64,000 bases of DNA, from NCBI GenBank assembly GCA_035601575.1, contig DATNNZ010000051.1, positions 2,148 to 66,147 of the forward strand. The letters are read 5' to 3'. The notes under the pieces were generated by a model that made no database searches, was not told where the DNA came from, and saw only the letters and a program-made list of their open reading frames with translations. The position numbers and the translations under genes are program-made. Numbering within the stretch: position 1 is the first letter of the stretch; every line of letters begins with the position of its first letter. Shown here in pieces: positions 1 through 64,000 of the stretch. This DNA is from Chthoniobacterales bacterium. GTDB taxonomy: Bacteria > Verrucomicrobiota > Verrucomicrobiia > Chthoniobacterales > JAFAMB01.

Positions 1-1109
1 AGGTCCGCCGGCCTTTCGGCCACAAACTCCGGTTTAAAATCGCCCATTCGGTCGACCTTGTGCGCGATCTGATCAAAACTCTTTTGCCGTATTCCGACCC
101 GAATCAGTTCGTCTCCCCCGGCCCGGACGTCGCCCAGGTTAATCTTCTCGGTCGGCCGGCGATTGTATTGGAATGGGTCGAACGAGAGCTCGATTGGATC
201 GAGGTGCGCCATCTGGGCGGCTGTACGGTTATAGGGTTCTGCCAATGCCTGTGCGACCGGTATCTCGTGTACGCTGTCTTCGGTCAGAGAGACGCGAACT
301 GTGTCGCCCAATCCATCTGCCAAGAGGGAGCCAATACCAATCGCGCTCTTAATCCGACCATCTTCGCCATCGCCTGCTTCGGTGACACCGAGATGCAAGG
401 GATAACACCAATCAGGTCCAGCTCGATAAAGGCGTGAGACGAGCAAGCGATAGGCAGCGATCATCACCTTCGGGTTGCTGGCTTTCATGGAGAAGATGAA
501 ATCGTGAAAATCCAGGTCGCGAGCGATTCGAGCAAACTCCAGCGCGCTCTCGACCATTCCAAGAGGGGTGTCCCCGTAACGGTTCATGATCCGATCGCTC
601 AACGAGCCGTGATTGGTACCGATCCGGATGCTGATTCCGCGCTGCTGGCAAAGCTGCACCAACGGTGTGAATCGCTCTCGAATTCGATCCAACTCTGCCG
701 CATACAGTTCGGCGCTATATTCCTTCACGGCAAACTTCTTCGAATCGGCGTAGTTCCCGGGATTAATGCGAACCTTCTCAACCCACTGAGCCGCTTCCAT
801 GGCTGCCTCGGGCTTGAAGTGGATATCGGCCACGATTGGGACATCGCAGCCGCGGGCGAGTAAGCCCTCCTTAATCGGTTTCAGATTTTTGGCGTCCTTT
901 GCCGTAGGAGCCGTAATCCGAACGATTTCGCAGCCGACCGCGACTAGATCGAGTGTCTGCTGGATACAGGCTTCTGTATCCATCGTATCACAGGTCAACA
1001 TCGATTGGACCCGAATCGGATTTGGACCACCGACTCCGATCTTTCCTACTTTCACCTCGCGGGTTTGGCGCCGCTGGTACGACCAGGGGCTGGGACAAAA
1101 GCGGCTCAT
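1..1109 (-). CDS. ispG: 4-hydroxy-3-methylbut-2-enyl diphosphate synthase IspG/GcpE (3' end runs off the window)
   Basis: I translated the minus strand from the ATG at 1109-1107. It gives MSRFCPSPW..KIGVGGPNPIRVQSMLTCDTMD..EIVRITAPTAKDA..PIVADIHFKP..IRIGTNHGSL and stays open to position 1. It is missing from the ORF track because no stop lies in the window. Its start forms an ATGA overlap with the rseP stop. Confidence 0.85.
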   Translation of the reverse strand, partial: MSRFCPSPWSYQRRQTREVKVGKIGVGGPNPIRVQSMLTCDTMDTEACIQQTLDLVAVGCEIVRITAPTAKDAKNLKPIKEGLLARGCDVPIVADIHFKPEAAMEAAQWVEKVRINPGNYADSKKFAVKEYSAELYAAELDRIRERFTPLVQLCQQRGISIRIGTNHGSLSDRIMNRYGDTPLGMVESALEFARIARDLDFHDFIFSMKASNPKVMIAAYRLLVSRLYRAGPDWCYPLHLGVTEAGDGEDGRIKSAIGIGSLLADGLGDTVRVSLTEDSVHEIPVAQALAEPYNRTAAQMAHLDPIELSFDPFQYNRRPTEKINLGDVRAGGDELIRVGIRQKSFDQIAHKVDRMGDFKPEFVAERPAD

Positions 1110-2746
1110 GGAGTTTCTGGAGGCGCTGCTTTGGCTGGGCTGCTGAACGTCGGTTTTTGGTTGTTACTCCAGGGAAGATCCTGAACGTCGTAAAACGAAA
1201 TGTACAACATGAATCCGATCAGAAGAATGGCGCAGGCGCCTTGCAAAATCTCCAGCAGTTTCAGGTTTAGCGGGCGGCGGCGAATCGCTTCGAGGATCGC
1301 CAAAAGAATGTGACCTCCATCCAGCACCGGAATTGGCAGCAGATTAATCACGGCCAGGTTAATATTGAAGACGACACTGAACCAAAGCGCCAACTGCCAA
1401 CCAAATTCACTCTGAAAAAGAATGTAGTAAGTCCGCATGATCATGATCGGACCGCTCATGTGCTGCAGCTTAATATCGGACTGCGGAGAAAGCAGTGCGC
1501 CGACTGTATTGGTAAGGGTTTGGACGCCAGCCGAAATCTGTTCCACCGGTGAGGTGTGAGTAATTGTCATCTTCCCACCCGCATCCCAGGTGATACCGTA
1601 AGACACGGGGGAGGAGTATATGCCCAGCATCGCTTGCTTTTGGCCATCTGGCGTTTGCGGAAGAATCCGGGCCTTTAATTGCTTATCGCCTTGCTGAACG
1701 GTCAAAGTTAATGGTTTGCCGGGGTTTTCTTCCACGTGCTTAACGACTGTTAGCCAGTCGTAGATCTGCTCGTCATTGAGGGCGATGATACGGTCTCCGG
1801 CGCGCACGCCGGCGACTTCGGCCGGGCTATTTTTGATCACGCTACTTATGACTGGCCGACCTGGGCGGAGCGATATTTGTAATTGCGCGTGATCCCTCAG
1901 CACCGTCAATGGAATCATCTGACCAGGATGCTCTTGCTCCCATTCCGTAATCCGGGATGGATAATAAATCTTCTGTCCGTCGATCGCAATGATTTGGTCG
2001 TTGGGCTTCAATCCAGATTCGGCAGCTGTCGATCCAGGTTCAATCTTCGCAACGACTGGCGTAACCGCGGCCAGAAAATCGACTTGACGGAGTGATTTGC
2101 GCTCCCATCCGGTGGTCTCCGGCTTTTCAAATTCGGAATTCAATTCCAAGACTTGATCGCCTCTTTGTACTTTGAAACGGATGGTCGCCCCTTCACTTCG
2201 CACGACGTACCAGGCAATGCTATCGACCATCCCGGTGAAACGAGTGACGGGATGGCCGTCGACCTCCAAAATCTTGTCGCCGGGGAGGAAGCCGGCCTTG
2301 GCGGCCGGTCCATCAGGCGTCACATATCCGACGGTCGTGGTCGTTTCAGCCTCTGGCATTGGACGGCCAACGGCCCAAACCAAAGTAGCGAAAGCTAGTG
2401 CCAGAAGAAAGCTGAACAACGGGCCGGCGAATGCCACAATGATCTTGTCGATCGGTTTGATCGGGGGTAATTCAGTTCGACCCGGCTTCCCTTCGATCGC
2501 TTCCATCGGTGCCATTTGGGGCAAAAGAACGAATCCGCCAGCGGGAATCCAACCGAGGCTGAATTCGACCCCATTGATGACCTTCTTCCAGATCGGTCGT
2601 CCGAACCATACCCCAAATTTGTCGACATAAAGACCGCGCCAACGCGCAGCCAGAAAGTGGCCCAACTCGTGGACGATAATAAGGAGGTTAAAGATGAGAA
2701 CGACCTCGAGAATGATGAGGGCGATACGTAAGATGTTGAGGATCAT
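1106..2746 (-). CDS. rseP: RIP site-2 metalloprotease RseP (M50 family) with several PDZ-like segments
   Basis: It has an HELGHFLAARW (HExxH) motif in the first TM segment and PDZ-like GDKILEVDG, NDQIIAIDG and GDRIIALND motifs. The C-terminal NLLPIPVLDGGH motif is present. It sits in the classic cdsA-dxr-rseP order. Confidence 0.9.
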   Translation of the reverse strand: MILNILRIALIILEVVLIFNLLIIVHELGHFLAARWRGLYVDKFGVWFGRPIWKKVINGVEFSLGWIPAGGFVLLPQMAPMEAIEGKPGRTELPPIKPIDKIIVAFAGPLFSFLLALAFATLVWAVGRPMPEAETTTTVGYVTPDGPAAKAGFLPGDKILEVDGHPVTRFTGMVDSIAWYVVRSEGATIRFKVQRGDQVLELNSEFEKPETTGWERKSLRQVDFLAAVTPVVAKIEPGSTAAESGLKPNDQIIAIDGQKIYYPSRITEWEQEHPGQMIPLTVLRDHAQLQISLRPGRPVISSVIKNSPAEVAGVRAGDRIIALNDEQIYDWLTVVKHVEENPGKPLTLTVQQGDKQLKARILPQTPDGQKQAMLGIYSSPVSYGITWDAGGKMTITHTSPVEQISAGVQTLTNTVGALLSPQSDIKLQHMSGPIMIMRTYYILFQSEFGWQLALWFSVVFNINLAVINLLPIPVLDGGHILLAILEAIRRRPLNLKLLEILQGACAILLIGFMLYISFYDVQDLPWSNNQKPTFSSPAKAAPPETP

Positions 2747-2749
2747 ATA

Positions 2750-3907
2750 CTAATGATGTTCGAGCTCTGCTTGGACGTGTGCCCGAGCCTTGGCATCGGC
2801 CTCCATTATATCACTGAGACTCGGTCTGGCAAAACTCTCAACCTGTTCCATTGCGTTCTCTACCAATGACCATATCCGCGGGAACGGAATCCGGCCCTGT
2901 AGGAAAGCTTGGACTGCTTCTTCGTTCGCTGCATTCAAAATTGCCGGCAAGACTCCCCCATTTTCTCCGGCTCGTCGAGCGAGATTGAGGGCGGGAAACG
3001 CATCGTAGCGTGGTTCTTCAAAGTCGAGACGACCAAGTTCTGAAAGGCACAATGGCTTAAGCGAATGCGGAACACGATCGGGCCAGGTGACCGCATACTG
3101 AATTGGGAAACACATGTCGGAATGGCTCAGTTGCGCCAGAATTGAGCCATCGACGAACTCGACCATGGAGTGCACGATGCTTTGCGGATGAACGATCACT
3201 TGAACCCGTGACATCGGAACATCGAAGAGCCACCGAGCTTCGATCATCTCTAACCCTTTGTTAAAGAGAGTCGCTGAATCGATAGTGATTTTTTGCCCCA
3301 TGTTCCAGGTCGGATGTTTTAATGCCTCAGCCACGGTGACCCGCGCTAATTTTTCTGCTGGCCAGGTGCGAAATGGACCGCCGGAAGCGGTCAAAATGAG
3401 ATTACTGATGTGGTGTCCGGGTTTTCCCTCCAGGCATTGAAAGATTGCATTGTGCTCGCTGTCGACCGGCAACACTCGAACCCCTTTTTCCCGAGCTCGC
3501 TGCATCACAATTTCGCCGGCCATCACCAAAATTTCTTTGCTGGCCACCGCCAAATCTTTGCCCGTCTCAATCGCCCCCATAGCTGGGCGAAATCCGGCAG
3601 TCCCGATGATCGCTACCAAAACCAAGTCTGCCCCGTCTATTCGGGCCAATGCTTCGAGGCCATCTTCACCAGTGAAAACCTCTGGCCGATAGTTCAGCCG
3701 GTGGCGAAGTTCCGGTAACTGTGCTGGATCGACCAGACAAAGATGAGAGGGTCGGAGTCGATTCGCCGACTCGGCTAGTGCCGCCGCGCTCTGGCGGGCA
3801 GCCATTCCGACAATTTCCATTCGGTCAGGTATGCTGGCGGCGACCTTGATGGCGCTGGTGCCGATCGAACCAGTTGAGCCGAGCAGGATAACGCGACGTT
3901 TTCTCAT
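2750..3907 (-). CDS. dxr: 1-deoxy-D-xylulose 5-phosphate reductoisomerase
   Basis: N-terminal ILLGSTGSIGTSA NADPH-binding motif, plus PVDSEHNAIFQC and HPQSIVHSMVEF motifs. Confidence 0.93.
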   Translation of the reverse strand: MRKRRVILLGSTGSIGTSAIKVAASIPDRMEIVGMAARQSAAALAESANRLRPSHLCLVDPAQLPELRHRLNYRPEVFTGEDGLEALARIDGADLVLVAIIGTAGFRPAMGAIETGKDLAVASKEILVMAGEIVMQRAREKGVRVLPVDSEHNAIFQCLEGKPGHHISNLILTASGGPFRTWPAEKLARVTVAEALKHPTWNMGQKITIDSATLFNKGLEMIEARWLFDVPMSRVQVIVHPQSIVHSMVEFVDGSILAQLSHSDMCFPIQYAVTWPDRVPHSLKPLCLSELGRLDFEEPRYDAFPALNLARRAGENGGVLPAILNAANEEAVQAFLQGRIPFPRIWSLVENAMEQVESFARPSLSDIMEADAKARAHVQAELEHH

Positions 3908-4767
3908 CGGACCAGGAATCTGAGATAGAAATAGAGTAGCGGGCCAGTAAACAACAAACTATCGATTAGATCCATAATTCCGCCGATACCAGGGAGTATC
4001 GTTCCTGAATCTTTGACGCCGGTACTTCGTTTCACGATCGATTCGCCAAGGTCTCCCACGACCGCCGCAATCCCGATCAGTAATCCTAGAATCGTCGCAT
4101 GAAAGTAATTCAGCTGCGCAAGGCGATCCGGAATGATCGCCAAAAGAAAGTAACTGGCAATGATCGCAAAAATGAGCGAACCGGCAAATCCCTCCCAGGT
4201 TTTCGCGACGCTGATGTGAGGCATCATCTGGTGCCGCCCAATCCGGCTGCCGACGAGATATCCTCCCATGTCACTGAATTTTGTCACGACCACCAAATAC
4301 AAGACATAAAACTGCCCGGTAGTCGCTCCCGCTGAAGTCGGCGGAGTGATGTAAACAATTTTGGTGAGAAAATTGAAGAGCCAGGCGACATAAAGAATGC
4401 CGAAAAGTGTATAAGCCATTGTTTCCAAAGGTGCCTGTTTGGTGGATGGCCGAAACATTTGGCGAGCGAACACGCCAAAAAGGAAAATCACGAGCACCAC
4501 CATCTCAAAGTCGTAAGCAGAACCGTATCCATTCAGATGGAAGAATACGAAGCTGCCAATAAAATAGGCTGCCCCGCAGATCATGCCGAATGCCTTGAAG
4601 CAGCGCATCCCGGACTTTTCGATCATTCCGAAGTACTCCCAGAGGCCGGCGAGGCCGAGCGAAGCAACCAGCAGCAGAAAAAATAGTTCGTTGGCCGAGA
4701 AGATAACCAGCAGCGCGATAACCCACATCGCGACCGCGCTTAATAATCTTCGCAAGAACCGACTCAT
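3904..4767 (-). CDS. cdsA: phosphatidate cytidylyltransferase (CdsA family)
   Basis: Polytopic membrane protein with a C-terminal SIVKRSTGVKDSGTILPGIGGIMDLIDS signature region. The ORF-track start at 4830 lies inside a repeat element, so I prefer the internal MSRFLRRLL start at 4767. ATGA overlap with the dxr start. Confidence 0.8.
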   Translation of the reverse strand: MSRFLRRLLSAVAMWVIALLVIFSANELFFLLLVASLGLAGLWEYFGMIEKSGMRCFKAFGMICGAAYFIGSFVFFHLNGYGSAYDFEMVVLVIFLFGVFARQMFRPSTKQAPLETMAYTLFGILYVAWLFNFLTKIVYITPPTSAGATTGQFYVLYLVVVTKFSDMGGYLVGSRIGRHQMMPHISVAKTWEGFAGSLIFAIIASYFLLAIIPDRLAQLNYFHATILGLLIGIAAVVGDLGESIVKRSTGVKDSGTILPGIGGIMDLIDSLLFTGPLLYFYLRFLVR

Positions 4768-4772
4768 CCGGT

Positions 4773-4950
4773 GGAAATAAAAAGTCAGGTGGGATGAGAA
4801 AGCCAACGCTACGCGATGCCCGGTAGCCAATAGCCGATAGCCGAAAGGGGTTTTACCATGGGTCGTTCATTGGTTGATTGATCATTGGCTATTGGCTATC
4901 GGCTATTCGCGTAGCGTTGGCTTTCTCATCCCACCTGACTTTTTATTTCC
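4773..4950. repeat. 44-bp perfect inverted repeat (arms 4773-4816 and 4907-4950) enclosing inverted TAGCCRA heptamer arrays
   Basis: The left arm ggaaataaaaagtcaggtgggatgagaaagccaacgctacgcga is the exact reverse complement of 4907-4950. Inside are tagccaa/tagccga/tagccga (4824-4844) and ttggcta/ttggcta/tcggcta (4885-4905). The same peptide VALAFSSHLTFYF appears in track ORFs on both strands. Confidence 0.95.
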
Positions 4951-6647
4951 AACAACGATTTTTCGATTTTCGTCGCACGTTCCTGCAAAGGCAGATGTCG
5001 TTGGGTTTCCGCTTGGCAGAAGCTTTCGAGCGGAGCGAACGTTTGGCCCACCTCCTGGTAGAACGCGGTAATGGCGTGCCGCAACTGCGTTTCGACCGCT
5101 CCCGCTAGTTCTTTTCTTTTTTCGTCCATCCGCAGCCGATATTCGCGTAAAATGTGGCGACGTCGAAAGACGGCATACACGGTACCGGTAAACGCGGCCA
5201 GACCCGCAACCGTCCCGGTAACATCCAGAATTGCGGCATGAGCCAGAGCGGCGATAATCGTAAAAATTCCGCCGGCGGCTGCGACTCCGGCCGGGACGCG
5301 AAGCCAGCGGGCGGTTTCGCCAAACCACTCCTGGAGTTGTTGCTTGATTTTCGCATCAGACATTTGCTCGAGCAGTGTGAGCTGAAGCTTCTGTAAAACC
5401 ACTCCCCGTTGACTGACAAATCCAGGAATGGCCGGCCGTACCTGTTTTCTGCTGTCAGACTCAAATTGCGCCTGCACCTTGTCTTGCAATTCTTGCCAGA
5501 TTAGCCGCAGATCCGATTCTAACAGCTCGAGCGCGTGCTCGATCTTTTCTCGTACTTTCGCCTGAACGTCACTTTCAATTTTATCCTGAAAATCTTTTTC
5601 CCAGCGTCCGCCGGAGAAAATCATCTTAAAGGTCTGCAAAAAGCCAAGCCGTTCCTCGAGTAATTTCTCGCCACGCTCCCGACAAGCGTCATAGGCCATT
5701 TCCATTTCGCGAATGAAGCCACCGACCTGTCGTAAAGTCTGCTCCTTGCGCACGCCGAGACTGCCTCGGATCGAAGTGATCCTCTCCTGATCCGCTTTGA
5801 GAAGGTCGAGCGCGCTTCGGAGTTTGGCTTGAATGCCCTGCAGGACCACTTGTCCGGTTTGAGCAATGGATCGCAGTTTGCCTCCGCGTTCGTCGCTATT
5901 GGTGACAGTAGTGGAGATCCAGTTTTCTAACGCGCTGAAATTACTGTTTTGCCAGAGAGGATCCTCTTGGCCTTTTCGGTCCAACTTTGCTTGCAACGCT
6001 TGTTTGGCTGAAACGGCGAAAATTGGACGGCTGGAGCCGAGTAACTGGAGGATCGTTTGTTCCAAATGCTGAATAATCGTTTGCACTTCTGCCTGGGTTC
6101 GGAGATCGGCCTGTTGCAGCACGAACACGATATTCTTCTTCCACCCATGGCCGAGTATACGAAGAAAGTCCCAAGCAGAGGCGGCCCAGGGATTCACGAC
6201 CGAGAAGACGAAGATGATCAGATCGGCAAGTGGTACGAAGCTAGTGGTAATATCCTGGTGACTGGTAACGATGGTGTTGGTCCCGGGAGTATCGACAACG
6301 CTGAAGTTTTTTAAGAATTCGATCGGGAGATAGCGTTCGGTGACGTCTTCGGCGATTGGAACATCTCGCGCAGAGTCCGCATATTTGAATATGTAGATTT
6401 TGTCCGTTGCCGGAAGAACATCGATCTTGCAAAATTCTTGGCCGAATAACGCATTGAGGAGCGATGACTTACCGGCCTTTACTTCACCGACCGCCACGAA
6501 CAAAAGCGGGTCATTGAGACCGGCGCTCAGGCTCTGCAGGTTCTGGATGGTAGCGTCTGGTTCACCCGTTTGTTGCGATAGTGTAACGAGCGCGCTCAGG
6601 GCCTGGCTGAGGTGCGCACGCGTTTCAAGGTATTTTTCTACGACCAT
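4926..6647 (-). CDS. dynamin-family large GTPase (bacterial dynamin-like protein) with a C-terminal membrane hairpin
   Basis: G1 motif GEVKAGKSSLLNALFG, G3 motif VVDTPGTN and G4-like LQQADL. A long helical stalk is followed by a hydrophobic stretch, VPAGVAAAGGIFTIIAALAHAAILDVTGTVAGLAAFTGTVYAVF. Confidence 0.75.
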   Translation of the reverse strand: MVVEKYLETRAHLSQALSALVTLSQQTGEPDATIQNLQSLSAGLNDPLLFVAVGEVKAGKSSLLNALFGQEFCKIDVLPATDKIYIFKYADSARDVPIAEDVTERYLPIEFLKNFSVVDTPGTNTIVTSHQDITTSFVPLADLIIFVFSVVNPWAASAWDFLRILGHGWKKNIVFVLQQADLRTQAEVQTIIQHLEQTILQLLGSSRPIFAVSAKQALQAKLDRKGQEDPLWQNSNFSALENWISTTVTNSDERGGKLRSIAQTGQVVLQGIQAKLRSALDLLKADQERITSIRGSLGVRKEQTLRQVGGFIREMEMAYDACRERGEKLLEERLGFLQTFKMIFSGGRWEKDFQDKIESDVQAKVREKIEHALELLESDLRLIWQELQDKVQAQFESDSRKQVRPAIPGFVSQRGVVLQKLQLTLLEQMSDAKIKQQLQEWFGETARWLRVPAGVAAAGGIFTIIAALAHAAILDVTGTVAGLAAFTGTVYAVFRRRHILREYRLRMDEKRKELAGAVETQLRHAITAFYQEVGQTFAPLESFCQAETQRHLPLQERATKIEKSLLEIKSQVG

Positions 6648-6695
6648 CGTTTCAGGTTCAAGGCAGCGAAGGTCGTTTCCAAAACAAGAGCTACC

Positions 6696-7496
6696 TTATT
6701 GCGCCGCCACTTTTTTCGTCTTGGCTTTTCGCGGCGGTTGGGTCGGGGAACTGCCGGGGGTCGGCGACGACTTTGGCCGGTTCATGGCAATGAGCTGACT
6801 GACAGTCACAAATTTAAAGCCTTTTGCTGCCAACGCGTCGAGAGTAGCCGGCATCGAATCGACCGTCTGCTTGTGAATGTCATGCGAAAGAATAATCGCT
6901 CCGGGACGAGCGCCCGCCAAAATACGCTGTTGAATAACCGAAGCACCCGGCCGCTTCCAATCAAACGGATCGACCGACCATAGAATAACGCTCAAGCCAA
7001 ACTGATTTTCGATCCACTCTTTCTGGCGACCGGTAATCGATCCATAAGGCGGACGGAGCAGCTTGGGCGTATAGCCGGAAGCATTCGTGATAGCGTTCTG
7101 CGTTTTCGTAATTTCTTCGGTAACCCGGTCATCCGGAAGCTTGGCGAGCTGCGGGTGAGTCCAAGAGTGATTCCCGATCTCATGCCCGTCGGCCAAAATG
7201 CGTTTCACAATTTCCGGATTCCGCTCCGCATTCTGGCCAATCATGAAGAAAGTGGCCTTAATGTTCCTTTGTTTAAGAATATCCAGGAGCCGTGGTGTTG
7301 TTTCTGGACTGGGTCCGTCGTCGAAAGTCATCGCGATGTAGGGACCATCGACATTGGCCTGGAAGTACGTAGCCGGTTTCAAGCCGGTCGGAGCGGGAGA
7401 ACTGGCTGGTGACGGAGTGGGCCCTGCCGAGTCTTCCGCGCGAAGCAATGGGGCAATGCCGACGATGATCAAAAAAAGTCCGAGATGAAAGCGCAT
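6696..7496 (-). CDS. secreted polysaccharide deacetylase (NodB homology domain, CE4)
   Basis: Signal peptide, then TFDDGP, HEIGNHSWTHP and LRPPYG motifs typical of NodB/PgdA-type deacetylases. Pro/Ser-rich linkers at both ends. Confidence 0.85.
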   Translation of the reverse strand: MRFHLGLFLIIVGIAPLLRAEDSAGPTPSPASSPAPTGLKPATYFQANVDGPYIAMTFDDGPSPETTPRLLDILKQRNIKATFFMIGQNAERNPEIVKRILADGHEIGNHSWTHPQLAKLPDDRVTEEITKTQNAITNASGYTPKLLRPPYGSITGRQKEWIENQFGLSVILWSVDPFDWKRPGASVIQQRILAGARPGAIILSHDIHKQTVDSMPATLDALAAKGFKFVTVSQLIAMNRPKSSPTPGSSPTQPPRKAKTKKVAAQ

Positions 7497-7500
7497 GAGA

Positions 7501-8376
7501 TTAAAGAAAACGTTTGAGAATGACCTCTAACTTTTTAACCGTCAATTCCGGCCAAAGTTTCCGATCGGTTACCAACGCGGAATCGAGTGCTCGGTGTTCC
7601 GGCCAAGTCGGCTCGGTCGGAATTCTCGCGATGATGTTTGGTAGTATCCGACGGGCTGCGGCAGCATTTGCCAACAAATGTCCGATGACGATCTCTGCGG
7701 TCACCGGTTCGTCATCCACTTTCCAGCAGTCGTAATCGGTTATGAAACAAAGGGAAGCAAACGAAATCTCCGCCTCTCGCGAAAGCTTTGCTTCCGGTGA
7801 GTTGGTCATCCCAATCACATCGAATCCCATTCGCCGATGAAAGTCCGATTCCGCCCGCGTTGAAAAAGCGGGACCATCCATGTTGACGTAGGTCCCGCCG
7901 TTATGGACCGGGTACCCAAGTGCGGTTGCTTCTTCCGCGGCGATCGTGCGAAGCGCATGACTAACCGGATCGGCCAATGCCACATGAGCGACGATTCCTT
8001 CTCCAAAGAAAGTCGCATTAGCTCTCAGGCTCGTCCGATCAAAAAATTGGTCCGGCAGAACGATATCTCGAGGGCGATATTGCTCTTGCAAGCTACCAAC
8101 CGCGCCAATGCTGATGATCCACCGCACGTTCAGTGATCGAAGAGCAAAGATATTGGCTCGATGATTTAGTTCCGTCGGCAAAATCCGGTGCCCTCGAGCG
8201 TGGCGCGGGAGAAAGAATATCGGCCGCTCATGGATGGTTCCACCGATAATAGCGTCAGAAGGGCTTCCGAACGGTGTTTCGATCAGAATTTCCTTTGGGG
8301 AGGCGAAACCTTCGATCTGGTAAAGGCCGCTCCCGCCGATAACGCCGATCGCGGCTGGTTGGTCATTCATGGACAA
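7501..8376 (-). CDS. mtnP: S-methyl-5'-thioadenosine phosphorylase
   Basis: IGVIGGSGLY N-terminus, with FLPRHARGH, VIGMTNSPEAKLAREAE-like and ITDYDCW motifs. Confidence 0.9.
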   Translation of the reverse strand: MSMNDQPAAIGVIGGSGLYQIEGFASPKEILIETPFGSPSDAIIGGTIHERPIFFLPRHARGHRILPTELNHRANIFALRSLNVRWIISIGAVGSLQEQYRPRDIVLPDQFFDRTSLRANATFFGEGIVAHVALADPVSHALRTIAAEEATALGYPVHNGGTYVNMDGPAFSTRAESDFHRRMGFDVIGMTNSPEAKLSREAEISFASLCFITDYDCWKVDDEPVTAEIVIGHLLANAAAARRILPNIIARIPTEPTWPEHRALDSALVTDRKLWPELTVKKLEVILKRFL

Positions 8377-8386
8377 TCGATAAGAT

Positions 8387-9451
8387 TCAGGGAGTCTGGA
8401 CGATCCGCGATGCCTTTAGCAGCCTTTGCACGGTATCATCAATCGTTGAGATGTCGGCTGAAGTTGTCTCGACGATTCCGTCCTTGTTTATTATCCAGAT
8501 CTCCGGAATTTGGTGAACGCTATATTGCACCGCGTAGGTATTGTTCCAACCTTTGCCATCATAGTAGATCGGCCAATTGATTGATTTTTTAACCAGAAAA
8601 CTTGCCATCGCCTCGCGATCGCGGTCGAGAGAAATTCCGATTACAACCAAGCCGGACGCCCGGTAGCTTTGATTGAGTTTCTTAATCTCGGGCAACTCAC
8701 GGATGCAATCCGGGCACCACGAGGCCCAAAAGTCGATGAGTACGACCTTTCCGCGGAGCTGTGCCAGATCGATTGCTCTTCCGTCAGTTGCGGTAAAATG
8801 CAAGTCGAGCGACTTGCCCAAAAGTTCCGCTTTGGCTAGCCGTGCGCGCGCGGCTTCTGCCAGCGGTTGATCGGAATCATGGCTCAGTTCCTCCAAGAAG
8901 GATTTTGCCTTTTGCGCATCGACGCGATAGAGCAGATTCGCGCGAGCAATTTGGAGAGAAAGCTTTTTTGGATCCGCCGGGTTTTCTTTCAAGTAATCGC
9001 AGATCTGTTGTTCCAAATGCGGGGCCGACTCATTGGTAATTAAATCATCGTTATTAAGTCGCTGATGAATCAAACGAACGGTCATCTGCTGCCGTAACGA
9101 TTCCGGCAGCGAATGGGTAGCGATAAAACTGCGCGTTTCTTTTTCCAACTGATCGAGCAAATCCCTGCGTTCGGTAGGGGAACCTGAAAACTCGGCGCTT
9201 TCCAGTTCCCATTCGAGCGCGGCGCCAGCGTGAGGATTGTTCGGATATCTCTGTACGTAAGCTCGGGCAGCGTTGAAGAGGTCACGGTCTCGCTGGGCAT
9301 AAAACTCGACTGCGTTTTCCCCAGCGGCCGGTTGATCCTCAGAGCGTTTTTCAAGTTGAACGAGCTTTGTCCAATCTGTTTCGACCGAGTCCTGGCCGGG
9401 AGCGGCAGGGCCGAACGCTAAGATGATCAACGCCAATCCAAAAGTGCGCAT
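8387..9451 (-). CDS. secreted TlpA-like thiol-disulfide oxidoreductase with an N-terminal helical domain
   Basis: Signal peptide and a C-terminal thioredoxin fold with FWASWCPDC (CxxC). Confidence 0.8.
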   Translation of the reverse strand: MRTFGLALIILAFGPAAPGQDSVETDWTKLVQLEKRSEDQPAAGENAVEFYAQRDRDLFNAARAYVQRYPNNPHAGAALEWELESAEFSGSPTERRDLLDQLEKETRSFIATHSLPESLRQQMTVRLIHQRLNNDDLITNESAPHLEQQICDYLKENPADPKKLSLQIARANLLYRVDAQKAKSFLEELSHDSDQPLAEAARARLAKAELLGKSLDLHFTATDGRAIDLAQLRGKVVLIDFWASWCPDCIRELPEIKKLNQSYRASGLVVIGISLDRDREAMASFLVKKSINWPIYYDGKGWNNTYAVQYSVHQIPEIWIINKDGIVETTSADISTIDDTVQRLLKASRIVQTP

Positions 9452-9482
9452 CGGATAAGCTCGTTCCTCCTTGCCAGAACAG

Positions 9483-10538
9483 TCAAGAACTTGGTTTTTG
9501 AATTCCGGCGGGAGTCGTTCTGACCTCCGCTACCGGAGGTATCGCTTTGCGGCTGCGGATTTGCAGCAGGAGATTGGCAAGCAAGATGAGTCCGCCACCG
9601 GACACAACGGTTAACGAGAACCGTTCGTTAGCGTAATCAATGTGAGCCAGCACGCTGAGCTGAGCCGGTAGAAAGAGAGCGAACACCGTCGTAAACAGCG
9701 GCTCAGTCGTATACACGATGCCTGCTTCCGTTGAGTTAATCGCCGGCTGGCAATGGTTCATGAGATTAAAGGCAAGCAGCGTACAGAAAAATACGAGTAA
9801 GAAGGTGAGGAAGATTTTCGGAAACGAATCAATCGCAGTTGCGTAATTCATTCGCTCGGGCCGGGTACAAAGTGCGGCCAAACCGAAGATCAAGCCCATC
9901 GACAGAAACATTGTTGTCGAGACCATGCGAGTTCGATTCGGGCGAAAGACCGGTCTTTCCAACCAGAGGATTTGGAAGGTGAAGAACACTGCGCTAACGA
10001 GAGTCTCTAATTCACCTCGGCCAATTCGGAACGTACTCCAATCCATATTGGCCAGAATCCCGATGCCGGTAACCACCATGAAAATGGCCAATAGATCGCG
10101 GAATCCGGGTGCCGTCCGGTTGCGTGAGAAATGATAGAGCGGCAGAAGGATGCAATAGGCTTGGGCAAGGAATGCGGATATCGATGCGGAAGTGTAGGCG
10201 AGGCCATCCATTTGAAAGAGCATTCCTGCTCCGCCGCAGAGTCCGAGACCCACTCCCTGGATAACTTCGCGTTCGCGAAGGCTACGGAGTTCCCTCCAGC
10301 CGAAAGGTAGCATTAGCAGGCCGGCGAGAAGAAAACGAATACTTCCTTGAAGGCTGACGACGAACCAGCTTGAGGCTGCAGGCATTGATTGTAAGTACAG
10401 CAACGTCAAAGCCTTGCTGACCGGGAAACTGATACCCCAAAACAGACATGCCAAAACCAAAAGCAGAATGGCCTTTCGGTGATTCAATCCGGCGGCATCC
10501 AGCCTGGTTGCCGCGGCAATATCGCTAACCTGAGCCAT
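9483..10538 (-). CDS. DMT superfamily (EamA-like) transporter
   Basis: About ten hydrophobic segments arranged as two EamA-like halves. Confidence 0.7.
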   Translation of the reverse strand: MAQVSDIAAATRLDAAGLNHRKAILLLVLACLFWGISFPVSKALTLLYLQSMPAASSWFVVSLQGSIRFLLAGLLMLPFGWRELRSLREREVIQGVGLGLCGGAGMLFQMDGLAYTSASISAFLAQAYCILLPLYHFSRNRTAPGFRDLLAIFMVVTGIGILANMDWSTFRIGRGELETLVSAVFFTFQILWLERPVFRPNRTRMVSTTMFLSMGLIFGLAALCTRPERMNYATAIDSFPKIFLTFLLVFFCTLLAFNLMNHCQPAINSTEAGIVYTTEPLFTTVFALFLPAQLSVLAHIDYANERFSLTVVSGGGLILLANLLLQIRSRKAIPPVAEVRTTPAGIQKPSS

Positions 10539-10627
10539 CGTGGACCGGCACAGAACGAGATGAACCGTTCCTGGTCAAGAGGAGGATTCGGCGAAGTTGC
10601 GCGACCCATGAGACCCATTGAGGCAAT

Positions 10628-11707
10628 TCACAACCCCAGCGACAACTGATTCTTCTCCACTCGCCGGAAGGCGTCACAACTCAAGTGTAGATCTCGTTCA
10701 TTTAACCCAAATCTTCGGCTGGCGACCTCAAACAGCCGTCGAATCTGTTCGGCCAGTAACCCTTCGCCGCGCATCCGTTGGCCAAACTGAGGGGAATTTA
10801 GCTTTCCATTGCGCATCGAGCGAATTCGTCCAAGCACCGCATCAGCCCGGTCGGGGAAATGCGATCTGAGCCACGCGGGGAAAATTTCGGAAACTGCAAA
10901 GGGCAGTCGCACAATAGTATAGTGCGCGCAGCGAGCGCCAGCCTCGGCCGCAGCTTCAATGATGCGTGGAATCTCATGGTCGTTAAGGCCGGGAATGATG
11001 GGCGCAACGTTCACGCCGACGGGAATATCGGCTTGCGCGAGCTCGCGCACAGCAGCCAGCCGGGCACGGGGAGTCGAAGCTCTTGGCTCCAGTTTTGCGG
11101 CGAGATCTGCCTCGAGCGTAGTGATGGATAAGGTAACAATTGCCGCGCGGTGGCGGGCGAGGCATTGCAGGAGGTCAATGTCACGCGTTACCAGAAAGTT
11201 TTTGGTTACGATCGCGACCGGATTGCGAAACTCGGCCAAGACCTCTAAACACGACCTTGTCAATCTGAGCTTCCGTTCAATCGGCTGGTAACAGTCAGTC
11301 ACCCCGCTCAGCACCACAACCTGGGGTCTCCAATTCCGGTTGCTCAGTTCGGCGCGAAGCAGCGGTCCCGCTTTCAGCTTCACGAGGATCTTAGATTCGA
11401 AATCCAGTCCCGCCGAAAACCCGAGGTATTCGTGGGTGGGTCTTGCATAACAGTAGGCGCAGCCATGCTCGCATCCGCGGTACGGGTTCACGCTCGTCTC
11501 GAAGCCAACATCGGGACTGTTGTTTCGGGATATGATCGACTGGGTGTCGTCATGGAAGAATTCGGTTGGTACCGGGCGGGCATCCTCCACAGCGCTGAAT
11601 TCATCCTGCTCGTAATGTAGAGCCGTAAACCGATCGGTCGGATTTATGGTGGCTCCGCGACCGCGAGGTCCAGGCCGGTTTGGGGAATGGTCGGCACCGA
11701 AGCTCAT
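10628..11707 (-). CDS. radical SAM protein, PA0069-like family
   Basis: NPYRGCEHGCAYCYARPTHEYLG (CxxxCxxC) cluster motif. The overall length and order match the PA0069/SPL-like group as I recall it. Confidence 0.75.
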   Translation of the reverse strand: MSFGADHSPNRPGPRGRGATINPTDRFTALHYEQDEFSAVEDARPVPTEFFHDDTQSIISRNNSPDVGFETSVNPYRGCEHGCAYCYARPTHEYLGFSAGLDFESKILVKLKAGPLLRAELSNRNWRPQVVVLSGVTDCYQPIERKLRLTRSCLEVLAEFRNPVAIVTKNFLVTRDIDLLQCLARHRAAIVTLSITTLEADLAAKLEPRASTPRARLAAVRELAQADIPVGVNVAPIIPGLNDHEIPRIIEAAAEAGARCAHYTIVRLPFAVSEIFPAWLRSHFPDRADAVLGRIRSMRNGKLNSPQFGQRMRGEGLLAEQIRRLFEVASRRFGLNERDLHLSCDAFRRVEKNQLSLGL

Positions 11708-11922
11708 GGGGGAAGGATGGACCGAGAATGGATTATGTTCAAGTGAACATGTTTAGTTTCGCAAAAGTAGCCACATCCCAAGGCCCGCTGTCGCTAGGCG
11801 ACAGCTTTGCGGTGGGTCCCGGCTCAAACAGGCGCTCGAGGCGCTAGGCGTCTTTGAACCCGACTTTCTTGGATCTTTTAAGCCGGCAGTGCAGCTCCCT
11901 GAGGCAGGAGCATCAGGCTGCG

Positions 11923-12837
11923 TCAATTCTCTGCTACCCTGGATGAACCAGCGGGCGATACATCCAAGGGTCGTACGACCATGATGCCGGCAAATCTATG
12001 ATATCGATAGACGTATTGGTGGATCGGAACATCGATGACGACGCGCCGCGCATCCTTTGATGCGTGCATAAAATGAACGACTCCAACGCCGTCACGATAA
12101 GCCAGCCCGACATGCTCGGTGAAACCCTCCGGTCCCCGACCAGTAATGCAGATCACGTCACCGCTACGAATCTTTGATTCACTCTGCGAGACTCGCTCAC
12201 GCGGGATGTGGTAGATCGTGCGAGAGGCAATGCGCTGTTCGATTGCGGCGATTTGCGGCACCAGGGCAACATTGTGACGCATATACCGGGACTCACGCCA
12301 ATGGTGGCTCATTTCGGTGAGGTAGCGTCCGCGCATGGGCACGCCCCCGAGTGCGACGGACAAATTCTTGACCAGTCCGCGTCGCTCATTGTCGTAAATC
12401 CAGTCCTCAAGAAAATGCAGGCGGGATGTGTAGCTACCGTCGCAGCGGCCACCACGGTAACGGTCCAGTTCGATCATCCCGAGTAAGTCACTTGGGGTGT
12501 AGTTGCCACTCTTCATTTCCAACATTCGAGCGAACCCGACGGAGATTTCGAAAAACGTCCAACAGTCAAGCCCGTCCATGTCCACCGATGGCGCCTCGAT
12601 ATGGTCGTCGATTTCCAAGGTATAATTCAGGTAGTGAGTTCCTAGAAAGCTCTTTGCTACCGCAATGATTCGTTCGCCGAGAGGCAATGCGCGCCAGTTT
12701 TGGCGTTCTGCCTCTGCTGCCAGGGCGTAAAACCGTGATTGGCCGCGGAACAGGGTCGACAAAGGCAAGCTGCTAGCCTTAGCTGTCAACCCGATCGAAA
12801 ACGACAGAAGGGCTATCAAAAGGACCGGCGAACGCAT
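11923..12837 (-). CDS. secreted N-acetylmuramoyl-L-alanine amidase-like (DUF1460-like) protein
   Basis: The internal start MRSPVLLIALLSFSIGLTAKA gives a signal peptide, so the track ORF extending to 12948 is probably over-extended. The family call rests on general resemblance only. Confidence 0.5.
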   Translation of the reverse strand: MRSPVLLIALLSFSIGLTAKASSLPLSTLFRGQSRFYALAAEAERQNWRALPLGERIIAVAKSFLGTHYLNYTLEIDDHIEAPSVDMDGLDCWTFFEISVGFARMLEMKSGNYTPSDLLGMIELDRYRGGRCDGSYTSRLHFLEDWIYDNERRGLVKNLSVALGGVPMRGRYLTEMSHHWRESRYMRHNVALVPQIAAIEQRIASRTIYHIPRERVSQSESKIRSGDVICITGRGPEGFTEHVGLAYRDGVGVVHFMHASKDARRVVIDVPIHQYVYRYHRFAGIMVVRPLDVSPAGSSRVAEN

Positions 12838-13201
12838 CTTACTATTTTGCAATATTCGGTCGAATGAGCCAGCAGATTTACTACATGGCCGAAATAGTCG
12901 GTAGCGGAACGCCGGGAACGCCGACTTGCCCGACGACTTGTCCGCCAAAGCTTTAGCGAAGGTGGAAGCTTCCGGAGTTTCGAACGACGGGCGAAGTCGG
13001 GGAACGCCCCGAACTCAATCTGAGCGATTAGTGATTCGGAAAGCCGGCAAACTCGGAATTTTGATGGAGAAAGAAAAACGAACCTACGTACTGGTTGCAG
13101 GCTGCCAATCCGTTACCGGCGCTACCGGCGTTCTCGGCGATGCCGGCGTTATCCTGCTGGCTCCTGGCTTCTAAATTCTGGATTCTGATTTACCTTCCCG
13201 C

Positions 13202-13654
13202 ATGACGCTCCAAGAAAAGATCGATTCGGATCTAAAAGAGGCGATGAAGGCTAAAGAGGCAGAACGGTTATCCGTACTCCGTATGGTTAAATCGGCGATG
13301 ATGAACGTTGCTATCGAAAAACATGGCGCCGGAGGTAAGTTAGCGGATTCTGACGCGATCGCCGTCCTCCGGAAACAAGTGAAACAGAGGCAGGATTCGG
13401 TGGCTGGATTTGAAAAAGGAGGTCGTCCGGAACTAGCGGAAAAGGAGCGGAGAGAGATTGGAATTCTTTCGAGTTATTTACCGCAGCCGTTGACGGCTGA
13501 AGAGGTAGCCAGCATTGTGCAGATAGCGATTGCGGAGTCCGGTGCATCGTCCAAGGCGCAAATGGGCCAGGTTATGAAGATCGTGAACGAGAAAGCGGCT
13601 GGACGAGCGGATGGCAGAACTTTAAGTGAGGCGGTCCAAAAGGCGTTAGGTTAA
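13202..13654 (+). CDS. yqeY: GatB/YqeY domain protein
   Basis: MTLQEKIDSDLKEAMKAKE..LSVLRM..E..ILSSYLP, a typical YqeY sequence. Confidence 0.88.
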   Translation: MTLQEKIDSDLKEAMKAKEAERLSVLRMVKSAMMNVAIEKHGAGGKLADSDAIAVLRKQVKQRQDSVAGFEKGGRPELAEKERREIGILSSYLPQPLTAEEVASIVQIAIAESGASSKAQMGQVMKIVNEKAAGRADGRTLSEAVQKALG

Positions 13655-13731
13655 CTGTTATTTCTCTCGAATGATTCACGAATATCCGGTTCGATCCAAC
13701 GCTCTCTGAACCAAGGAAGGGTTGGCACGTC

Positions 13732-14418
13732 ATGACATCTGCGATCGTCGTTGCCGCTGGGACTAGCCAGCGGATGGGATTTGATAAGCTGACAGCCAAA
13801 TTGGCCGGATGCCCGGTTTTTATTCGTACCCTCCAACGATTCGAAATTTGTTCGGATGTGAAAGAAATTATCCTGGTAGTTCACCCCGACCGCTTGAAGC
13901 AATTCGGCTCATTGGTTGCCGATTTTGGTTTAAGCAAAGTCAATCGAGTGGTCGCGGGCGGGGAGCAGCGCTATCTTTCGGTGGCTGCTGGTCTGCAGGC
14001 AACAAGCCCGGCCGTCGACCTAATTGCGGTTCACGACGGTGCGCGACCGCTCATTTCGCCAGATGTGATCGCGCTGGCCATTCGGGAAGCTAGTGCGTGT
14101 GGCGCGGTCTCGGTGGCGGCGCCAATCGTCGAAACGCTCAAGCGGGCTGACGAAGAACAGCGAGTCGTCGGAAGCGTGGAGAGGGTCGGTTTGTGGACGA
14201 TGCAAACCCCACAAGTCTTTCGGCGCGAATGGCTGATTCGAGCGTATGAGGCGGTGCTGGCCGGCGGCATCCCAGTGACCGATGAGGTTTCCGCTATCCA
14301 AACAGCAGGTTTTCCAGTGAAGCTATTGACGAATCCAGGTTGGAATCTAAAGATAACCTACCCAAGAGACCTAGATTTGGCGCAAATCTTGTTCAATTTG
14401 GAATCTAGTAATGTGTGA
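13732..14418 (+). CDS. ispD: 2-C-methyl-D-erythritol 4-phosphate cytidylyltransferase
   Basis: AIVVAAGTSQRMG N-terminus, VHDGARP, and ETLKRA motifs. Confidence 0.9.
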   Translation: MTSAIVVAAGTSQRMGFDKLTAKLAGCPVFIRTLQRFEICSDVKEIILVVHPDRLKQFGSLVADFGLSKVNRVVAGGEQRYLSVAAGLQATSPAVDLIAVHDGARPLISPDVIALAIREASACGAVSVAAPIVETLKRADEEQRVVGSVERVGLWTMQTPQVFRREWLIRAYEAVLAGGIPVTDEVSAIQTAGFPVKLLTNPGWNLKITYPRDLDLAQILFNLESSNV

Positions 14419-14466
14419 TAAAAGGGTGGGACTGTTTTTACGTTCCCCCCACTCGGTGACCGTCTG

Positions 14467-15738
14467 ATGCTTTATCGAACCAGTAGACTGAAAAACGGGG
14501 TGCGGATCGCTACCTGCGAAATGCCGCAAATGAAAAGTGTCAGCGTTGGCGTTTGGGTCGGAGTCGGCGGTCGACACGAACCTGAGCAGCTCTGCGGCAT
14601 CTCTCATTTTCTGGAGCACCTTTTGTTCAAAGGAACTGAGACGAGGTCTGCTCGCAATCTCACGGAGGCGATCGAAGGATTGGGTGGATTTATCAATGCT
14701 TTCACCACCGAAGATCACACCTGTTTCTATGCGAAAGCGGCCGCACCGCACCTTCCGGTTCTAGCGGAAGTTCTGATCGACATGTTCCGGAATTCTCTAT
14801 TTGCGGAGACTGAGATCGAGCGTGAACGAGACGTTATTCGCGAAGAAATTCTGATGTACCGGGATCAACCGGCCCAATTTTCGCAGGAGTTATTGAGCGA
14901 GGCGATTTGGCCTGCTCACGCCTTGGGTCGACCTTTGACTGGTTCGCTGGAGTCGATAGGGAGAATTCGACGACCGGAGTTGCTCGAATACGTACAGCGC
15001 AATTACAACGGCCGCAGCACGGTCGTTACGGTCGCCGGAAAGTGCCGGCATGACGATGTAGTCGAAATGTTCGGGAGCGGCTTGGAAGACCTGCCGATCG
15101 GCGCAGCCCCGGAGTTTGATCCCTGGAATGGTTCGAAAAGGAACAAACGCCTGATTGTAGCCACGGACGATACAGAACAGACCCATCTGGCGCTCGGCTA
15201 TCATGCGATCAGTCGAACTGATGATCGACGGCATGCCTTGAAACTGCTCAGTGTCATTCTTGGCGAAAACATGAGTTCGCGATTGTTTCAACAACTGCGT
15301 GAGCGGTACGCTTTCTGTTATTCGATCAACAGCGGCACCTTGGTGTTGGAGGACTCCGGTCTGGTGAGCATCTGCGTCGGGCTTGAATCAGTCAAACTGC
15401 GGCGGGCGTTGCGGGCGATTAATCGGGAGCTGGAAAAGTTCCGGGAACGGCCGCCGACCAAAAAAGAGCTGCGGCAAGCGCAGGAGTACACATTGGGGCA
15501 GAATGAGCTCAGCCTTGAGAGTACGACCAATCAGATAATGTGGATGGGTGAATCGCTGATAGCCTACGATTACGTAATCGACCCGGAAGAGGTACAAACC
15601 AAGGTAAAGGGTGTTACTCCTGAGACAGTTCAATCCGTGGCTCGGCTGTGCTTTTGTCCTGAGCGTATGGGAATCGCGGTGGTAGGCGCGGTGAAAGAAG
15701 ATAACGTCCAACGCTGGTTGTCGGAAAACGAGATGTGA
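14467..15738 (+). CDS. M16 family (pitrilysin/insulinase-like) zinc peptidase
   Basis: Inverted zinc motif HFLEHLLFKGT and a downstream E in NAFTTED. Confidence 0.88.
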   Translation: MLYRTSRLKNGVRIATCEMPQMKSVSVGVWVGVGGRHEPEQLCGISHFLEHLLFKGTETRSARNLTEAIEGLGGFINAFTTEDHTCFYAKAAAPHLPVLAEVLIDMFRNSLFAETEIERERDVIREEILMYRDQPAQFSQELLSEAIWPAHALGRPLTGSLESIGRIRRPELLEYVQRNYNGRSTVVTVAGKCRHDDVVEMFGSGLEDLPIGAAPEFDPWNGSKRNKRLIVATDDTEQTHLALGYHAISRTDDRRHALKLLSVILGENMSSRLFQQLRERYAFCYSINSGTLVLEDSGLVSICVGLESVKLRRALRAINRELEKFRERPPTKKELRQAQEYTLGQNELSLESTTNQIMWMGESLIAYDYVIDPEEVQTKVKGVTPETVQSVARLCFCPERMGIAVVGAVKEDNVQRWLSENEM

Positions 15739-15804
15739 GGACCCTAGGGACGCCGACTTGATGGCTAGGCCGAACCGGATTAGCGTCGGGTTTCTTCTGA
15801 TCTC

Positions 15805-17124
15805 ATGAACGTCGAAGTAGAACAGTTACCCAATTGCCTGGCGTCTATCCACGTGGAACTCCCACCGGAGCGGGTCAAGCAGGAGTGGAGCGAAATAGTG
15901 AAAGGATTCCGCCAGGCGGCGCGCATCCCCGGGTTTCGACCCGGTAAGGCGCCTCAAAGTGTAGTGGAGGCCAAATACCGGAAAGAAATTCAGGAAGAGC
16001 TCACCCGTAAGCTCGTCCAGGAGACGACCAGAGAAGCGATCAAGGAAAAAGGACTGAAGGTCTTGTCGGTGTCTAATGTTGACGATGTTGAGTTTACGCC
16101 GGAACGCAGCATGCGTTTTACCGCCACCCTGATAACCACTCCTGAGTTCGAGTTGCCGGAATACAAGCGTATCCAGGTCAAAGCGCAGAGCACCGAGGTT
16201 ACCGAGGAAGAAGTGGACTCTGCATTGGATCGGCTCCGGGAACGTCACGCGACATTTAGCGAACTGGAGGGTCAGTCGCTGGAAATCGGCAGCTTTGCCG
16301 TGATTGACTTTACGACCGCGGTAGACGGACAGCCTTTATTGGAAGCGTTTCCCGATGCGCCGAAAATGTTGAGTGGTAATAGCGACTTCTGGATCCGGGC
16401 CGAGGACGACATTTTATTGCCAGGATTTGGACCATCTTTGGTTGGGATGCAGATTGGCGAGATTCGCGAATTTGATCTGCCGGTTCCAGATAAGTTTCCG
16501 ACGGCCAGTTTAGCAGGGAAATTGATTCATTTCCGAGTCACTTTGAAAGCGCTGAAAAGGATGGATCTGCCGGAGTTAAATGATGAGTTTGCTACTCAGG
16601 TGGGCGAAGGTTTAACGGTCGGGAAATTGCGCGATTTGGTACGAGCAAGGTTGCAGGAGGAGCGCGCGAAGGCGGTAAATGCGGAAAAACGAACTCAAAT
16701 CGTCGACTATCTGGTGAAGAACGTTGAGTGCGAATTGCCGCAAACTTATGTCAGAGACGAAACGCGGCGGATCATGTCCGAGATCGTCGAACACAATCAA
16801 CAACGGGGGATAAGTGAGGAATTGTTGCGGGAGAGCGGAAAGGAGATCGTCGATACGGCGTCGCGCAGCGCCAAGGACCGGCTCAAGGCAAGCTTTATTT
16901 TGACCCGAATCGGCGAAAAGGAGAAGATTGAGGTTAGTCCGAATGATCTAAAACAGCGAGTGGCAGAACTTGCGACCCAGTACCGTATGACTTTTGAAAA
17001 GGCGATGTCTGAACTCGACCGGAAGGGCGCGATTCCGCAGATCTATGAAGAGATCCAGATCGGCAAGGTCCTTGATTTCCTGACCTCGAATGCTACCGTC
17101 GACCACAGCTCGGAAACCTCCTAG
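15805..17124 (+). CDS. tig: trigger factor
   Basis: N-terminal GFRPGKAP ribosome-binding motif and a central FKBP-type PPIase region. Sits in tig-clpP-clpX order. Confidence 0.93.
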   Translation: MNVEVEQLPNCLASIHVELPPERVKQEWSEIVKGFRQAARIPGFRPGKAPQSVVEAKYRKEIQEELTRKLVQETTREAIKEKGLKVLSVSNVDDVEFTPERSMRFTATLITTPEFELPEYKRIQVKAQSTEVTEEEVDSALDRLRERHATFSELEGQSLEIGSFAVIDFTTAVDGQPLLEAFPDAPKMLSGNSDFWIRAEDDILLPGFGPSLVGMQIGEIREFDLPVPDKFPTASLAGKLIHFRVTLKALKRMDLPELNDEFATQVGEGLTVGKLRDLVRARLQEERAKAVNAEKRTQIVDYLVKNVECELPQTYVRDETRRIMSEIVEHNQQRGISEELLRESGKEIVDTASRSAKDRLKASFILTRIGEKEKIEVSPNDLKQRVAELATQYRMTFEKAMSELDRKGAIPQIYEEIQIGKVLDFLTSNATVDHSSETS

Positions 17125-17149
17125 GAAGCTGCTTTAGAAGACCAAGCGA

Positions 17150-17815
17150 ATGTCCAACATCGTTTACACTCCGCACAGCAACTATTACCCTCCAACAGTT
17201 ATCGAACGGGACGGAAATCAGGAAAGAGGGTACGATATTTATAGCCGATTGCTCAAAGATCGCATCGTTTTCATCGGCACTCCGATCGATGATTTCGTAG
17301 CAAACAGCGTCGTTGCGCAACTGCTGTTTCTGCAGATGCAGGATCCCAAGCGTGATATCAACCTTTACATCAATTCCCCCGGTGGCTCGGTTACCGCCGG
17401 TCTCGCGATTTACGATACGATGCAGTTTGTGACCTGCGATGTTGCCACCTACTGTATGGGTATCGCGGCGAGCATGGGAGCCGTTTTGCTTGCAGCCGGC
17501 ACCCAAGGAAAGCGCTACGCTTTGCCGAACTCGGATATCATGATTCACCAGGTTTCCGGCGGAGCTCAAGGTACGGCCAGCGATGTGGAGCGAACGGTTG
17601 AGTGGATGTTCAAGATTAAGCGCCGGCTGATCCACATCCTCTCGGCTCACACCGGCAAATCAGACGAACAGGTGCAGATTGATTCCGATCGAGATTACTG
17701 GATGTCCGCGGATGAGGCGAAGGCTTACGGGTTAGTCGACGAGGTTGTGAAATCTCGCAAAGATGTTCGCGCGGATCTGCTTCCACAGAACACCGGGAGT
17801 GTGGTACCTTCCTGA
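17150..17815 (+). CDS. clpP: ATP-dependent Clp protease proteolytic subunit
   Basis: [24 protein letters not shown] (catalytic Ser), IMIHQ (His) and RDYWMSA (Asp) motifs. Confidence 0.95.
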
Positions 17816-17843
17816 GGTCGTGAAATTCAGTTGCTGACGTAAG

Positions 17844-19112
17844 ATGGCTCGGGCTTCCAATCTCACCATGTGCTCTTTCTGTGGCAAAAGCCACGCGGAG
17901 GTGCGCAAGCTTATTGCCGGCCCTGGCGTCTATATTTGCGACAATTGTATCAATGTCTGTAAGGGTATCCTCGACAAAGAGCTCAATGAAGACGCCCGTC
18001 GCCAAACGACGACGCTCCGCGTGCCGAAGCCGGCGGAAATCCGGCGGCAACTCGATCAGTACGTTATTGGTCAGGACGGAGCCAAAAAGGTGCTTTCGGT
18101 AGCGGTACATAACCACTACAAACGCATTTTAAATTCTGGTGGGGGGAAGGATTTGGCGCTTGATCCTTATGCCGACGTGGAAATTGAGAAGAGCAATATT
18201 CTCCTTATCGGACCGACCGGTTGCGGGAAAACGCTATTGGCGCGCACGCTGGCTCGCATCCTCGATGTACCATTTTGCATCGCTGATGCTACGACGCTGA
18301 CAGAGGCTGGTTACGTCGGAGAGGATGTCGAAAACATCATTTTGCGGCTGCTGCAGAACGCTGACTACGATGTGAAGCGGGCCGAGATCGGAATCGTTTA
18401 TATTGACGAGATCGACAAGATCGGCCGCAAAACGGATAATGTCAGTATCACGCGCGACGTCTCGGGCGAAGGCGTACAGCAGGCTTTGCTTAAGATTCTT
18501 GAAGGCAGTAGTTGCAATGTACCTCCTCAGGGCGGCCGCAAACACCCGCATCAAGAATATATCCAGGTAAATACCGAGAAGATTCTGTTTATCTGCGGAG
18601 GCGCTTTCGTTGGTCTTGATCGCATTATCAATCGGCGGTTAGGTAATCGAGTTCTCGGATTTCAGGCCGCCATGTCCAGTACGTCCACCGTGCAAATGCA
18701 CGAGGTGCTGCGATATACTGAACCGGAAGATCTCCTCTCGTTCGGCATGATCCCCGAGTTTATCGGGCGACTACCGGTGGTCTCTGCATTGGACGCTTTG
18801 ACCGAGGACGAGCTGATGCTGATTTTGACCGACACGCGGAACGCGATGGTCAAGCAATATACCAAGTTATTGGCAATGGAGGGAGCCAATCTGGTCGTAA
18901 CGAAAGATGCGCTACGAGCCATGGCGCAACAGGCGGCCACCAAAGGGACCGGGGCTCGGGCTCTTCGCTCAATGTTTGAGAAGATAATGCTTGATGTGAT
19001 GTACGACGTTCCCAGTCGCGAAGATGTTGCAGACGTCGTCATCAATCGTGCGGTGGTAGAAGGCAAGCGCGCACCTTTGATTCGTCGCAAACAAGATAAA
19101 GATGCGGCGTGA
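17844..19112 (+). CDS. clpX: ATP-dependent Clp protease ATP-binding subunit ClpX
   Basis: Zinc ribbon CSFCGKS..CDNC, Walker A GPTGCGKT, Walker B VYIDEIDK, and an IGF-type loop (LGF in this sequence). Confidence 0.96.
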
Positions 19113-19308
19113 GTTTCGGGCCTGCTGAACCTAGTGCACCAAGTCTGAGGCTCGTGCAGCAGCCCTTCGGGTTGGGTTGGCGCACTAAGGCTTGGGCAGC
19201 ATTCGAATTTCTTTTCCCCACCTTGTCCGCTCGCAACTGATAGATTAGTCTCGAGTGAACCGCCTTCCCGGCAGTTCAAACGTCAGTAGTTCGTTGGTTT
19301 GAACGCAA

Positions 19309-19731
19309 ATGGCCCAGTTCGAGTATACCCGACGGTGGATCGCGATCGCTTGCTGCGTTGCCCTCTTTTGCAGCTGTCAAAAGGCTCCGAAGGATAGCGA
19401 CGAAGAACTCATTCACGGGTTAGTCGGAACTTGGGTTACCGATGAATCAGGAGGTAATTACCGCTTTTACGGAGAGAACAGTTTCCATCGCGACGGCATG
19501 CATTCAGCCGACGAAGTGATGCACGCCGATGGCGGTACGACAAAGTGGAGCTTCTCCGGTATGTGGGACGTGCGCGGCGGAAAGTTGCTCGCATCCGGTG
19601 AAGTTTCCCGAAGCGATTCGGCCGCAGTTGAAACTTACCAGGTCGAGGAAAAAATTGAGAGTCTGACCAGCGACGAACTAGTGCTCGTGAGCGCGAATGG
19701 GACCCGGTTGGTCCGACATCGCAAGAGATGA
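19309..19731 (+). CDS. hypothetical lipoprotein
   Basis: Lipobox-like ALFCSC after a signal peptide. No recognisable domain. Confidence 0.5.
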   Translation: MAQFEYTRRWIAIACCVALFCSCQKAPKDSDEELIHGLVGTWVTDESGGNYRFYGENSFHRDGMHSADEVMHADGGTTKWSFSGMWDVRGGKLLASGEVSRSDSAAVETYQVEEKIESLTSDELVLVSANGTRLVRHRKR

Positions 19732-19890
19732 CCGGGCTAACGTTATCCCGAATGGCGAGGATCATTCCGATGGTACTGCTGCTTTCTTGGCCCCTCTTGT
19801 GAACCGCGCAAACCAGACAGTTTGGGCGACAAAAGCAGTGGGGAACTCGCTAGCTTCGGTCGGGACGTGTGGTAGGATGCTGGCGGAATT

Positions 19891-21183
19891 ATGCGCAAGT
19901 TTTCGTTGGTGGCTTTGGCGCTACTAGTCTGTTTTAATTTAGCGGTCGGTTACAAAGTCCTGACGAGCAGCGCATCCGCTGAATCGAGCGAGACCGAGTA
20001 CAGCAATCTATCCATCTTTACGCGTGCTCTTCAGCTGGTCCGCCAAGACTACGTCGACGAGAACAAGGTCGCGCTCAAAGACCTCACTTACTCGGCCCTT
20101 CGCGGAATGCTTAACAGCTTGGATCCGCACAGTCAATTCATGGAGCCGACGGACTTCCGGGACATGCAGGATGACACCCGCAGCGAATTTGGCGGTCTAG
20201 GGATCATTGTTTCGACCAAAGATGGAATTATTACCGTCGTTACTCCAATGGAAGATACTCCTGGGTTCCGGGCGGGAATCATGCCGGGAGATGAAATCTT
20301 GCGGATCAACGGAAAGGTGACCGATCGGATGAGCCTGCAAGACGCTCTCAACCAGCTCCGAGGCGAGCCGGGCCAGCGCGTGACGCTCACAATTTATCGC
20401 CCGCCGTCCAAAGAGACGAAGGAATTCAACCTTCAACGTGAAATCATCAAGGTCGCGAGCGTAAAGGATTCGAAAATACTGGATGCAACGGCCACCGGGA
20501 AGTTCAGGATCGGATATCTCCGAATCACTCAATTTAATGAGCCGACTGCGCAAGAGCTGCGGCAACGATTGGACGAACTCCAGGCGAAGGGCATGCAAGC
20601 TCTGATTGTCGATCTCCGAAATAACCCGGGAGGATTGCTCAACAGTGCGGTCGACGTCTGCGCCAATTTTGTTCCTCCCAAGACAATGGTGGTTTACACG
20701 GAAGGTCGCGGAGGGTCGCAACACCGCGAGTATCTCACCGATCGCAATGCTAAGCCGGTCGCAAATTTTCCACTGGTGTTGTTGGTTAATTCGGGCAGCG
20801 CGAGCGGTGCGGAAATCGTTGCCGGGGCGCTGAAGGATCTCAACCGAGCTATCGTCGTGGGAGACACTACGTTCGGCAAAGGCTCTGTTCAGACGGTGAT
20901 CCAGCTGCCGGACGGTTCCGGTTTGCGCCTGACTACTGCTAAATATTACACGCCGAGTCGACAAGTAATCCATCAAAACGGTGTCACTCCAAATATCAAG
21001 GCTTCGCTCACACCGGATCAGGAGAAAGCGCTGGTTTTGCGGCGTCGTGATGGTCCGTTGACCGGGGACGAACAGAAACTGGCGAACGAGCAGCGAGATG
21101 CGCAACTCGACCGCGCAATCGACGCCTTGAAGAGCGTAATGATCTACACTCAGAACGCCGGTAATACAGAGCAGGGACATTGA
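19891..21183 (+). CDS. ctpA: carboxy-terminal processing protease (S41 family)
   Basis: A PDZ segment followed by LIVDLRNNPGGLL and LVNSGSASGAEIVAGALKD. Confidence 0.9.
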   Translation: MRKFSLVALALLVCFNLAVGYKVLTSSASAESSETEYSNLSIFTRALQLVRQDYVDENKVALKDLTYSALRGMLNSLDPHSQFMEPTDFRDMQDDTRSEFGGLGIIVSTKDGIITVVTPMEDTPGFRAGIMPGDEILRINGKVTDRMSLQDALNQLRGEPGQRVTLTIYRPPSKETKEFNLQREIIKVASVKDSKILDATATGKFRIGYLRITQFNEPTAQELRQRLDELQAKGMQALIVDLRNNPGGLLNSAVDVCANFVPPKTMVVYTEGRGGSQHREYLTDRNAKPVANFPLVLLVNSGSASGAEIVAGALKDLNRAIVVGDTTFGKGSVQTVIQLPDGSGLRLTTAKYYTPSRQVIHQNGVTPNIKASLTPDQEKALVLRRRDGPLTGDEQKLANEQRDAQLDRAIDALKSVMIYTQNAGNTEQGH

Positions 21184-21250
21184 TTAAGAAACGCGAAATG
21201 CGGAACGCGGAAACAAGGTATGCAATCTGGAATTCGAGGGACGTAATCGG

Positions 21251-22252
21251 GTGGACGGGCCGCTGGTTCTGGCGATAGAGACTTCATGTGACGAAACCGC
21301 AGTAGCGCTACTACGGAATCGGAATCGACTCCTGGTTTCGAAGATAGCGAGCCAAAGCGCGATCCACGATCGTTACGGCGGTGTCGTCCCGGAGGTCGCG
21401 TCGCGCAATCATCTGGTTAAGCTACCGTCGCTAGTGGAGACCGCTTTGGCCGAAGGGCAAGTTCGATTAACCGATGTCGATTGTGTCGCAGCTACCCGCG
21501 GACCGGGGTTGCTCACTTCTTTACTGGTTGGGTATGCGGCAGCCAAAGGAATCGCGATCGGGCTGCGAAAGCCATTTATCGGGGTCAATCATCTAGAAGC
21601 GCATCTGCTTTCGCCGTTTTTCAACGATCCAGGCGGGCCGCAGCCATCCGTGGGCCTGATCGTCAGCGGTGGTCACACTCAGCTGGTTGCCATGGAGGCG
21701 GTGGGCCAATACCGGATATTAGGTTCCACCCTTGATGACGCAGCCGGTGAGGCGTTCGACAAGGTGGCGAAGCTGTTGGGTCTCCCATACCCAGGCGGAC
21801 CAAGTATCGAGCGCTGCGCCCAACACGGCAATTCCGCCCGTTTTGATCTTCCTCGCAGCATGCTGGGAAGCGGCGATTTCAATTTCAGTTTCAGCGGCCT
21901 GAAGACCGCGGTTCGCTATCTGTTGCCCAAGTTATCTGGGGATTACCAAGCCGACTTGTGTGCTTCCTTCCAGGAAGCGGTGGTCCAAGTCTTGGTCCGG
22001 AAAACGATTGCAGCCGCTAAATCGGTTGCCGTCCAAACCGTGACCGTGAGCGGTGGAGTGAGCGGTAATTTGCGGCTACGTCAGGAGATGGAGCGTGCGG
22101 CGATAGCTGCCGGGATTAATCTACGTTTGGCCGCTCCGGCATTAACGACCGACAATGCCGCGATGATCGCGTTTGTAGCAGGAGAACGTTTCCGATCTGG
22201 ATCATTCACCGCTTGGACCCAAGACGCAGACCCGAATTTGAAGTTGGTCTAA
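21251..22252 (+). CDS. tsaD: tRNA N6-adenosine threonylcarbamoyltransferase
   Basis: VLAIETSCDETAVAL, GVNHLEAHL, and SGGV.N..L motifs. Confidence 0.93.
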   Translation: MDGPLVLAIETSCDETAVALLRNRNRLLVSKIASQSAIHDRYGGVVPEVASRNHLVKLPSLVETALAEGQVRLTDVDCVAATRGPGLLTSLLVGYAAAKGIAIGLRKPFIGVNHLEAHLLSPFFNDPGGPQPSVGLIVSGGHTQLVAMEAVGQYRILGSTLDDAAGEAFDKVAKLLGLPYPGGPSIERCAQHGNSARFDLPRSMLGSGDFNFSFSGLKTAVRYLLPKLSGDYQADLCASFQEAVVQVLVRKTIAAAKSVAVQTVTVSGGVSGNLRLRQEMERAAIAAGINLRLAAPALTTDNAAMIAFVAGERFRSGSFTAWTQDADPNLKLV

Positions 22253-22372
22253 GGCAGCGCGGGCGCGTCCGCCTTCACAAACTTTCGCACCATGATCTTG
22301 CCAATTCGAGCAAAGACTGTCAGGCCGCCAGGCCATCTTGAACCGCACCTTCGGCGCTGCTAAAGGAGAGAC

Positions 22373-23287
22373 GTGACACTTTTGTTGATCGACGGACACT
22401 ATTATGTCTATCGCTCGTTTCATGCGATCCAGACCTTGAACAACTCCCGAGGCGAACCGACGAACGCCATTTACGGATTTGTAAAAACGGTCCGCAAGAT
22501 GATCAAAGATTTGCGGCCGGATCTCGCTGCGGTTTTCTGGGACGAAGGAATGCCGGAAAGAAGAGTTCAATTGCAGCCGGCTTACAAGCAGCAGCGCGAA
22601 GCCATGCCGGAAAAAATGATCCCGCAATTAGACTTCATTCGTTCCTTTGTAGGACCGATGGGAATTAAGTCCGTAGCGCTGCCCAATACGGAAGCAGATG
22701 ATCTAATGGGGTGTTATGTCCTGGCGGCGGCGCAGGATCAGCACGACGTCATTTTGTCGACGAACGATAAAGACCTTTTCCAACTGGTCAGCGACAAAGT
22801 CAAAGTCTACTCAACCAATAAGACGGACCTGAAGCACCCGAAGGACTCGCATGCGCTTCTCGGCGTTGAAGAGGTGACCGAAAAATGGGGAGTGCCCCCA
22901 GCCGGGATCGGCGAGATATTAGCCCTGACCGGAGACTCGGTCGACAATATTCCAGGAGTTGACGGTATTGGCTCGAAGACGGCTTCGGCTCTTATTCGGC
23001 AATTCGGCACTATCCAGAACTTGCTGGACAATCTGAAAGACGTATCCAGCGAAAAGCTGAGGAAACGGTTGGAGGAAAGCCGGACACAGATTTTGCAAAA
23101 TCGCGAGATGGTCAAGCTTGATCTGGACCACGCATTGCCGGTGCCAATCGCGGATCTCAAGATCCAACCGATATACGATGAATATCTCAAAGGACTCGAG
23201 CAGTGCGAATTCAAATCGTTGCTTGATGAAATTCGCGCAGAAGCGGCCAACGCTGCGCGCAGCCAGGGAGAATTGTTCTTTTCCTGA
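22373..23287 (+). CDS. stand-alone 5'-3' exonuclease (Pol I N-terminal/FEN-like)
   Basis: LLLIDGHYYVYRSFHA, EADDLMG, TNDKDLFQLV, and the H3TH motif LTGDSVDNIPGVDGIGSKTA. Confidence 0.88.
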   Translation: MTLLLIDGHYYVYRSFHAIQTLNNSRGEPTNAIYGFVKTVRKMIKDLRPDLAAVFWDEGMPERRVQLQPAYKQQREAMPEKMIPQLDFIRSFVGPMGIKSVALPNTEADDLMGCYVLAAAQDQHDVILSTNDKDLFQLVSDKVKVYSTNKTDLKHPKDSHALLGVEEVTEKWGVPPAGIGEILALTGDSVDNIPGVDGIGSKTASALIRQFGTIQNLLDNLKDVSSEKLRKRLEESRTQILQNREMVKLDLDHALPVPIADLKIQPIYDEYLKGLEQCEFKSLLDEIRAEAANAARSQGELFFS

Positions 23288-23381
23288 TTTAGCTCGCGCA
23301 TGATTTAGGCTAAGGCTCTAGCGAAATGCCAAATCATCAAATGGATGAAAACTCCTTGAATGATTCGTAGGCCTGCTGGTA

Positions 23382-23948
23382 GTGAAGCCAAAAGATAACA
23401 AATCGCGGGCGAGCGTAGGCGTCCTGCTCGGTGCAATTGCTTTCGTGATAGGAGCAATTTTGACCTGGGTCATTCTCACACAATTGTCCGGGCGCTTTCC
23501 AGCCTCTCCGTCGAGAGAAAAAGACGTTCTTCCGGATGTCTCCATGCTCGCTCCGAGCCAAAGCGCGGTGATTCTGGGCAACTGGTATTTCGATCATCAT
23601 GAGTGGGCCAAGGCGACCGAACAGTATCGAAAAGCGATCAGTCTTGGGTTGGACAATGCCGACATTCGTTCCGATCTCGGTAGTGCGCTCCGCTTCAACA
23701 ACCAACTGGAAGCGGCGGCGGCTGAGTACGAAACCGCGCAACGCGAGAACCCAGAGCACGAAAATAGTTTGTTCAACCTGGCAACCCTTTATCTCCAATC
23801 CTTAAATCAGCCCGATCGTGCCGTCGCGGTTCTGGAACAATTCAAAGCCAGGTTTCCCCGCAGCGGAGCGATTCCGCGTGTAGACGAGCTTCTCGAAGAG
23901 GCAAGGAAGAAGGGAGCGGCGGTGTCGCCCACGTCGGGTAACGGCTGA
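23382..23948 (+). CDS. membrane-anchored TPR repeat protein
   Basis: N-terminal TM segment followed by TPR-like repeats (AKATEQYRKAISLGLDNADIRSDLGSAL..). Confidence 0.7.
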   Translation: MKPKDNKSRASVGVLLGAIAFVIGAILTWVILTQLSGRFPASPSREKDVLPDVSMLAPSQSAVILGNWYFDHHEWAKATEQYRKAISLGLDNADIRSDLGSALRFNNQLEAAAAEYETAQRENPEHENSLFNLATLYLQSLNQPDRAVAVLEQFKARFPRSGAIPRVDELLEEARKKGAAVSPTSGNG

Positions 23949-24115
23949 GTACCGGATCAGAATGCAGAATCTCGAATCCAGAAGGTAAGATCTAGGATTT
24001 AGAAGCCAGCGTGGATACTCCTCTGGCAGTTAGGACAAAGCAGTCCGGTAAGCGTTGTGCGCCAACATAGCTAAACGGCGTACTGTGAGCCGCCGCCTTC
24101 ATCTGGCTTACACGC

Positions 24116-24253
24116 TTGGCTCACACATCCTCTCGCTGTCGCTCGACGATGTGCCGCCGTCGCTGCGCTATGGCGCGCCCTAGCCATGCAGTCAAAGAAA
24201 ATCACCAGACCAGCCGCGACGCAGGCTTGGCGGAGTCGGATTTCGCCCTACCT
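24116..24253. repeat. island repeat element, copy 1 (direct repeat of 30805-30942)
   Basis: 24116-24188 is identical to 30805-30877 (73 nt). The next ~61 nt are about 80% identical by eye. It ends in the TCGCCCT motif. Confidence 0.95.
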
Positions 24254-24297
24254 TTCCGCCTGTATCGCCCTACCTTTTCTGCGTGTTTCGCCCTGTC
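24243..24297. promoter_or_regulatory. three iteron-like TCGCCCT(A/G) motifs at 22-23 bp spacing
   Basis: tcgccctacct occurs at 24243 and 24265, and tcgccctgtc at 24288. The same motif recurs at 26339, 26380 and 30932. Confidence 0.45.
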
Positions 24298-24326
24298 GGG
24301 GCGTGCTACAATCGTCCTTCCCGTTT

Positions 24327-26186
24327 CTAAAGCCACCGTCTCCAGAATGGGTACCAGGAGGGCGTGTTTCCATCCGCATCGACCGGATGGATTCGTCTCT
24401 TGCGATAGCCTTTTTCGCAATGTTTGACGATCGCCGTGAATTTGGGCAGCGACATCAATTCGAACGGTTTAATCAGATATTCCTCTTCGCGGGTACGAGT
24501 TGTACTGTGGCTACCACGGCCGCGAGTGTAGGATCGTTTCCAGATCATTCGTTTTCCGATGAAATCAGCGGAGCTTTCCGCACACGCCCGGTCGGCCGCC
24601 TTGAAAATGATACGGTTTCGTAAATTAAGAATAGTGACTTCCGCTTTTTCCTTCGATCCGAGGGCCGGCAGAAATGAAAGTTTCGATTGCGCCGCAAGCA
24701 CTGTGGTCGTCTGCGCCTGGCGAATAACATCGACATTGCCGTCTGATTCAGTAATGAAACGTTGAGCTTCGTCTTGCCAGCAAACCAAGAGGTTATCGTC
24801 TTCGAATTTCCGGCTTCCAGGTGGCCGTGGATCGAACCGGCGCAAAGCGTGAGTATAAAAAAGGAGTTTGAGAATCGTGGTGATATAGCGGCGTTCGGTC
24901 TGATATTTCTGGGGCAAGGAGACGCAGATGATGGCGCCTTCATCCAAAGCCGCAAATTCAAAACTATTCTCCTCCGCACCGAATACTTCGCTAATCTCAG
25001 GATTGGTGAAGTAATTAAGATAATTGTAGATCGTCGAAATCACGCCCCCGAGCTGTTCCGCCGGTTGATGCAAAAACCCGTTCAGGAAATGATCGTAACA
25101 TTCGCGAGCGTCCGGATTACCTGCATTCTTTAGCGGTTCCAGTTGTTGAAGCATCGCCCTGAGCACCGGTTGATACTGCAGCATTTCCAGGAGGTGGTGC
25201 ATTGTTGGCACCAGCCCGAGCAGCCGAAAAAATTGGATTCCTCGTCCGATATTCGCGTGGGCCTGGGTTTTGAAAAAACCCTTATCTTCGGTGCCAGAGG
25301 TCAGAGATGAGGCGGTATCAACAATGACGGTTGCATAAGTCGACCATGGTATCGTTTCATCGGAGAGGAGATTAAAGCGGGTCGGCGGGGTCCAATCTTC
25401 AGATACGCGATCCGGTCTGGTTTGCAGAAGTAACAGATCCTGTTCGCGTCCGTATCTCTTAGCCATCTTCACCAGCGTTTCGTGATAAATTCCCTTCTCA
25501 TCACAACAGAGACCTCCCCAGTCTGGCTCATTCCGAAAGACGCTGTGGAGCAGAGCATTGATGGCAAACGTTTTTCCAGCGCCGGTATCGCCGGTCACAA
25601 GCCAGCCACGGCAGAAATCGTTTCGATCCCAATGAAAACCGGCCAATGAAGCGGAGATTGAAGTGCGAGAGCGTCCGGCCGCGGAGTAGAAGGCGAGGGG
25701 TAGACTAACCAGGATCGGAGCGATGCTGGCCCAGCCAATGATCGGGTAAAAAAACCAGCTGAAACTAAGTAGTATGCCCGCGAGCAGCAAGACCGTGGGC
25801 GAGAACAAAAAGTCGAATCGTTCCCTTTGGCGTTCCGCGTCGATCCAGCGCCGTGCTCGATCGACTGCCCGAAAGAGCGACGTCTCGCTCGCGACGTAAC
25901 GACGCACATAGCAAAGCGTGCCGCCAAAGCGAATCTGCAGAAGAAAACGAGGAAGCGCGATTGTCCCCGTATCGCCGGACCGGACGAGCGGAAACAAAGG
26001 CTTTGCGCGAATCTGAAAGCCTGACCGTTGATCGACCTCGACAAAGGCGGTTCCGGGCGAGTAGTTAGGCAGCCGCAGGATGGTCCCGTCGGGTCGACGA
26101 TAAGAAAGCGGATCGGGAAGCTCGGAATTGACGAAGCGTTCAGAGCGCTGGAAAGGATTCCCAGTAGTTTTCGCGCTTTCCCACAT
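24327..26186 (-). CDS. type IV secretion coupling protein-like P-loop ATPase (TraD/TraG/VirD4-like) with an extra N-terminal domain
   Basis: Walker A VTGDTGAGKTF and Walker B LLVCWQDEAQRF. Two TM segments precede the ATPase, after a soluble stretch of roughly 130-160 aa (depending on which start is used). The track ORF starts at 26273; I prefer MWESAKTTGNPF at 26186 because it aligns with the truncated paralogue. Confidence 0.6.
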   Translation of the reverse strand: MWESAKTTGNPFQRSERFVNSELPDPLSYRRPDGTILRLPNYSPGTAFVEVDQRSGFQIRAKPLFPLVRSGDTGTIALPRFLLQIRFGGTLCYVRRYVASETSLFRAVDRARRWIDAERQRERFDFLFSPTVLLLAGILLSFSWFFYPIIGWASIAPILVSLPLAFYSAAGRSRTSISASLAGFHWDRNDFCRGWLVTGDTGAGKTFAINALLHSVFRNEPDWGGLCCDEKGIYHETLVKMAKRYGREQDLLLLQTRPDRVSEDWTPPTRFNLLSDETIPWSTYATVIVDTASSLTSGTEDKGFFKTQAHANIGRGIQFFRLLGLVPTMHHLLEMLQYQPVLRAMLQQLEPLKNAGNPDARECYDHFLNGFLHQPAEQLGGVISTIYNYLNYFTNPEISEVFGAEENSFEFAALDEGAIICVSLPQKYQTERRYITTILKLLFYTHALRRFDPRPPGSRKFEDDNLLVCWQDEAQRFITESDGNVDVIRQAQTTTVLAAQSKLSFLPALGSKEKAEVTILNLRNRIIFKAADRACAESSADFIGKRMIWKRSYTRGRGSHSTTRTREEEYLIKPFELMSLPKFTAIVKHCEKGYRKRRIHPVDADGNTPSWYPFWRRWL

Positions 26187-26300
26187 GGAGGAAACAGTAG
26201 TCGATTGACATATAATAACAAGCCAAAAGATAGTTGCGTAATATTTACCCTGGTTGCGACCGATGGAGTCCACGTGTCGCTCAAAATCCGGGGAGGTGCC

Positions 26301-26349
26301 GGCTCACACAGCTTTCCCGCTTTCGCTCGAGCTGTGTGTCGCCCTACCT
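26301..26349. repeat. island repeat element, copy 2 (short, degenerate)
   Basis: ggctcacaca..cgctttcgctcga..tcgccctacct shares both ends of the 24116 and 30805 element but lacks the middle. It lies about 115 nt upstream of the coupling-protein start. Confidence 0.6.
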
Positions 26350-26399
26350 ATCGTGCTTCCACCGCGCGCTGCTGACTGGTCGCCCTCAGCTAGTTCTGG

Positions 26400-27386
26400 T
26401 TACTGGACCTTTAGTTCTGTTACAAAAGACTCTTCACCTTTGGCAAATGCGATCCAAACCGAGTGCGTCTTCGGGTCGACGGCGAGCGTGTGGGTGCCGG
26501 CCGGAGTCGCAACGTCGCCGAGCGATTTTGCGGCTTCCTCGGTTTCTTCCAAGACGGTGAGCTTTCCTTGTCCGGAGGCACAGTAGATACGCTGGTTTCC
26601 GGGATCGAACGCGATCTGATCCACTCCTTCGGCGATATCGACTGAACCCAGCGATTTTCCAGAAACAGAGTCCAATACAACCAGTTTACCGTTTTTTCCG
26701 GCGGAAAACAGCCGATGGGTTTTCGGATTGAAGGCTAAGCCGTGAGGGCCCTGGGCTGGGATTGTTGACCAGGTAGCCGCGACCGAATTTGGTCCGGGGT
26801 CAATGACCAGCGTGACCGGTTGAGACTTGATGTTCTGAAACACCTTGTCACTGATCGGATCGTAGACAACGAACTCCGGATCGGCTGGAATTTTGATGGC
26901 GGTGACGATTTTTTTGGTGCTTGGATCAACGACCCAAAGGTCTTGTCCATCGTCATGGCAAACGTAAACCAATCCATTCTTTGGGTTATAGGCGAGCGCA
27001 TCGGCTGGTCCAGGTAACGAGACCGTGCCGGTTATCTCGAGAGTCTGACGATTAATAATCGCGAGCTTATGCTCGGCGCTGATACTGGCGTAGTACTGGT
27101 TGTGATCGTTATCGACCACGGCTCCCTGGATCGTACCGGTACTCACGCTCTTGATCAGCTTTCCATCCGGAAGACTGATGATATCCAAGGTTTTGTTGCC
27201 AGTGTGAGCGGCCAAAAGGCGATTCAATTTTTCATCGACTTGCAGGTAATCAAATCTTCCCTTGGTTCCGGGCAAAGCAATTGGCTGACCGAGAGTTAAT
27301 GGTGCGGGCTCAGCCAAAAGTGCTGTTGGCAAAGAGAGCACGAAAACCGCGATGGAAAAGCAAGCGCTTGTAAGGTTCGTTTTCAT
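26400..27386 (-). CDS. secreted YVTN/YncE-like seven-bladed beta-propeller protein
   Basis: Signal peptide and repeated ~40-aa blades (..G..P.G.A.D......YV.....). It begins 22 nt downstream of the TonB-dependent receptor. Confidence 0.7.
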   Translation of the reverse strand: MKTNLTSACFSIAVFVLSLPTALLAEPAPLTLGQPIALPGTKGRFDYLQVDEKLNRLLAAHTGNKTLDIISLPDGKLIKSVSTGTIQGAVVDNDHNQYYASISAEHKLAIINRQTLEITGTVSLPGPADALAYNPKNGLVYVCHDDGQDLWVVDPSTKKIVTAIKIPADPEFVVYDPISDKVFQNIKSQPVTLVIDPGPNSVAATWSTIPAQGPHGLAFNPKTHRLFSAGKNGKLVVLDSVSGKSLGSVDIAEGVDQIAFDPGNQRIYCASGQGKLTVLEETEEAAKSLGDVATPAGTHTLAVDPKTHSVWIAFAKGEESFVTELKVQ

Positions 27387-27408
27387 GATGATGTAGTTCG
27401 ACCGAGTA

Positions 27409-30219
27409 TTAAAACGTAAACTTCATTCCTGCCTCGTAAGTGAAATCGTAGTACTCCTGCTGGATCACGCGATCGCGTCTACCTTCATAGATTCGCCAAG
27501 GCGCATCGGTCAGATTCTTGACGTTGAAATAAACACCGACGCCGTTAGCAAAGGTGTAGCTCGCCGCGAGATCCAGGGTCGTTCGAGCATCAAAGTACAG
27601 GTCCGTTCGGGAGCTGGCACCCACCGAGCTCAGATTTTTGTCGGTATGTTGCGCCGCTAAGGTGACGTCGATACCGTACTTTCGATAGAAAATGCTCCAG
27701 TTATACAAATTTCTTGAGGTGAAAGGGAGTTGGGTCGTTTCGCCCGGACGCGCTTCACCTTGGCTATCAACGTAGGTGTAGTTGAACCCGGCTCCGAACC
27801 CATTCAGCGGTCCAGGTAGAAAAGCAAACTGCTGTTGGTAATTAAACTCCACTCCTCGAGCGTGCGCATTTGGGCTGTTGAGAAAGGTTGATTCGTTAAA
27901 GGTTACCCCGTTGATCGGGACGCGAATGGTACGGGTAAAGATGTAGTCCGAGAACTCCTTATCAAAAAAAGCGACGGTGACCAAGGCGCTAGGTGCTGGG
28001 TAATACTCTAGCGTGAGATCGAAGTTGTTGGCGGTGGTCGGCTTGAGGCCGGGATTGCCGGTGACAATCGTCTGGTTGCCTACATTGGTAGTGGACGATG
28101 CAGTGACTTGATTGAAAGCTGGGCGACCAATTGCGGTTGAGTAGGCAAAGCGCGCTTGCAGATTGTCGAGGATTTCGTATCGGGCTTGGAAGGTGGGAAA
28201 GTAATTGATGTAATTGCTGTTCCGGTTCACGAAATGATAGGACGCGGGATTATTAGGATCCGAGCCGGGGGAATTCTCGTTTGCTCCGTAGGTGGCATCC
28301 GTTGCTTCGATCCTTAGTCCGCTGAGCAAGTTCAATTTGCCGAAAGAGATGTCGTACTGGAAGTAACCGGCATAAACGTTCTCGAAGTCATCGAAAAACG
28401 CTTTTCTGCTGGCTACCTGATCGGCCACAAAGCTGCGAACAAAATTGCCGCGATTGGCATCAAAGAATTTACTAACGAGGCCGAAGTCGGGCGAAAAGCC
28501 GAGCTTGTAGTTACCGCTGTAAATGCTGTTGAACTGGTTGCGCGTTACGTCGGCTAACGTGAACGCTCCATTGAAGGCAGTGTAAGTCTCTGGATCGTTG
28601 TAGGCACGCTTAGTCCGGAAACGCAGATTGGTCCCAAATTTGAAGATGCTCGGAAAATTGAAAATCGTGAATGGAACCGTTACATTCGCGCTTCCGGCGA
28701 TTTCCGTATCGGTTGATCCGTTATTATCAAACGATAACTGGTTAAAAGAGTATTTTTTGGGATCGAAAACATCGGAGCCAGCCAGCAGGAACTGCGGTTG
28801 TCTCATGAGTCCTTGGTCGTTGTAAGATATCGTCACATCAGGCTTGGTCACAAAACTGATGTTGGTGTCGCGCGGATTGTAGTCAGTGGCTTGGGCAAAC
28901 GAGCCCTTATAATCGATAATGAAGGGACCCAGATTATTTTTACCGCCTCCCTGCACGATCCAGTTATCAAAATGTTCTTCGTTGTGGCGAATGTTGGAAT
29001 TGAGCTGCGCATCCTTTACCAGAAAGTTGCCCGGGTGTGTCGGATCGTTTTGCGGTTGGAAAAAAGTGCTCCCGTCCGGATTCGTGAGTTGGGTTCCGCT
29101 GCCGTTTGAGCCGTCGAGACCCGAATAATTTTTTATCTGCCGGTCCACGCTTTCCACATAACCAGCATTCACGAAGCTGATGTAGTAGCTGTTTTTGCTG
29201 TCCGGTCGATAGTCGAAAGTTGCTCCGTAACCGTGTAATCGTCGGTTGTATTGGTAACGCCGTAAATCAATGCTGCTCAGGATTTTGTCGGCACCAATTG
29301 GCTGTTTCGAGTCGGCAAACGCTGGTTCAAAATCATCAACCCCGCGCCAATCTTCGTAATAGCTGAATTGACCGAGTACGCCAAAGGGCCGGGGATTGGC
29401 GAGACCTTCGCCGCTGCCTGCGTTTTTTGTATCGATCCCTTTCCCGTCCTTAGAGGTTTCATCAGGGGCGCCTGTCGAATTCGTGGGCGACGAATAGGAT
29501 GAAGCCAAAGGATTCCCTCCAGGTCCTAAGCCGAAGCGAAAACCGCCGATGATTTCGCCATTAATGATTTGATAACGGGGCCGGAGCGGTTCGTATCCGG
29601 TGCCAACGCGTCCTTGGAGGATCGGTTTATCAGAATCGAAGGCACTCCGCGGGGTGAGTTCGATTTGTCCGCCCAAGGCTTCGGCGTCCATCTCCGGCAG
29701 GTTGGTGTCGAACACGGTAATTTGGCTCACCAATCCGGATGGGATCTGGTCAAACGCGACATGCCTTCCGGTCGAATCGGTTGATGGAACTCGCACGCCA
29801 CCAAAAGTGACACCGACCAAGTTGGAATCTAAGCCGCGCACGGTTACAAAACGTCCTTCACCGGTGTCGTTCTGTACGCCGACGCCAGGCAACCGTTTCA
29901 ACGAATCGGCGAGATTCACATCGGGATAGTGGGCAATCTCTTCGGCGGATTGGACTCGCTTGATATTGGGGGCATAGCGCTCCTGCTCGATTGCGGACTC
30001 CTGCCGCGTGGGATCTTCTGCGGTGACGACGACCTGCTCGAGATGGCTCGACGGCGTTGGCGATGCATCTTGTGCGACCGCGGAATGCGGGATCGAAACG
30101 AAGAGCGCCCCCGCCAGAGAAACAAAAATAGGCAGCGATGGCTGCGCAAAAAGTACTTTACGTAGTTTCACGAACCCGGTCCTTCCCCAGATTGGTTTGA
30201 GAGGGTTTAAAACCGACAA
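27409..30219 (-). CDS. TonB-dependent outer-membrane receptor
   Basis: Plug domain (DSLKRLPGVGVQ, FVTVRGLD), a long beta-barrel, and a C-terminal ..YEAGMKFTF. The true start may be the GTG at 30171 (VKLRKVLF.. signal peptide). Confidence 0.9.
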   Translation of the reverse strand: MSVLNPLKPIWGRTGFVKLRKVLFAQPSLPIFVSLAGALFVSIPHSAVAQDASPTPSSHLEQVVVTAEDPTRQESAIEQERYAPNIKRVQSAEEIAHYPDVNLADSLKRLPGVGVQNDTGEGRFVTVRGLDSNLVGVTFGGVRVPSTDSTGRHVAFDQIPSGLVSQITVFDTNLPEMDAEALGGQIELTPRSAFDSDKPILQGRVGTGYEPLRPRYQIINGEIIGGFRFGLGPGGNPLASSYSSPTNSTGAPDETSKDGKGIDTKNAGSGEGLANPRPFGVLGQFSYYEDWRGVDDFEPAFADSKQPIGADKILSSIDLRRYQYNRRLHGYGATFDYRPDSKNSYYISFVNAGYVESVDRQIKNYSGLDGSNGSGTQLTNPDGSTFFQPQNDPTHPGNFLVKDAQLNSNIRHNEEHFDNWIVQGGGKNNLGPFIIDYKGSFAQATDYNPRDTNISFVTKPDVTISYNDQGLMRQPQFLLAGSDVFDPKKYSFNQLSFDNNGSTDTEIAGSANVTVPFTIFNFPSIFKFGTNLRFRTKRAYNDPETYTAFNGAFTLADVTRNQFNSIYSGNYKLGFSPDFGLVSKFFDANRGNFVRSFVADQVASRKAFFDDFENVYAGYFQYDISFGKLNLLSGLRIEATDATYGANENSPGSDPNNPASYHFVNRNSNYINYFPTFQARYEILDNLQARFAYSTAIGRPAFNQVTASSTTNVGNQTIVTGNPGLKPTTANNFDLTLEYYPAPSALVTVAFFDKEFSDYIFTRTIRVPINGVTFNESTFLNSPNAHARGVEFNYQQQFAFLPGPLNGFGAGFNYTYVDSQGEARPGETTQLPFTSRNLYNWSIFYRKYGIDVTLAAQHTDKNLSSVGASSRTDLYFDARTTLDLAASYTFANGVGVYFNVKNLTDAPWRIYEGRRDRVIQQEYYDFTYEAGMKFTF

Positions 30220-30485
30220 GCAGACCCTAGAGTCACCGGATGCGATTTTGTGGTCACATTGATGAAGGGGAGTGACCGGCGTTGCAAAATGAGGGACTTC
30301 AGAAGACTATTTTTTGTCATAGCTGCTTTATCTTGAACGGTGTTGGAGGTTGGACCTGTTCAGAGTGAAGGACGCGGCATCGCCACGTCGTCCACCCATT
30401 TTCGCGGTACTAGAAACCAAGATTGGAATGGCCGGCTCTTTTTGATCCAGTTGCCGGAATTGTTGTCCCAACTGCAGTTCGGACG

Positions 30486-30734
30486 TTAAAAAAGATTTAT
30501 GACATCCGAAGGGGCGTGCCGGACTGAGCCGAACTTACGGCGCCGGCAGCCTGGTAGTGTCCCTCGAGCTCTCGGCCGGGGCGCTAAAGCCCAGCGACGG
30601 CGGCCTGTCGATTGGTTCGCCAGCCGCAGGGTGGCTCCGTCCGGTCGACGATAAGAAAGCCGGTCGGTCAGCTCTGAACTAGCGAAGCGTTCAGAATGGT
30701 TGAAAGGAGTTCCAACGTTTCCCCGTTTTTCCAA
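30486..30734 (-). pseudogene. truncated 5' fragment of a second coupling-protein-like gene
   Basis: GTPFNHSERFASSELTDRLSYRRPDGATLRL aligns with GNPFQRSERFVNSELPDPLSYRRPDGTILRL of the 24327-26186 protein. Nucleotide homology runs about 30623-30715 versus 26070-26165 and then stops. Confidence 0.7.
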
Positions 30735-30804
30735 ACGGAGGAAAGGTTAGATGATTGGGTATGAAAACAAGTCGCGCTACCAATCATCGCAAGATCGTGC
30801 GGTG

Positions 30805-30942
30805 TTGGCTCACACATCCTCTCGCTGTCGCTCGACGATGTGCCGCCGTCGCTGCGCTATGGCGCGCCCTAGCCATGTAGTCAAAGAAAGTCACAAGACC
30901 GGCCGCAAGGTAGGCCCGGCGGAGTCGGGTATCGCCCTGTCT
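30805..30942. repeat. island repeat element, copy 3
   Basis: See copy 1. It lies about 70 nt upstream of the truncated coupling-protein fragment. Confidence 0.95.
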
Positions 30943-30978
30943 CTCTTTGGGCGCGTTCGCCTCCGGTTCGGCGATAAA

Positions 30979-31416
30979 TTACTTACCCCAGCGGTTTACG
31001 ACGGCGTTGGTAACGGCTTCGCGAACAGCTTCGTGTCGCATTGCCCACTGGAAATGATAAATCGGATTTTCGTACTGTTCGGCGAATTCACGCTTCATTG
31101 CTTCTGCGATGCGGGTCGAATCGACTGGCCCTCGCATTCGAGAGACCACGTCCTCGACGATTTCCAAGCAATACAAGATCAGCATCTTTGCTGCGCGCTG
31201 AGAAATATCATCGAGCTCTTCCGTACACACCAAAAAGAAGTTTTCCCAAGAAACCTTTGTGACGCCTTTGAGCCACTGCTCCTTCCCCTCATAAAACACT
31301 CCTTGTTTTCTGTAATTTTCCAGAAAATCTTCCAAACTGAGTGGTTGACCATTGCTCGAGAATGACCATTTCTGAGTTTCTGTCGAGATTTGGCGAGATT
31401 CCTTAGTGGCAGCCAT
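30979..31416 (-). CDS. hypothetical protein, paralogue of 32263-32865 (unrecognised family)
   Basis: It shares ENFF.V, L..YCL and H.F..A.RH..VR.AV.NA..NRWG with the 200-aa protein on the other side of rep. That paralogy supports this strand over the antisense track ORF 30751-31365. Confidence 0.6.
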   Translation of the reverse strand: MAATKESRQISTETQKWSFSSNGQPLSLEDFLENYRKQGVFYEGKEQWLKGVTKVSWENFFLVCTEELDDISQRAAKMLILYCLEIVEDVVSRMRGPVDSTRIAEAMKREFAEQYENPIYHFQWAMRHEAVREAVTNAVVNRWGK

Positions 31417-31485
31417 TTTATTGCTTCTCTTATTGACTAATTCGGTTAAAAGATTCTTGTAACACCCTACCCCAGAGAAAGTAAA

Positions 31486-32220
31486 GTGCGTAAGTATAAC
31501 AAAGTTTTCGGAACGTTACCACTATCGAATCGGGAGGATCAGCTTGGTTTTGGTGACGATCTAATCGAGGCCTACTATAAGCTGACCAAAAACGAACGCA
31601 GCATCGTGATGTCGATCGTCGACCGATTGAAACCCGGAGTGACAGCATTTGAGTTTGACGATTTTGGCCTGCAGTCGGCGGCGCTTAAGCTGCTGACCTA
31701 TCATCGACTGGTTCTACATAATGGAGATAAGCAGAATTCGGTGCTCTATGCGCGCTGGCTCAGTGCCATCACCATGGTAGAGAAGAAGATGATTCTGCAC
31801 ATCGATCCAGGATTACACCGCCATCTTGAGCGCCTTAAAGACCACCAGAGAGAAGATGCGGAGCGATCGTCGGTGAAGTTGGCCAGCCAGTACTCGATTC
31901 GTCTGTACGAATGGGCTTGGAAATGGCGCAACGTGGGACTAAAGCGAATCTCGATACCAAAAATTCGCACAGTTCTCGGCGTGGACGAGGTGCGTGATGC
32001 TCAGGGCAATATCGTGAGCGAGAAATGTTTGGTTCATTGGCCTAATCTCAAGCAACGCGCCATCGATCGGGCCTTGCACGAGATCAATGAAAAGACCGAC
32101 CTCGGGATCCGTCTGGTTGCGGTTGGACAGGCTAAGTATCGGCGGGTGCTCTCGCTCGCCTTTGAGATCAAGGAGAAAAAGAAGCGCACCCGAGGGAACG
32201 GGGCGGCATTGACTAAGTAG
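31486..32220 (+). CDS. plasmid-type replication initiator, Rep_3 (RepB/initiator replication protein) family-like
   Basis: DDLIEAYYKLTKNERSIV near the N-terminus, then SQYSIRLYEWAWKW..GLKRISIPKIRTVLGV....NLKQRAIDRALHEINEKTDLGIRL....KYRRVLSLAFEI. This matches the Rep_3 pattern as I recall it. Confidence 0.65.
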   Translation: MRKYNKVFGTLPLSNREDQLGFGDDLIEAYYKLTKNERSIVMSIVDRLKPGVTAFEFDDFGLQSAALKLLTYHRLVLHNGDKQNSVLYARWLSAITMVEKKMILHIDPGLHRHLERLKDHQREDAERSSVKLASQYSIRLYEWAWKWRNVGLKRISIPKIRTVLGVDEVRDAQGNIVSEKCLVHWPNLKQRAIDRALHEINEKTDLGIRLVAVGQAKYRRVLSLAFEIKEKKKRTRGNGAALTK

Positions 32221-32262
32221 AGTCAGAAGGTCGTTCCACGGTGCGAACGGCCAGCCGAAGAC

Positions 32263-32865
32263 GTGTTCGAAGGGAAACAAATGGGCGACTCACATAAGAA
32301 CTCGCCGGAAACCAACGGAAAAGGATTGAACGCCGATGAGATTCTTGCGCTGCGAGAGTTGCGGCTCAATTATCCGTATAACTTTGCTGAGCCGCCCTAC
32401 CCTCAGATCCATTGGCAGCTATTCGAATTGATCGATCATGCATCCTTCCCATTCGCTAAAACGGATGCCTGTGACAAGTGGAACTGCAGAGAAATCTCGC
32501 CAGAAAACTTTTTTCAGGTTCTCGATCGGGATCGATTGGATGAGCCGCGGTTTTTGAGTGCTTTGACGGTTGGCAAGCTGGTTTGCTACTGCCTTTTGGT
32601 GGCTGAATCGACCAGTGAATCGTTCCATATAGTGGCGGAGGAAGTTGAGCTTCGAGCCGATACTCTGTTGGAGCGAATTCGGTTGAATGCGGAGTATCTT
32701 AGCCTTGGGATCGAAGAACACTCGCCCTGGCACCAGTTCTTTGTTGCTGTCCGACACCCCGTGGTGCGTTGGGCCGTGAACAATGCTTTGATGAACCGTT
32801 GGGGCGCGGAACGCTACCCGGTCAGCAGCCCGTCCGCTCTAGCAATTGAGCCGGACGGTAGATAG
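32263..32865 (+). CDS. hypothetical protein, paralogue of 30979-31416
   Basis: Same conserved blocks as the 145-aa protein. The start could instead be the internal MGDSHK. Confidence 0.6.
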   Translation: MFEGKQMGDSHKNSPETNGKGLNADEILALRELRLNYPYNFAEPPYPQIHWQLFELIDHASFPFAKTDACDKWNCREISPENFFQVLDRDRLDEPRFLSALTVGKLVCYCLLVAESTSESFHIVAEEVELRADTLLERIRLNAEYLSLGIEEHSPWHQFFVAVRHPVVRWAVNNALMNRWGAERYPVSSPSALAIEPDGR

Positions 32866-32975
32866 CGAATTCAGGTGAGAAACAGGCGGTCGTGCCGCCT
32901 CCGCTCTTCGAGCTGCGGCGAGCCCGCAGAGACAAGGCCGCGCCAAAGCGAAGCGACGGCGGGGTTGACAGGCTG

Positions 32976-33323
32976 TTAGAAAATCTCCGATTTTTCCGAT
33001 AACGGCTCCATTAAAATACGGATGCCGATCTGATCTCCAGCGGGGATCGAGGCGACACGAAAATTGGCGAGCTCCTCAAGCAACTGCCGGCGCGCGGTGA
33101 AGGCGCGGCCCAGGGTCAATTCCACATCGGCAAATGTATAGCGAAGAATGATTGACTTCTCGCCGTCGGTATCGATGCATTGGAGGTATGCATACGGGAT
33201 GCACTTCGTTCGCGGAGGTGACGCTAACTCAAATGTGCAGGCAATGCCGGCATGATTTCCGGCGTGCGTTACATACGGTTGGTTTTCAGGCCGAAGAATA
33301 GGTATGGCTCTCGACACGGACAT
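32976..33323 (-). CDS. hypothetical protein (orphan)
   Basis: An ORF with no recognisable motif. It lies downstream of folC on the same strand. Confidence 0.35.
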   Translation of the reverse strand: MSVSRAIPILRPENQPYVTHAGNHAGIACTFELASPPRTKCIPYAYLQCIDTDGEKSIILRYTFADVELTLGRAFTARRQLLEELANFRVASIPAGDQIGIRILMEPLSEKSEIF

Positions 33324-33393
33324 GTAACCGGTTGGCAGTTTCCGAGTACCGCAAGCGGTACCCGACTTACCACGATTGCATTTGTTTCATCAA

Positions 33394-34614
33394 TTATTGC
33401 GTACTTTTTTCAAAAATACCAAAATCAGGTTCGAGCCAGGCGAGCGCTTCGCCGACAAGATAGAGCGATCCCGTCACCAGGATCGGGTCGGGGAGAGTTC
33501 GTGCCTGATCGATGGCGGTTTTTACATTGGGGTAAACTGTGCTCGGCAAATAACTTGGAGCTTTGAGGTCCGAAGGAGAGGCAGATCGATCGTTTTGTAC
33601 CGGCACCAGGAAAAAGCCGCTGGCGATTTGGGACAATGCTTCGAGCATCTGTGAGAGGTTCTTGTCCTTCAAACCGCCGAAAATGACGGTCGGTGTCGTG
33701 CCGCGGTGACATTCCTTCCACGTTTGTACCAATTGCCAACTTGCCGCCGGGTTATGTGCGCCGTCGAGGATCAGATTGGGCGCCACCTGCTGGAACCTTC
33801 CTGGCCAGAAAACGGAGGCCAGGCCGGTCGTAATCGCCTGAGGAGAGATAGCAAGATTAGCCTGGGCGAGCGCGTCGACCGCCACAGCTGCGTTTAACTG
33901 CTGACGAGATCCGGCCAACGCGAGGCGAAATGGAGGAGAGGGAAATTCTGCGTATTGGATCTGAGTGTCGTGGCTCTGTGCGACTGATTCAAACACTCGA
34001 CAAACTTCCGCATATTGGGGAGCCGAGACGACCGGCACCCCTTGCTTGATGATGCCCGCCTTTTCCCGAGCAATCTCGGCGAGAGAATTTCCCAAGATCC
34101 TTTGATGGTCCAGATCTATTGACGTCAGGACGGAAACGATTGGCATGACGATGTTAGTAGCGTCGAGCCGTCCACCCAAGCCGGTTTCTAGAACGACGAT
34201 ATCAACCGCGGATTTGAGGAAATAAAGGAAAGCCAAGGCCATCGTGATCTCGAAAAACGATGGATTTAAATCATGTTCTGAGATCAAGGCCTGAATTTGG
34301 TTGATGCCACGAATGACCTCCTCGTTTGGGATAGAGCGTCGGTTCACTTGAATTCGCTCGTTGTAGCGGACCAAATGCGGCGAGGTGAAGAGTCCGGTCT
34401 TTAGTCCGGCCGCACGACAAATCGATTCGAGCATCGCGCACACCGAACCTTTGCCGTTGGTCCCGGCGACATGAACGAACCTCAACGATTGCTGCGGATT
34501 TCCGAGGACATCAGCTAAAGCTTGGATTCCCGCCAGACCGAGTTTGATGCCACGGGTCTGGGTGCCGTAGAGCCAGCTCAGCGTGTCGTCCAACGCTTTC
34601 TTAGATGGTGACAC
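33394..34614 (-). CDS. folC: bifunctional folylpolyglutamate synthase / dihydrofolate synthase
   Basis: Mur-ligase-type P-loop HVAGTNGKGSV and overall FolC layout. Sits in accD-folC order. Confidence 0.9.
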   Translation of the reverse strand: MSPSKKALDDTLSWLYGTQTRGIKLGLAGIQALADVLGNPQQSLRFVHVAGTNGKGSVCAMLESICRAAGLKTGLFTSPHLVRYNERIQVNRRSIPNEEVIRGINQIQALISEHDLNPSFFEITMALAFLYFLKSAVDIVVLETGLGGRLDATNIVMPIVSVLTSIDLDHQRILGNSLAEIAREKAGIIKQGVPVVSAPQYAEVCRVFESVAQSHDTQIQYAEFPSPPFRLALAGSRQQLNAAVAVDALAQANLAISPQAITTGLASVFWPGRFQQVAPNLILDGAHNPAASWQLVQTWKECHRGTTPTVIFGGLKDKNLSQMLEALSQIASGFFLVPVQNDRSASPSDLKAPSYLPSTVYPNVKTAIDQARTLPDPILVTGSLYLVGEALAWLEPDFGIFEKSTQ

Positions 34615-34617
34615 AAG

Positions 34618-35460
34618 CTACTTTGTTCTGCCCAGGTAATCGAGCAACTGAGATAATGTGGGACGCAGCTCGGAACGACGGACAATCAGATCGATGAAGC
34701 CATGTCCAAGCAGAAACTCGGCCGTTTGAAACCCAGCCGGAAGATCTTGGTGGGTAGTCTCACGGATCACCCGTGGGCCGGCAAATCCCACCATGCATTT
34801 CGGTTCGGCAACAATGAGATCTCCGAGGGAGGCAAAGCTGGCCATCACCCCGGCGGTCGTGGGGTGAGTTAACACGGATATATAAGGGAGCTCAGCCTCA
34901 GCGTGTCGTGCCAAAGCGCCGCTCGTTTTTGCCATTTGCATGAGGCTCAGCATCCCCTCGTACATGCGCGCACCGCCAGACGCCGCCACAATAATCAAAG
35001 GGCGCTTTGTTGCAGTCGCTTTCTCAATAACCCTGGTGATCTTCTCGCCCACGACTGAGCCCATGGTCGCCGCCAGAAAATTAAAATCCATTACCGCAAT
35101 TGCGATCGGCTTCTTTTCAATCTTGCCGAACCCGGTGACGACGGCATCCTTCATGCCGGTCTTTTCTTGATAACTGCTCAGCCGATCCGAATAGGCCGCG
35201 ACTCCGGTAAACTTTAGAACATCCTTTGACGTCAGATTAGCATCGAATTCCTCGAGGGAATCGGGATCCAGAAGATTATGAATACGCTCCGCTGCCGATA
35301 AGGTGAAATGGTGATCACATTTCGGACAAACCTTCAAATTCTTGGAAAGCTCCAGATTGTGAATCACCTCTCCGCACTCAGGACATTTCTGCCAAAGACC
35401 TTCTGGCATTTCACGTTTTTGGGTTCCAGACTTGAGGGAAGGCTTTTGAAAGATTGGCAT
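34618..35460 (-). CDS. accD: acetyl-CoA carboxylase carboxyltransferase beta subunit
   Basis: Zinc ribbon CPECGE..CPKCDHH, then SGGARMYEG. Confidence 0.93.
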   Translation of the reverse strand: MPIFQKPSLKSGTQKREMPEGLWQKCPECGEVIHNLELSKNLKVCPKCDHHFTLSAAERIHNLLDPDSLEEFDANLTSKDVLKFTGVAAYSDRLSSYQEKTGMKDAVVTGFGKIEKKPIAIAVMDFNFLAATMGSVVGEKITRVIEKATATKRPLIIVAASGGARMYEGMLSLMQMAKTSGALARHAEAELPYISVLTHPTTAGVMASFASLGDLIVAEPKCMVGFAGPRVIRETTHQDLPAGFQTAEFLLGHGFIDLIVRRSELRPTLSQLLDYLGRTK

Positions 35461-35472
35461 AACTGGACTGTG

Positions 35473-36192
35473 CTATCCACGGGCAACCGTGACCGCTCGG
35501 ACCGATACCGCACCACCCGAACGCAGAACCTTAGCACATTCGTGCAACGTAGTACCGGTGGTCAGGACGTCATCCACTAACAAAATGCGTTTTCCCAGCA
35601 CAGCGGTACTCTGGCGCAGGTCAAAGGCATTGTGCAAGTTTCGCACCCGGTGGTCTCGATCCAGAATCGTTTGGGTCTGAGTATATCGGTGTCGCCGCAA
35701 ACATTTTAGCAGCGGCTTAGCCGCCCTCCGCGCCACAATTTCAGCCAAGGCGGAGACCTGATCGTACCCCCTTTCTCGTGTCCGAACGGGATGAAGTGGA
35801 ACTGGAACAATTGCGTCGAACGGTTCCTCCGTAATCCGGCGATCGGAGAAGGCGGACCAAAGCCAGTCGGCGATGGTGTTTCGCAAATGAAATTGTCCGT
35901 TGTATTTGAACCGATGAATTAACTCCCGTACGGCGCCTCGAGCCAGACAAGCAGATACCGCACAGTCGAATGCGAAGGCGTTGTCTTCGCAGTGAGGGCA
36001 CTGGAACGGCTCGGCAATCAAACCGGAGAACGGACGGGAGCACGTTCGACAAAACGGTGACTGGATCCGCTGGGCGGTCGCCTGACATTTCGCGCATAGC
36101 CAGTCTCGGTCCAATCCAATTTGGCAGATTACACAAAAATGAGGATAGACCAGATCAGTGATCGTTCGAGAAAGTGCGTGGAGAAAAAGCAC
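35473..36192 (-). CDS. comF: ComF family phosphoribosyltransferase-domain protein
   Basis: N-terminal Cys-rich zinc-finger region and a PRTase motif, ILLVDDVLTTGTT. Confidence 0.8.
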   Translation of the reverse strand: MLFLHALSRTITDLVYPHFCVICQIGLDRDWLCAKCQATAQRIQSPFCRTCSRPFSGLIAEPFQCPHCEDNAFAFDCAVSACLARGAVRELIHRFKYNGQFHLRNTIADWLWSAFSDRRITEEPFDAIVPVPLHPVRTRERGYDQVSALAEIVARRAAKPLLKCLRRHRYTQTQTILDRDHRVRNLHNAFDLRQSTAVLGKRILLVDDVLTTGTTLHECAKVLRSGGAVSVRAVTVARG

Positions 36193-37081
36193 GACGCAAG
36201 AATAGTAGCCAAATCAAGAACCAAAGGAAAAGCAACGTTAGGACTGAGCCCAAACCGATGGTCAATTCCGGCCCAAACCAGGGAGGCGCCTGGGTCAGTT
36301 GTTTGGTAAGTTTGTTAAAGCTCATTTTTCCAAACGCGGTCCCGGCATGCAGTCCGATGGACAACCAAAGGGAGCGCGTTCGTACGACGGAATCAGCCAG
36401 CAGGAGCCCCAGAACAAAAATGGTCATAAAACCGCCGCCGACCAGGAGTGGATCGGCAAAACGCCCAAACAGTTTCCCGATAAGCTCGAATCCTGAATAC
36501 CATTGAACGACCGAGATCTGGCCGTCTACGGGTCGCAAGAAATGAATGATGGAGAACAGAGCTGAGACTAGCACCACAGCGGGCACCGTGGAGATCGTCT
36601 GACGCACCAGTCCGAGGATGGCACCCCGAAACAGAAACTCCTCAATCACAGAGACGATTAACGCAGGGAGGAATACCGCCGCCACCAGGTTCCAAGGCAA
36701 ATGACCTTTCCAGGTATATATTCCCAAGTGGATCGCAACAAAACCGAGCACGGCCGTAACTGCCACGGACAGGAGAAAACCCGCAATGATGTCTCGCCAC
36801 CAAAGAGGATTGCGACTGAGTCCCAAGTCGCGGAAACGGCCCAGACCGATCGAGCGAATCACCAGAGGCAGCAGTAGAAATGCAGAAATCAGAATGGAGC
36901 GGGCGAAGTAACGCTGAAAATCCGTGTCTTTGAGGAACTGCAGAGCGCTGATTTGAGAGCAGACTTGTCCCAACCAATAAAGTGGAGGCGCGAGCAAGGC
37001 GCCGAGCAGCACCACACCCAAAAGATAAGCAATGATCTTTCCTGCGGCGGTCAAGAAGCGAGGAATTAGCGTGGACTGCAA
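36155..37081 (-). CDS. CPBP family intramembrane glutamic endopeptidase (CAAX protease-like)
   Basis: VIEEFLFRGAILG and FSIIHF motifs in a polytopic protein. Confidence 0.8.
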   Translation of the reverse strand: MQSTLIPRFLTAAGKIIAYLLGVVLLGALLAPPLYWLGQVCSQISALQFLKDTDFQRYFARSILISAFLLLPLVIRSIGLGRFRDLGLSRNPLWWRDIIAGFLLSVAVTAVLGFVAIHLGIYTWKGHLPWNLVAAVFLPALIVSVIEEFLFRGAILGLVRQTISTVPAVVLVSALFSIIHFLRPVDGQISVVQWYSGFELIGKLFGRFADPLLVGGGFMTIFVLGLLLADSVVRTRSLWLSIGLHAGTAFGKMSFNKLTKQLTQAPPWFGPELTIGLGSVLTLLFLWFLIWLLFLRRAFSPRTFSNDH

Positions 37082-37098
37082 GCCGGCGCAAACTAAAG

Positions 37099-37380
37099 TT
37101 GGTTTTTATGCATAATCGCCACGCTTGGGTGCACAAAACGGAGGAAGGTGTGAAGCGAGAGGTCCGGGTGATCAAACATGGTGGCGAATGGCGGTTTCAG
37201 TCGAAACGCGCGGATGAACCGGAGTGGGTTTACTACTGCGAACCACCGGCGGCTGATTTGGAGGAATTCCGTGATGTCTTATTTCGAAAATATCAGCGGA
37301 GAAGGGCTGCCTATGAAGATGTCGTTTGGGCTGATCGGCAACTAGCCAAGCTCCGCTCAGGAAACTCAAATGCAGTCTGA
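37099..37380 (+). CDS. small hypothetical protein
   Basis: ORF whose end overlaps the bioA start by 11 nt. No known motif. Confidence 0.4.
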   Translation: MVFMHNRHAWVHKTEEGVKREVRVIKHGGEWRFQSKRADEPEWVYYCEPPAADLEEFRDVLFRKYQRRRAAYEDVVWADRQLAKLRSGNSNAV

Positions 37381-38662
37381 CTACGAGAACCTCGGACTCC
37401 TTGATAAACGGTATCTTTGGCACCCATTTACGCCGATGCAGGAGTGGTTAGCCGAAGAGCATCACCCGTTGATGCTGGTCGCAGGCGATGGCGTCTGGTT
37501 AAATGACGCTGAAGGTAACAAGTACCTGGATGGCAACTCCTCAATTTGGACGAACATTCATGGCCATAATCACCCGGCGATAAACTTGGCAATTGTGCAG
37601 CAACTCCAGTCGGTAGCGCATACTTCCTTTCTCGGTGCTTCGAATCCGGCTGCGGTCCGATTGGCAGAAAAACTCGTTCGACTGATTGGTGATTCCAGGC
37701 TCACCCGGGTTTTCTATTCCGATGACGGCTCAACCGGGATCGAGGTCGCCATCAAGATGACTGGTCAATATTTCAACCAGAATGGAAAGCCGCAGAAAAC
37801 CGATTTCGCGGCCTTCGAGAACGCCTACCACGGAGACACCCTCGGAGCGTCAAGCCTCGGCGGGATCGCCCAGTTCCATGATCGTTTTGCTCGATATCAG
37901 TTTCCAGTCGAACGCCTCACTACGGTCGAAGATCTGGATCGGCTCGAAGGAGAGAAGACCGCCGCCGTCATTATAGAACCACTCGTGCAAGGGGCCGCAG
38001 GTATGCGGATCTGGCCCTCGGGCATGCTCAGGCGTCTACGAGATTGGTGCGACCGGCAAGACGTTTTCCTGATTTTTGACGAAGTGATGACCGGTTTTGG
38101 GCGAACCGGCAAAATGTTCGCGTTTCAACATGAACAAGTCGTTCCTGATTTCTTGGTTCTGGCAAAGGGTCTTACCGGAGGTTACCTGCCGCTCGCCGCG
38201 ACCATTACTTCGGAGCGCATTTTTGGCGGATTCTTAGGCGCTGCCGAGCAGATGCGAACGTTCTTTTATGGCCACAGTTACGCTGGAAATGCGCTCGGTT
38301 GCGCGGCGGGGCTGGCCAGTTTGGAGTTGTTTGAGTCGGAAGATATCTTAGCCAAGCTTCCGCAGACGATCGAGCACTTGTCTCGTAGGCTTGCGCATCT
38401 GGGCCGTAACCGTCGGATCCGTGATATCCGGCAGTGCGGAATGATCGCTGGCATCGAAGTGGGGCAGGCAGACGGGGCTGCGTTCGATCCGCGGGAACGG
38501 ATCGGAATGCGCGTTTGTGTGGCTGCCCGCAAATATCAGCTTCTGACGCGTCCGATCCTGGATACGATAGTCTTTATGCCGCCGCTCTGCGTGAGCAACG
38601 CGGAGATTGACCTGGCACTCGAGGCGATCGAGCAAGCGATAGACGAAGTCTGCGGGGGATAG
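37370..38662 (+). CDS. bioA: adenosylmethionine-8-amino-7-oxononanoate aminotransferase
   Basis: LWHPFTPM N-terminus, FDEVMTGFGRTG, and PLP lysine context LAKGLTGGY. Confidence 0.9.
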   Translation: MQSDYENLGLLDKRYLWHPFTPMQEWLAEEHHPLMLVAGDGVWLNDAEGNKYLDGNSSIWTNIHGHNHPAINLAIVQQLQSVAHTSFLGASNPAAVRLAEKLVRLIGDSRLTRVFYSDDGSTGIEVAIKMTGQYFNQNGKPQKTDFAAFENAYHGDTLGASSLGGIAQFHDRFARYQFPVERLTTVEDLDRLEGEKTAAVIIEPLVQGAAGMRIWPSGMLRRLRDWCDRQDVFLIFDEVMTGFGRTGKMFAFQHEQVVPDFLVLAKGLTGGYLPLAATITSERIFGGFLGAAEQMRTFFYGHSYAGNALGCAAGLASLELFESEDILAKLPQTIEHLSRRLAHLGRNRRIRDIRQCGMIAGIEVGQADGAAFDPRERIGMRVCVAARKYQLLTRPILDTIVFMPPLCVSNAEIDLALEAIEQAIDEVCGG

Positions 38663-38744
38663 GCGTGGACGAATGGGCGAAGGGGCGTGTCGGCCAAGGG
38701 GTGAAGGGGGACTTCGTCCTGACCTGTCCGCCGCTGATACGCCA

Positions 38745-39344
38745 TTACGCCCCTCTGCCTTCAGCCCTCACCTGTTCGAGTATCGCTTGATTCCGAGGAT
38801 CGTTTGGTTCGAGTTCGAGCGCTCTCTTTATCGCCGACTCGGCTTCGGTGGTGCGGCCCAGGCGATTGAGAGCAAGGGCCAAGTTGCTCCATGGAGCCCC
38901 AGAATTCGGCATGAACTCCACGCTTTTGCGGGCGGCCATTTCGGATTCTTGCCATTTGCCCATTTCCGCCAGACACCACGTCAGTTCCAGCCAGGCTTCA
39001 CCATTGGTTGGCGCAATCTCCAGGACATCAAAAAATCGATCTGCGGCGTTCTCCCATTGGCGCACCATTCGGTTAGCCAGCCCCGCAACATAAAAACCCA
39101 ACATCTGATGTGGTCCGGGTGTTTGAGAGAAAGCATATGCTTTTTCTCCGATCCGTTGGATTTGCGCTTCCCGCTCTGCAACAGCCGGTTCATCTCCTCT
39201 CTGGCTGGCAAGGTCTGCTTCTTGCTCAAGCTCCCAAAGGTAATTTCCCATCTCTCGCAGCTTTGTGTCGTAGTCCTCTTCGGTGAGCCTGGTGTAGCGG
39301 GAAATCGCCATTAGAGAATGTGATAGGTGAATGATGCGCCGCAA
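38745..39344 (-). CDS. TPR repeat protein
   Basis: AWLELTWCLAEMGKWQESEMAARKSVEFMPNSGAPWSNLALALNRLGRTTEAESAIKRALELEPND is canonical TPR. The antisense track ORF 38673-39314 was rejected. Confidence 0.75.
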   Translation of the reverse strand: MRRIIHLSHSLMAISRYTRLTEEDYDTKLREMGNYLWELEQEADLASQRGDEPAVAEREAQIQRIGEKAYAFSQTPGPHQMLGFYVAGLANRMVRQWENAADRFFDVLEIAPTNGEAWLELTWCLAEMGKWQESEMAARKSVEFMPNSGAPWSNLALALNRLGRTTEAESAIKRALELEPNDPRNQAILEQVRAEGRGA

Positions 39345-39478
39345 CCTAGAGCCACTGAATTCGCTGAAAATTGGCCAAATTACCCAAAAAAAAGCCGTTT
39401 TTTAACCCTGAGAAGCTTCCTATTCCAAGAAAGAACTTGAACAAAATTGGGTTTTCGGAGCGTTATACGGGTTAGCGG

Positions 39479-40375
39479 ATGAGCGCCAAGATTCTTGCTT
39501 TTATTAATTTCAAGGGCGGAGTCGGTAAAACTGCGAGTGTTGTCAATCTCGGGGCCACCTTGGCTAAACTTCACGAAAAGAAGGTTCTGATCGTTGATCT
39601 TGATCCCCAGTCGAACTCCAGCCTTTGGCTCATGCGGCCAGACCATTGGCGAGATCACGTGGCGAAAGGGCGGCGTTCGACCTACCAGATTTTCGACGAT
39701 GCCATCCAGGGAAAATCCCGATTTAATTTTGAAGAATCGCTGGTCAAGGGAGTGGTTACCTGGACCGGCTTCGTCGAGCTACCGCGCTTGCATCTTCTGC
39801 CCGCATCGGTCGAACTGCTTCGGATAGAAGACCGGATTCATGAGCTGCGAGCACCCGGCGTTTATCGGCTGGTTGAGCATGCCATAGCGGAACATGTGAA
39901 GGCTTACGATTTCATATTTTTTGATTGTCCGCCCAACCTGTACAGCACTACCAAGAACGCGATTTTTTTCGCCGATCACTGCGTAGTCCCGTATGTGCCG
40001 GATTACTTGTCGCTCTCTGGTTTCCAAGTACTGGCCGAGTATATCACGGAGATGAGAGAGAGGTACGGTGATTCGATCGGTGGCGGCAAACGTCCGAATA
40101 TTGGTGCTCTCTTGGTCAGCCATTATCGCCAAACCGGGAACGTCTTCCGCCTCGCCATCAATGAACTAGAGATAGAGTTGGCTTCGTTCCGTGACCAAGG
40201 ATTTGTGGATGGAGATGCCGCGCTACTGGAGCCGTATGTGCGTCATTGCGTGCGAGTAGCAGAGTCCACGAGTGAGCATCTCCCCGTCGTTTTGTATGCG
40301 CCTGGCAGCATTGGAGCTCAGGACTATAGCGATCTAGCTCAGCACTTTCTTAATCACTTCCAAAACCGACGATGA
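39479..40375 (+). CDS. ParA/Soj-type deviant Walker-A ATPase (orphan)
   Basis: ILAFINFKGGVGKTASVVNLGATLA, VLIVDLDPQSN, and FIFFDCPPN motifs. Confidence 0.85.
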   Translation: MSAKILAFINFKGGVGKTASVVNLGATLAKLHEKKVLIVDLDPQSNSSLWLMRPDHWRDHVAKGRRSTYQIFDDAIQGKSRFNFEESLVKGVVTWTGFVELPRLHLLPASVELLRIEDRIHELRAPGVYRLVEHAIAEHVKAYDFIFFDCPPNLYSTTKNAIFFADHCVVPYVPDYLSLSGFQVLAEYITEMRERYGDSIGGGKRPNIGALLVSHYRQTGNVFRLAINELEIELASFRDQGFVDGDAALLEPYVRHCVRVAESTSEHLPVVLYAPGSIGAQDYSDLAQHFLNHFQNRR

Positions 40376-41001
40376 ACTATCTCGATCTTTCGACCAGGCT
40401 AACGAATTTGGCAGAGAAGCTCAGCAAGCAAGCAACGAAAATCGAAGGCAATGACGCGGCGAAATCTGCCATGAAACTGGTGACCGAACTCGATCGTTTC
40501 GAAGCTGTCCTGGATAGCTTTTTGGCCAGCCGGAAATCCGGAGAGTTTTTTCTCGAGACACTGCTTCGTTCGCCTTCGGCGAAGAGACATTTATCGCTCG
40601 ATCTCCTCAAGAAAGGGCTCCGGGAGATCTGCGGGAAGCGCCTGAAGGCGGAAGAATTTGGGCCGGCAAAATTAGAGTTCGTAGAGACGATTCATGCCCA
40701 GGACAAATCCGCCGCCGCCGCTAAATTTTTGAAACATGCGTTTGCCGAAGCCGCTTCCGTTGAATCTGGCGGAAAGGATAAGGCGGCCTTGCAACAGGAG
40801 TTTATTCAGCTCGGCCGGTTGAACGAAGAAGAATTTGCCAAAACAATAGCCAAACGGACATTCGGAGAACTGAGACGATTGGCCGGTAGCAATGCAGTGC
40901 GTTTTACGGATAAGACGACTAAACCGCGTTTGATCCAAGTGATCCGTCGTTTCTCCGTCCGCGCGGCAATCAATGCTACCCCGATCCACCTCAGTCGATA
41001 A
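40372..41001 (+). CDS. hypothetical helical protein translationally coupled to the ParA-like gene
   Basis: ATGA overlap with the ParA-like stop. K/E/A-rich and predicted alpha-helical. No ParB N-terminal or HTH motif recognised. Confidence 0.55.
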   Translation: MNYLDLSTRLTNLAEKLSKQATKIEGNDAAKSAMKLVTELDRFEAVLDSFLASRKSGEFFLETLLRSPSAKRHLSLDLLKKGLREICGKRLKAEEFGPAKLEFVETIHAQDKSAAAAKFLKHAFAEAASVESGGKDKAALQQEFIQLGRLNEEEFAKTIAKRTFGELRRLAGSNAVRFTDKTTKPRLIQVIRRFSVRAAINATPIHLSR

Positions 41002-41323
41002 CGCCAAAGCAGCCTGTCGGATTGGCAGGCTGGGTTAAAAGGCGGCCTGATTATCTCATATGAAAAATCCTTGGCCCTCTCGACAGGCCGCCTTCGCAAG
41101 CCGCGGCGCGCCTGAGCTTTTAGAACGCGTGTGTCTTGGAGCGCGGTCGCGACGAAGCCTTGTGCGTAGTCGGGCTGCTCAAGCTCCGCTTCGCGGAGAA
41201 GGATTGGTTCTTTTGTTCCGTTCGCGAAGCGAAATTTGAGGAGGCCGTCTCCATGGCCAGCTTGCCTCTCATGCAAACTCACTATTTACAGTCACGCCCA
41301 ACTTCAAATCCGACGGACTCCTG

Positions 41324-41857
41324 GTGATGTACGGCGACCTCGACAAAGTCCTCTTTGAGGAGGAAGAGATTGCGGCCCGGCTCGATGGTTTAGCCTCTGA
41401 GATCACGGCTGATTATCAGGGATTGGATCTCACGGTAATCGCAATCCTCAATGGGAGCCTTATTTTCATGGCCGATTTGCTGCGCCGTATCCCGCTTCCG
41501 CTCCAGCTCGATTGTCTGCGAGTCCGTAGTTACTACAGCGGCATGGTCTCGACCGGCCAAGTAACATTTGATCCGCAGACATTGCCGGATCTAAGGGATC
41601 GCCACGTTTTGCTTTTGGACGATATCTTGGACAGTGGCCACACGCTTGCAGCAATCATTGACACCATGCGGACTCAGGTAAAACCGCTCAGTGTCCACAG
41701 TTGTGTGCTTCTTCGAAAAATGAAACAGCGCGCCCGACCGGTCGAAGCCGATTATGTCGGGTTCGATATCCAAGACGAATTTGTTGTCGGCTACGGATTG
41801 GACTATAACGAAAAGTATCGGAATTTGGCGGTAATCGGCGTACTGCGACAGGAGTGA
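41324..41857 (+). CDS. hpt: hypoxanthine phosphoribosyltransferase
   Basis: PRPP motif VLLLDDILDSGHTL and a C-terminal YGLDYNEKYRNL. Confidence 0.92.
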   Translation: MMYGDLDKVLFEEEEIAARLDGLASEITADYQGLDLTVIAILNGSLIFMADLLRRIPLPLQLDCLRVRSYYSGMVSTGQVTFDPQTLPDLRDRHVLLLDDILDSGHTLAAIIDTMRTQVKPLSVHSCVLLRKMKQRARPVEADYVGFDIQDEFVVGYGLDYNEKYRNLAVIGVLRQE

Positions 41858-42096
41858 TGTTAGTTCAAATTCAATATTTTTCCCGGTTGCGCGATTTACA
41901 TGGACCCGAGAAAGCGGAAATCGGCGACGAGGCGTCGATCGGAGACCTGCTCAATCGACTGTACGCCTCCGTTCCCGGCTTGAAAGCGTGGGACAAATAT
42001 CTCTTGGTCGCGGTCGGTACGGAATATGTCTCGCGGGAGCATCTTCTGACGGCGGACGACGTGGTATCCCTTATGCCACCGGTTCAGGGCGGCTGA
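41854..42096 (+). CDS. moaD: MoaD-type ubiquitin-fold sulfur carrier protein
   Basis: 80 aa with a YFSRLRDL start and a C-terminal MPPVQGG diglycine. ATGA overlap with hpt. Confidence 0.75.
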   Translation: MMLVQIQYFSRLRDLHGPEKAEIGDEASIGDLLNRLYASVPGLKAWDKYLLVAVGTEYVSREHLLTADDVVSLMPPVQGG

Positions 42097-42103
42097 AGTC
42101 GAA

Positions 42104-42321
42104 TGACCGATAGCCCATAGCCGATAGCAAAGAAGCGGTAGCGGCGACTGTCTGATCAGGGCCGGAGGATTCACCTGACCTAAGGAGCCCGCGGAAGCTG
42201 CTCGGGGGCCAACGACCAAAAACCGCAGTCGCCATCGTGGACGTTCGCGACCAAACGGTGAACTGGACAGGAGATCGGAGCCAGGAGATAGATTTGGCTA
42301 TAGGCTACCAGCCATCGCTAT
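42104..42321. repeat. inverted TAGCCRA heptamer arrays (42104-42131 and 42294-42321) around a ~160-bp spacer
   Basis: tgaccga/tagccca/tagccga/tagcaaa on the left and ttggcta/taggcta/ccagcca/tcgctat on the right. Confidence 0.7.
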
Positions 42322-42333
42322 TTCTTTACGGCC

Positions 42334-42489
42334 ATGAGGATTGTCGTTCTGGGAGCAGGAATCGTTGGCGCGAGCGCGGCTTATCATTTAACCCGACTCG
42401 GCGCTGAGGTCTACCTGATCGACCGAGACGCCCCCGGGCGAGCAACTTTCGCTGGAGCCGGAATCATCTGCCCTTGGCTGCACGATTGA
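42334..42489 (+). pseudogene. N-terminal remnant of a DAO-family FAD-dependent oxidoreductase
   Basis: My translation gives MRIVVLGAGIVGASAAYHLTRLGAEVYLIDRDAPGRATFAGAGIICPWLHD followed by a stop. This is a Rossmann GxGxxG fold of only 51 aa. The convergent gene ends 21 nt further on. Confidence 0.7.
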
Positions 42490-42509
42490 TCTAGTTTGCT
42501 GAGAAGTCT

Positions 42510-43217
42510 TCAGCGCATCTGGCTCCCACTCCATTGTTGGAGCTTTTCGGCGACGGCGTTCGCTACTAGCAATCGGGCTTCACCACGGTCCATGCCTCGG
42601 AGAAGTAGAACGTCGTAATTCGTGCAGCGATGGCGAATCGCCGCCGTGACCGCTAACCGAATGGCCCCCTGATCAAACTCCTTGGCTGCGGCCGAGCGGC
42701 CAACGCGTCCGCTGTACTTGCGACAAGCGTGTTCTGCAATCTGAGAGGCTTCCTGGGACGGACATTGCGGGAAATGCTGTCGAATCGCTTTTGCGAAATC
42801 ACTCACGAACCTCTGATCGACTTCGGCTTCTCGCAATGCTCGCCGCTCCGCCTTCCGCTGACGCTGGTCCGCGTCGGCCAAACATTCTTTCTCAGCCCGC
42901 TCGATAGCTTCCGTCTCCACCAGGATGCCCTGGCGTTCGTATCGCTGTCGAGTGCGACTCCATTGGAGAACGACCGCCTTGAGTTTGGAATACTTTGACG
43001 CGCGCCTTGTCACCGCTGCGTCTCCACTTGGCAAGAACTCGAGATGATCCAGATCAGCGCACACCAGACAAAGGGCGCCGCGCTGCCGATCGAGGGTGGT
43101 CATGCTGCCGGAGTACAATTCCTGAGCGCATTCCGTACATTTGGTGTCTCTGCGAACAAAGAAGGCGAGAAGCTCGCCCTTATTCGGTGCCGGCGTATCG
43201 CGTTCCACAGGCGACAA
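42510..43217 (-). CDS. DUF2293-like protein with an N-terminal CxxC..CxxC zinc ribbon
   Basis: CTECAQEL..CLVCADL and a C-terminal IAEHACRKYSGRVGRSAAAKEFD..AIRLAVTAAIRHRCTNYDVLL. The family was recalled from memory. Confidence 0.6.
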   Translation of the reverse strand: MSPVERDTPAPNKGELLAFFVRRDTKCTECAQELYSGSMTTLDRQRGALCLVCADLDHLEFLPSGDAAVTRRASKYSKLKAVVLQWSRTRQRYERQGILVETEAIERAEKECLADADQRQRKAERRALREAEVDQRFVSDFAKAIRQHFPQCPSQEASQIAEHACRKYSGRVGRSAAAKEFDQGAIRLAVTAAIRHRCTNYDVLLLRGMDRGEARLLVANAVAEKLQQWSGSQMR

Positions 43218-43460
43218 TTTGATCTCAATCCTATGAGGATACAGCCCTTTTGGCTCTGTCGGGTAGCTCGAAACGCACGCTGATTTTCGCTCGCTTGTCC
43301 AGAATGTCCAAACTAGCCTAGCGAACCGAATTTGCTGGTTTGATCCGGTCCGCCGACGACAAAAATCAGATGGTTGCCGAGACCATGCAGAAGCTCGAAA
43401 CTGATCGACTGGATTGAATCAATCCGGAGTCGTCTCCGCTGGTGGAAGCCACTCAGGAGC

Positions 43461-43949
43461 CTAATCCCGAAAATTCTTAAACGACAGAGCGACCCCAAAA
43501 TCCTTCTCGCGGAGTAACTGGATCACCGCTTGCAAGTCGTCCCGTTTTTTTCCCGTAACTCTGATTTGCTGGTCCTGCAACTGGCTCTGAACCTTTAAGT
43601 CGAGCCCTTTGATTGCCTTGATGATCTCCTTAGCCTTATCGCCTTCGAGTCCTTGCTTGATCAAAATTTCTTGCCGAGCATGACCAAGCGGCGAAATTGC
43701 GGGATCCTTACGTTCAACGTTTCGTAAATCGACGTTCCGCTTAGCAAGTTTGCCGATCAGGATTTCGTGCAACGATTTTAGGCGACTCGCATCTTCGGCT
43801 TTGAGTTCAATCACATCCGGCGCCGAAAGTTCAATGGTGGCTTGACTCTGCTTGAAATCGAAGCGCGTGCTGAGCTCTTTTCTTGCCTGATTCAGAGCGT
43901 TATCGATCTCTTGCTGATCCACCTCCGAGACGATATCGAATGAAGGCAT
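43461..43949 (-). CDS. yajQ: YajQ family nucleotide (c-di-GMP)-binding protein
   Basis: MPSFDIVSEVDQQEIDNALNQA..RFDFK. Confidence 0.9.
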   Translation of the reverse strand: MPSFDIVSEVDQQEIDNALNQARKELSTRFDFKQSQATIELSAPDVIELKAEDASRLKSLHEILIGKLAKRNVDLRNVERKDPAISPLGHARQEILIKQGLEGDKAKEIIKAIKGLDLKVQSQLQDQQIRVTGKKRDDLQAVIQLLREKDFGVALSFKNFRD

Positions 43950-44189
43950 ATTCTTCTCCTTAGGTGCAAATTAGCAGGCTATCCCGTGCAAAGGTAGCGT
44001 GAATGGTAGGACTAACACGAAAAAACATCTAGCTCTCGCGACCGGCCGCTCGAACTCCGCCCCACGGAGAAGGAATGACTTTATTTTCCCTCGCGCAACG
44101 AACTTAGAGCAGCCCGTCTGCACGGTCCGCTGGTGTATCACTCAGACTCACTATCAACCATGCCGCTCAATTTCAAGTCCCGCGGGCTG

Positions 44190-45158
44190 CTACGGCGTTT
44201 GCAATAGTTGTTCTTGCACGAACGCACCAATCTGAATTGGGTGTGGCCGCACCGAAGAAGCCGGCTGGACCACCAGGTCCTGCAAGTCCAGCACCCGATG
44301 GATTTGGCCATTTTGCCAAATCCAAGCGTTTTTGCGGTACGGACCGACCTGTTTCGGATCGCTCCAAAAGTGGATAGACAAAAGCTGCTGAGAGATGGCA
44401 GCCGCCAGGTGCATTGGTCCGCTGTCGACGCTGATTACGAAGCTAGCCCGTCGCAAAAGCCAGATCAGTTGAAGTAGATCAGTCTGGTTCACCAGGGAAG
44501 CCGCATTCAACGCAAATCGAAAGTCCATTTCGGTCTTTCCCACCACGATCACCGCCAGGGGAGCAAGCGCACGAGTCAGTTCATAGATCTCCGATGCTGA
44601 AAGCGATTTATTAGAGCCGCGTGCAAACGGGTGCAACACCACGAACCGATCCGGTAGTTCAAAGTCGGGGATCGGCCGACCCGGGGGTAATCCGAAATGC
44701 GGTTTGTCCGGAAGGGAAGCGCCAGCCAGAGCGGCCAGCGCCAGATACCGTTCTACGGAATGTTGTTCCGGATTGACCTGAGCGGTCTGCTGGTAAAAAA
44801 AACGAGCACCTTCTCTGGCATCAGATAGTCCCAATAGCATTTTGCCCCGGGTGCTTCGAGCAATCCAGGCGCTGCGCAGGAGCCCCTGGAAGTCCAGGAC
44901 GAGGTCCGGCTCGAACCTTCCCAATTGCCGGCACCAGCTCAAGAATTTGGGCGCTCCCCCAAGTCCGCGAAAACTTTGGCGCGGAAACGGAATCACCTCC
45001 GTAAGGTCAGGATTGCCCAACAAGAGGGGGCTCCATTCGCTATTTACTATCCAATAGAATTGGCGGTCGGGAAGGCTTTGTCGCAGCGCGTGGAGCGACG
45101 GAAGGGTATGGACGATATCGCCAAGCGAGCTTGGTTTGACCAAAAAAACTGCCCTCAT
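44190..45158 (-). CDS. glycosyltransferase family 9 (heptosyltransferase-like)
   Basis: LVKPSSLGDIVHTLPSLHAL N-terminus and VSVDSGPMHLAAA. Confidence 0.8.
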   Translation of the reverse strand: MRAVFLVKPSSLGDIVHTLPSLHALRQSLPDRQFYWIVNSEWSPLLLGNPDLTEVIPFPRQSFRGLGGAPKFLSWCRQLGRFEPDLVLDFQGLLRSAWIARSTRGKMLLGLSDAREGARFFYQQTAQVNPEQHSVERYLALAALAGASLPDKPHFGLPPGRPIPDFELPDRFVVLHPFARGSNKSLSASEIYELTRALAPLAVIVVGKTEMDFRFALNAASLVNQTDLLQLIWLLRRASFVISVDSGPMHLAAAISQQLLSIHFWSDPKQVGPYRKNAWIWQNGQIHRVLDLQDLVVQPASSVRPHPIQIGAFVQEQLLQTP

Positions 45159-45877
45159 CGGCCATGGAACAGGCGCTCAGCTAATTTCGAGGGGAGGCCG
45201 GCATTCACGATCTTCGCTTTGGTTGAGGCAATATCGTAACGTACCCGCCGTAATCGCACTCTATTTTTGTCGTAGTCAAAGATGGCGTAAGCCGCTCGCC
45301 AATCTCCGTCTCGCGGCTGTCCGACGCTGCCGACATTAATAAAATATTTTCTTTGTGGCTCGATGACCACCTGTTCCAAAGGAAGGCCAACGACGGACCC
45401 GTCGCGAATGTAGAGGCGCGGTGCATGGGTATGGCCAAAGAAGCACACCTGCGCCTTCTGCTTTGAAAAACTCGCGGCGGCATCGAGTTGATTGAGCACG
45501 TAGCCCCATTCGCCTGGTCCATCGAGAGTGGCGTGCACAATGGTGAAAGACTCCACCTCATTGACCAACGGCAAATCGCGCAAAAACGTTTTGTCCTCTT
45601 CGCTAAGTCGGTCTCGCGTCCAGCGGATTGCCGACTCGGCTAAGGGATTGAAGTTGTCCAACGAATTCAGCGTGGATGCGTAGTCGTCATGATTGCCCTT
45701 CACGATTGGGCACTTCAGTTCTCGCACTTTGTCCAGGCAGGCTTTTGGGTCGGCGTTGTAACCTACAATATCACCGAGACAAATGTTTCGATCGCAACCC
45801 TCCTTTTCTGCATCCGCGAGCACGGCCTCAAATGCCTCGAGGTTAGCGTGAATATCACCGAAGATCGCAAACCGCAT
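45155..45877 (-). CDS. metallophosphoesterase family protein
   Basis: FGDIHAN, LGDIVGYN, GNHD and GHTH motifs. Confidence 0.85.
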   Translation of the reverse strand: MRFAIFGDIHANLEAFEAVLADAEKEGCDRNICLGDIVGYNADPKACLDKVRELKCPIVKGNHDDYASTLNSLDNFNPLAESAIRWTRDRLSEEDKTFLRDLPLVNEVESFTIVHATLDGPGEWGYVLNQLDAAASFSKQKAQVCFFGHTHAPRLYIRDGSVVGLPLEQVVIEPQRKYFINVGSVGQPRDGDWRAAYAIFDYDKNRVRLRRVRYDIASTKAKIVNAGLPSKLAERLFHGR

Positions 45878-45913
45878 TTCCCACTGAATATGAGACCGAA
45901 TTTTCAGGCCGTC

Positions 45914-46012
45914 TAGAAATTTGCGAATTTATGGATACGTCGCCACCCTCCGAGACGTCATGCTCAACGGCCACGAACGGTGGCCACACGGCCGTAAATT
46001 CGCAAATTTCTA
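45914..46012. repeat. 18-bp perfect inverted repeat (45914-45931 / 45995-46012) with an internal GGCCAC hairpin
   Basis: tagaaatttgcgaattta and its exact reverse complement taaattcgcaaatttcta. The inner sequence ggccac-gaacg-gtggcc is at 45970-45986. Confidence 0.9.
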
Positions 46013-46291
46013 TCTCCGGATGGCGAATCCGCGAAGCGATTCAGTCGGATCGATGTTTTGGACTGAGTGACGGTGAATATGGGACCGAAGGTAGCTTTGA
46101 AAGATTGCTTCGAGAAACTGTTCGACTTCTTCCGGGGTTCCTTGGACCTCGAGCTGGACCTTGCCGTCCGGTAAGTTTGCTACCCACCCGGCGACATCAA
46201 ATCCCTGAGCGATCTCCTTAACCGAGAAGCGAAAACCAACTCCTTGGACGCGACCCTCGAAGAACACGCGTTTCGCGCTAAGTGGTTTCAT
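46010..46291 (-). CDS. acyP: acylphosphatase
   Basis: VFFEGRVQGVGFRF and G.V.N..DG.V motifs. The track ORF extends to 46330 through the heptamer repeat, so I prefer the MKPLSAKR start. Confidence 0.85.
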   Translation of the reverse strand: MKPLSAKRVFFEGRVQGVGFRFSVKEIAQGFDVAGWVANLPDGKVQLEVQGTPEEVEQFLEAIFQSYLRSHIHRHSVQNIDPTESLRGFAIRR

Positions 46292-46302
46292 CCCTGACGG
46301 AA

Positions 46303-46360
46303 TAGCCAAATGCCGATCGCCGATAGCCAAAGTTTGCTATCGGCTATTTGCTATTGGCCA
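46303..46360. repeat. palindromic array of eight TAGCCRA-type heptamers (4 forward, 4 inverted)
   Basis: tagccaa/atgccga/tcgccga/tagccaa, then ag, then tttgcta/tcggcta/tttgcta/ttggcca. The core is a gccgatagc..gctatcggc 9-bp stem. Confidence 0.8.
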
Positions 46361-46366
46361 TGACGC

Positions 46367-46744
46367 TCAGCGCCCCCACTCCAGCGCTCCCTTCTTGATG
46401 GCATAGACAAATCCGACCATCAAGATGGCGACGAAGCCAACCATGCTCCCCAAGATTGGAAGAGCTCCATACTTCACAATGAAATCCCGGTAGACGACCG
46501 CCCACGGATACATGAAAACGATCTCGATATCGAAGAGGATAAAGAGCATCGCCACGAGATAGAATTTGACGCTAAATCGCGGTTGCGCTTCTCCCTTCGC
46601 GACCATTCCACATTCGTAGGCGGTATCTTTGACCGGATTTCGCTTACCGACCCGGCCAACGATCACACTCATCAACAGGGCCACTCCAGCGAAGCCGATC
46701 GCAACGATGACCTGGAGCAGCACCGGTAGATAGTCTTGCGTCAT
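46367..46744 (-). CDS. nuoA: NADH-quinone oxidoreductase subunit A
   Basis: Three TM segments, with YECG and FDIEIVFMYPWA motifs. Confidence 0.9.
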   Translation of the reverse strand: MTQDYLPVLLQVIVAIGFAGVALLMSVIVGRVGKRNPVKDTAYECGMVAKGEAQPRFSVKFYLVAMLFILFDIEIVFMYPWAVVYRDFIVKYGALPILGSMVGFVAILMVGFVYAIKKGALEWGR

Positions 46745-46753
46745 AGAAACGCA

Positions 46754-47074
46754 TTAAGGTTTCGATGCAATAGCCGCGGCTTGTGCCGCGTTCGCGGCCG
46801 CCATAGCCGCCAGCGCTCCTGAATCTCCCTTATAGATCTTGCCGTTCTTTTTGACGACACCACGGGCCACCAGATTCTGCAGTTTCTCATACGCTCGCAG
46901 CCGAAGCATTTCCTCGCCCCCGCTTGCAGCGTTTCTCTGACGCAAGTTTTCGTGAACAATTGCAAAGAGCTGCTTGAACTCGAAAGACTTCTTCTGAGAA
47001 AGTACTGTAACTAGTTCTTCGGTGACGAGGTCTGGCAGACGACGCGAAAAGGCGTTTTTCTTCTGAATAGCCAT
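46754..47074 (-). CDS. small hypothetical protein (possible winged-helix-like)
   Basis: I prefer the MAIQKKNAF start at 47074 because TATACT lies about 8-13 nt upstream on the minus strand. The track ORF extends to 47272. No family recognised. Confidence 0.45.
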   Translation of the reverse strand: MAIQKKNAFSRRLPDLVTEELVTVLSQKKSFEFKQLFAIVHENLRQRNAASGGEEMLRLRAYEKLQNLVARGVVKKNGKIYKGDSGALAAMAAANAAQAAAIASKP

Positions 47075-47531
47075 AGGGACGGCTAGTATAGCATAAAACA
47101 GTCCGAAAACGAGGGGGTTTCGGCCGATTTTTAGCAAATTACCCCTAAAAAAACGGTTATTTTCGGCTGGATCCTGCGATTTGGACGCTTTTTCTGCGGC
47201 GCCGCTATCCCCCGCAGATGTTTCTCCTACCAGCAGAATTTTCGTCGGGCGAGGGTCCCTGATCAAGCGCATACCCTATTCGCAGCCATTAAATGTGTGT
47301 TCGTGGTTCGCTAGGGACCATCGATCCACTACTCGGCCGAAGTTTCGTCCCACCAAATTCCGGGGCTGATACGCTCTCCCAGCGTTGGAATGCGCGAGAA
47401 TCGGTTGCTCCAAAAGCGGTTGGTTAGCGCAAGCGGAGACGGGTTTTACCGGCTGCGGAACGAATGCGGCGAAAAGAGGCAAGCAAAAACGCGCGAAATT
47501 ACTCGAATTTAATTGACCTGCATGGCGCCGA

Positions 47532-47566
47532 GTGGGTAGAAGTGGGGCATTGTGGTTTGAAATGGT
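47532..47566 (+). promoter_or_regulatory. putative MraZ operator: GTGGG-type boxes at 10-bp periodicity
   Basis: GTGGG at 47532, GTGGG at 47542, GTGGT at 47552 and ATGGT at 47562, about 20-55 nt upstream of the mraZ ATG. A possible -35 TTGACC sits at 47513. Confidence 0.55.
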
Positions 47567-47587
47567 TTTCTTGACCATGATTTTCCC

Positions 47588-48043
47588 ATGGAAACACCTC
47601 AACAAGGTTTGCCAATTTTTGCCGGCGAGTTCCGGCACGCGATGGACGCGAAAAATCGCGTTACCATCCCGGCACGCTGGCGCCGCGGTGAGGTGGACGA
47701 GTTCTTTGCCATACCTGACCTGGAAAACGGATTTTTGATGATGATGCCTCCTGAGGTCATGCAGGAGGTGGCGGTGCGCGTTGAAGGCGACTCCAGGCTG
47801 AATGCGCAGGAAAAGCGGGGTTTTATTCGCCAATTTTATTCCCGCGCTCAGCATCTGACGACAGATAAGCAAGGTCGTCTTGTCCTACCAGACGAGCATT
47901 GTCGCCAACTCAAACTCAGGCAGGAGGTGGTCCTCGTCGGAGGACATTCACGTTTTGAGGTGTGGAATCCAGATACTTGGAAAAAGACGTTGGACGAAGA
48001 GACGCCGACGTTCCAACACGTGCTTGGGATGCTGGGGGTGTAG
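47588..48043 (+). CDS. mraZ: division/cell wall cluster transcriptional regulator MraZ
   Basis: Two SpoVT/AbrB-like halves, with DAKNRVTIPARWR and DKQGRLVLPDEH. Confidence 0.93.
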   Translation: METPQQGLPIFAGEFRHAMDAKNRVTIPARWRRGEVDEFFAIPDLENGFLMMMPPEVMQEVAVRVEGDSRLNAQEKRGFIRQFYSRAQHLTTDKQGRLVLPDEHCRQLKLRQEVVLVGGHSRFEVWNPDTWKKTLDEETPTFQHVLGMLGV

Positions 48044-48097
48044 CAGATCCAAACTAAACAACTAACAAATTCTTTAACCAGGAGAGCAAGAGAGGAA

Positions 48098-49063
48098 GTG
48101 ATGATCGCCTTGCCGAACGACGCGGAAACAGACAACGAAACCAGAGGGTATCACCTACCGGTGCTATTAAGGGAGGTCTCGGACTATTTACGCCCGGGGC
48201 CCGGGGAGATTTTCTTGGATTGTACGATCGGCGGTGGTGGTCACGCGCGAGCCTTTCTGGAAGCGGGAGCAGAAGTCATTGGAGTAGATCAGGATCCGGA
48301 TGCGATTGCGGAGAGTATGGCGTCGCTGGCGGACTTCGCATCCCGGCTGACGCTGATTCGATGCAATTTCGTGGATATTACTCGCTCTCTCCAAGAGATG
48401 GGCGTGTCCGGTTTCGATGGAGTTCTGATCGATCTTGGGATTTCGTCTCACCAACTCGACACGCCGCAACGCGGGTTCAGTTTTCAACATTCTGGCCCAC
48501 TGGATATGAGAATGGGCCCGAACATACCGCGGAGAGCGTCCGATCTGGTAAATTACGCACCGGAAGCCGAGTTGGTCCGAATTTTTCGAGACTACGGGGA
48601 AGAACCTGCGGCTCGGAGAGTTGCAGCGGAGATCGTGCGAACCCGAGTTTCTCGTCCTTTCTCCACTACGGTGGAACTCGCGCGCGCCATCGAATCGGTT
48701 TTACCAAGGAGAGGGCCGCGACATCCGGCAACCCGCGTTTTTCAAGCCCTCCGGATCGCAGTGAACGATGAGCTTGGAACGATCGAGCGTGCGCTGCCTT
48801 TACTAGCCGACTACGTCAAGCCGGGTGGCCGGTTTGCGGTGATCACTTTTCAATCTTTGGAAGATCGATTGGTGAAACAGTTTTTTCGAAAAGTAACCCA
48901 GGAGTGGGTAGACCGCCCGGAGTGGCCCGAACCGCGACGCAATCCGAGTTTTGGATTTAGACCACTCACCTCACGCCCGGTTGAACCGAGCGAAGTTGAA
49001 CTTGCCGCCAATCCGCGATCCAGAAGCGCCAAACTAAGAGTAATCGAACGGAACCTGCTATGA
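48098..49063 (+). CDS. rsmH: 16S rRNA (cytosine1402-N4)-methyltransferase
   Basis: HLPVLL, DCTIGGGGHA, GVDQDP, DLGISSHQLD, and FQSLEDR motifs. Confidence 0.94.
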   Translation: MMIALPNDAETDNETRGYHLPVLLREVSDYLRPGPGEIFLDCTIGGGGHARAFLEAGAEVIGVDQDPDAIAESMASLADFASRLTLIRCNFVDITRSLQEMGVSGFDGVLIDLGISSHQLDTPQRGFSFQHSGPLDMRMGPNIPRRASDLVNYAPEAELVRIFRDYGEEPAARRVAAEIVRTRVSRPFSTTVELARAIESVLPRRGPRHPATRVFQALRIAVNDELGTIERALPLLADYVKPGGRFAVITFQSLEDRLVKQFFRKVTQEWVDRPEWPEPRRNPSFGFRPLTSRPVEPSEVELAANPRSRSAKLRVIERNLL

Positions 49064-49425
49064 ACCGCATCCAGAAAAAGACTACTTATTCGATCCGGGC
49101 CTCATCTATCTGTAAGGTGATTGTCGCGATGACATTTGCTGCGGTTGCTGGTCTCTCTTATGTCTATCTGAAGAATCAGTTAACCGAATTTGGTCACGAG
49201 CAGATCGTGTTGGAAAAAGAGCTCGCCGATCTTCAGCGTGACAATCAAATCATCGAATCGACTTTGGGCTCTCTGAGTTCTCGGCGTGAACTCATGAAGA
49301 GCTTGGCGAAAGATTCTCGGGGATTGATCCCGATTACTACCGATCAGGTTGTTCGCCTTAACCAAGGACACGGCCCGGTTGGAAATGAATTGAGAATTGT
49401 TTCCAACCGTGCCGGCAACCAATGA
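49060..49425 (+). CDS. ftsL: FtsL-like bitopic division protein
   Basis: Single TM segment plus a coiled coil, positioned between rsmH and ftsI with ATGA overlaps on both sides. Confidence 0.65.
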   Translation: MNRIQKKTTYSIRASSICKVIVAMTFAAVAGLSYVYLKNQLTEFGHEQIVLEKELADLQRDNQIIESTLGSLSSRRELMKSLAKDSRGLIPITTDQVVRLNQGHGPVGNELRIVSNRAGNQ

Positions 49426-51212
49426 GATGGGATGCACAAACACGAGCCGTCACTGTGTGCTTTGGGTTGGTTGCGATTTTCAGCGCCTACTCTTATCGAC
49501 TGATTTATCTCCAGGTCATCAAGCATGACGATTACACGGCACTGGCGACCGAAAAACATGTCCACAAACAAATTATCCATGCCCGCAGAGGCATCATCCG
49601 GGATTGTCATCGGGAGCCGCTCGCTGACAACCTACCGGTCCGACTCGCGATTGCCGATGGCTCGCATATCCGGGACCCGGTTGCTTTGGCACAGGCAATC
49701 GCAGCTGAGTTGGAAATGGATCCGGGTGACCTTGCGGATAAGCTGACCGCGGCGAAGCAGAACAAAAAAGAGTACGTCGTCCTCAAGAAGAAGGAGGTTT
49801 CGGAAGAGACCGCCGATCGCGTCCGGAAGATCATTGGCGACAGCAAAGGCAAGCTGCGCGGTATCTACTTCGACCCCGATTTCGTGAGAGTATATCCAAA
49901 CGGACCACTCTTGGCTCAGGTGATCGGGTTCCTCGATCACGAGCATAAAGGGAAGCTCGGGATCGAAATGGCGATGCAAGAGTTTCTCCAGGGAACCGAC
50001 GGGTACCGCTACAGCGAGCAAGACCGCACCGGGCGCGAGCTTGTCCAGTACCGCGGTCACGAAAAAGCGGCCAAGAATGGGTGTGATGTTGTTCTGACCG
50101 TTGACTTGGGTTTGCAAACAATCGTTGAGCAAGAACTAGATGCGGCCTGGGCGGAGTATCAGCCAAAAATGGCGACCGCCATCATGGTTCGGCCCCAGAC
50201 CGGCGAAATTCTGGCGATTGCGAGCCGGCCGACATTCGATTGTAACAACATCGGGGAGGCGACCGACGATGCGCAGAAGAATCGCCCGATCGTTGACATG
50301 ATCGAGCCCGGCTCAACTTTCAAAATCGTCGCGACATCCGCTGCATTGGAGGAAAAGTTGGTAACCCCTGACACAACGATTTTCTGCGAGAACGGACACT
50401 TTCAATATGCGGGACGAGTGCTCCGAGACGCCCATCCGATGGGAGTTCTGACCGTTCACCAGATTCTCTCTAAGTCGAGTAACATCGGCGCGGCCAAACT
50501 GGCGCTGCAACTTGGTGAGAGCCGGTTTTATCAATACATCCGGCTCTATGGTTTTGGAGAGCGCACCGGGATTTGTCTGCCGGGGGAGATCCCGGGTCTA
50601 GTGAACCCTCCTTATCGCTGGAGCAAGCTTGACATCACCCGCATTCCGATGGGCCAGTCCGTCGCAGTTACTCCGCTGCAAATGGTGATTGCGATGTCGG
50701 TGGTCGCGAATGGTGGTAACCTGCTGAAGCCGATGATCGTTTCGCAGATTGTCGATTCTGATGGCCGCACTGTCGCCAATTATTCACCGGAGATCGCTCG
50801 CCGGGTGATTTCAACGAACACTGCGCAGAAAGTCGTGGCAGCATTAAAAGACGTTGTCAGCAAGGAAGGTACCGCTCAGGGTGCCGCGGTTCCGGGGTTT
50901 GCGGTGGCGGGAAAGACTGGCACTGCGCAGAAGATCGATCCAAAAGGGGGGTACATGGAAGGCAGATATGTGGTTTCATTCGTCGGTTTCATGCCGGCGG
51001 ATGATCCTAAGTTCACACTTCTGGTTCTGCTGGATGATCCCGTTATGAAACAAGGCAAAGCGTTTGGGGGAACCGTAGCCGGTCCGATCTTTGCCAAGAT
51101 CGCCAAAAAGGTGGCAGACTATCTCGATCTGCAGCCAACCGAGCCGACCCCTCCGCCAGATTCCGGCGCCGAAAGCAAGAAAGTTGTTTCCACGCTCCAA
51201 AGTCATGATTAA
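49422..51212 (+). CDS. ftsI: class B penicillin-binding protein (FtsI/PBP3-type transpeptidase)
   Basis: PGSTFK (SxxK), SKSSN (SxN) and KTGTA (KTG) motifs. Confidence 0.92.
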   Translation: MRWDAQTRAVTVCFGLVAIFSAYSYRLIYLQVIKHDDYTALATEKHVHKQIIHARRGIIRDCHREPLADNLPVRLAIADGSHIRDPVALAQAIAAELEMDPGDLADKLTAAKQNKKEYVVLKKKEVSEETADRVRKIIGDSKGKLRGIYFDPDFVRVYPNGPLLAQVIGFLDHEHKGKLGIEMAMQEFLQGTDGYRYSEQDRTGRELVQYRGHEKAAKNGCDVVLTVDLGLQTIVEQELDAAWAEYQPKMATAIMVRPQTGEILAIASRPTFDCNNIGEATDDAQKNRPIVDMIEPGSTFKIVATSAALEEKLVTPDTTIFCENGHFQYAGRVLRDAHPMGVLTVHQILSKSSNIGAAKLALQLGESRFYQYIRLYGFGERTGICLPGEIPGLVNPPYRWSKLDITRIPMGQSVAVTPLQMVIAMSVVANGGNLLKPMIVSQIVDSDGRTVANYSPEIARRVISTNTAQKVVAALKDVVSKEGTAQGAAVPGFAVAGKTGTAQKIDPKGGYMEGRYVVSFVGFMPADDPKFTLLVLLDDPVMKQGKAFGGTVAGPIFAKIAKKVADYLDLQPTEPTPPPDSGAESKKVVSTLQSHD

Positions 51213-52713
51213 TCGAAAGAGTATGGAATTGGAACAACTCGTTCGTGAGCTCACCGACCCGATTGTGACTGGCTCACTGGATCGGCGAATCACCTCGTTG
51301 GGTTACGACTCCCGAGACGCGGGTCCGGACAGTCTATTCGTGGCCATCCGCGGCCACGTCGTGGACGGCCACAGCTTCATTGAGCAAGCGATCGACCGCG
51401 GAGCCGTCGCGATCGTGTCCGAAGAACCTGGTTTGACCCAGCGCGTCACGCATATCCAGGTACCGGATTCACGAGACGCATTAGCTCGGTTGGCCGCTGC
51501 GTTTTATTCCAACCCCTCTAGGCAACTACGCATGATCGGGATTACCGGCACCAACGGAAAAACGACGACCACTTATCTAATCAAGCATCTGCTGGAACGG
51601 CCAGGACAACGCACCGGCTTGATCGGGACGGTTTCCTATGAGATCGGAGAGCGAGTCTTACCAGCTTCTCGGACCACCCCGGAGTCACTTGATCTGCAAT
51701 CCATTCTTGCTCAGTGCGTCGATGCTCGTTGTGCCAACGTCGTCATGGAAGTCTCTTCGCATGCGTTGCAACTCGACCGGGTTGACGGAATCAGCTTCCG
51801 AGTAGCGGTTTTTACCAATCTTACGCAAGATCACCTCGATTTTCATCGTGGGATGAAGGAGTACTTTGAAGCTAAAGCGAAGTTATTTGCCGGTCTGCGC
51901 GACAGTGACGCAAAGAGCCGAACCGCGATCATCAATGTTGATGACGCGTATGGGCAACAATTGATCGCTCGATTTGGTCGGGATGTGCCGATTATTACCT
52001 TTGGAATGGGCGCTCGAGCCGATTTTCGAGCAAGCAATTTCAAGATCGAGCCGACCGGTACTTCCTATCAGCTCGACATAAAAGGAAAGAGTTTTCTAGT
52101 AAGGCTGCCGTTAATCGGGAGGTTTAACATTTATAATTCACTGGCCGCGTTGGCCGTGATCCAAGCACTTGGGCTGGACGTTCGTGCTGCCGTCCTTGCG
52201 CTGGCCCGAGCTCCTCAAGTTCCGGGTCGCTTGGAGGCAGTACCGGCTAGACGACAATTTCAGGTCTTTGTGGATTACGCTCACACCGATGACGCGCTGC
52301 TCAATGTGATAAAGACCTGCCGTGATCTGAGCCCGAATCGATTGATTCTGGTGTTCGGCTGCGGAGGGAATCGAGACAAAAGTAAACGCCCGCTGATGGG
52401 TGCCGCTGCTGATCAAAACGCGGATTATTCGATCATCACTTCTGACAATCCCCGAAAAGAGGATCCGGCTCAGATCATACGAGATATCGAGGCCGGCTTC
52501 AGAAGTAAGCGATTCGAGACGGTACTTGACCGGCGCGAGGCAATTACCCGCGCAATTCAGCTCGCGCAGCCGAGGGACATCGTTCTGATCGCTGGCAAAG
52601 GACACGAAAAATATCAGGAGTTCGCCGACCGCACTATTCCTTTCGATGATATTGAGATAGCGACACGGGCGCTGGAAGAAAACCCGGTGGAGATGAAGAG
52701 TCATGGAACCTAA
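51205..52713 (+). CDS. murE: UDP-N-acetylmuramoyl-L-alanyl-D-glutamate--2,6-diaminopimelate ligase
   Basis: GITGTNGKTTT and the DNPR motif (SDNPRKEDP). The track ORF starts at 51091 inside ftsI; I prefer the ATG at 51205. Confidence 0.92.
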   Translation: MINRKSMELEQLVRELTDPIVTGSLDRRITSLGYDSRDAGPDSLFVAIRGHVVDGHSFIEQAIDRGAVAIVSEEPGLTQRVTHIQVPDSRDALARLAAAFYSNPSRQLRMIGITGTNGKTTTTYLIKHLLERPGQRTGLIGTVSYEIGERVLPASRTTPESLDLQSILAQCVDARCANVVMEVSSHALQLDRVDGISFRVAVFTNLTQDHLDFHRGMKEYFEAKAKLFAGLRDSDAKSRTAIINVDDAYGQQLIARFGRDVPIITFGMGARADFRASNFKIEPTGTSYQLDIKGKSFLVRLPLIGRFNIYNSLAALAVIQALGLDVRAAVLALARAPQVPGRLEAVPARRQFQVFVDYAHTDDALLNVIKTCRDLSPNRLILVFGCGGNRDKSKRPLMGAAADQNADYSIITSDNPRKEDPAQIIRDIEAGFRSKRFETVLDRREAITRAIQLAQPRDIVLIAGKGHEKYQEFADRTIPFDDIEIATRALEENPVEMKSHGT

Positions 52714-54091
52714 ATCGCTTCGCCAGATTGCGGTTGCGACCGGAGGCGTGGTCTGGGGTCCCGAGGAGACGATCGTCACCTGCGTCGGAACCGATACTCG
52801 AAACTCGACGCCGCAAGAGCTCTTCGTTGCTTTGCGCGGTGAGCGATTCGACGGGCACCAGTTCATCGCAGCGGCCCGGGAGCGGGGGGCCGCTGCCGCC
52901 TTGGTAGAAACTGTCACTTCCGAGTGGCGCAGCTTCCCTCAGATTCAAGTAACCGACAGCTTACAAGCGCTGCAACGGTTGGCCCGGGCTTATCGCGCTG
53001 AGTTATCGCTTCGAGTAGTCGGCATCACCGGCAGCAATGGAAAGACCAGCACCAAGGAAATGGTCGCTGCGGTGCTGAGCGAAAAGTATGCGGTGACAAA
53101 AACGGAGGGCAATCTCAACAATCATATTGGAGTGCCGTTGTCCATTTTAAAGGCCGACCGGAATCATCAGGTGGCGATCTGGGAATTTGGGATGAATCAC
53201 ATTGGCGAGTTGGCGCCCCTGGTTGAAATGGCGAAGCCCAGCTACGGGATAATTACGAACATCGGTGTTGCCCATATTCAGTTCCTCGGATCTCGCGAAG
53301 TGATCGCTCGAGAGAAAGCAGTACTGGCCGAAAATATTCCGTCGACCGGTGTGGTGGTGCTCAACGCGGATGATGAATTTTCCGATTGGATATCGGCGCG
53401 TTGCAGTGCTCCAACTATTAAGACTGGTATCGATCAAGGTACGATCCAAGCCCGCCAAATTGCTCATCACGTTGATGGTGAGGAATTCGTACTCGCGGAT
53501 GAGAGCGATGAAGTTGCCGTTTTTCTTCCGGTACCTGGCGAACACATGATAAAGAACGCGGTGCAGGCAGTCGCAATCGGGCGCGCTCTCGGTTTGTCAC
53601 TGGCCCAATGCGCGACTGGGCTGGCGAAGACATCGTTGCCTGGAGGTAGATTTCGGATTGAGAAATTGGGCCAAGTTTTGGTCATCAATGACGCCTATAA
53701 CGCTAACCCTGACTCTGTCATCGCTGCCCTCCGGACCGTCGCCAAGTTGCCGGTCAAAGGGAGAAGAATTGCCGCGTTGGGGTACATGGGGGAGCTGGGT
53801 GAGCAGAGTCTCTCCAGCCACGAACGCGTTGGATCGGCGGCCGCGGAAAACGGATTCGATTTTCTCATTGCCGTTGGCGAGCGAGCCAAGCCGATCGCGT
53901 CCGCTTCATTCAAAGCCGGTCTTGATCAGACTAGAACGGTAGCGACCCAGACAGAGGCGGCGGACGCACTCGCGGAATTTCTCGAGCCAGGGGACCTGCT
54001 TTTGGTGAAAGGGAGCCGAAGCGCCGCAATGGATCGAATCATCGAGCAACTTGAAGCTACCCCGAAGCAGGTTAAGTGGAGGTCGCAATGA
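52703..54091 (+). CDS. murF: UDP-N-acetylmuramoyl-tripeptide--D-alanyl-D-alanine ligase
   Basis: GITGSNGKTSTKEM, and its position after murE. Confidence 0.92.
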   Translation: MEPKSLRQIAVATGGVVWGPEETIVTCVGTDTRNSTPQELFVALRGERFDGHQFIAAARERGAAAALVETVTSEWRSFPQIQVTDSLQALQRLARAYRAELSLRVVGITGSNGKTSTKEMVAAVLSEKYAVTKTEGNLNNHIGVPLSILKADRNHQVAIWEFGMNHIGELAPLVEMAKPSYGIITNIGVAHIQFLGSREVIAREKAVLAENIPSTGVVVLNADDEFSDWISARCSAPTIKTGIDQGTIQARQIAHHVDGEEFVLADESDEVAVFLPVPGEHMIKNAVQAVAIGRALGLSLAQCATGLAKTSLPGGRFRIEKLGQVLVINDAYNANPDSVIAALRTVAKLPVKGRRIAALGYMGELGEQSLSSHERVGSAAAENGFDFLIAVGERAKPIASASFKAGLDQTRTVATQTEAADALAEFLEPGDLLLVKGSRSAAMDRIIEQLEATPKQVKWRSQ

Positions 54092-55200
54092 TGTACTACC
54101 TGTACTACCTGAGTCTGCCCCCGCACGTTATCAATACGGGATTCAACGTATTCCAATATATCTCGTTTCGGGCGGTGTGCGCGGCGATGACGGCATTCCT
54201 GCTGTGCCTGGTCTTCGGAAGCCAAGTGATTCGAAAATTGAGTTCTTTGAAGTTCGGACAGCCGATACGGACAGCGGAAGAAGTTCATCGTCTCAATGAA
54301 TTGCATGGAGCGAAAAAGGGAACACCGACGATGGGCGGAGTGCTTCTCATGGGCTCGGTCGCGGTCTCGACAATGATTTGGGCCCGCTTGGACAACAGTT
54401 TCATTTGGCTCTGCCTGTTTACAATCGTGTCGACCGCCGCGCTCGGATTTGTCGATGACTATCTCAAGGTCACGAAGAAGAAATCGGACGGCGTGCCCGG
54501 CCGGGTAAAACTGTCGTGCCAGTTCTTGCTCGCACTGATCGTCACCGTCTTTTTTCTGTCGAATCCATCACTCGAGATCCAAGCCAAAGAGCTTTTTATC
54601 CCGTTCTTCAAGGAACCGATCATAAATAACCTGGGATGGTTTACTCTCATCTTCTTCGCGTTCGTTATTGTCGGTTGTTCTAATGCAGTCAACCTGACCG
54701 ATGGTCTCGACGGCCTAGCCGCCGGCTGCACGGTTACTGCGGCTTCCACCTATGCGATTTTAGCCTATGCCGCGGGCAACGTTGCCGTTGCTACCTATCT
54801 TGATCTTCCTTACTATCGCCAGAGCTCTGAGTTGACCGTCATGTGTACGGCACTGGCCGGAGCCGGGCTTGGATTTCTTTGGTTCAATTGTCACCCAGCG
54901 CGAGTCTTCATGGGGGACACCGGATCGCTTTCCATTGGCAGTACGCTGGGAGTGGTTTCTATCTGTTGCAAGCAAGAGCTTCTCCTGGCCGTGGTCGGCG
55001 GCGTGTTCGTTATCGAGGCCGTTTCCGTGATCTTGCAGGTCCTTAGCTTTAAAACCCGAGGGAAGAGAGTGCTGCTGATGGCGCCACTCCATCACCATTT
55101 CGAGTTGAAAGGTTGGAAGGAGAACACCGTCATTGTCCGGTTTTGGATCATGTCGCTGATGTTCGCGCTGCTTGGGTTAGCCACGTTGAAGTTGCGATGA
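54076..55200 (+). CDS. mraY: phospho-N-acetylmuramoyl-pentapeptide transferase
   Basis: GTPTMGG, VDDYLKV, NAVNLTDGLDGLA, and HHHFE motifs. Confidence 0.95.
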   Translation: MEVAMMYYLYYLSLPPHVINTGFNVFQYISFRAVCAAMTAFLLCLVFGSQVIRKLSSLKFGQPIRTAEEVHRLNELHGAKKGTPTMGGVLLMGSVAVSTMIWARLDNSFIWLCLFTIVSTAALGFVDDYLKVTKKKSDGVPGRVKLSCQFLLALIVTVFFLSNPSLEIQAKELFIPFFKEPIINNLGWFTLIFFAFVIVGCSNAVNLTDGLDGLAAGCTVTAASTYAILAYAAGNVAVATYLDLPYYRQSSELTVMCTALAGAGLGFLWFNCHPARVFMGDTGSLSIGSTLGVVSICCKQELLLAVVGGVFVIEAVSVILQVLSFKTRGKRVLLMAPLHHHFELKGWKENTVIVRFWIMSLMFALLGLATLKLR

Positions 55201-56519
55201 ATTTCGAGCACAACACCGCGATCGTTTTGGGATTGGGATCGAGTGGAGAAGCAGCGGCCAATCTGCTCCGGCAGGAAGGTTTGGACGTGACGGTGTTGGA
55301 TAGTGTGGAGTCAGATGCATTGATCGAAAAGGCGCGACGACTAAACCAAACCGGTGTCCAAACGATTCTGGGAGAAGCAGCGGAGCGAGCGGATCTTCGC
55401 TCCGAGCTGGTCGTTCTCAGCCCGGGGATTGATCCGCAGGTGGAGTTGGTTCAGAATTTCAGGCGGCGAGGAGCGACATTTACCGGAGAACTGGAGCTAG
55501 CCTATCGCTTTTGCCACAAGCCTATCGTGGCGATTACCGGAACGAATGGCAAAACCACGACCACTCAGCTCATCGAAATGATGTTAAATGATGGTGGGGT
55601 CCGAACGATGGCCTGCGGTAACATTGGAATGCCATTTTCAGAAGCAATTTCGCTTCAGGCCAACATCGATGTTTTCACGGTCGAAGTGAGTTCATTCCAG
55701 CTGGAAACCATTTCGCGATTTCATCCGAAAGTAGCGGTATGGCTAAACTTCACGCCGGATCATCTGGACCGTTACCCGAGCCTGCAGGAATACCATCGGG
55801 CGAAGCTCCGAATTTTCGAACAGCAGGGAAAAGGCGATTTCGCAGTCGTCAATGCCCAAGATTCGTTGCCATCGTTAAAGGCTCAGCGGATATCGTTCAG
55901 CGCCTACAATGAGGCCGCCGACTTGGTCTGCCGCGAGAACGTGATTCATTTCCGAGGTGACCCGATTCTTCATTTAGGAGAGACTCGGCTCGCTGGGCTC
56001 CATAACACCGAGAATCTAATGGCAGCACTAGGGGTAGCGCATGCACTCGGTATTGAGTGGGATGCTGCGATCCCTGGGCTGCGTCGATATCGATTACTAC
56101 CTCACCGGTGCGAAAACGTTGGGGAAGTCGATGGTGTTACCTTTATTAACGATTCCAAGGCTACTAACCTGGACGCGTTAGTTAAAGCGCTGGAATCAGC
56201 GCCGCGACCAGTTGTTCTCATTGCTGGTGGCAAAGATAAAGGATTCGAATTCGATTCAATCGTGGCACTGGTCGAGCGCCAGGTGAAACATGCAGTGTTG
56301 CTAGGGGAGATGGCAGAGCGAATCGCCAAGACTTGGTCAACCCATCTGCCCTGTCACGTCGTACCCACACTTTCTGAGGCCGTGTCGACGGCAAGGCGAC
56401 ACGCTCAGCCGGGAGATACCATCCTTTTTTCCCCGGGTACCTCTTCTTTCGACATGTTCAAGAATTACGCTGATCGCGGAAACCAATTCCGACAACTGGT
56501 GGAGGAACTAACAAGGTGA
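55197..56519 (+). CDS. murD: UDP-N-acetylmuramoylalanine--D-glutamate ligase
   Basis: GLGSSGEAAA Rossmann motif and ITGTNGKTTT. ATGA overlap with the mraY stop; the track ORF starts earlier, at 55113. Confidence 0.92.
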   Translation: MNFEHNTAIVLGLGSSGEAAANLLRQEGLDVTVLDSVESDALIEKARRLNQTGVQTILGEAAERADLRSELVVLSPGIDPQVELVQNFRRRGATFTGELELAYRFCHKPIVAITGTNGKTTTTQLIEMMLNDGGVRTMACGNIGMPFSEAISLQANIDVFTVEVSSFQLETISRFHPKVAVWLNFTPDHLDRYPSLQEYHRAKLRIFEQQGKGDFAVVNAQDSLPSLKAQRISFSAYNEAADLVCRENVIHFRGDPILHLGETRLAGLHNTENLMAALGVAHALGIEWDAAIPGLRRYRLLPHRCENVGEVDGVTFINDSKATNLDALVKALESAPRPVVLIAGGKDKGFEFDSIVALVERQVKHAVLLGEMAERIAKTWSTHLPCHVVPTLSEAVSTARRHAQPGDTILFSPGTSSFDMFKNYADRGNQFRQLVEELTR

Positions 56520-57232
56520 AAATGGTAAAACGAACACTTCGGAAAACGCCAAGGAAGCAATTGCGAGCGGCTGCGCCCCGCGCCGCGGGCAGGTACAGCG
56601 AGGACGAGTACCTGATCGAAGAACCAAATGTAAAATTGTCCCGGGCGTTTGTAGTCGTGCTTCTCTTACACGTGGTGGCGGTTGGCGGCATTTTTGCTTT
56701 CAGTGCGCTCAAAGATCGTCAACAGGCGAATGGTTTACCGAAAGCCGATGGAACTAAACAGAATCCTAATCCGAGCGGGTCAACGATCGCAAGTAAGCCG
56801 ACCAGCAAAGAGCCGGCCGCTCCCCCGGGTGGAACGTATAAGGTTCGCACGGGCGATACTCTCGCAGGAATCGCGGCGCAGTTTGGATTGACTGGCCACG
56901 ATTTGGAACAAGCGAATGGCCTGCGAGCCGGCGCGCCGCTCGCCTTAGGTCGAGAATTGATCATTCCGGAGAAATCAACGACCAGATCGGTTTCGTCTGA
57001 AGTGCAAAAGCTATTGGAATCAAAAGAGAGCAAAAACGTATCGAGCCAGACTTCCAGCGCTGGAACTTCGGAATTGGAGAAGTATTACGTCATCCAGCGC
57101 GGCGACACCCCTGCTTCCATTGCGAAGAAGCTCAAGGTGAACTCGGTCGACCTACTCAAGGTGAACAACATCGAAGACCCAAAAAAACTACAAATCGGAC
57201 AACGACTGCAGATCCCATCTAAGCTCGAATAA
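56516..57232 (+). CDS. bitopic membrane protein with two C-terminal LysM domains
   Basis: Basic N-tail, a TM segment (FVVVLLLHVVAVGGIFAF) and a Pro/Ser/Thr-rich linker. LysM 1 is YKVRTGDTLAGIAAQFG.. and LysM 2 is YVIQRGDTPASIAKKLKV... Confidence 0.85.
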   Translation: MKMVKRTLRKTPRKQLRAAAPRAAGRYSEDEYLIEEPNVKLSRAFVVVLLLHVVAVGGIFAFSALKDRQQANGLPKADGTKQNPNPSGSTIASKPTSKEPAAPPGGTYKVRTGDTLAGIAAQFGLTGHDLEQANGLRAGAPLALGRELIIPEKSTTRSVSSEVQKLLESKESKNVSSQTSSAGTSELEKYYVIQRGDTPASIAKKLKVNSVDLLKVNNIEDPKKLQIGQRLQIPSKLE

Positions 57233-57396
57233 AATAATATCATACTTCCCAGGGTTGGGGCAGACCACATCCCGACTGTGTCCGGCGGCTGCCGGAAGGC
57301 GGCCAAGCTTAATTAGGGGGGCGCCAAACCAGAGCGACGGCGCACGAGGATCCGCCGCCGTTCAGACCGAAAATTTCATCCTTAGGCCCAACTACC

Positions 57397-58542
57397 ATGC
57401 ATAAACAGAGCGCTTATATTTTGTTTCTGGCGGTCGCGGTTCTGGTTTCGATCGGCATTGTGATGTTATTCAGTACCGGTGCATTTGCTCCGGACAGTCA
57501 CGGGGATCAATTTCGATTTTTGAAGAAACAAACCTTTTGGCTCGGAGTCGGTTTTATCGGCGCCGTTGCTTGTACGCTGATTGACTATCATTGGTGGCAG
57601 AAAACCTGGATGGTTTGGCTGACTGGGTCGGTCATTCTGTTGGTTCTCTGCTTTATTCACCCCATCGGTTTGCGCATCAACGGATCTTCCCGATGGATTC
57701 AGGTCGGCGCCTTTACTTTTCAAGCGTCTGAATTGGCAAAGTTTGGTGCGATTGTGTTTATCGGCTGGTGGTTCGCTAAGTTTGAACAAGTTCAACATCG
57801 GTTGCTTCCCGGAATCGTGGTGCCGTTAGCGGTGGTTGCCGTCCTGCTCGGTTTGATTGCCGCCGAGACGGATCTCGGTTCGACCGCGCTGATCGGAATC
57901 ACCGTCCTTTTGATGATGTTTGTAGCCGGCGCCAATTATCGATACTTGGGTCTCATGGTAGCGATTGGCATCGGTGGCGTTCTCAGCTTGGCTTGGCGTA
58001 TTTCGGAACGACAAGGGCGGCTGCTGGCGTTCATCCATCCCGATCAGTACGAGAAGACCGAGGGTCATCAACAATTCATGAGCCTCATTGCTTTTGGTTC
58101 GGGCGGTATCGAAGGTCTGGGGCTGGGAAACGGCCGGCAAAAAATGTCATATTTACCATATGCCCATACCGACTTCATTTTTCCGGTCATCGGCGAGGAG
58201 TTAGGGCTGCGCGTGACACTCGTCATCGTATTTTGTTATCTCTTGATCCTCACCGCCGGCACCCTCATCGCTCTGAATGCTAAAGACCGATTCGGAATGC
58301 TGTTGGGTTTTGGGTGCACTTTCATCGTCGGACTGCAGGCGCTGGTCAATATCGGCGTCACCACTTCACTTCTCCCCAACAAAGGATTACCGCTGCCTTT
58401 CATCAGTTACGGAGGATCGAATCTGTTTTTTTGTCTTATCTTCATCGGTATTTTGATCAATATCTACCGGCAGGGAAAGGAAGAGGGAGGAACTTCGCAG
58501 ACCGCGATGATGGTCCGCGTCCGGCACCTTTCTGAATTTTAG
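57397..58542 (+). CDS. ftsW: SEDS-family peptidoglycan glycosyltransferase FtsW
   Basis: Polytopic protein with QASELAKF, HTDFIF, and LPNKGLPLPFISYGGS motifs. Confidence 0.93.
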   Translation: MHKQSAYILFLAVAVLVSIGIVMLFSTGAFAPDSHGDQFRFLKKQTFWLGVGFIGAVACTLIDYHWWQKTWMVWLTGSVILLVLCFIHPIGLRINGSSRWIQVGAFTFQASELAKFGAIVFIGWWFAKFEQVQHRLLPGIVVPLAVVAVLLGLIAAETDLGSTALIGITVLLMMFVAGANYRYLGLMVAIGIGGVLSLAWRISERQGRLLAFIHPDQYEKTEGHQQFMSLIAFGSGGIEGLGLGNGRQKMSYLPYAHTDFIFPVIGEELGLRVTLVIVFCYLLILTAGTLIALNAKDRFGMLLGFGCTFIVGLQALVNIGVTTSLLPNKGLPLPFISYGGSNLFFCLIFIGILINIYRQGKEEGGTSQTAMMVRVRHLSEF

Positions 58543-58552
58543 ATTCTATTTC

Positions 58553-59638
58553 ATGAAATTTGCGATTGCATGTGGTGGAACCGGTGGTCACCTGTTCCCA
58601 GGGTTAGCTATTGCCGAGCTTCTTCGAGGTCGCGGCCATGAGGTGTTGCTACTTATTTCCGAAAAGCAAATTGACGCAATTGCGGTAAGGGACCGCACTG
58701 ATTTTGAGATCAAAAAGATTGCGTCGGTCGGTATGCCTTCGATTTGGTCGCCACAAATTTTTCCTTTTGCCGTAAAGTTCATCAGCGGCTTTCTCACCTG
58801 CTGGAATCTATTCCGGTCCTGGCGTCCATCGGCCATCTTAGGTATGGGCGGATTCACCTCGACGGCACCAATCCTGGCCGGACGTTTGCTCAAGACGCCT
58901 ACGTTCATTCATGAATCGAACGCGATTCCTGGAAAGGCGAATCGGATCAATGCGAAATTGGCAGATACTGTTCTCTTGGGCTTCGCTGAGTGCCGACAGT
59001 ACTTTCCCGCGAAGCCTGTCCAGGTGACCGGTACGCCAATTCGTACCAGCCTGCGAGGTGCAGTCGATCGCGAGACCGCAACGCGAAATCTTCGACTGAA
59101 ATCTGGACTGCAGACGGTTGCAGTCTTTGGCGGCAGCCAGGGGGCCCATGGTATTAACGAAGCCGTAGTGGCTGCCTTGCATCATTTTGCAATGAAGCCG
59201 GTGCAATTCGTCCACTTGACCGGGCGGGAGGATCACCAGTTCGTTTACGATCGATATCAGAAGGAGGGGATTCCTGCGTTTGTCGCTGCGTTCCACTATC
59301 AGATGGAGGATGTGTATGGAGTGGCGGATCTGATCGTTGCTCGCTCGGGAGCCGCTAGTTTGAGTGAGATCTCGTACTTCGGGTTGCCGGCGATTTTGAT
59401 GCCATACCCGTTTGCGGCCGATAACCACCAGTCTTTGAATGCAGCGATCTTCAGTCGGAATAGCGCCGCTGAAGTTCTTGAAGGAGCCGAGGCGAACGGC
59501 GAAAAGCTTGGCCATCTGATCGACGAACTGCTTTCGGATCTTAAACGGCGGCGTTTGATGGCGGAGAGCATGCGATCAATGGCGATTACCGACGCCGCGG
59601 AAAAAATTGCTGAGCTTCTGGAGGCACAAGCTGGATGA
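58553..59638 (+). CDS. murG: undecaprenyldiphospho-muramoylpentapeptide beta-N-acetylglucosaminyltransferase
   Basis: ACGGTGGHLFPGLAIA N-terminus and ARSGAASLSE. Confidence 0.94.
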   Translation: MKFAIACGGTGGHLFPGLAIAELLRGRGHEVLLLISEKQIDAIAVRDRTDFEIKKIASVGMPSIWSPQIFPFAVKFISGFLTCWNLFRSWRPSAILGMGGFTSTAPILAGRLLKTPTFIHESNAIPGKANRINAKLADTVLLGFAECRQYFPAKPVQVTGTPIRTSLRGAVDRETATRNLRLKSGLQTVAVFGGSQGAHGINEAVVAALHHFAMKPVQFVHLTGREDHQFVYDRYQKEGIPAFVAAFHYQMEDVYGVADLIVARSGAASLSEISYFGLPAILMPYPFAADNHQSLNAAIFSRNSAAEVLEGAEANGEKLGHLIDELLSDLKRRRLMAESMRSMAITDAAEKIAELLEAQAG

Positions 59639-61926
59639 GGACCCGAGAAGAGCTCCAGCAGCTACTGCTTTCGCCGCCCAGAAAGATCCATCTCATTGGG
59701 GTGGCGGGGAGCGGGATGAGTGGAATCGCCGGACTGGTTTTGGCGTTAGGTCATGAAGTAAGCGGAAGCGATCGTGTAAGCTCGTTGGAAACGCGTCGCC
59801 TGGAAGCGGCCGGTCTCAAATTTCACCTTCCGCAAACCGCTGAGACAGTTCACGAAGCAGAACTCGTGATTCACTCTTCTGCGATCCGAGCCGGAAATCC
59901 CGCCTATGACGAGGCGACTCGGCTGGATCTGTGGATGGTTAGACGGGCCGAGGCGTTGGCTGCGATCATGGCAATCCGCGATGGGATAGTGATCGCCGGG
60001 ATGCACGGAAAAACCACCACTTCAGCAATGGCGGCGCATGTGCTGCGGGTGGGTGGCCTGCATCCGTCGCATTATGTTGGGGCAGAGATTCCAATCCTCG
60101 GTACCAATGCGCATTGGGACCCGAACGGACAATACTTCGTAGCGGAAGGGGACGAGAGTGACGGGACGCTTCGGTTTTACCAGCCCAGACACGCGATCAT
60201 TCTCAACGTCGAACTTGAGCACTTGGATTACTACGCGGATCTCGCCGCGATTGATAGCGTGTTTCGCGATTTCATTGCCCAGACTCGTGGGAATATCCTT
60301 TACTGTGCGGATGATCCGCACGCTGCACGATTGTGCCGGGATCTTCCCAATTCGATCAGTTACGGCGAAGATCGGAATTCTGTCTATCGTTTCGATCGGG
60401 TAACCGCAACTGATTTCGGTTCACGCTTCGAGATATGGTACCGTGACACTAAACTTGGTGAGCTCGATCTGGGGGTACCGGGAAAGCATAATGTTAGTAA
60501 TGCGCTGGCGGTCGCCTCACTTGCTACCGAGGTTGGCGTCACGTTCCCCAAAATAGCGGAAGCGCTAGCTTCATTTCGTGGGGCACGACGACGTTTTGAG
60601 GTGAAGCTACAAAATGAAGATTTCTGGGTAGTAGACGATTACGGCCATCATCCGACAGAAATCCGGGAGACTCTGCGCACCGCTCAAGCAATCGGACGAA
60701 AACGAATTGTTGTGATGTTTCAGCCGCATCGCTACTCCCGGACTCGAGCTCTCCGGAACGAGTTTGGTGCGGCGTTCGATTCCGCAGATCTAGTGTTTGT
60801 TACTGATGTTTATGCCGCTAGCGAAGAGCCAATCCCGGGTATTTCCGGAGAGACCATCGTGAGTGCGATTCGCGAGCGCGGGAGGCTTCCGGTCCAGTAC
60901 ATTAGTAGGAGGGAGCGATTACATCGGGCGTTGGCCCGTGCGGCTTGCCCCGGTGATCTCCTATTGAGTCTCGGGGCAGGGGACATTCATGAGGAAGCTT
61001 CCAAGCTGGTCCAAGATTTGGAGATCGCGCGCCAACTGCGCGAGGCGATGGGAGCAGGAGCGGTCACACTGTACGAGCCGATGGCGAACCATACGACTTT
61101 GCGGGTGGGCGGACCGGCTCAGTTCTGGGTTGAACCTCAGACGCATGGCGGATTGGCAAACGCGCTCGGATTTTGCTCGGCCAATCGCTTGCCCGTGATG
61201 ATCGTTGGCCGAGGATCCAATCTGCTGGTGCGTGAGGGCGGAATTCCGGGTGTCGTAATCCATCTCTCGAAAGGGGACTTTTCGGCGGTGAAAATCAACG
61301 ATTGGGAAATTGAGGCTGGTGCCGGAGTTCGCCTGAAACAACTAGTGGGTGCTGCCCGGCAAGCCAGGATTGGAGGATTTGAGTGGATGGAAGGGATTCC
61401 GGGCAGTGTGGGCGGCAGTCTGCGGATGAATGCTGGAGCGATGGGTGCGGAAACGTTTCAGCAGGTCGTGAACGTGCGCGTGGTCAATATGCGAGGGGAG
61501 TTCGAAATTCTGACCCCGGAAATGATGCAAGTGCATTACCGAAATGTTCCGACTCTGCGAGATCGGTTTGTAGTATCGGCCGTCTTTCGGGGTACGCCGG
61601 CCAAGCTTGAAGAAATTGAACAGCGCCTCGATGTCGCCAGCAAAAAAAGACGGAGTACACAACCAATTGCGGCTAGCGCCGGTTGCATTTTCAAGAACCC
61701 AGTTGAATGCCCCGCCGGCAAACTCGTCGAACAGCTCGGACTCAAGAACAAGATGATTGGCGCCGCGCGAGTCTCAGAGATCCATGGAAATTTCATCGTG
61801 AACACAGGCGAAGCGACGGCTGGAGATGTCATCCGCTTGATCTCGGAAATTCAGGCAACAGCCAAAGCCGAGCGCGGAATCGAATTACAGACCGAGGTCC
61901 AAATTGTGGGAGTGGACGATGATTAA
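59635..61926 (+). CDS. murC/murB: fused UDP-N-acetylmuramate--L-alanine ligase (N-terminal) and UDP-N-acetylenolpyruvoylglucosamine reductase (C-terminal)
   Basis: The N-terminal part has HLIGVAGSGMSGIA and GMHGKTTTSAM (MurC). The C-terminal ~290 aa has NHTTLRVGGPA, IVGRGSNLLV, and SAGCIFKNP (MurB). It is one uninterrupted 763-aa ORF. Confidence 0.9.
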   Translation: MRTREELQQLLLSPPRKIHLIGVAGSGMSGIAGLVLALGHEVSGSDRVSSLETRRLEAAGLKFHLPQTAETVHEAELVIHSSAIRAGNPAYDEATRLDLWMVRRAEALAAIMAIRDGIVIAGMHGKTTTSAMAAHVLRVGGLHPSHYVGAEIPILGTNAHWDPNGQYFVAEGDESDGTLRFYQPRHAIILNVELEHLDYYADLAAIDSVFRDFIAQTRGNILYCADDPHAARLCRDLPNSISYGEDRNSVYRFDRVTATDFGSRFEIWYRDTKLGELDLGVPGKHNVSNALAVASLATEVGVTFPKIAEALASFRGARRRFEVKLQNEDFWVVDDYGHHPTEIRETLRTAQAIGRKRIVVMFQPHRYSRTRALRNEFGAAFDSADLVFVTDVYAASEEPIPGISGETIVSAIRERGRLPVQYISRRERLHRALARAACPGDLLLSLGAGDIHEEASKLVQDLEIARQLREAMGAGAVTLYEPMANHTTLRVGGPAQFWVEPQTHGGLANALGFCSANRLPVMIVGRGSNLLVREGGIPGVVIHLSKGDFSAVKINDWEIEAGAGVRLKQLVGAARQARIGGFEWMEGIPGSVGGSLRMNAGAMGAETFQQVVNVRVVNMRGEFEILTPEMMQVHYRNVPTLRDRFVVSAVFRGTPAKLEEIEQRLDVASKKRRSTQPIAASAGCIFKNPVECPAGKLVEQLGLKNKMIGAARVSEIHGNFIVNTGEATAGDVIRLISEIQATAKAERGIELQTEVQIVGVDDD

Positions 61927-62211
61927 ACACTGCCGGTTGGCATCGATTTCAGGTTCCAATGATGGGTTGCTAGCGCGTTCCGGGAAGCGCAAAGCACTGG
62001 GAAGGGCGTTGCCAGCCAGTTCGAATGTTAGTTGGACTAATAAATTACTAATATTTTGTATTTACGCAGTGCAAAGCTTGGACCTTTTGTTGGAATTTGT
62101 TAGGATAAGCAAAACCAGCCTTTCTCAGGCCGGACGTTTTCGCTTCGCACCTATCGAGTTGTTCGTTGCGAGTAAGCGACGGTTTCGGGGAAGGAGCGTG
62201 GCAAACTGGCA

Positions 62212-63252
62212 GTGACAACCCCAAAAAAACCGCGCAAACAAAACCGAAGAACATCGACGTCGTGGCAGCGACGACAACAGCATCTTCTGGATGTAAGGGT
62301 TCGCACGCGAAAAGCGGCCGCTCGCCGAACGCAACAGATCTTTTTTCTTTTCTCGGTGCTGCTGATCGTTGGTTCCTCGATTGCCGGAGTCGTTTTTGGC
62401 GCAAAACGAGCTTTGAATGCCTGGTTTTTCGAGAATGTGGACTACGCCGTACGCAATATTGATGTAACGACTGATGGTAAGCTAACCCGGGATGCGATCC
62501 TGAGAACCGCTGATATCGCCGAGGGGGCCAACATTTTCCAGATCAATCTGCTTCAGCTGCAAGAGCGGCTCCGGAGTTTGCCGCAGGTCGAAGAATCGAG
62601 AGTGCAAAGAGTTCTCCCCAATCGGCTGGTGATCACCATTCAGGAGCGACGACCGGTCGCCTGGGTAGTAGCATCCGATAGCGTCCCGCCGACCTTTGAA
62701 AATGCCTTTCTCGTTGATCGGCGAGGTATCCTGCTTAAGCCGAAAGGTTCTGCTCCGGAATACGCCGGTTTACCAGTGATCTTAGGCGTCGAGACGTCGT
62801 CTTTAGTCGCTGGCCAGGCGCTCGATCGAGAAGAAGTAAAAGCTGCTTTGGAACTGCTTCGGGATGCTGCCGAAATCTTGCAAACTCGATTGCAGATCCA
62901 GAGCATCGACGTTTCCAAGGAATATTGTCTGGTCGTTACTGATAAACAGCGCTCAGTCGTCACGTTCGGTACGGACGATCTGGTTCTGCAACTGAGGCGT
63001 CTCGAGCGGTTAATGAACTATTGCGAAAAAAATAGCAAAGAGCTGCAAACGGTGAACTTGTTGGTGCAGCGCAATATTCCAGTCACATTCGTACAGTCGA
63101 CGGCTCTGGAGCCCGAAGTGGGACCGACTCCTTCGCCGGAACCGGTTAAGCCAAGCGATGCTGCGTCACATCCGCCGGTGAAGACGTCAAAGAACAGTCA
63201 TGGACGAAAGGTCTCCCAACCGAAGAAGACGCCGATGGCTGGGAAATTCTAA
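62212..63252 (+). CDS. ftsQ: cell division protein FtsQ (POTRA domain) with a Pro-rich tail
   Basis: Basic N-tail, a TM segment, then a POTRA-like segment (VRNIDVTTDGKLTRDAIL..). Positioned before ftsA. Confidence 0.8.
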   Translation: MTTPKKPRKQNRRTSTSWQRRQQHLLDVRVRTRKAAARRTQQIFFLFSVLLIVGSSIAGVVFGAKRALNAWFFENVDYAVRNIDVTTDGKLTRDAILRTADIAEGANIFQINLLQLQERLRSLPQVEESRVQRVLPNRLVITIQERRPVAWVVASDSVPPTFENAFLVDRRGILLKPKGSAPEYAGLPVILGVETSSLVAGQALDREEVKAALELLRDAAEILQTRLQIQSIDVSKEYCLVVTDKQRSVVTFGTDDLVLQLRRLERLMNYCEKNSKELQTVNLLVQRNIPVTFVQSTALEPEVGPTPSPEPVKPSDAASHPPVKTSKNSHGRKVSQPKKTPMAGKF

Positions 63253-63253
63253 T

Positions 63254-64000
63254 ATGGGTAGAGAAAATATATTTGTGGGTTTGGAAGTAGGAACATCGAA
63301 GATCTGTGTTGCAGTGGCAGAAGCGCATCACGACGGAACGCTCAAGGTCTTGGGGGTCGGTAATGCGCCATCTCGGGGAGTACGAAAAGGAGAGATCGTT
63401 GATTTCGAGACCGCGAAACGCTGCGTTCACGACGCCATCGTCGACGCTGAAGAGAAAAGCGATGTCGAAATCAGCGAAGTTTATCTCGGAATCACCGGTG
63501 GTCACATTAGGAGTTTCAACAATCGCGGAGTGGTGCTGCTGGAAGAGGGTCGCGAAGAAATTGACGAGCATGATCTCGAGGATGTGCGGACCAACGCACG
63601 CGAGGTGAGCCTCCCGGTTGAGGATTGTATCCTTCATACTATCATTCAGCACTACTATGTGGATGGCCAGGATGGAGTCCTGAACCCAGTTGGGCTTTTT
63701 GGGAAGAAACTGGAAGCGGACTTTCACGTTGTCTATGGTATTCGGACCCGAATTCAAAACGCGATTCGTTGTGTGAAAGAGCTTGAGCTGGATACCGCGG
63801 ATGTGGTTATTAACTCCTTCGCCACGGCGCAAGCGGTTCTAGACAAACAGCAAAAGCAGCTCGGCGCCTTGGTCATCGATATCGGTGGAGGTACCACCGA
63901 TTTCTTAGTGTACGTGGACGGCGCAGTGAAACAGAGCGGCATCTTGGCGGTGGGCGGTGACCATATCACTAACGATATGTGTATTGGGTTAAAGATACCG
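63254..64000 (+). CDS. ftsA: cell division protein FtsA (3' end runs off the window)
   Basis: My translation from the ATG at 63254 gives MGRENIFVGLEVGTSKICVAVAE..GVRKGEIVD..LVIDIGGGTTDF..GGDHITNDM, open to the window end. Confidence 0.9.
   Translation, partial: MGRENIFVGLEVGTSKICVAVAEAHHDGTLKVLGVGNAPSRGVRKGEIVDFETAKRCVHDAIVDAEEKSDVEISEVYLGITGGHIRSFNNRGVVLLEEGREEIDEHDLEDVRTNAREVSLPVEDCILHTIIQHYYVDGQDGVLNPVGLFGKKLEADFHVVYGIRTRIQNAIRCVKELELDTADVVINSFATAQAVLDKQQKQLGALVIDIGGGTTDFLVYVDGAVKQSGILAVGGDHITNDMCIGLKIP

Follow-up and report, generated by a model that had tools for sequence, protein, structure and literature searches.

A plasmid-type initiator gene and a coupling-protein-like ATPase gene in a conserved module beside folC in Chthoniobacterales chromosomes

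Genes and repeats of the block

The window, a stretch of 64,000 nucleotides from a contig of a Chthoniobacterales bacterium (DATNNZ010000051.1), carries at 23949-33393 a block whose core comprises the genes for a coupling-protein-like (T4CP-like) ATPase, ORF145, a Rep_3 protein (Rep), ORF200 and ORF115. To its right, at 33394-37081 on the minus strand, lie the housekeeping genes folC–accD–comF–rce1, which are syntenic with the module in all loci. An earlier note on this DNA had described the block as a plasmid-like accessory island, and several of the observations behind that description hold.

The T4CP-like gene (24327-26186, minus strand) encodes a VirD4/TrwB-type membrane ATPase of 619 amino acids; within its ORF of 24327-26273, the ATG at 26186 is the actual start codon. 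The coupling-protein assignment is borne out by Pfam matches to TrwB_AAD_bind (3e-10) and TraG-D_C (9e-8) and by Foldseek, where the ten best matches to a structure model of moderate confidence (pLDDT 66) are all coupling proteins (TrwB at 1.6e-7, Cagβ and DotL; probability 1.00). The protein has an N-terminal β domain, then two long transmembrane helices (a predicted membrane-spanning pair at residues 104-167) ahead of the NBD, and its Walker A GDTGAGKT and Walker B DE are invariant across 26 homologues. This is the architecture that defines type IV coupling proteins, a membrane anchor with a RecA-like NBD carrying both Walker motifs and an all-α domain. It scores below the NCBIfam cutoffs for every named T4CP family, and no T4SS or relaxase partner is present within 10 kb on either side in 35 loci. 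Upstream is a promoter-like region (26195-26260, minus strand) alignable with the same region in relatives, where cross-species alignment gives TTGACA-N17-TATAnT and, in many loci, an AACA..TGTT inverted repeat. The putative promoter and operator derive from alignments of AT-rich spacers in which the pattern is not universal, and a simple promoter scan of the window, which performs at chance level, does not by itself support a promoter there.

Rep (31486-32220, plus strand; 244 amino acids) is a Rep_3-family initiator-like protein with WH1 and WH2 domains, as had been called. Both winged-helix domains pass their Pfam cutoffs, Rep3_N with 30.1 bits against 22.4 and Rep3_C with 27.4 bits against 21.1; NCBIfam RepM is matched at 1.6e-16, and a profile built from Rep matches R6K π in PDB at 3.5e-4. 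There are 98 homologues at 68-99% identity and the next level down is 29%, with no closely related plasmid in the databases searched and no plasmid Rep more than 30% identical. Conserved iterons are lacking in and around the module: a scan of the window and 35 related loci (36 regions) gave no array in 19, and the arrays in the remaining regions are unrelated. Nor was a DnaA box for Rep to act on found at the module, and GC skew has the same sign on either side of it, without a switch, both in the window and in the 16 long loci compared.

Divergent from rep is ORF145 (30979-31416, minus strand), a clade-specific all-α protein and the most constrained of the orphans. Its 161 homologues are all of about 145 amino acids, and only 87 relatives occur among 1.84 billion representatives; its AF2 model is confident (pLDDT 86) and the fold has no match in PDB or BFVD. 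The 69-bp AT-rich control region between the two genes (31417-31485) contains conserved blocks, TGTAACAC and AAAGTAAA-GTG, in 35 loci. ORF200 (32263-32865, plus strand) is a paralogue of ORF145 with 32% identity and a shared C-terminal RxAVxNAxxNRWG motif, and is absent from about a third of loci. Between the module and folC is the gene for a small conserved orphan protein, ORF115 (32976-33323, minus strand), which is present in 30 related loci, has 18 invariant residues and matches no family and no PDB entry. Four ORFs had been reported to be without a family; three, ORF145, ORF200 and ORF115, are confirmed as orphans, having none in Pfam, NCBIfam, PHROG or PADLOC.

Two genes of another kind, both on the minus strand, take up about 40% of the block (26400-30219; about 4 kb). 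One, at 26400-27386, is for a secreted YncE-like seven-bladed β-propeller (NCBIfam YncE at 1.9e-13, which is below cutoff, and a YVTN repeat) and the other, at 27409-30219, is for a TonB-dependent receptor (TIGR01782 at 1.2e-137; Plug and barrel domains). The pair resembles E. coli yncD–yncE, likewise a TonB-dependent receptor with a seven-bladed β-propeller, but the match is distant, being below the equivalog cutoff, and the inserted pair has no relation to the plasmid-like genes of the block. Beside ORF145 is a pseudogene, a 5′ fragment of the T4CP gene (about 30604-30756, minus strand). Its 30604-30714 stretch is 78% identical to 26053-26163 of the full-length gene, in agreement with the truncated second copy reported before, and its start ATG is lost; identity to the 5′ end of the T4CP gene of locus L003 is 76.5%.

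A dispersed intergenic repeat, repeat A, has two copies that are 90-92% identical, A1 (24116-24256, plus strand) and A2 (30805-30945, plus strand, just downstream of ORF145). Three 22-nt TTTCGCCCTACC units in tandem (24237-24300) come after A1, part of the repeat core recurs in inverted orientation as A3 (28 nt; 32935-32962, minus strand), and there is a further copy at 30581. At 26290-26360 is a REP-like hairpin with partial repeat-A-like sequence including a TCGCCCTACC unit. The block has four occurrences of the 23-nt core, where chance would give 0.02, and the family is dispersed intergenically on more than 120 unrelated soil metagenome contigs. It has no Rfam match, and with folding z-scores of +0.8 to -2.2 repeat A does not qualify as a stable structure. 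A1 is missing from the same spacer in L038, L039, L003 and L006, A3 from the equivalent site in L038, and the three 22-nt units from relatives that are 92-93% identical. At the A2 site L003 has a matching 39-nt part of the hairpin, and L038 and L039 have a degenerate core; this site is the oldest position of repeat A. A1, A3, the copy at 30581 and the 22-nt units represent recent spread into spacers. What had been taken for a conserved non-coding element with iteron-like motifs is thus real as repeats and is not conserved in relatives.

Conservation across the clade

The order T4CP–ORF145–Rep–(ORF200)–ORF115–folC–accD–comF–rce1 is found in 35 species-level Chthoniobacterales MAGs, these being all the species loci (L003-L037) long enough to display order; the scan for related loci was seeded with Rep, and presence in 'all' loci is in part by construction. 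T4CP and ORF145 are on the minus strand and Rep on the plus strand, followed by [ORF200], ORF115, FolC, AccD, ComF and Rce1, and the order is also present in loci L001 and L002. Contigs bearing the module reach 0.25-5.04 Mb, and every occurrence with enough flank adjoins folC on a chromosomal contig. The flank to the left of T4CP varies among sub-lineages and that to the right is constant. No copy turned up outside this setting, viral contigs and plasmids included. A ParA-like gene is present about 6 kb from the module in part of the lineage.

In distant loci, identity to the window is 78-84% for Rep, 68-81% for ORF145 and 60-72% for T4CP; among the flanking genes it is 71-79% for AccD, 51-58% for ComF and 51-59% for FolC where most of the gene aligns. 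At every distance the module genes and their neighbors have accumulated synonymous change to the same extent: in the order Rep, T4CP, FolC and AccD, dS is 0.16, 0.27, 0.25 and 0.22 against L038, 0.56, 0.67, 0.63 and 0.60 against L003, and 1.46, 1.65, 1.80 and 1.82 against L006. Constraint on the proteins is strong, with dN/dS of 0.014-0.044 for Rep, 0.013-0.050 for ORF145 and 0.064-0.092 for T4CP (ORF200, 0.075-0.157; ORF115, 0.083-0.169), compared with 0.027-0.055 for AccD and 0.070-0.117 for FolC. Rep and ORF145 evolve more slowly than FolC and ComF, and Rep more slowly than AccD also. Protein distances correlate with housekeeping distances (Mantel r of 0.90 for Rep, 0.83 for ORF145 and 0.90 for T4CP), values that none of 2000 permutations reaches. 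GC3 is 0.53-0.62 in the block and 0.57-0.62 in the flanks, and so the composition is native.

The TonB-dependent receptor and β-propeller genes behave quite differently. They are missing from the 35 species loci and, together with the T4CP fragment, are present in four independent assemblies (L038-L041) at 92-93% nucleotide identity, with the β-propeller gene present but split. They are cargo outside the conserved module, a young, species-level insertion between T4CP and ORF145. The start-less fragment is a remnant of this insertion, with the full T4CP gene and its upstream region on the opposite side; its 81% identity to the L038 fragment, against the 92-93% of genes, is close to what neutral divergence would give. 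The slot between T4CP and ORF145 tolerates other genes, since a bioB-like gene occupies it in L033 and L034. Only the cargo insert and the repeat copies are recent in the block.

Origin of the module

Descent of Rep and T4CP from a plasmid or conjugative element is supported: both family assignments hold, Rep_3 relatives occur on 1491 plasmid records, and among plasmids the closest relatives of T4CP are carried by MOBF-type ones from Opitutaceae. That part of the plasmid-like island description stands and the accessory status does not, in view of the native GC3 and the order conserved beside folC-accD in 35 species-level genomes, where FolC is no more than 52-57% identical. The core block is very probably a domesticated fragment of a plasmid or ICE backbone, old, vertically inherited, and neither mobile nor decaying. 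Its capture beside folC-accD would have taken place in an ancestor of this clade of soil Chthoniobacterales (Verrucomicrobiota), which is common in soil metagenomes, and since then it would have passed down vertically like any other chromosomal genes under selection.

The earlier note had considered either a decayed integrated plasmid or a new kind of mobilizable element and had proposed gene order in relatives as the arbiter between island and core. The order is conserved, placing the module with the core, and both suggestions run counter to dS equal to that of neighbors, dN/dS no higher than in AccD and the Mantel correlations. It is scarcely credible that a plasmid integrated recently and is now decaying, with Rep and T4CP as functionless relics. 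The gene families are of plasmid type, a truncated T4CP copy is present and integrase and relaxase are lacking, all of which speaks for it; however, in about 35 species none of the five module genes is broken and dN/dS lies at 0.01-0.17, their synonymous divergence and composition are those of the surroundings, and the cargo insertion accounts for the truncated copy. A site-specific integrative mobilizable element at the folC-proximal site, mobilised in trans and with a co-adapted copy in each species, would fit the varying left and fixed right flanks, T4CP being a transfer gene, and the Rep-seeded scan, by which presence in all loci is partly built in. Such an element is nevertheless very improbable. 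As had been reported, the block has no integrase, transposase or relaxase (no such Pfam domain in the scanned ORFs), no tRNA and no flanking att direct repeats, the only edge repeats, A1 and A3, being inverted, partial and strain-specific. An oriT-like conserved non-coding block is also lacking, dS follows the adjacent housekeeping genes with Mantel r of 0.83-0.90, ordinary genes (bioB, TonB-dependent receptor) have inserted within the module, and copies in other contexts, viral contigs or plasmids were not found.

Two further proposals grant the module a chromosomal function. A captured extrachromosomal replicon now serving as a secondary or conditional Rep_3-dependent chromosomal origin has in its favor a full-length initiator under stronger constraint than AccD, the conserved AT-rich 69-bp region beside rep, the ParA-like gene in part of the lineage, and the precedent of origin capture in archaeal chromosomes. 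Against it are the lack of conserved iterons and of a DnaA box and the unchanging sign of GC skew, and it is improbable, if a little less so than the mobilizable element. Rep dimers are negative regulators of iteron plasmids, and a chromosomal anti-plasmid module can be envisaged in which Rep handcuffs the iterons of incoming plasmids and the T4CP-like ATPase interferes with transfer, T4CP having a weak PADLOC match to mad8 (6.8e-8). This too is very doubtful: defence genes do not typically hold one position, share synteny throughout and evolve so slowly at the protein level, PADLOC gives no other component, the sole further match, ORF145 to DruE, is marginal (E=0.0056), and the databases searched hold no related plasmids, given the drop in Rep identity from 68% to 29%.

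Possible function and known systems

If the module is domesticated, its slow, housekeeping-like evolution argues for a routine cellular task of handling DNA and against defence or selfish transfer, and its cellular role is probably a regulated DNA-binding and DNA-translocation function. Rep would be a sequence-specific winged-helix DNA-binding protein that probably controls the module, since many species have an inverted repeat at the T4CP promoter and the rep/ORF145 control region contains a related half-site; it may also open DNA at some site. The T4CP-like protein would be a membrane-anchored, ATP-driven hexameric translocase that delivers DNA or nucleoprotein to a channel whose genes lie elsewhere, with ORF145 and ORF200 as putative clade-specific partners. 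There is a slender chance that Rep is still an initiator, either for a second, conditional origin or for local replication of DNA exported by the T4CP-like pump.

Rep shares with the Rep_3 initiators R6K π, F RepE, pPS10 RepA and Acinetobacter RepM the two winged-helix domains and a size of about 240 amino acids, and by sequence it matches π WH2 and RepM. In contrast to them it is encoded on the main chromosome across the clade, divergently paired with an orphan gene, without adjacent conserved iterons or DnaA box and at no more than 30% identity to plasmid Reps. The T4CP-like protein has the predicted membrane helix pair, Walker A/B NBD, TrwB_AAD_bind and TraG-D_C in common with TrwB of R388, VirD4/Cagβ and DotL, but it has an extra N-terminal β domain of about 100 residues and its own putative promoter, and is inherited vertically, with neither relaxase nor T4SS genes in its vicinity. 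Among plasmid-borne proteins the nearest to it (28% identity, 7e-40) belong to the same phylum and are encoded on the TAV5 plasmid CP007054 and a Termitidicoccus plasmid, of MOBF type or with the gene beside MobF; those are plasmid genes with a relaxase, whereas the chromosomal protein is shorter and has none.

Actinomycete pSAM2-like AICEs carry a replication protein and a single DNA translocase in the chromosome, and the module likewise pairs Rep with a DNA-translocase-type ATPase there. Unlike ICEs, mobilizable elements and AICEs, it has no integrase, excisionase, att sites or tRNA target, is not patchy among the Rep-seeded loci and co-diverges with its host. Sulfolobus oriC3, with the winged-helix initiator WhiP, is a captured extrachromosomal origin in an archaeal chromosome, and a winged-helix initiator of extrachromosomal ancestry fixed in the chromosome is common to both cases; the present locus has no conserved repeats and no skew switch, and shows no sign of origin activity.

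Plasmid Rep proteins and coupling ATPases are normally read as hallmarks of mobile DNA. Here they have been kept at one chromosomal site through a long stretch of evolution, in which the flanking FolC diverged to about 55% identity, and such constraint points to a host function for replication and transfer proteins derived from plasmids. It also counsels caution, in that genomic islands should not be called from gene families alone. Should Rep fire an origin or feed the T4CP-like protein, the locus would be a natural bacterial case of origin capture or a minimal DNA-export device, the latter meaning chromosome-encoded, relaxase-independent DNA release; a second origin or a DNA-release system of this kind would be unprecedented in bacteria. 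The module also brings to attention three orphan families without a known fold, one of which, ORF145, is confidently modelled.

Gene order and divergence of the module

The gene order of the block at 23949-33393 of the window was obtained from the ORF listing together with profile searches. Next to a TPR gene (23382-23948, plus strand) is the minus-strand gene for a T4CP-like ATPase, the open frame of which runs from 24327 to 26273, with homologues and upstream sequence pointing to the ATG at 26186 as the start codon in use, for a product of 619 amino acids. Also on the minus strand are genes for a secreted β-propeller (26400-27386) and a TonB-dependent receptor (27409-30219), a short ORF repeating the 5′ end of the T4CP gene (30486-30734), and ORF145 (30979-31416). 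The Rep_3 protein gene (31486-32220) and ORF200 (32263-32865) are on the plus strand, ORF115 (32976-33323) is on the minus strand, and beyond it lie folC, accD, comF-like and rce1-like genes, in that order. The earlier note saw here a plasmid-like accessory island with Rep_3-like and coupling-protein-like genes. Both of these calls stand, but about 4 kb of the 9.4 kb is the receptor and propeller pair, which it did not mention: an ordinary yncD/yncE-like cassette of the nutrient-uptake type. As it had stated, a domain search of the block finds no integrase, transposase or relaxase domain, and likewise there is no tRNA; an Rfam scan of the window matched no family, and PADLOC and PHROGs searches of the block genes gave nothing informative apart from Rep.

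The order T4CP(-), ORF146(-), Rep(+), ORF184(+), ORF113(-), folC, accD, comF, rce1, the same as that of the window, was seen in two MAGs whose contigs are about 1 Mb long. When GTDB species, each represented by one genome, were scanned with a Rep alignment, 35 loci came up, all from Chthoniobacterales or Verrucomicrobiota soil MAGs, one per genome and on contigs of up to 5.04 Mb; as the scan was seeded with Rep, genomes of the clade without the module would have gone unseen. On tblastn of the window proteins against these loci, the module order is the same in every locus whose length allows it to be seen, though ORF200 is absent from about a third. In distant loci, protein identity to the window is 78-84% for Rep, 68-81% for ORF145, 60-72% for T4CP and 71-79% for AccD, but only 51-59% for FolC where most of the gene aligns, and 51-58% for ComF. 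Order kept across diverged genomes is what the earlier note had named as telling against its accessory island, and that reading is given up.

Nei-Gojobori estimates of dS and dN/dS, made with relatives at four distances from the window, show that the module genes have diverged at synonymous sites as much as the housekeeping genes that flank them. Against L038, a locus of the sister lineage, dS is 0.16 for Rep, 0.27 for T4CP, 0.25 for FolC and 0.22 for AccD; the corresponding values are 0.56, 0.67, 0.63 and 0.60 against the species-level relative L003, and 1.46, 1.65, 1.80 and 1.82 against the species-level relative L006. The dN/dS ranges are 0.014-0.044 for Rep, 0.013-0.050 for ORF145, 0.064-0.092 for T4CP, 0.075-0.157 for ORF200 and 0.083-0.169 for ORF115, with 0.027-0.055 for AccD and 0.070-0.117 for FolC. 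Pairwise protein distances among 20 taxa correlate with the mean FolC/AccD/ComF distance (Mantel r 0.90 for Rep, 0.83 for ORF145 and 0.90 for T4CP, with 0 of 2000 permutations reaching the observed value for any of the three), and over the same taxa the mean protein divergence of Rep, 0.16, is below the 0.20 of AccD. With a GC3 of 0.53-0.62, the module genes do not differ from the flanks in this measure either. Taken together, the neighbour-like dS, the low dN/dS, the co-divergence and the native GC3 rule out an element that is decaying or was acquired recently.

The proteins of the module

Both Rep_3 domains score above Pfam cutoffs and NCBIfam RepM matches at 1.6e-16, while a profile of the module's Rep family matches the R6K π protein in the PDB. 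A search with Rep gave 98 relatives of 68-99% identity, each of them from either Verrucomicrobia or a soil metagenome; the next below these are only 29% identical and in Planococcus plasmids. In plasmid databases all Rep relatives are at most 30% identical, and scans of IMG/VR with Rep and with ORF145 found none.

The T4CP call is equally sound, with TrwB_AAD_bind and TraG-D_C above cutoffs and with Walker A (GDTGAGKT) and Walker B (DE) motifs invariant in 26 homologues. Its sequence has no match in the PDB and it is matched there by fold only, the ten best matches of a moderately confident AlphaFold model (pLDDT 66) all being coupling proteins (TrwB, Cagβ, DotL). Residues 28-98 are confidently modelled as an N-terminal β-sheet domain ahead of the membrane helices, which is atypical for T4CPs; its resemblance to Whirly single-stranded DNA-binding proteins is weak and non-significant (E about 0.4).

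ORF145 is of constant length, about 145 amino acids, and is modelled as a confident all-α fold (pLDDT 86, pTM 0.82) for which PDB and BFVD have no match. ORF200 is its paralogue, with 32% identity and a C-terminal motif in common, and a profile search among 1.84 billion representatives gave just 87 relatives of the family, most of them fragments and none with a name. In ORF115, 18 residues are invariant; it is without known relatives, a profile search against the PDB being empty. A diverged ORF145 homologue of 47% identity is present at 10001-10498 of locus L164 (ENA ERZ25039463 contig_56749), surrounded by many small unknown ORFs and a 650-amino-acid TnpB/Cas12f-like gene with no Rep or T4CP, a neighbourhood which hints that the family occurs in mobile-element-like contexts also.

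Control signals, ancestry and role

The spacer between ORF145 and rep, 66-72 bp and AT-rich, has conserved blocks in all loci, and TTGACA-N17-TATAnT is found upstream of T4CP in most, although a simple scan of the window's block for promoters and terminators stays at chance level. Within the promoter-like T4CP spacer at least ten of these loci have an inverted repeat, AACA…TGTT, whose arms measure at most 10 bp, and a related half-site, TAACAC, is in the rep/ORF145 spacer. Judged from its sequence, the inverted repeat is a putative operator at which a dimeric regulator, perhaps Rep, would bind.

The nearest plasmid-borne relatives of the T4CP are on Opitutaceae plasmids with MOBF relaxases, and this, with Rep_3 being a plasmid family, makes plasmid or ICE ancestry of the module likely. 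Its slow, housekeeping-like evolution argues against selfish mobility and against defence, for which a weak mad8 match in PADLOC is the sole signal. It is improbable that Rep still initiates replication, whether at a secondary origin or as a supply for the T4CP. No DnaA box was found in the block, and neither in the window nor in 16 long loci does GC skew change sign across the module, which is thus neither main origin nor terminus. The module is very probably a domesticated DNA-binding and DNA-translocase unit. Domesticated mobile-element genes are already known; what is new is the clade-wide, highly constrained chromosomal pairing of Rep_3 and T4CP with private partner proteins, and a literature search gave no description of this module.

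Elsewhere in the window, all genes at 1106-12948 are on the minus strand and all at 13202-23948 on the plus strand, with the cumulative GC skew minimum near 6 kb and no dnaA within the window. About 6 kb to the right of the module, at 39479-41001, a ParA-like partition ATPase of 298 amino acids overlaps the start of a 209-amino-acid unknown gene; the two are conserved in part of the lineage (ParA 70-96% amino acid identity), no ParB domain was found, and they could be a plasmid-type partition pair or include an orphan ParA.

Insertions and repeats in the spacers

No counterpart of the receptor and propeller is present in any of the 35 species loci, including L003, whose Rep is 96% identical. 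The pair and the T4CP 5′ fragment are nevertheless shared by four independent assemblies with genes 92-93% identical to the window at the nucleotide level, which rules out an assembly artefact and means that the insertion is real and came after the split from L003 but before that from the L038 lineage. The fragment lacks the ATG. Its identity between window and L038 is 81%, where genes have 92-93%, a divergence at roughly the neutral rate; the full-length T4CP retains the conserved upstream region. Both cargo genes are intact in the window and each is split into several ORFs in the sister lineage (L038 6743-9803, L039 6218-9446, L040 and L041), which could reflect pseudogenization or shared frameshifts. 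In two other loci (L033 8456-9442, L034 2673-3659) this slot between ORF145 and T4CP is occupied by a bioB-like radical-SAM gene (328 amino acids), which makes the spacer a site of repeated insertion; this gene and the enlarged spacers of several further loci indicate that T4CP and ORF145/rep are separable transcription units with a permissive spacer between them. L003, the closest species-level relative, has an extra small gene, absent from the window, between the TPR gene and T4CP (6831-7265), which by eye seems cupin-like.

What had been described as a conserved non-coding element exists in real copies, those at 24116-24256 and 30805-30945 being 90-92% identical over 134-141 nt, but it is not conserved, as orthologous spacers of L038, L039, L003 and L006 lack it save for two remnants just downstream of ORF145: L003 has a hairpin part of 39 nt, and L038 and L039 have a single degenerate core. 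The 23-nt core of the element, CCGCCGTCGCTNNGCTNTNGCGC, has four copies in the block, where chance predicts 0.02, namely those in the two long copies and those at 30581-30603 and 32940-32962; one more, with two mismatches, is outside the block at 57321-57343. An exact-pattern scan found the core in at least 120 soil metagenome contigs. Among the matches listed, similarity extends over 88-137 nt in about twenty, half of the sites are outside long open frames, against 17.5% of sequence overall, and no contig carries a module gene. A structured ncRNA or oriT was considered and dropped, because folding of either strand is not unusually stable; being dispersed, enriched outside long open frames, unconserved at the locus and unexceptional in fold, the element is a dispersed intergenic repeat of soil bacteria rather than an origin or oriT, with REP-, MITE- and terminator-like families as candidates.

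The iteron-like motifs of the earlier note likewise do not persist: in the 35 related loci and the window no array is held in common, 19 having none and the others unrelated ones. The window has three tandem 22-nt units at 24237-24300, the first being the terminal part of the dispersed repeat; relatives are without them. The motif TCGCCCYACC looked promising as an iteron, but is a component of REP-like hairpins and also of the repeat's terminal part. Inverted hairpin-type pairs of GGTAGGGCGAGG / CCTCGCCCTACC in module spacers (L007 9095-9475, L017 6620-6705, L022 5330-5410) look like REP elements and have the motif TCGCCCTACC in common with the 22-nt units. Spacers of three loci have tandem repeats of about 41 nt ×4 (L036 9327-9470), 14 nt ×4 (L031 7401-7450) and 15 nt ×4 (L034 3676-3735), which are locus-specific and mutually unrelated.

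Follow-up and report, generated by a model that had tools for sequence, protein, structure and literature searches.

GTAG-tagged REP elements and the composites that they form, such as REPINs and the BIMEs of E. coli, are thought to be mobilised by RAYT transposases. Within the Verrucomicrobia, GTAG REPs have been described in Opitutus terrae (PMC3733652), and our literature search found no paper naming both Chthoniobacter and REP elements. In the window analysed here, that is the whole stretch of 64,000 nt from a Chthoniobacterales bacterium (GCA_035601575.1, DATNNZ010000051.1:2148-66147), direct repeats of 135 nt very probably represent members of a dispersed, modular, non-coding family of palindromic repeats of Chthoniobacterales, of the same kind as REP, BIME and BOX elements and MITEs. 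The family has not been previously described; its kind, REP- or MITE-like, is an ordinary one.

As with GTAG REPs and REPINs, the family appears to be extragenic and multi-copy, its head starts with GTAG (GGTAG), its stems covary between subfamilies and contain G-T pairs, and its members occur singly, as inverted pairs and in clusters. However, the type found in the window is about 230 nt long and has four internal structural modules, as opposed to a palindrome of 20-40 nt or a REP doublet of about 100 nt, and its best-conserved part is a module of 87 nt (hereafter M) nested between head and hairpin. The family also resembles MITEs and modular repeats such as the Correia elements of Neisseria, the enterobacterial ERIC and the pneumococcal BOX, all being 100-250 nt long, non-coding, intergenic and highly structured. 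Moreover, it has terminal inverted repeats of 13 nt and a presence that varies between close strains, as MITEs do, and its variable number of modules (one to five heads, M present or absent) recalls BOX. In contrast to MITEs, no consistent target-site duplication was found in the flanks of six full-length copies, which fits IS200/RAYT-type chemistry without being positive evidence for it. The interior module M is also better conserved across genera and genomes than the termini, the reverse of a typical MITE, which could point to M having a function of its own; this conservation is partly a matter of ascertainment, since the genome scan for the family required a 27-nt motif of M. To our knowledge, no autonomous insertion sequence has the same ends as the family.

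The repeats of the window and the genes that adjoin them are the following, the family being read on the minus strand of the window:

24029..24256, minus strand: copy 1, a full-length family member of about 228 nt (nhmmer with the full-length family profile, E = 5e-59, profile positions 2-221)
24116..24153, minus strand: hairpin H2 of copy 1 (CACATC-GTCGAGCGACAGCGAGAG-GATGTG) plus GTGAGCCAA, the 38-nt host part of the core, with a covarying stem
24154..24240, minus strand: module M of copy 1, 87 nt, TCCGACTCCGCC...AGGGCGCGCCATAGCGCAGCGACGGCGG, missing with exact boundaries at the orthologous site of L041 and L042
24261..24300, minus strand: two extra tandem heads with a period of 22-23 nt (on the plus strand, TCGCCCTACC at 24265 and TCGCCCTGTC at 24288)
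24327..26186, minus strand: coupling-protein-like (T4CP-like) ATPase of 619 aa, Walker A GDTGAGKT, Pfam TrwB_AAD_bind and TraG-D_C; it adjoins the repeat and is no part of it
26301..26348, minus strand: copy 2, a short member lacking module M, with head GGTAGGGCGA fused to a variant H2 (CACACAGCT...AGCTGTGTG) and GAGCC
30486..30734, minus strand: remnant of a coupling-protein paralogue, an N-terminal fragment of 82 aa, 77-78% identical in nucleotides to 26058-26194
30516..30612, plus strand: diverged inverted member adjoining the coupling-protein N-terminal remnant (nhmmer E = 2e-6 to 6e-8)
30805..30945, minus strand: copy 3, with head (GACAGGGCGATA), M (30843-30929) and H2 (nhmmer E = 6e-40)
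32931..32963, plus strand: inverted fragment of module M (AGGCCGCGCCAAAGCGAAGCGACGGCGG), intergenic between ORFs of 200 and 115 aa (nhmmer E = 1e-5)
41082..41177, minus strand: a member beyond the island that belongs to another subfamily (L032 type) and lies in the intergenic space 41002-41323 (nhmmer E = 6e-6)

The first-pass annotation had described copies 1 and 3 as direct repeats with a perfectly identical core of 73 nt, and this is borne out: 24116-24256 and 30805-30945 align without gaps over 141 nt at 90% identity, 73 bases being identical (134 nt at 91.8% by blastn). The differences are unevenly spread, with none in the core (0/38 and 0/35 for its two parts), 10/52 in the stretch that follows and 4/16 in the head, and the contrast between core and following flank is significant (73/73 vs 50/61 identical positions, Fisher p = 1e-4). 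Two sub-patterns of the core, 27-29 nt long, matched only copies 1 and 3 in the window when up to three mismatches were allowed, and found no match in 100 shuffles. The core thus described consists of the most conserved 35 nt of M and the 38-nt region of the H2 host hairpin; the latter part is shared without any difference by copy 3 and by the forms without M at the copy 3 site of L041 and the copy 1 site of L042. Recent gene conversion, which had been offered as one reason for the identity, is a plausible contributor given this distribution of differences, and the 73 bases were probably homogenised between nearby copies in this way.

Copy 2, noted earlier as a degenerate third copy, is likewise real, since it keeps the head and an H2 hairpin with compensatory stem changes and is conserved in the relatives L034 and L041, the latter having a tandem duplicate of it. 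In total, five members are significant in the 64-kb window, with E between 5e-59 and 1e-5 and one lying outside the island; copy 2 comes in addition and went undetected by the nhmmer family profile. What this adds to the first view of the locus is that copy 1 runs about 90 nt further, to 24029, that two inverted members exist (30516-30612 and 32931-32963), and that another member (41082-41177) lies beyond the bracketed segment. The state of these members varies between relatives. The independent assembly L034 has copy 3 with 100% identity over 139 nt and has lost most of the inverted member at 30516-30612, and the stretch 32931-32963 is missing in L041 and could not be aligned in L001. Five tandem heads stand at the copy 1 site of L041 and L042, and the whole element is missing from this site in L001.

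The presence of a truncated ATPase paralogue behind copy 3 raises the question of whether the repeats are mere by-products of a segmental duplication, with no mobile repeat involved. A duplicate of the ATPase gene's 5' end, together with about 40 nt upstream of it, is indeed present at 77-78% identity. However, the duplicated segment does not include copy 1, which is found downstream of the gene, and copies 1 and 3 are 92% alike, with their 73 identical bases, against 78% in the duplicated coding stretch. When the upstream regions of L041 were aligned, copy 2 did not align with copy 3, leaving the idea of these two as paralogues from such a duplication unsupported. A family found in many unrelated loci already contradicts this explanation by its dispersed distribution, and we regard it as very improbable.

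A full-length member of about 230 nt has GGTAG-headed ends and hairpins H2 to H4, with the M module of about 87 nt nested between head and H2. The 3' end is an inverted copy of the head, which gives the 13-nt terminal inverted repeats; these read GGTAGGGCGAAAC...GTTTCGCCCTACC in L011, L033, L036 and L038, and L037 has a variant head. In copy 1, which was aligned with the full-length members L011, L033 and L035-L038, the order on the minus strand is head GGTAGGGCGAAA, M, H2, H3, H4 and a degenerate 3' terminal inverted repeat (CTTTGTCCTAAC). The copies of the window thus differ in the modules that they combine: three heads, M, H2, H3, H4 and the tail in copy 1; head, M and H2 in copy 3, which lacks the 3' third (H3, H4 and tail); and head and H2 in copy 2. 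GGTAG heads are found in copies 1 and 2, in L033, L035, L036 and L038, and in the JAFAHI01 members, and degenerate heads (GACAG, GCAG) in copy 3 and L037. The head of the window type pairs with the tail about 200 nt away and forms locally only a weak GGCG...CGCC hairpin; the JAFAHI01 hosts are short palindromes with a stem of 8 bp and a loop of 4 nt.

The consensus fold comprises six helices, with 95.4% of cells paired and six pairs showing compensatory change, and only 1-2 of 500 shuffles attained the observed values. Helix 1 is formed by the 13-nt terminal repeats (92.7% of cells paired). The H2 stem covaries across members (CACATC/GATGTG, CACACC/GGTGTG, CACGTC/GACGTG, CACGCC/GGCGTG). On the minus strand, G-U pairs outnumber A-C mismatches by 25 to 7, which favours this strand.

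The 27-nt M motif was found at 25 sites in seven MAGs of Verrucomicrobiota/Chthoniobacterales, with 11 sites of the exact motif, on 11 contigs, in one MAG. The elements lie between unrelated genes. Those checked were situated between long ORFs, with no constant neighbour and no constant orientation relative to the genes; the ten neighbours at five sites were an ABC transporter and an NYN protein, DnaE2 and ImuB, LysR and RecJ, an HTH-cupin protein and a permease, and an SDR and a sugar kinase. Several copies sit at contig ends of short-read MAGs. The subfamily of the window was found in only about five distinct places in the metagenome scan, and so it looks low-copy. Viral contigs (IMG/VR) gave no match to the M motif and plasmids (PLSDB) none to the 228-nt copy 1. 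A phage origin and an integrated plasmid were both rejected, the relatives of the ATPase on plasmids being only 23-29% identical and limited to four plasmids. A regular-expression search of the loci for paired element ends around a long ORF returned only stray unpaired end motifs, compatible with chance.

This distribution bears directly on the proposal that the core is a functional site tied to the coupling-protein gene, be it an oriT, an operator or leader of that gene, or iterons of a Rep3-like module. The positions on which it was founded are correct, copy 2 preceding the ATG at 26186 by 115 nt and copy 3 the ORF 30486-30734 by 71 nt. A Rep3-like gene is also nearby (31486-32220), the heads of copy 1 have a period of 22-23 nt, and all five matches to TCGCCCTRYC in the window fall at repeat ends, against 0.8 expected by chance. 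However, no homologues of the coupling protein, Rep3 or the TonB receptor were detected by tblastn in any of the 25 motif loci, contrary to what this proposal predicts. Conversely, the more distant coupling-protein loci L005-L007 have the same 145-aa, Rep3-like and ATPase genes yet contain no family member, and in L001-L004, whose genes are 92-95% identical, the element could not be aligned at the matching intergenic spots. For the ATPase itself, more than 100 clusters share 63-98% identity. The spacing of 71 nt is a derived one, as L034 and L041 have about 190 additional nt between copy 3 and the truncated paralogue, and none of the island proteins scanned showed a relaxase domain. Rep3 iterons, suggested by the head spacing together with the Rep3-like gene, were rejected because the same heads bound members beside unrelated genes in loci without rep genes; moreover, the tandem heads are about 7 kb away from the Rep3-like gene. 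The first-pass annotation had itself named a repeat unrelated to these genes, or a lack of conservation upstream of homologous ATPase genes, as what would speak against a functional site, and by these criteria the reading fails. We consider a cis-acting role in conjugation or replication extremely unlikely.

The direct repeats might also be attL/attR scars of a mobile island of 6.7 kb or a substrate for its excision as a circle, as they have 73 identical bases, stand in direct orientation and bracket the ATPase, beta-propeller and TonB-receptor genes. The latter two genes are indeed an insertion relative to L005-L007. However, this inserted segment is not the bracketed one, which includes the ancestral ATPase gene. 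The island ORFs scanned yielded neither an integrase nor a recombinase, and the window contains no tRNA or tmRNA as an integration target. In the four relatives covering the junction, the ATPase and TPR genes are still adjacent. Gene order in L041 is that of the window, yet M is missing at both sites, and the repeat family is a dispersed one. Excision of the circle suggested earlier is thus possible in principle and unsupported by these comparisons, and we hold an origin of the repeats as island ends to be most improbable.

The comparison of close relatives gives a clearer picture of how the elements change. M is absent at the copy 1 site of L041 and L042 and at the copy 3 site of L041, where the genes are 96-97% identical; the window has it, as does L034 at the copy 3 site. 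The M-less junctions are exact (GGGCGATA|CA(C/T)ATCG in L041 and L042), and the junctions of M have an ambiguity of only 1-2 nt and no visible duplication. Since M is missing with exact boundaries at both sites in such similar strains, it is a discrete unit that has been gained or lost as such. Slippage between GGCGATAC and GGCGGCAC as a simple way of deleting M was rejected, as the predicted junction is two bases shorter than the one observed. M is also the part common to all the subfamilies found in MAGs. The repeats that host it in other genomes are of quite different types; one of them is a classical GTAG REP hairpin, with M in its loop. One MAG provides a textbook GTAG REP hairpin as host (GGTAGGGATGAGC-TCCG-GCTCATCC), the JAFAHI01 loci hold empty GTAG REP hairpins alongside filled ones, and L001 has an empty version of the JAFAIO01-type host. 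The closing stems that flank M covary (GGATGAGC/GCTCATCC, GGACGAGC/GCTCGTCC, GGAGGAGC/GCTCCTCC).

Mechanistically, and in this respect only, M may be likened to the IS200/IS605-derived PATEs and to REP-targeting insertion sequences (IS1397, IS110/IS1111 family), as it is gained or lost precisely without visible duplication, forms a structured hairpin and lies inside REP-like hairpins. Unlike these, it has no conserved flanking tetranucleotide, and its 87 nt are far below the size of any autonomous insertion sequence; we know of no transposase for M. It is conceivable, but in our opinion rather unlikely, that M (CCCGACTnCGC...AGGGCGCGCCAnAGCGnAGCGACGGCGG) is a self-contained element with its own function, either a very small mobile unit with precise, site-specific insertion into REP-type hairpins or an RNA that is structured and strand-specific and might, for instance, serve an unidentified transposon-encoded protein as guide or scaffold. 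The retention of the core across genera within changing flanks would be explained in this way.

A related suggestion, which we consider unlikely, is that M, either by itself or together with its closing stem, functions as a structured RNA transcribed from the minus strand, be it a multi-copy small RNA or a cis-acting element, the REP-like flanks only supplying the closing helix. Its conservation over several MAGs of different lineages would be in line with this, as would the covariation of the flanks as a closing stem, the P2 stem kept in 23-24 of 25 members, the compensatory changes in H2 stems and the excess of G-U pairs on that strand. However, G-T wobbles and covarying stems are equally expected of single-stranded DNA hairpins or of inverted repeats recognised by a transposase, and the conservation of the motif is in part an artefact of how the members were collected. 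Rfam 15 gave no match at the gathering threshold in the window, and in E-value mode the element stayed unmatched at E up to 10 in the island and up to 1 in seven other loci; a scan for promoter and terminator consensus sequences found nothing inside the elements. Neighbour and orientation are not constant either, M is dispensable at both sites in close relatives, and the P2 stem of copy 3 has two uncompensated changes on its 5' strand. Two further candidates were rejected: a small ORF in the core, as its ATG lacks conservation and the lengths of the indels are not divisible by three, and a hammerhead-like reading (CUGAUG...GAAAC in L033 and L036, by eye), as stem II is lacking and the motif is unconserved.

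A dispersed palindromic repeat family thus remains the explanation that we favor. Its members would spread and turn over as non-autonomous mobile DNA, their folded single strands probably being handled in trans by a hairpin-recognising transposase of the RAYT or IS200-IS605 type, an enzyme that we infer, together with local recombination. Effects on adjacent genes, such as that of hairpins at the transcript end after the ATPase gene, would be by-products.

For the annotation of such loci, our results remove a tempting false lead, as the identical core is not an oriT, an operator or an island boundary. Repeats of this kind break short-read assemblies and can mediate deletions. Should M prove to move by a mechanism of its own or to function as an RNA, it would offer a small and tractable new system, although the present evidence does not require either. 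To conclude, our study documents an undescribed structured repeat family in uncultured soil Verrucomicrobia, whose 87-nt module is exactly gained or lost between strains differing by only 3-4%; this makes M a convenient strain marker and indicates that the turnover of these repeats is ongoing.

The direct repeats with a 73-nt identical core in a less similar flank, as described in the first-pass annotation, are borne out. Indeed, 24116-24256 recurs in direct orientation at 30805-30945, over 141 nt with no gaps and 90% identity (91.8% over 134 nt in blastn of copy 1 against copy 3); 73 of 73 positions are identical in the core versus 50 of 61 outside it (Fisher p = 1e-4). Core sub-patterns were found at only two places in the 64 kb, copies 1 and 3, and in 0/100 shuffles, and the short third copy is also real. 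The best-supported reading is that these copies belong to a REP/MITE-like, non-autonomous family of structured repeats, of which several members and fragments would have built up at this locus, in intergenic spaces that change fast.

Genes and repeat members in the window
24029-24256, minus: copy 1, a full-length member with a degenerate 3' end
24327-26186, minus: coupling-protein-like ATPase with the domains TrwB_AAD_bind and TraG-D_C and a Walker A motif
26301-26348, minus: copy 2, the short third copy
26400-27386, minus: beta-propeller protein
27409-30219, minus: TonB-dependent receptor
30486-30734, minus: 82-aa N-terminal remnant of an ATPase paralogue
30516-30612, plus: extra member (family profile)
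30805-30945, minus: copy 3, without the 3' third
31486-32220, plus: Rep3-like gene
32931-32963, plus: extra member (family profile)
41082-41177, minus: extra member of another subfamily (family profile hit within 41030-41190), in an unrelated intergenic region outside the island, i.e. the ATPase/receptor locus
Within the island, minus: 145-aa ORF

The island is set among housekeeping genes, with folC and accD at one end and a TPR protein, a 5'-3' exonuclease, tsaD, ctpA and clpX at the other; searches of the window for tRNA genes and Rfam families gave nothing. The 41082-41177 member has its tail (GCCTGTCGAGAGGGCC...TTTTTCATAT) in common with L032, a locus of the other subfamily, and 57309-57342 is a possible further fragment (E = 0.13). 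By its named ATPase homologues the organism falls in Chthoniobacterales (Verrucomicrobiota), and the ATPase family is strongly conserved (>100 clusters, 63-98% identity), which is unusual and unlike a typical mobile-element gene. In several Chthoniobacterales, folC adjoins a set of 115-200-aa ORFs, a Rep3-like winged-helix protein, the 145-aa ORF and the ATPase (window 30979-33323 and 24327-26186; L005 6564-11860; L006 7783-11866). In more distant relatives, type IV secretion genes (TrbI/VirB10-like, VirB4-like) come after the ATPase; in the window lineage, housekeeping genes do.

In the relatives L005-L007 (ATPase identity 72-84%), the order is folC, one or two short ORFs, Rep3-like gene, 145-aa ORF, ATPase and then type IV secretion genes, and the TonB-receptor insertion is absent; L001-L004, with 92-95% DNA identity in the genes, have the receptor and beta-propeller insertion as the window does. 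Since the three intergenic spots with core-related sequence in the window could not be aligned in L001-L004 and hold other repeats there, the repeat does not accompany the ATPase gene as a conserved partner. The insertion relative to L005-L007 (window 26400-30734; L001 6743-9803) comes with a duplicated ATPase 5' end (77-78% identity); its receptor is intact in the window and in the close relatives L034 and L041, and fragmented into multiple ORFs in L001-L004. A different MITE-like element, of 302 bp and with perfect 28-nt terminal inverted repeats (TCCTGTCCCCGAAATAGCAGGTATATTG), separates the ATPase gene from the 145-aa ORF in L006 (9433-9734) and, with the same sequence, in L007. Attachment sites (attL/attR) or excision were also considered and rejected, as no recombinase was found among the scanned island ORFs and no junction supported them.

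A scan of one genome per species with the 27-nt core motif AGGGCGCGCCANAGCGNAGCNACGGCG returned 25 sites, confined to Verrucomicrobiota or Chthoniobacterales MAGs; one MAG has them on 11 contigs and another at 5 sites, and several are at the ends of contigs. By tblastn, homologues of the ATPase, Rep3-like, receptor, propeller or small-ORF genes were found in none of these 25 loci, nor did any of them align with the window, and the family profile found 0 members in L005-L007. The core had been read as an oriT, operator or leader of the ATPase gene, and this reading fails on such a distribution, as do Rep3 iterons; moreover, the 71-nt spacing between copy 3 and the remnant is derived, with ~190 extra nt there in L034 and L041. 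The window-type hairpin gave 8 metagenome loci at about 5 distinct places, among them L034, an independent assembly of the window locus in which 139 nt of copy 3 are identical. The checked sites lie between long ORFs, and the 10 genes inspected beside 5 sites are unrelated: ABC transporter and NYN protein, DnaE2 and ImuB, LysR and RecJ, HTH-cupin protein and permease, SDR and sugar kinase. The 27-nt motif was absent from viral contigs, the 228-nt copy 1 had no match in the plasmid database, and the element matched no Rfam family.

Full-length members (L011, L033, L036, L038 and, with a variant head, L037) measure about 215-235 nt and end in 13-nt inverted repeats, GGTAGGGCGAAAC and GTTTCGCCCTACC; copy 1 as first annotated covered only the portion common to copy 3. 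The consensus fold has six helices, with 95.4% of cells paired and 6 pairs showing compensatory change, values attained by 1-2 of 500 shuffles; slid controls were only 31-43% paired. Covariation is clean in hairpin H2 (CACATC/GATGTG, CACACC/GGTGTG, CACGTC/GACGTG, CACGCC/GGCGTG), whose stem in copy 2 is CACACAGCT/AGCTGTGTG. The excess of G-U pairs over A-C mismatches (25 vs 7) mildly favors the minus strand as the structured one. The cgacg-N9-cgtcg hairpin proposed for the core is not conserved family-wide; the partner of CGACG is instead an upstream CGTCGC, itself conserved (stem P2). That a nested module, M, is a functional RNA seems improbable. GTAG-tagged REPs have already been reported in Verrucomicrobia (PMC3733652). 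Given the GTAG heads, the strand-biased hairpins and the lack of consistent target-site duplications around full-length copies, the family would probably be mobilized by a hairpin-recognizing Y1 transposase.

L041 and L042, with genes 96-97% identical to the window in the same order, carry short repeat forms. At the copy 1 site of both, the head (the GGTAG-tagged 5' end) abuts H2 directly (GGGCGATA|CA(C/T)ATCG), and the copy 3 site of L041 has the same M-less form. The missing segment is 87 nt with exact boundaries and corresponds to M (24154-24240 in copy 1, 30843-30929 in copy 3). M is common to all subfamilies in other MAGs, where its surroundings differ greatly: in JAFAHI01 it occupies the loop of a GTAG REP hairpin of the classical kind, with empty hairpins in the same loci, and in JAFAIO01 it lies inside another repeat, of which L001 has the empty form. 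Given these M-less sites and different hosts, the family is modular (1 to 5 heads, with or without M and with or without hairpins H3/H4), comparable to BIME or BOX elements, and M behaves as a discrete unit that is inserted or excised.

The 22-nt head unit (GGGCGAnACACGCGGAAAGnT) is in five tandem copies in L041 (11900-11990) and L042 (2180-2270) and in three in the window (24241-24300); just downstream of the heads, a GGCTCCT microsatellite has two copies more in L042 than in L041. Copy 2 with ~100 nt of surroundings is tandemly duplicated upstream of the ATPase in L041 (9700-9743, 9845-9888) and L042, and single in the window and L034. L001 has two ~135-nt composite repeats (5798-5936, 6177-6309), ~375 nt apart, containing the hairpin CCCGGGGTTTT(TT)AACCCCGGG and a REP-like hairpin GCCCTGAAAGGGCGCTAG; they flank a diverged M-bearing element (6028-6127), and a 56-nt piece of this region recurs inverted at 9838-9893, just upstream of the ATPase gene.

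Counted on the minus strand, i.e. in gene orientation, copies 1 and 3 differ at 4/16 positions in the head, 10/52 in the next 52 nt (the 5' part of M), 0/35 in the following 35 nt and 0/38 in the final 38 nt; P2 of copy 3 has two uncompensated changes. The 73 nt combine the 3' 35 nt of M, containing the family's best-conserved motif, with the 38-nt H2 region, which is likewise identical in the M-less forms that L041 carries at the copy 3 site and L042 at the copy 1 site. Recent gene conversion, also raised in the first-pass annotation, is retained as a plausible contribution. As member pairs from different genomes lack such a sharp contrast in divergence between the two segments, local conversion between copies 1 and 3, 6.7 kb apart, would be the likeliest further cause of the identity.

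To conclude, the locus-specific interpretation is refuted and the explanation is ordinary; the repeat is real, and the family itself appears to be undescribed. One feature is of some interest, namely an 87-nt module that is precisely gained or lost.

Follow-up and report, generated by a model that had tools for sequence, protein, structure and literature searches.

Rep_3 proteins are textbook plasmid initiators. What, then, does one of them do in the 64,000-nucleotide stretch of Chthoniobacterales DNA analysed here (the window), where its gene lies between two copies of a protein family that we could not match to any described one? A sequence-only reading of this locus had proposed that the two flanking proteins serve a replication, partition or anti-defence function specific to a plasmid-type replicon. 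The gene arrangement that it described is as we find it. The left paralogue (p145) is divergent from the initiator gene (rep) across a short spacer, the right one (p200) is co-directional with rep and begins 42 bp downstream, and the ORF coordinates of all three genes are exactly those given earlier (Table 1). The true start of p200 is most likely the ATG at 32281, giving a product of 194 aa, because a 99%-identical database orthologue is 194 aa long and orthologues align from that methionine. Together with a membrane ATPase that resembles type IV coupling proteins (T4CP-like) and a fifth conserved gene, p115, the three genes make up a five-gene module, of which we found no description in the literature.

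Table 1 Features of the module and its immediate surroundings in the window
Feature	Position	Strand	Description
T4CP-like (VirD4/TraD/TrwB-type) membrane ATPase	24327-26273	-	648 aa; Pfam match
Insertion splitting the module	26400-30219	-	Lineage-specific; two genes
WD40/beta-propeller-like gene	26400-27386	-	328 aa; Pfam match; inside the insertion
TonB-dependent receptor gene	27409-30219	-	Pfam match; inside the insertion
Decayed duplicate of the T4CP-like gene 5' end	30599-30771	-	Found by blastn and tblastn
134-bp direct repeat	30805-30938	.	92% identical to 24116-24249; just downstream of p145
p145	30979-31416	-	145 aa ORF; pI 5.5; shorter, ultra-conserved paralogue of the new helical family
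Divergent p145/rep promoter region	31417-31485	.	69 bp, 33% GC
Short Rep_3 (WH1-WH2) gene, rep	31486-32220	+	244 aa; pI 9.9
p200	32263-32865	+	200 aa ORF; pI 5.2; longer, faster-evolving paralogue
p115	32976-33323	-	Fifth conserved module member; function not assigned

The two flanking proteins are genuine paralogues of one family. BLASTP aligns them with 33% identity over 107 aa (E 2e-9), and the alignment holds the three blocks on which the earlier claim was based: ENFFLV/ENFFQV, LILYCL/LVCYCL and the C-terminal H.F..A.RH..VR.AV.NA..NRWG. Profiles built from their orthologues match with a probability of 98.6% (hhalign, E 1.2e-15) over 138 columns, nearly the whole length of p145, and a merged p145/p200 profile retrieves both protein types. 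The similarity is thus significant both by BLASTP and by profile-profile comparison.

That the family is unrecognised was also borne out, as Pfam, NCBIfam, PHROGs, PADLOC, the PDB and BFVD gave no meaningful match. Matches of p145 and p200 in Pfam, NCBIfam and PHROGs were sub-threshold and at chance level, the best profile E value against PDB sequences was 1, and 19 diverse family members have no described family in common. The AlphaFold2 model of p200 is all-helical (pLDDT 83.9, pTM 0.79) and had no match in a Foldseek search (best E 1.0 in the PDB and 1.2 in BFVD). The fold search yields no functional analogy for this model. Set apart by the libraries and by the folds in the PDB and BFVD, p145 and p200 constitute a previously undescribed, all-helical and mildly acidic family. 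It is rare, with 74 clusters among 1.84 billion representatives retrieved by the merged profile. For the p145 type there are 161 database clusters, almost all of 145-146 aa and at least 72% identical. One member, P0197, is a 374-aa protein that fuses two family domains, which suggests that two copies pair. The low pI of p145 and p200 (5.2-5.5), as against 9.9 for Rep, points to a partner rather than a DNA binder. p200 is precisely absent from one subclade of the clade A loci, and p145 and Rep are never absent; p200 is best read as a dispensable, diverging duplicate, a spare copy of p145.

The identification of the middle gene as Rep_3-like was confirmed using Pfam PF01051 and PF21205, with gathering scores as cut-offs. 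Rep3_N matches residues 25-143 of the product at 30.1 bits (cut-off 22.4) and Rep3_C residues 184-228 at 27.4 bits (cut-off 21.1). Judged by its sequence, the gene is a member of the Rep_3 family with both predicted winged-helix domains. The match to NCBIfam RepM (60 bits) is partial and under the cut-off, and that to the R6K pi protein (2nra) is weak (E 0.021). Annotated plasmid replication initiators are 27-30% identical to Rep over 85-91% of its length (tblastn, E values down to 5e-13), and 707 Acinetobacter plasmids were matched in the 72,556 sequenced plasmids of PLSDB.

The locus in the window is chromosomal and vertically inherited. Dozens of soil contigs and 36 species-level MAGs of Chthoniobacterales share the order T4CP-p145-Rep-[p200]-p115-folC-accD-comF-rce1, and relatives, whether close or moderately distant, all have the module at one fixed site beside folC-accD-comF. 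Neither site nor order nor orientation differs among relatives whose housekeeping proteins are only at 50-60% identity. The long-read MAG contigs that bear the module include CAVSUL010000001.1 of 0.98 Mb and reach 5.04 Mb in CAWIPH010000002.1. Housekeeping genes flank the module in the window, and the GC content of the module (0.52-0.54) is like that of its surroundings. No integrase, relaxase or att-like boundary was found at the locus in the window, nor was a tRNA found there. The linkage to Rep_3 that the sequence-only reading had put forward is consistent: where enough flank is available, a short Rep lies beside 70 of 76 p200-type genes and 80 of 81 p145-type genes. The contigs of two further members, P0162 and P0204, are too short to inform on context.

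Across clade A, Rep is 78-96% identical. When distant clade A proteins are compared with those of the window, identity is 78-84% for Rep and 72-81% for p145, and 51-57% for FolC and 73-79% for AccD. By the Nei-Gojobori method, dN/dS is lowest for p145 (0.007-0.015), followed by Rep (0.027-0.031), AccD (about 0.05), FolC (0.105-0.108) and p200 (0.14-0.15); a few T4CP and p200 cells of this comparison, in which dS was saturated or the wrong segment was aligned, were ignored. p145 and Rep are therefore under stronger purifying selection than accD or folC. Conservation this extreme would be compatible as well with an essential role in replication.

The T4CP-like protein carries TrwB_AAD_bind (39.9 bits, cut-off 20.5) and TraG-D_C (32.6 bits, cut-off 22) Pfam domains, a hydrophobic stretch at 155-200 and a Walker A motif, GDTGAGKT, at 228. 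This combination of domains, hydrophobic segment and Walker A is the predicted signature of a type IV coupling protein. The protein is very divergent, with 28 bits against a cut-off of 250 for the NCBIfam VirD4-like model and no match among PDB sequences. In nearly all clade A loci its gene is the immediate downstream neighbour of p145, and the protein in the window is 82% identical to the product of the gene adjacent to p145 in locus L002. In the window the gene is displaced from p145 by the WD40-like/TonB insertion, which is absent between T4CP and p145 from all other clade A loci except L090, a locus 97-99% identical to the window. A T4CP-like gene was not seen beside the triad in clade B, so any coupling of Rep and T4CP may be a feature of clade A alone or a coincidence. 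The product of p115, whose gene comes after p200, or after Rep where p200 has been lost, in clade A loci, has no family match in Pfam, NCBIfam or PHROGs, and its AlphaFold2 model (pLDDT 45) is too poor for a fold search. In about 20 clade A loci the module has as neighbours genes for a PilT-type ATPase, a pilin-like protein, an MglA-like GTPase and DUF4388/FGE proteins; in clade B these genes adjoin p200, in different arrangements. This operon is absent from the 64-kb window, where Rep and p145 are equally conserved.

Distant relatives of the family occur in four mobile-type loci (L045, L080/L082, L126 and L128). In these, an iteron array separates a family member from the long Rep_3 gene that it faces; the array is made of 6-11 copies of about 21 nt or, in L080/L082, of three 41-43-nt units. 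A TrwC relaxase gene lies nearby in three of the four (L082, L126 and L128). Only L045 and L080/L082 have an identified p115-like gene; in L045 and L082 it encodes 109-115 aa, follows the family member and is homologous to p115 (29% identity, E 7e-8). The p115-like gene of L082 is immediately downstream of the TrwC relaxase gene, with which it is probably co-transcribed, and L082 also has a ParA-like gene. The plasmid-like contigs had no terminal overlaps, and circularity was not seen. Given these relatives with long Rep_3, iterons and relaxase, a plasmid ancestry of the module is likely. The proposed linkage to Rep_3 on plasmids thus stands for four mobile-type loci and does not extend to the sequenced plasmids, among which p145 and p200 had no match in any of the 72,556 (tblastn, E <= 0.01). 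There was also no match in IMG/VR. Most of the loci recovered are non-mobile, the outcome that the sequence-only reading had itself named as refuting its claim, and the view of the window as a plasmid-type replicon served by both proteins is not supported in the face of its fixed chromosomal site, the lack of iterons and the lack of plasmid or IMG/VR matches.

Among known systems, the Rep_3 initiators of iteron plasmids (RepE of F, pi of R6K, RepA of pPS10 and Acinetobacter RepM/RepA) share with Rep the two winged-helix domains and a similar size. In contrast to them, the window Rep is chromosomal, single-copy, vertically inherited and under very strong purifying selection, and its gene has no adjoining iterons, AT-rich origin or skew switch. 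The Acinetobacter Rep_3/OrfX backbones comprise repA, upstream iterons and a conserved downstream orfX without an assigned function (PMC13141974). The likeness lies in a conserved, unassigned gene that is co-directional with and just downstream of the Rep_3 gene and defines the backbone type. However, the window has a pair of paralogues of which one is divergent from rep, has no iterons and is chromosomal, and p145 and p200 match none of the plasmids. MOBF backbones (TrwC, TrwB and accessory DNA-binding proteins) are a further comparison: distant members of the family are flanked by a Rep_3/iteron origin and a TrwC gene, and the window module retains a T4CP-family ATPase, but neither the window nor any clade A locus has a relaxase, T4SS genes, an oriT candidate or ParA in the module or its flanks, which for the MAGs extend over 10 kb. 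Salmonella genomic island 1 (SGI1) is also a case of a plasmid-type initiator gene residing in a chromosome; its Rep has a RepA_C domain, it carries int/xis, an oriV and four 17-bp iterons, and the island is mobile and excises (PMC7433901). The window Rep belongs to Rep_3 rather than RepA_C, and the locus shows no int/xis, iterons, oriV, excision or mobility features.

With moderate confidence, we interpret the locus as an exapted plasmid module, in which a short chromosomal Rep_3 protein works with p145/p200 partners and possibly with a T4CP-like motor. The module sits in the chromosome and is more constrained than its housekeeping neighbours, so a former plasmid module is apparently in host use. 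The p145/p200 family would have begun as part of the backbone of mobile Rep_3/iteron replicons, and iterons, long initiator, relaxase and ParA would since have been lost from the chromosomal module. Most likely the short Rep_3 would no longer fire a local origin; more probably it would be a sequence-specific double-stranded DNA-binding protein. p145 may be its obligatory partner, as a homodimer or as a heterodimer with p200, and may control the oligomeric state or activity of Rep, link the DNA bound by Rep to the T4CP-like motor in the membrane, or do both. We infer both the cellular role and a physical interaction of p145/p200 with Rep or with the T4CP-like protein. A Rep_3 protein frozen in a chromosome without an origin, and constrained more tightly than accD, is a clear candidate for the exaptation of an initiator, in a common soil lineage that is hardly accessible to genetics. 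The new family has a confident predicted fold matching nothing in the PDB or BFVD and is an almost obligatory companion of Rep_3 in chromosomal and plasmid-type settings. It accompanies iteron origins in the four mobile-type loci, and for plasmid biology it is a new candidate protein that may regulate iteron initiators or act as their adaptor. The hypothesis of a Rep partner and a coupling motor is testable using recombinant proteins, with no need for culturing.

It is possible, though unlikely, that the module is a conjugative-plasmid DNA-processing machine domesticated by its host. Rep_3 would mark specific DNA, p145/p200 would serve as adaptors and the T4CP-like ATPase as the motor that moves this DNA, joined in most relatives by the PilT/pilin/MglA-like/PATAN operon, with export, import or segregation of chromosomal DNA as the outcome. 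The archaeal Ced and Ted systems are domesticated conjugation machinery, and the module would, if this is true, be their bacterial counterpart, built on a replication initiator rather than a relaxase.

An unlikely alternative is that Rep is a transcription factor, with p145 as co- or anti-regulator, controlling the T4CP-like gene and the PilT/pilin/MglA-like/PATAN operon. Rep_3 dimers act as autorepressors, as known for RepE and pi, and the divergent promoter is conserved and compact. In the spacers extracted from 43 loci, its length is 66-71 bp in all clade A loci, which also keep the block TAACA[CT] and, taking in the GTG start of rep, the block GTAAAGTGCG. The presence of the operon near the module in the clade A loci mentioned and in clade B is consistent with such control, but its absence from the window, with Rep and p145 equally conserved, counts against it. 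Moreover, a 9-mer comparison of the rep promoter with other intergenic regions for candidate operators gave scattered chance matches only, with no recurrent shared operator sequence. An Rfam scan of 23900-33500 had no match at E <= 1, and the signal of a promoter/terminator scan was not above that of shuffles. The regulator reading overlaps with that of an exapted module and differs from it only in output.

We regard as distinctly unlikely that Rep_3 is a working chromosomal initiator, at an auxiliary or replacement origin or in an integrated replicon that drives the host, with p145/p200 regulating loading, handcuffing or monomerisation. Rep and p145 are single-copy, present in every genome of the clade and conserved like essential genes or more, rep is always on the G-rich strand, and the mobile relatives of the family lie directly beside iteron origins. 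However, no iteron array was found at 30220-33400 in the window, and none is conserved beside rep in clade A loci, although the same repeat tools find clear arrays in all four mobile-type loci. Sporadic repeat arrays in L020 and L034 are not conserved. The intergenic spacers at the module (39-180 bp) are too short for an origin; the one between p145 and rep has no repeats and could not hold an iteron origin. In plasmid-like loci with both rep types, the iterons are upstream of the long Rep_3 (450-462 aa), not of the short one. In the window, GC skew over 9 kb is +0.050 to the left of rep and +0.042 to its right, and over 30 kb the values are +0.048 and +0.041; likewise, the sign does not change across rep in any of the 20 long clade A loci. 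Having neither skew switch nor iterons, the locus was rejected as a chromosomal origin, although these absences argue only against a classical bidirectional origin at this site.

Very unlikely, in our view, is a role in chromosomal immunity or incompatibility against related iteron plasmids, with Rep and its partners binding or handcuffing plasmid origins or sequestering the long Rep, and the T4CP-like protein acting in exclusion. In its favour, soil samples of the same kind also yield plasmid-type relatives that encode both a short and a long Rep_3, PADLOC matches the T4CP-like protein weakly to mad8 (E 6.8e-8), and integrated elements, SGI1 among them, are established cases of Rep-mediated incompatibility (PMC7433901). 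Against this, defence and exclusion genes are normally fast-evolving and variable, whereas Rep and p145 are nearly frozen and universal, and the locus is outside any variable island. PADLOC has no match for Rep or p200 and only weak ones for p145 (E 0.006-0.012); nothing speaks for the partition or anti-defence role that the sequence-only reading had offered.

A plasmid or integrative mobilizable element that integrated recently or is still mobile, with paralogues serving its replication, partition or anti-defence, is a highly improbable reading of the locus and one largely refuted by synteny: Rep_3 and a T4CP-like gene are hallmark mobile-element genes, related plasmid-type loci exist, and the cassette is flanked by repeats in a rearranged window, but the fixed site, order and orientation, the lack of integrase, relaxase, tRNA and att-like boundaries, the unshifted GC composition, dN/dS of Rep and p145 far under that of the neighbouring genes, and the lack of PLSDB or IMG/VR matches for the paralogues all speak against it, and the repeats are genome-specific.

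The 134-bp repeat carries a 23-nt motif, GCGCCATAGCGCAGCGACGGCGG, that was not found in L001-L006 and of which the window has 4 copies, all at this locus (24154, 30581, 30843 and 32940), where 0 are expected. The 23-nt and 28-nt flanking repeats were considered as terminal inverted repeats and rejected, being parts of the genome-specific 134-bp duplication and local rearrangement that relatives lack. The duplicate of the T4CP-like gene 5' end is 75% identical to 26046-26222 (blastn) and matches residues 28-74 of the protein (tblastn); it is a decayed copy left beside p145 by the rearrangement.

The sequence-only reading described a Rep_3-like initiator gene flanked by two paralogues of an unrecognised family, and the three ORFs were confirmed at the positions it assigned. 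p145 and p200, the 145-aa and 200-aa proteins left and right of the short Rep_3 gene (Rep, 244 aa), align over 107 residues with 33% identity (BLASTP, E 2e-9), and the three motif blocks proposed for them all fall within this alignment. Orthologues were gathered separately for each protein and aligned (A1, A2). The profile-profile comparison of these alignments matched 138 columns (E 1.2e-15, probability 98.6%). Thus, the paralogy is real and covers nearly the entire p145, not the C-terminus alone. The true start of p200 is probably the ATG at 32281, which would give 194 aa. Because conservation acts on the p145 frame (dN/dS ~0.01), a 204-aa ORF antisense to it (30751-31365, +) is in all likelihood spurious.

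Features of the Rep_3 module locus (window positions)
Feature	Position	Strand	Remarks
T4CP-like gene	24327-26273		Pfam TrwB_AAD_bind 39.9 bits, TraG-D_C 32.6 bits
p145	30979-31416	-	ORF
Rep (244-aa gene)	31486-32220	+	ORF
p200	32263-32865	+	ORF
Insertion between T4CP-like gene and p145	26400-30219		beta-propeller gene and TonB-dependent receptor
Decayed copy of T4CP 5' end	30599-30771		173 bp, left by insertion
Direct duplication	24116-24249, 30805-30938		134 bp, 92% identical; downstream of T4CP-like gene and of p145; left by insertion

p145 and p200 constitute an undescribed protein family, and its status as unrecognised held in every resource searched. Neither protein gave anything beyond chance level in Pfam, NCBIfam, PHROGs or PADLOC, 19 diverse members of the family have no Pfam family in common, and the merged profile matched no PDB sequence. 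The AlphaFold2 model of p200 is confident and all-helical (pLDDT 83.9, pTM 0.79), and its best Foldseek matches in PDB and BFVD do not go below E 1. When 1.84 billion cluster representatives were searched exhaustively with an HMM, only 74 clusters reached E <= 1e-3. One distant member, P0197 (374 aa; contig L044, 6044-7168), consists of two tandem family domains, each ending in ...NALHSRWG; this fusion suggests that the two copies, p145 and p200, pair. The P0197 gene adjoins a divergent HTH_3 (XRE-type) gene on a 7.96-kb contig of 65% GC, which ends ~0.8 kb downstream of it and on which no Rep_3 gene was called.

The rep call was borne out, as Rep exceeds the cut-offs of both curated Pfam models (Rep3_N, 30.1 bits vs 22.4; Rep3_C, 27.4 vs 21.1). 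Matches to NCBIfam RepM/RepE and to PHROG replication initiators are partial, and the R6K pi protein structure is a weak match. Approximately 1,500 annotated plasmid initiators align with 85-91% of the Rep length at <60% identity (27-30% among the records listed). Rep is basic (pI 9.9), whereas p145 and p200 are mildly acidic (5.5 and 5.2).

The context of the cassette is chromosomal, not plasmid. In the window it lies among tsaD, a 5'-3' exonuclease, an S41 protease, folC, accD, comF and a class III aminotransferase gene, and p200-orthologue contigs carry the triad of p145, Rep and p200 at the identical place, adjoining folC-accD-comF-rce1. When one genome was screened for each GTDB species, 36 genomes, all Chthoniobacterales/Verrucomicrobiota MAGs, carried the p145 gene, on contigs of up to 5.04 Mb. 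Mapping of all loci with tblastn gave an invariant order, by which we define clade A: T4CP-like, p145(-), Rep(+), [p200(+)], p115, folC, accD, comF, rce1. Neither p145 nor p200 has a match in 72,556 plasmids or in IMG/VR. The T4CP-like protein has a Walker A motif and a hydrophobic stretch compatible with two transmembrane helices. Compared with the window, several clade A loci (L001, L012, L013, L015, L101, L107, L117, L122, L123) have p115 in the opposite orientation, and L010 and L026 have two copies of it; two p115 clusters, P0254 and P0259, have an equal longest-contig value of 70 kb and may be one contig. About 7 kb right of rep (39479-41001), a ParA/MinD-type ATPase gene (AAA_31/CbiA, 298 aa) precedes a 209-aa gene that matches no family. 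This pair is conserved in clade A synteny (L001, 16266-; L004, 13761-15206) and has no evident connection to the Rep module.

Within clade A the module is strongly constrained. In the more distant genomes, identity to the window proteins is 78-84% for Rep, 72-81% for p145 and 60-72% for T4CP, against 51-57% for FolC, ~55% for ComF and 73-79% for AccD; for p115 it is 46-61% and for p200 39-51%. Based on Nei-Gojobori comparison of the window with three relatives with unsaturated dS (0.4-0.9), dN/dS is 0.007-0.015 for p145 and 0.027-0.031 for Rep, compared with ~0.05 for AccD, 0.05-0.08 for ComF, 0.08 for T4CP, 0.07-0.10 for p115, 0.105-0.108 for FolC, 0.13 for Rce1 and 0.14-0.15 for p200. The p200 gene is cleanly missing from a subclade of ~15 loci (L016-L020, L023, L024, L028, L030-L032, L035, L040, L042), in which only ~20 nt separate rep from p115; these loci keep p145, Rep, p115 and the T4CP-like gene. 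p145 and Rep are absent from no clade A locus mapped.

Two further settings were retrieved with the exhaustive HMM search and a metagenome scan. Mobile-type loci (L045/L046, L080/L082, L126, L128) encode a long Rep_3 protein (450-603 aa), followed by iterons (L045, 11 copies of ~20 nt; L082, three 41-43-nt units; L126, seven 21-nt copies; L128, six 21-22-nt copies) and a family member transcribed divergently from the long rep gene. A TrwC relaxase gene is next in L082, L126 and L128. After the family member, L045 and L080/L082 have a p115-like gene, and in L128 a 211-aa gene occupies this position. A ParA-like gene is present in L082 as well. L045 and L082 encode an extra short Rep, 35-36% identical to that of the window. 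Across all loci collected, which are phylogenetically non-independent, a short Rep lies just upstream of 70/76 p200-type genes (co-directional) and 80/81 p145-type genes (divergent), and three of the exceptions have a long Rep and iterons in its place. The family is consistently linked to Rep_3 genes.

Clade B retains the divergent/co-directional triad at another chromosomal site, with identities to the window of ~41% (p145), 30-38% (Rep) and ~30-36% (p200). On the 120-kb clade B contig L081 are ORFs that we take, by eye, to be succinyl-CoA synthetase alpha, citrate-synthase-like, leuA, recJ and recG. The triad is followed by genes for a secreted protein (weak CagX-like match), DUF4388 (PATAN)/FGE-sulfatase, an MglA-like small GTPase, a pilin-like protein and a PilT-family ATPase. 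The DUF4388/FGE-MglA-like-pilin-like-PilT operon also lies just past the T4CP-like gene in ~20 clade A loci (for example L010-L012, L015, L021, L022, L025, L027, L063, L108, L114, L117), and is not in the 64-kb window. Its association with the Rep triad spans two clades separated by deep divergence, in different arrangements; the clade B version (L081, L056, L087, L118-L120) additionally has a T2SSF (PilC-like) gene. Some clade B contigs (L048-L051) have a degraded triad, with p200 alone beside a GNAT acetyltransferase gene, and a chimeric ORF in L048 is MglA-like at its N-terminus and p145-like at its C-terminus.

Together, these data show that p145/p200 is a Rep_3-associated family of plasmid origin, which in the window lineage belongs to a plasmid-derived five-gene module; this module is now fixed in the chromosome under strong constraint and has shed origin, relaxase and partition functions. 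The observations of the sequence-only reading stand and its interpretation does so in part, while the plasmid setting gives way to a chromosomal locus with no iterons and no plasmid match for either paralogue. The short Rep would act as a DNA-binding protein rather than a local initiator, with the acidic, helical p145 as its protein partner and p200 as a redundant, diverging duplicate; the T4CP-like ATPase may form an effector arm, perhaps together with the PilT/pilin operon.

That Rep is purely a transcription factor is unlikely. That it is a functional initiator is quite unlikely: Rep shares the domain content of the Rep_3 family, but the family's functional hallmark, adjacent iterons, was tested and is absent. 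Repeat searches of the window cassette and its flanks detected no iteron array, and none is conserved across clade A, although the same tools readily detect iterons in the plasmid-type relatives. The p145-rep spacer is fixed at 66-71 bp, with conserved blocks TAACA[CT] and GTAAAGTGCG, and the remaining module spacers measure 39-180 bp. GC skew around rep in the window is +0.050 and +0.042 (9 kb) and +0.048 and +0.041 (30 kb), and in 20/20 long clade A loci, with rep oriented +, both flanks of rep likewise show positive skew. The orientation of the module relative to the G-rich strand, presumably the leading strand, is therefore constant throughout clade A. Skew and the lack of iterons speak against a bidirectional origin of the classical type at the module locus. 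A role of the module in plasmid immunity is very unlikely. With no tRNA, integrase or shift in GC content in the window, a mobile element is highly improbable.

We conclude that the protein family is new and that the Rep_3 backbone in which it occurs here is a new variant, exapted to the chromosome; no paper describing the module was found. In position, p145/p200 most resemble the OrfX gene product of Acinetobacter Rep_3/OrfX plasmids (PMC13141974), with no detectable homology. SGI1, an element with an iteron replicon (PMC7433901), is likewise integrated; unlike the module, it is mobile and has a RepA_C protein.

The insertion between the T4CP-like gene and p145 is lineage-specific, its arrangement with the decayed T4CP copy recurring only in L090, a 97-99% identical contig. 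Inside the 134-bp duplication is a GC-rich 23-nt motif, not found in L001-L006. All four window copies (24154(-), 30581(+), 30843(-), 32940(+)) lie within the module locus, with 0 expected by chance, and the motif may represent a REP/MITE-like repeat specific to this genome or a trace left by the rearrangement.
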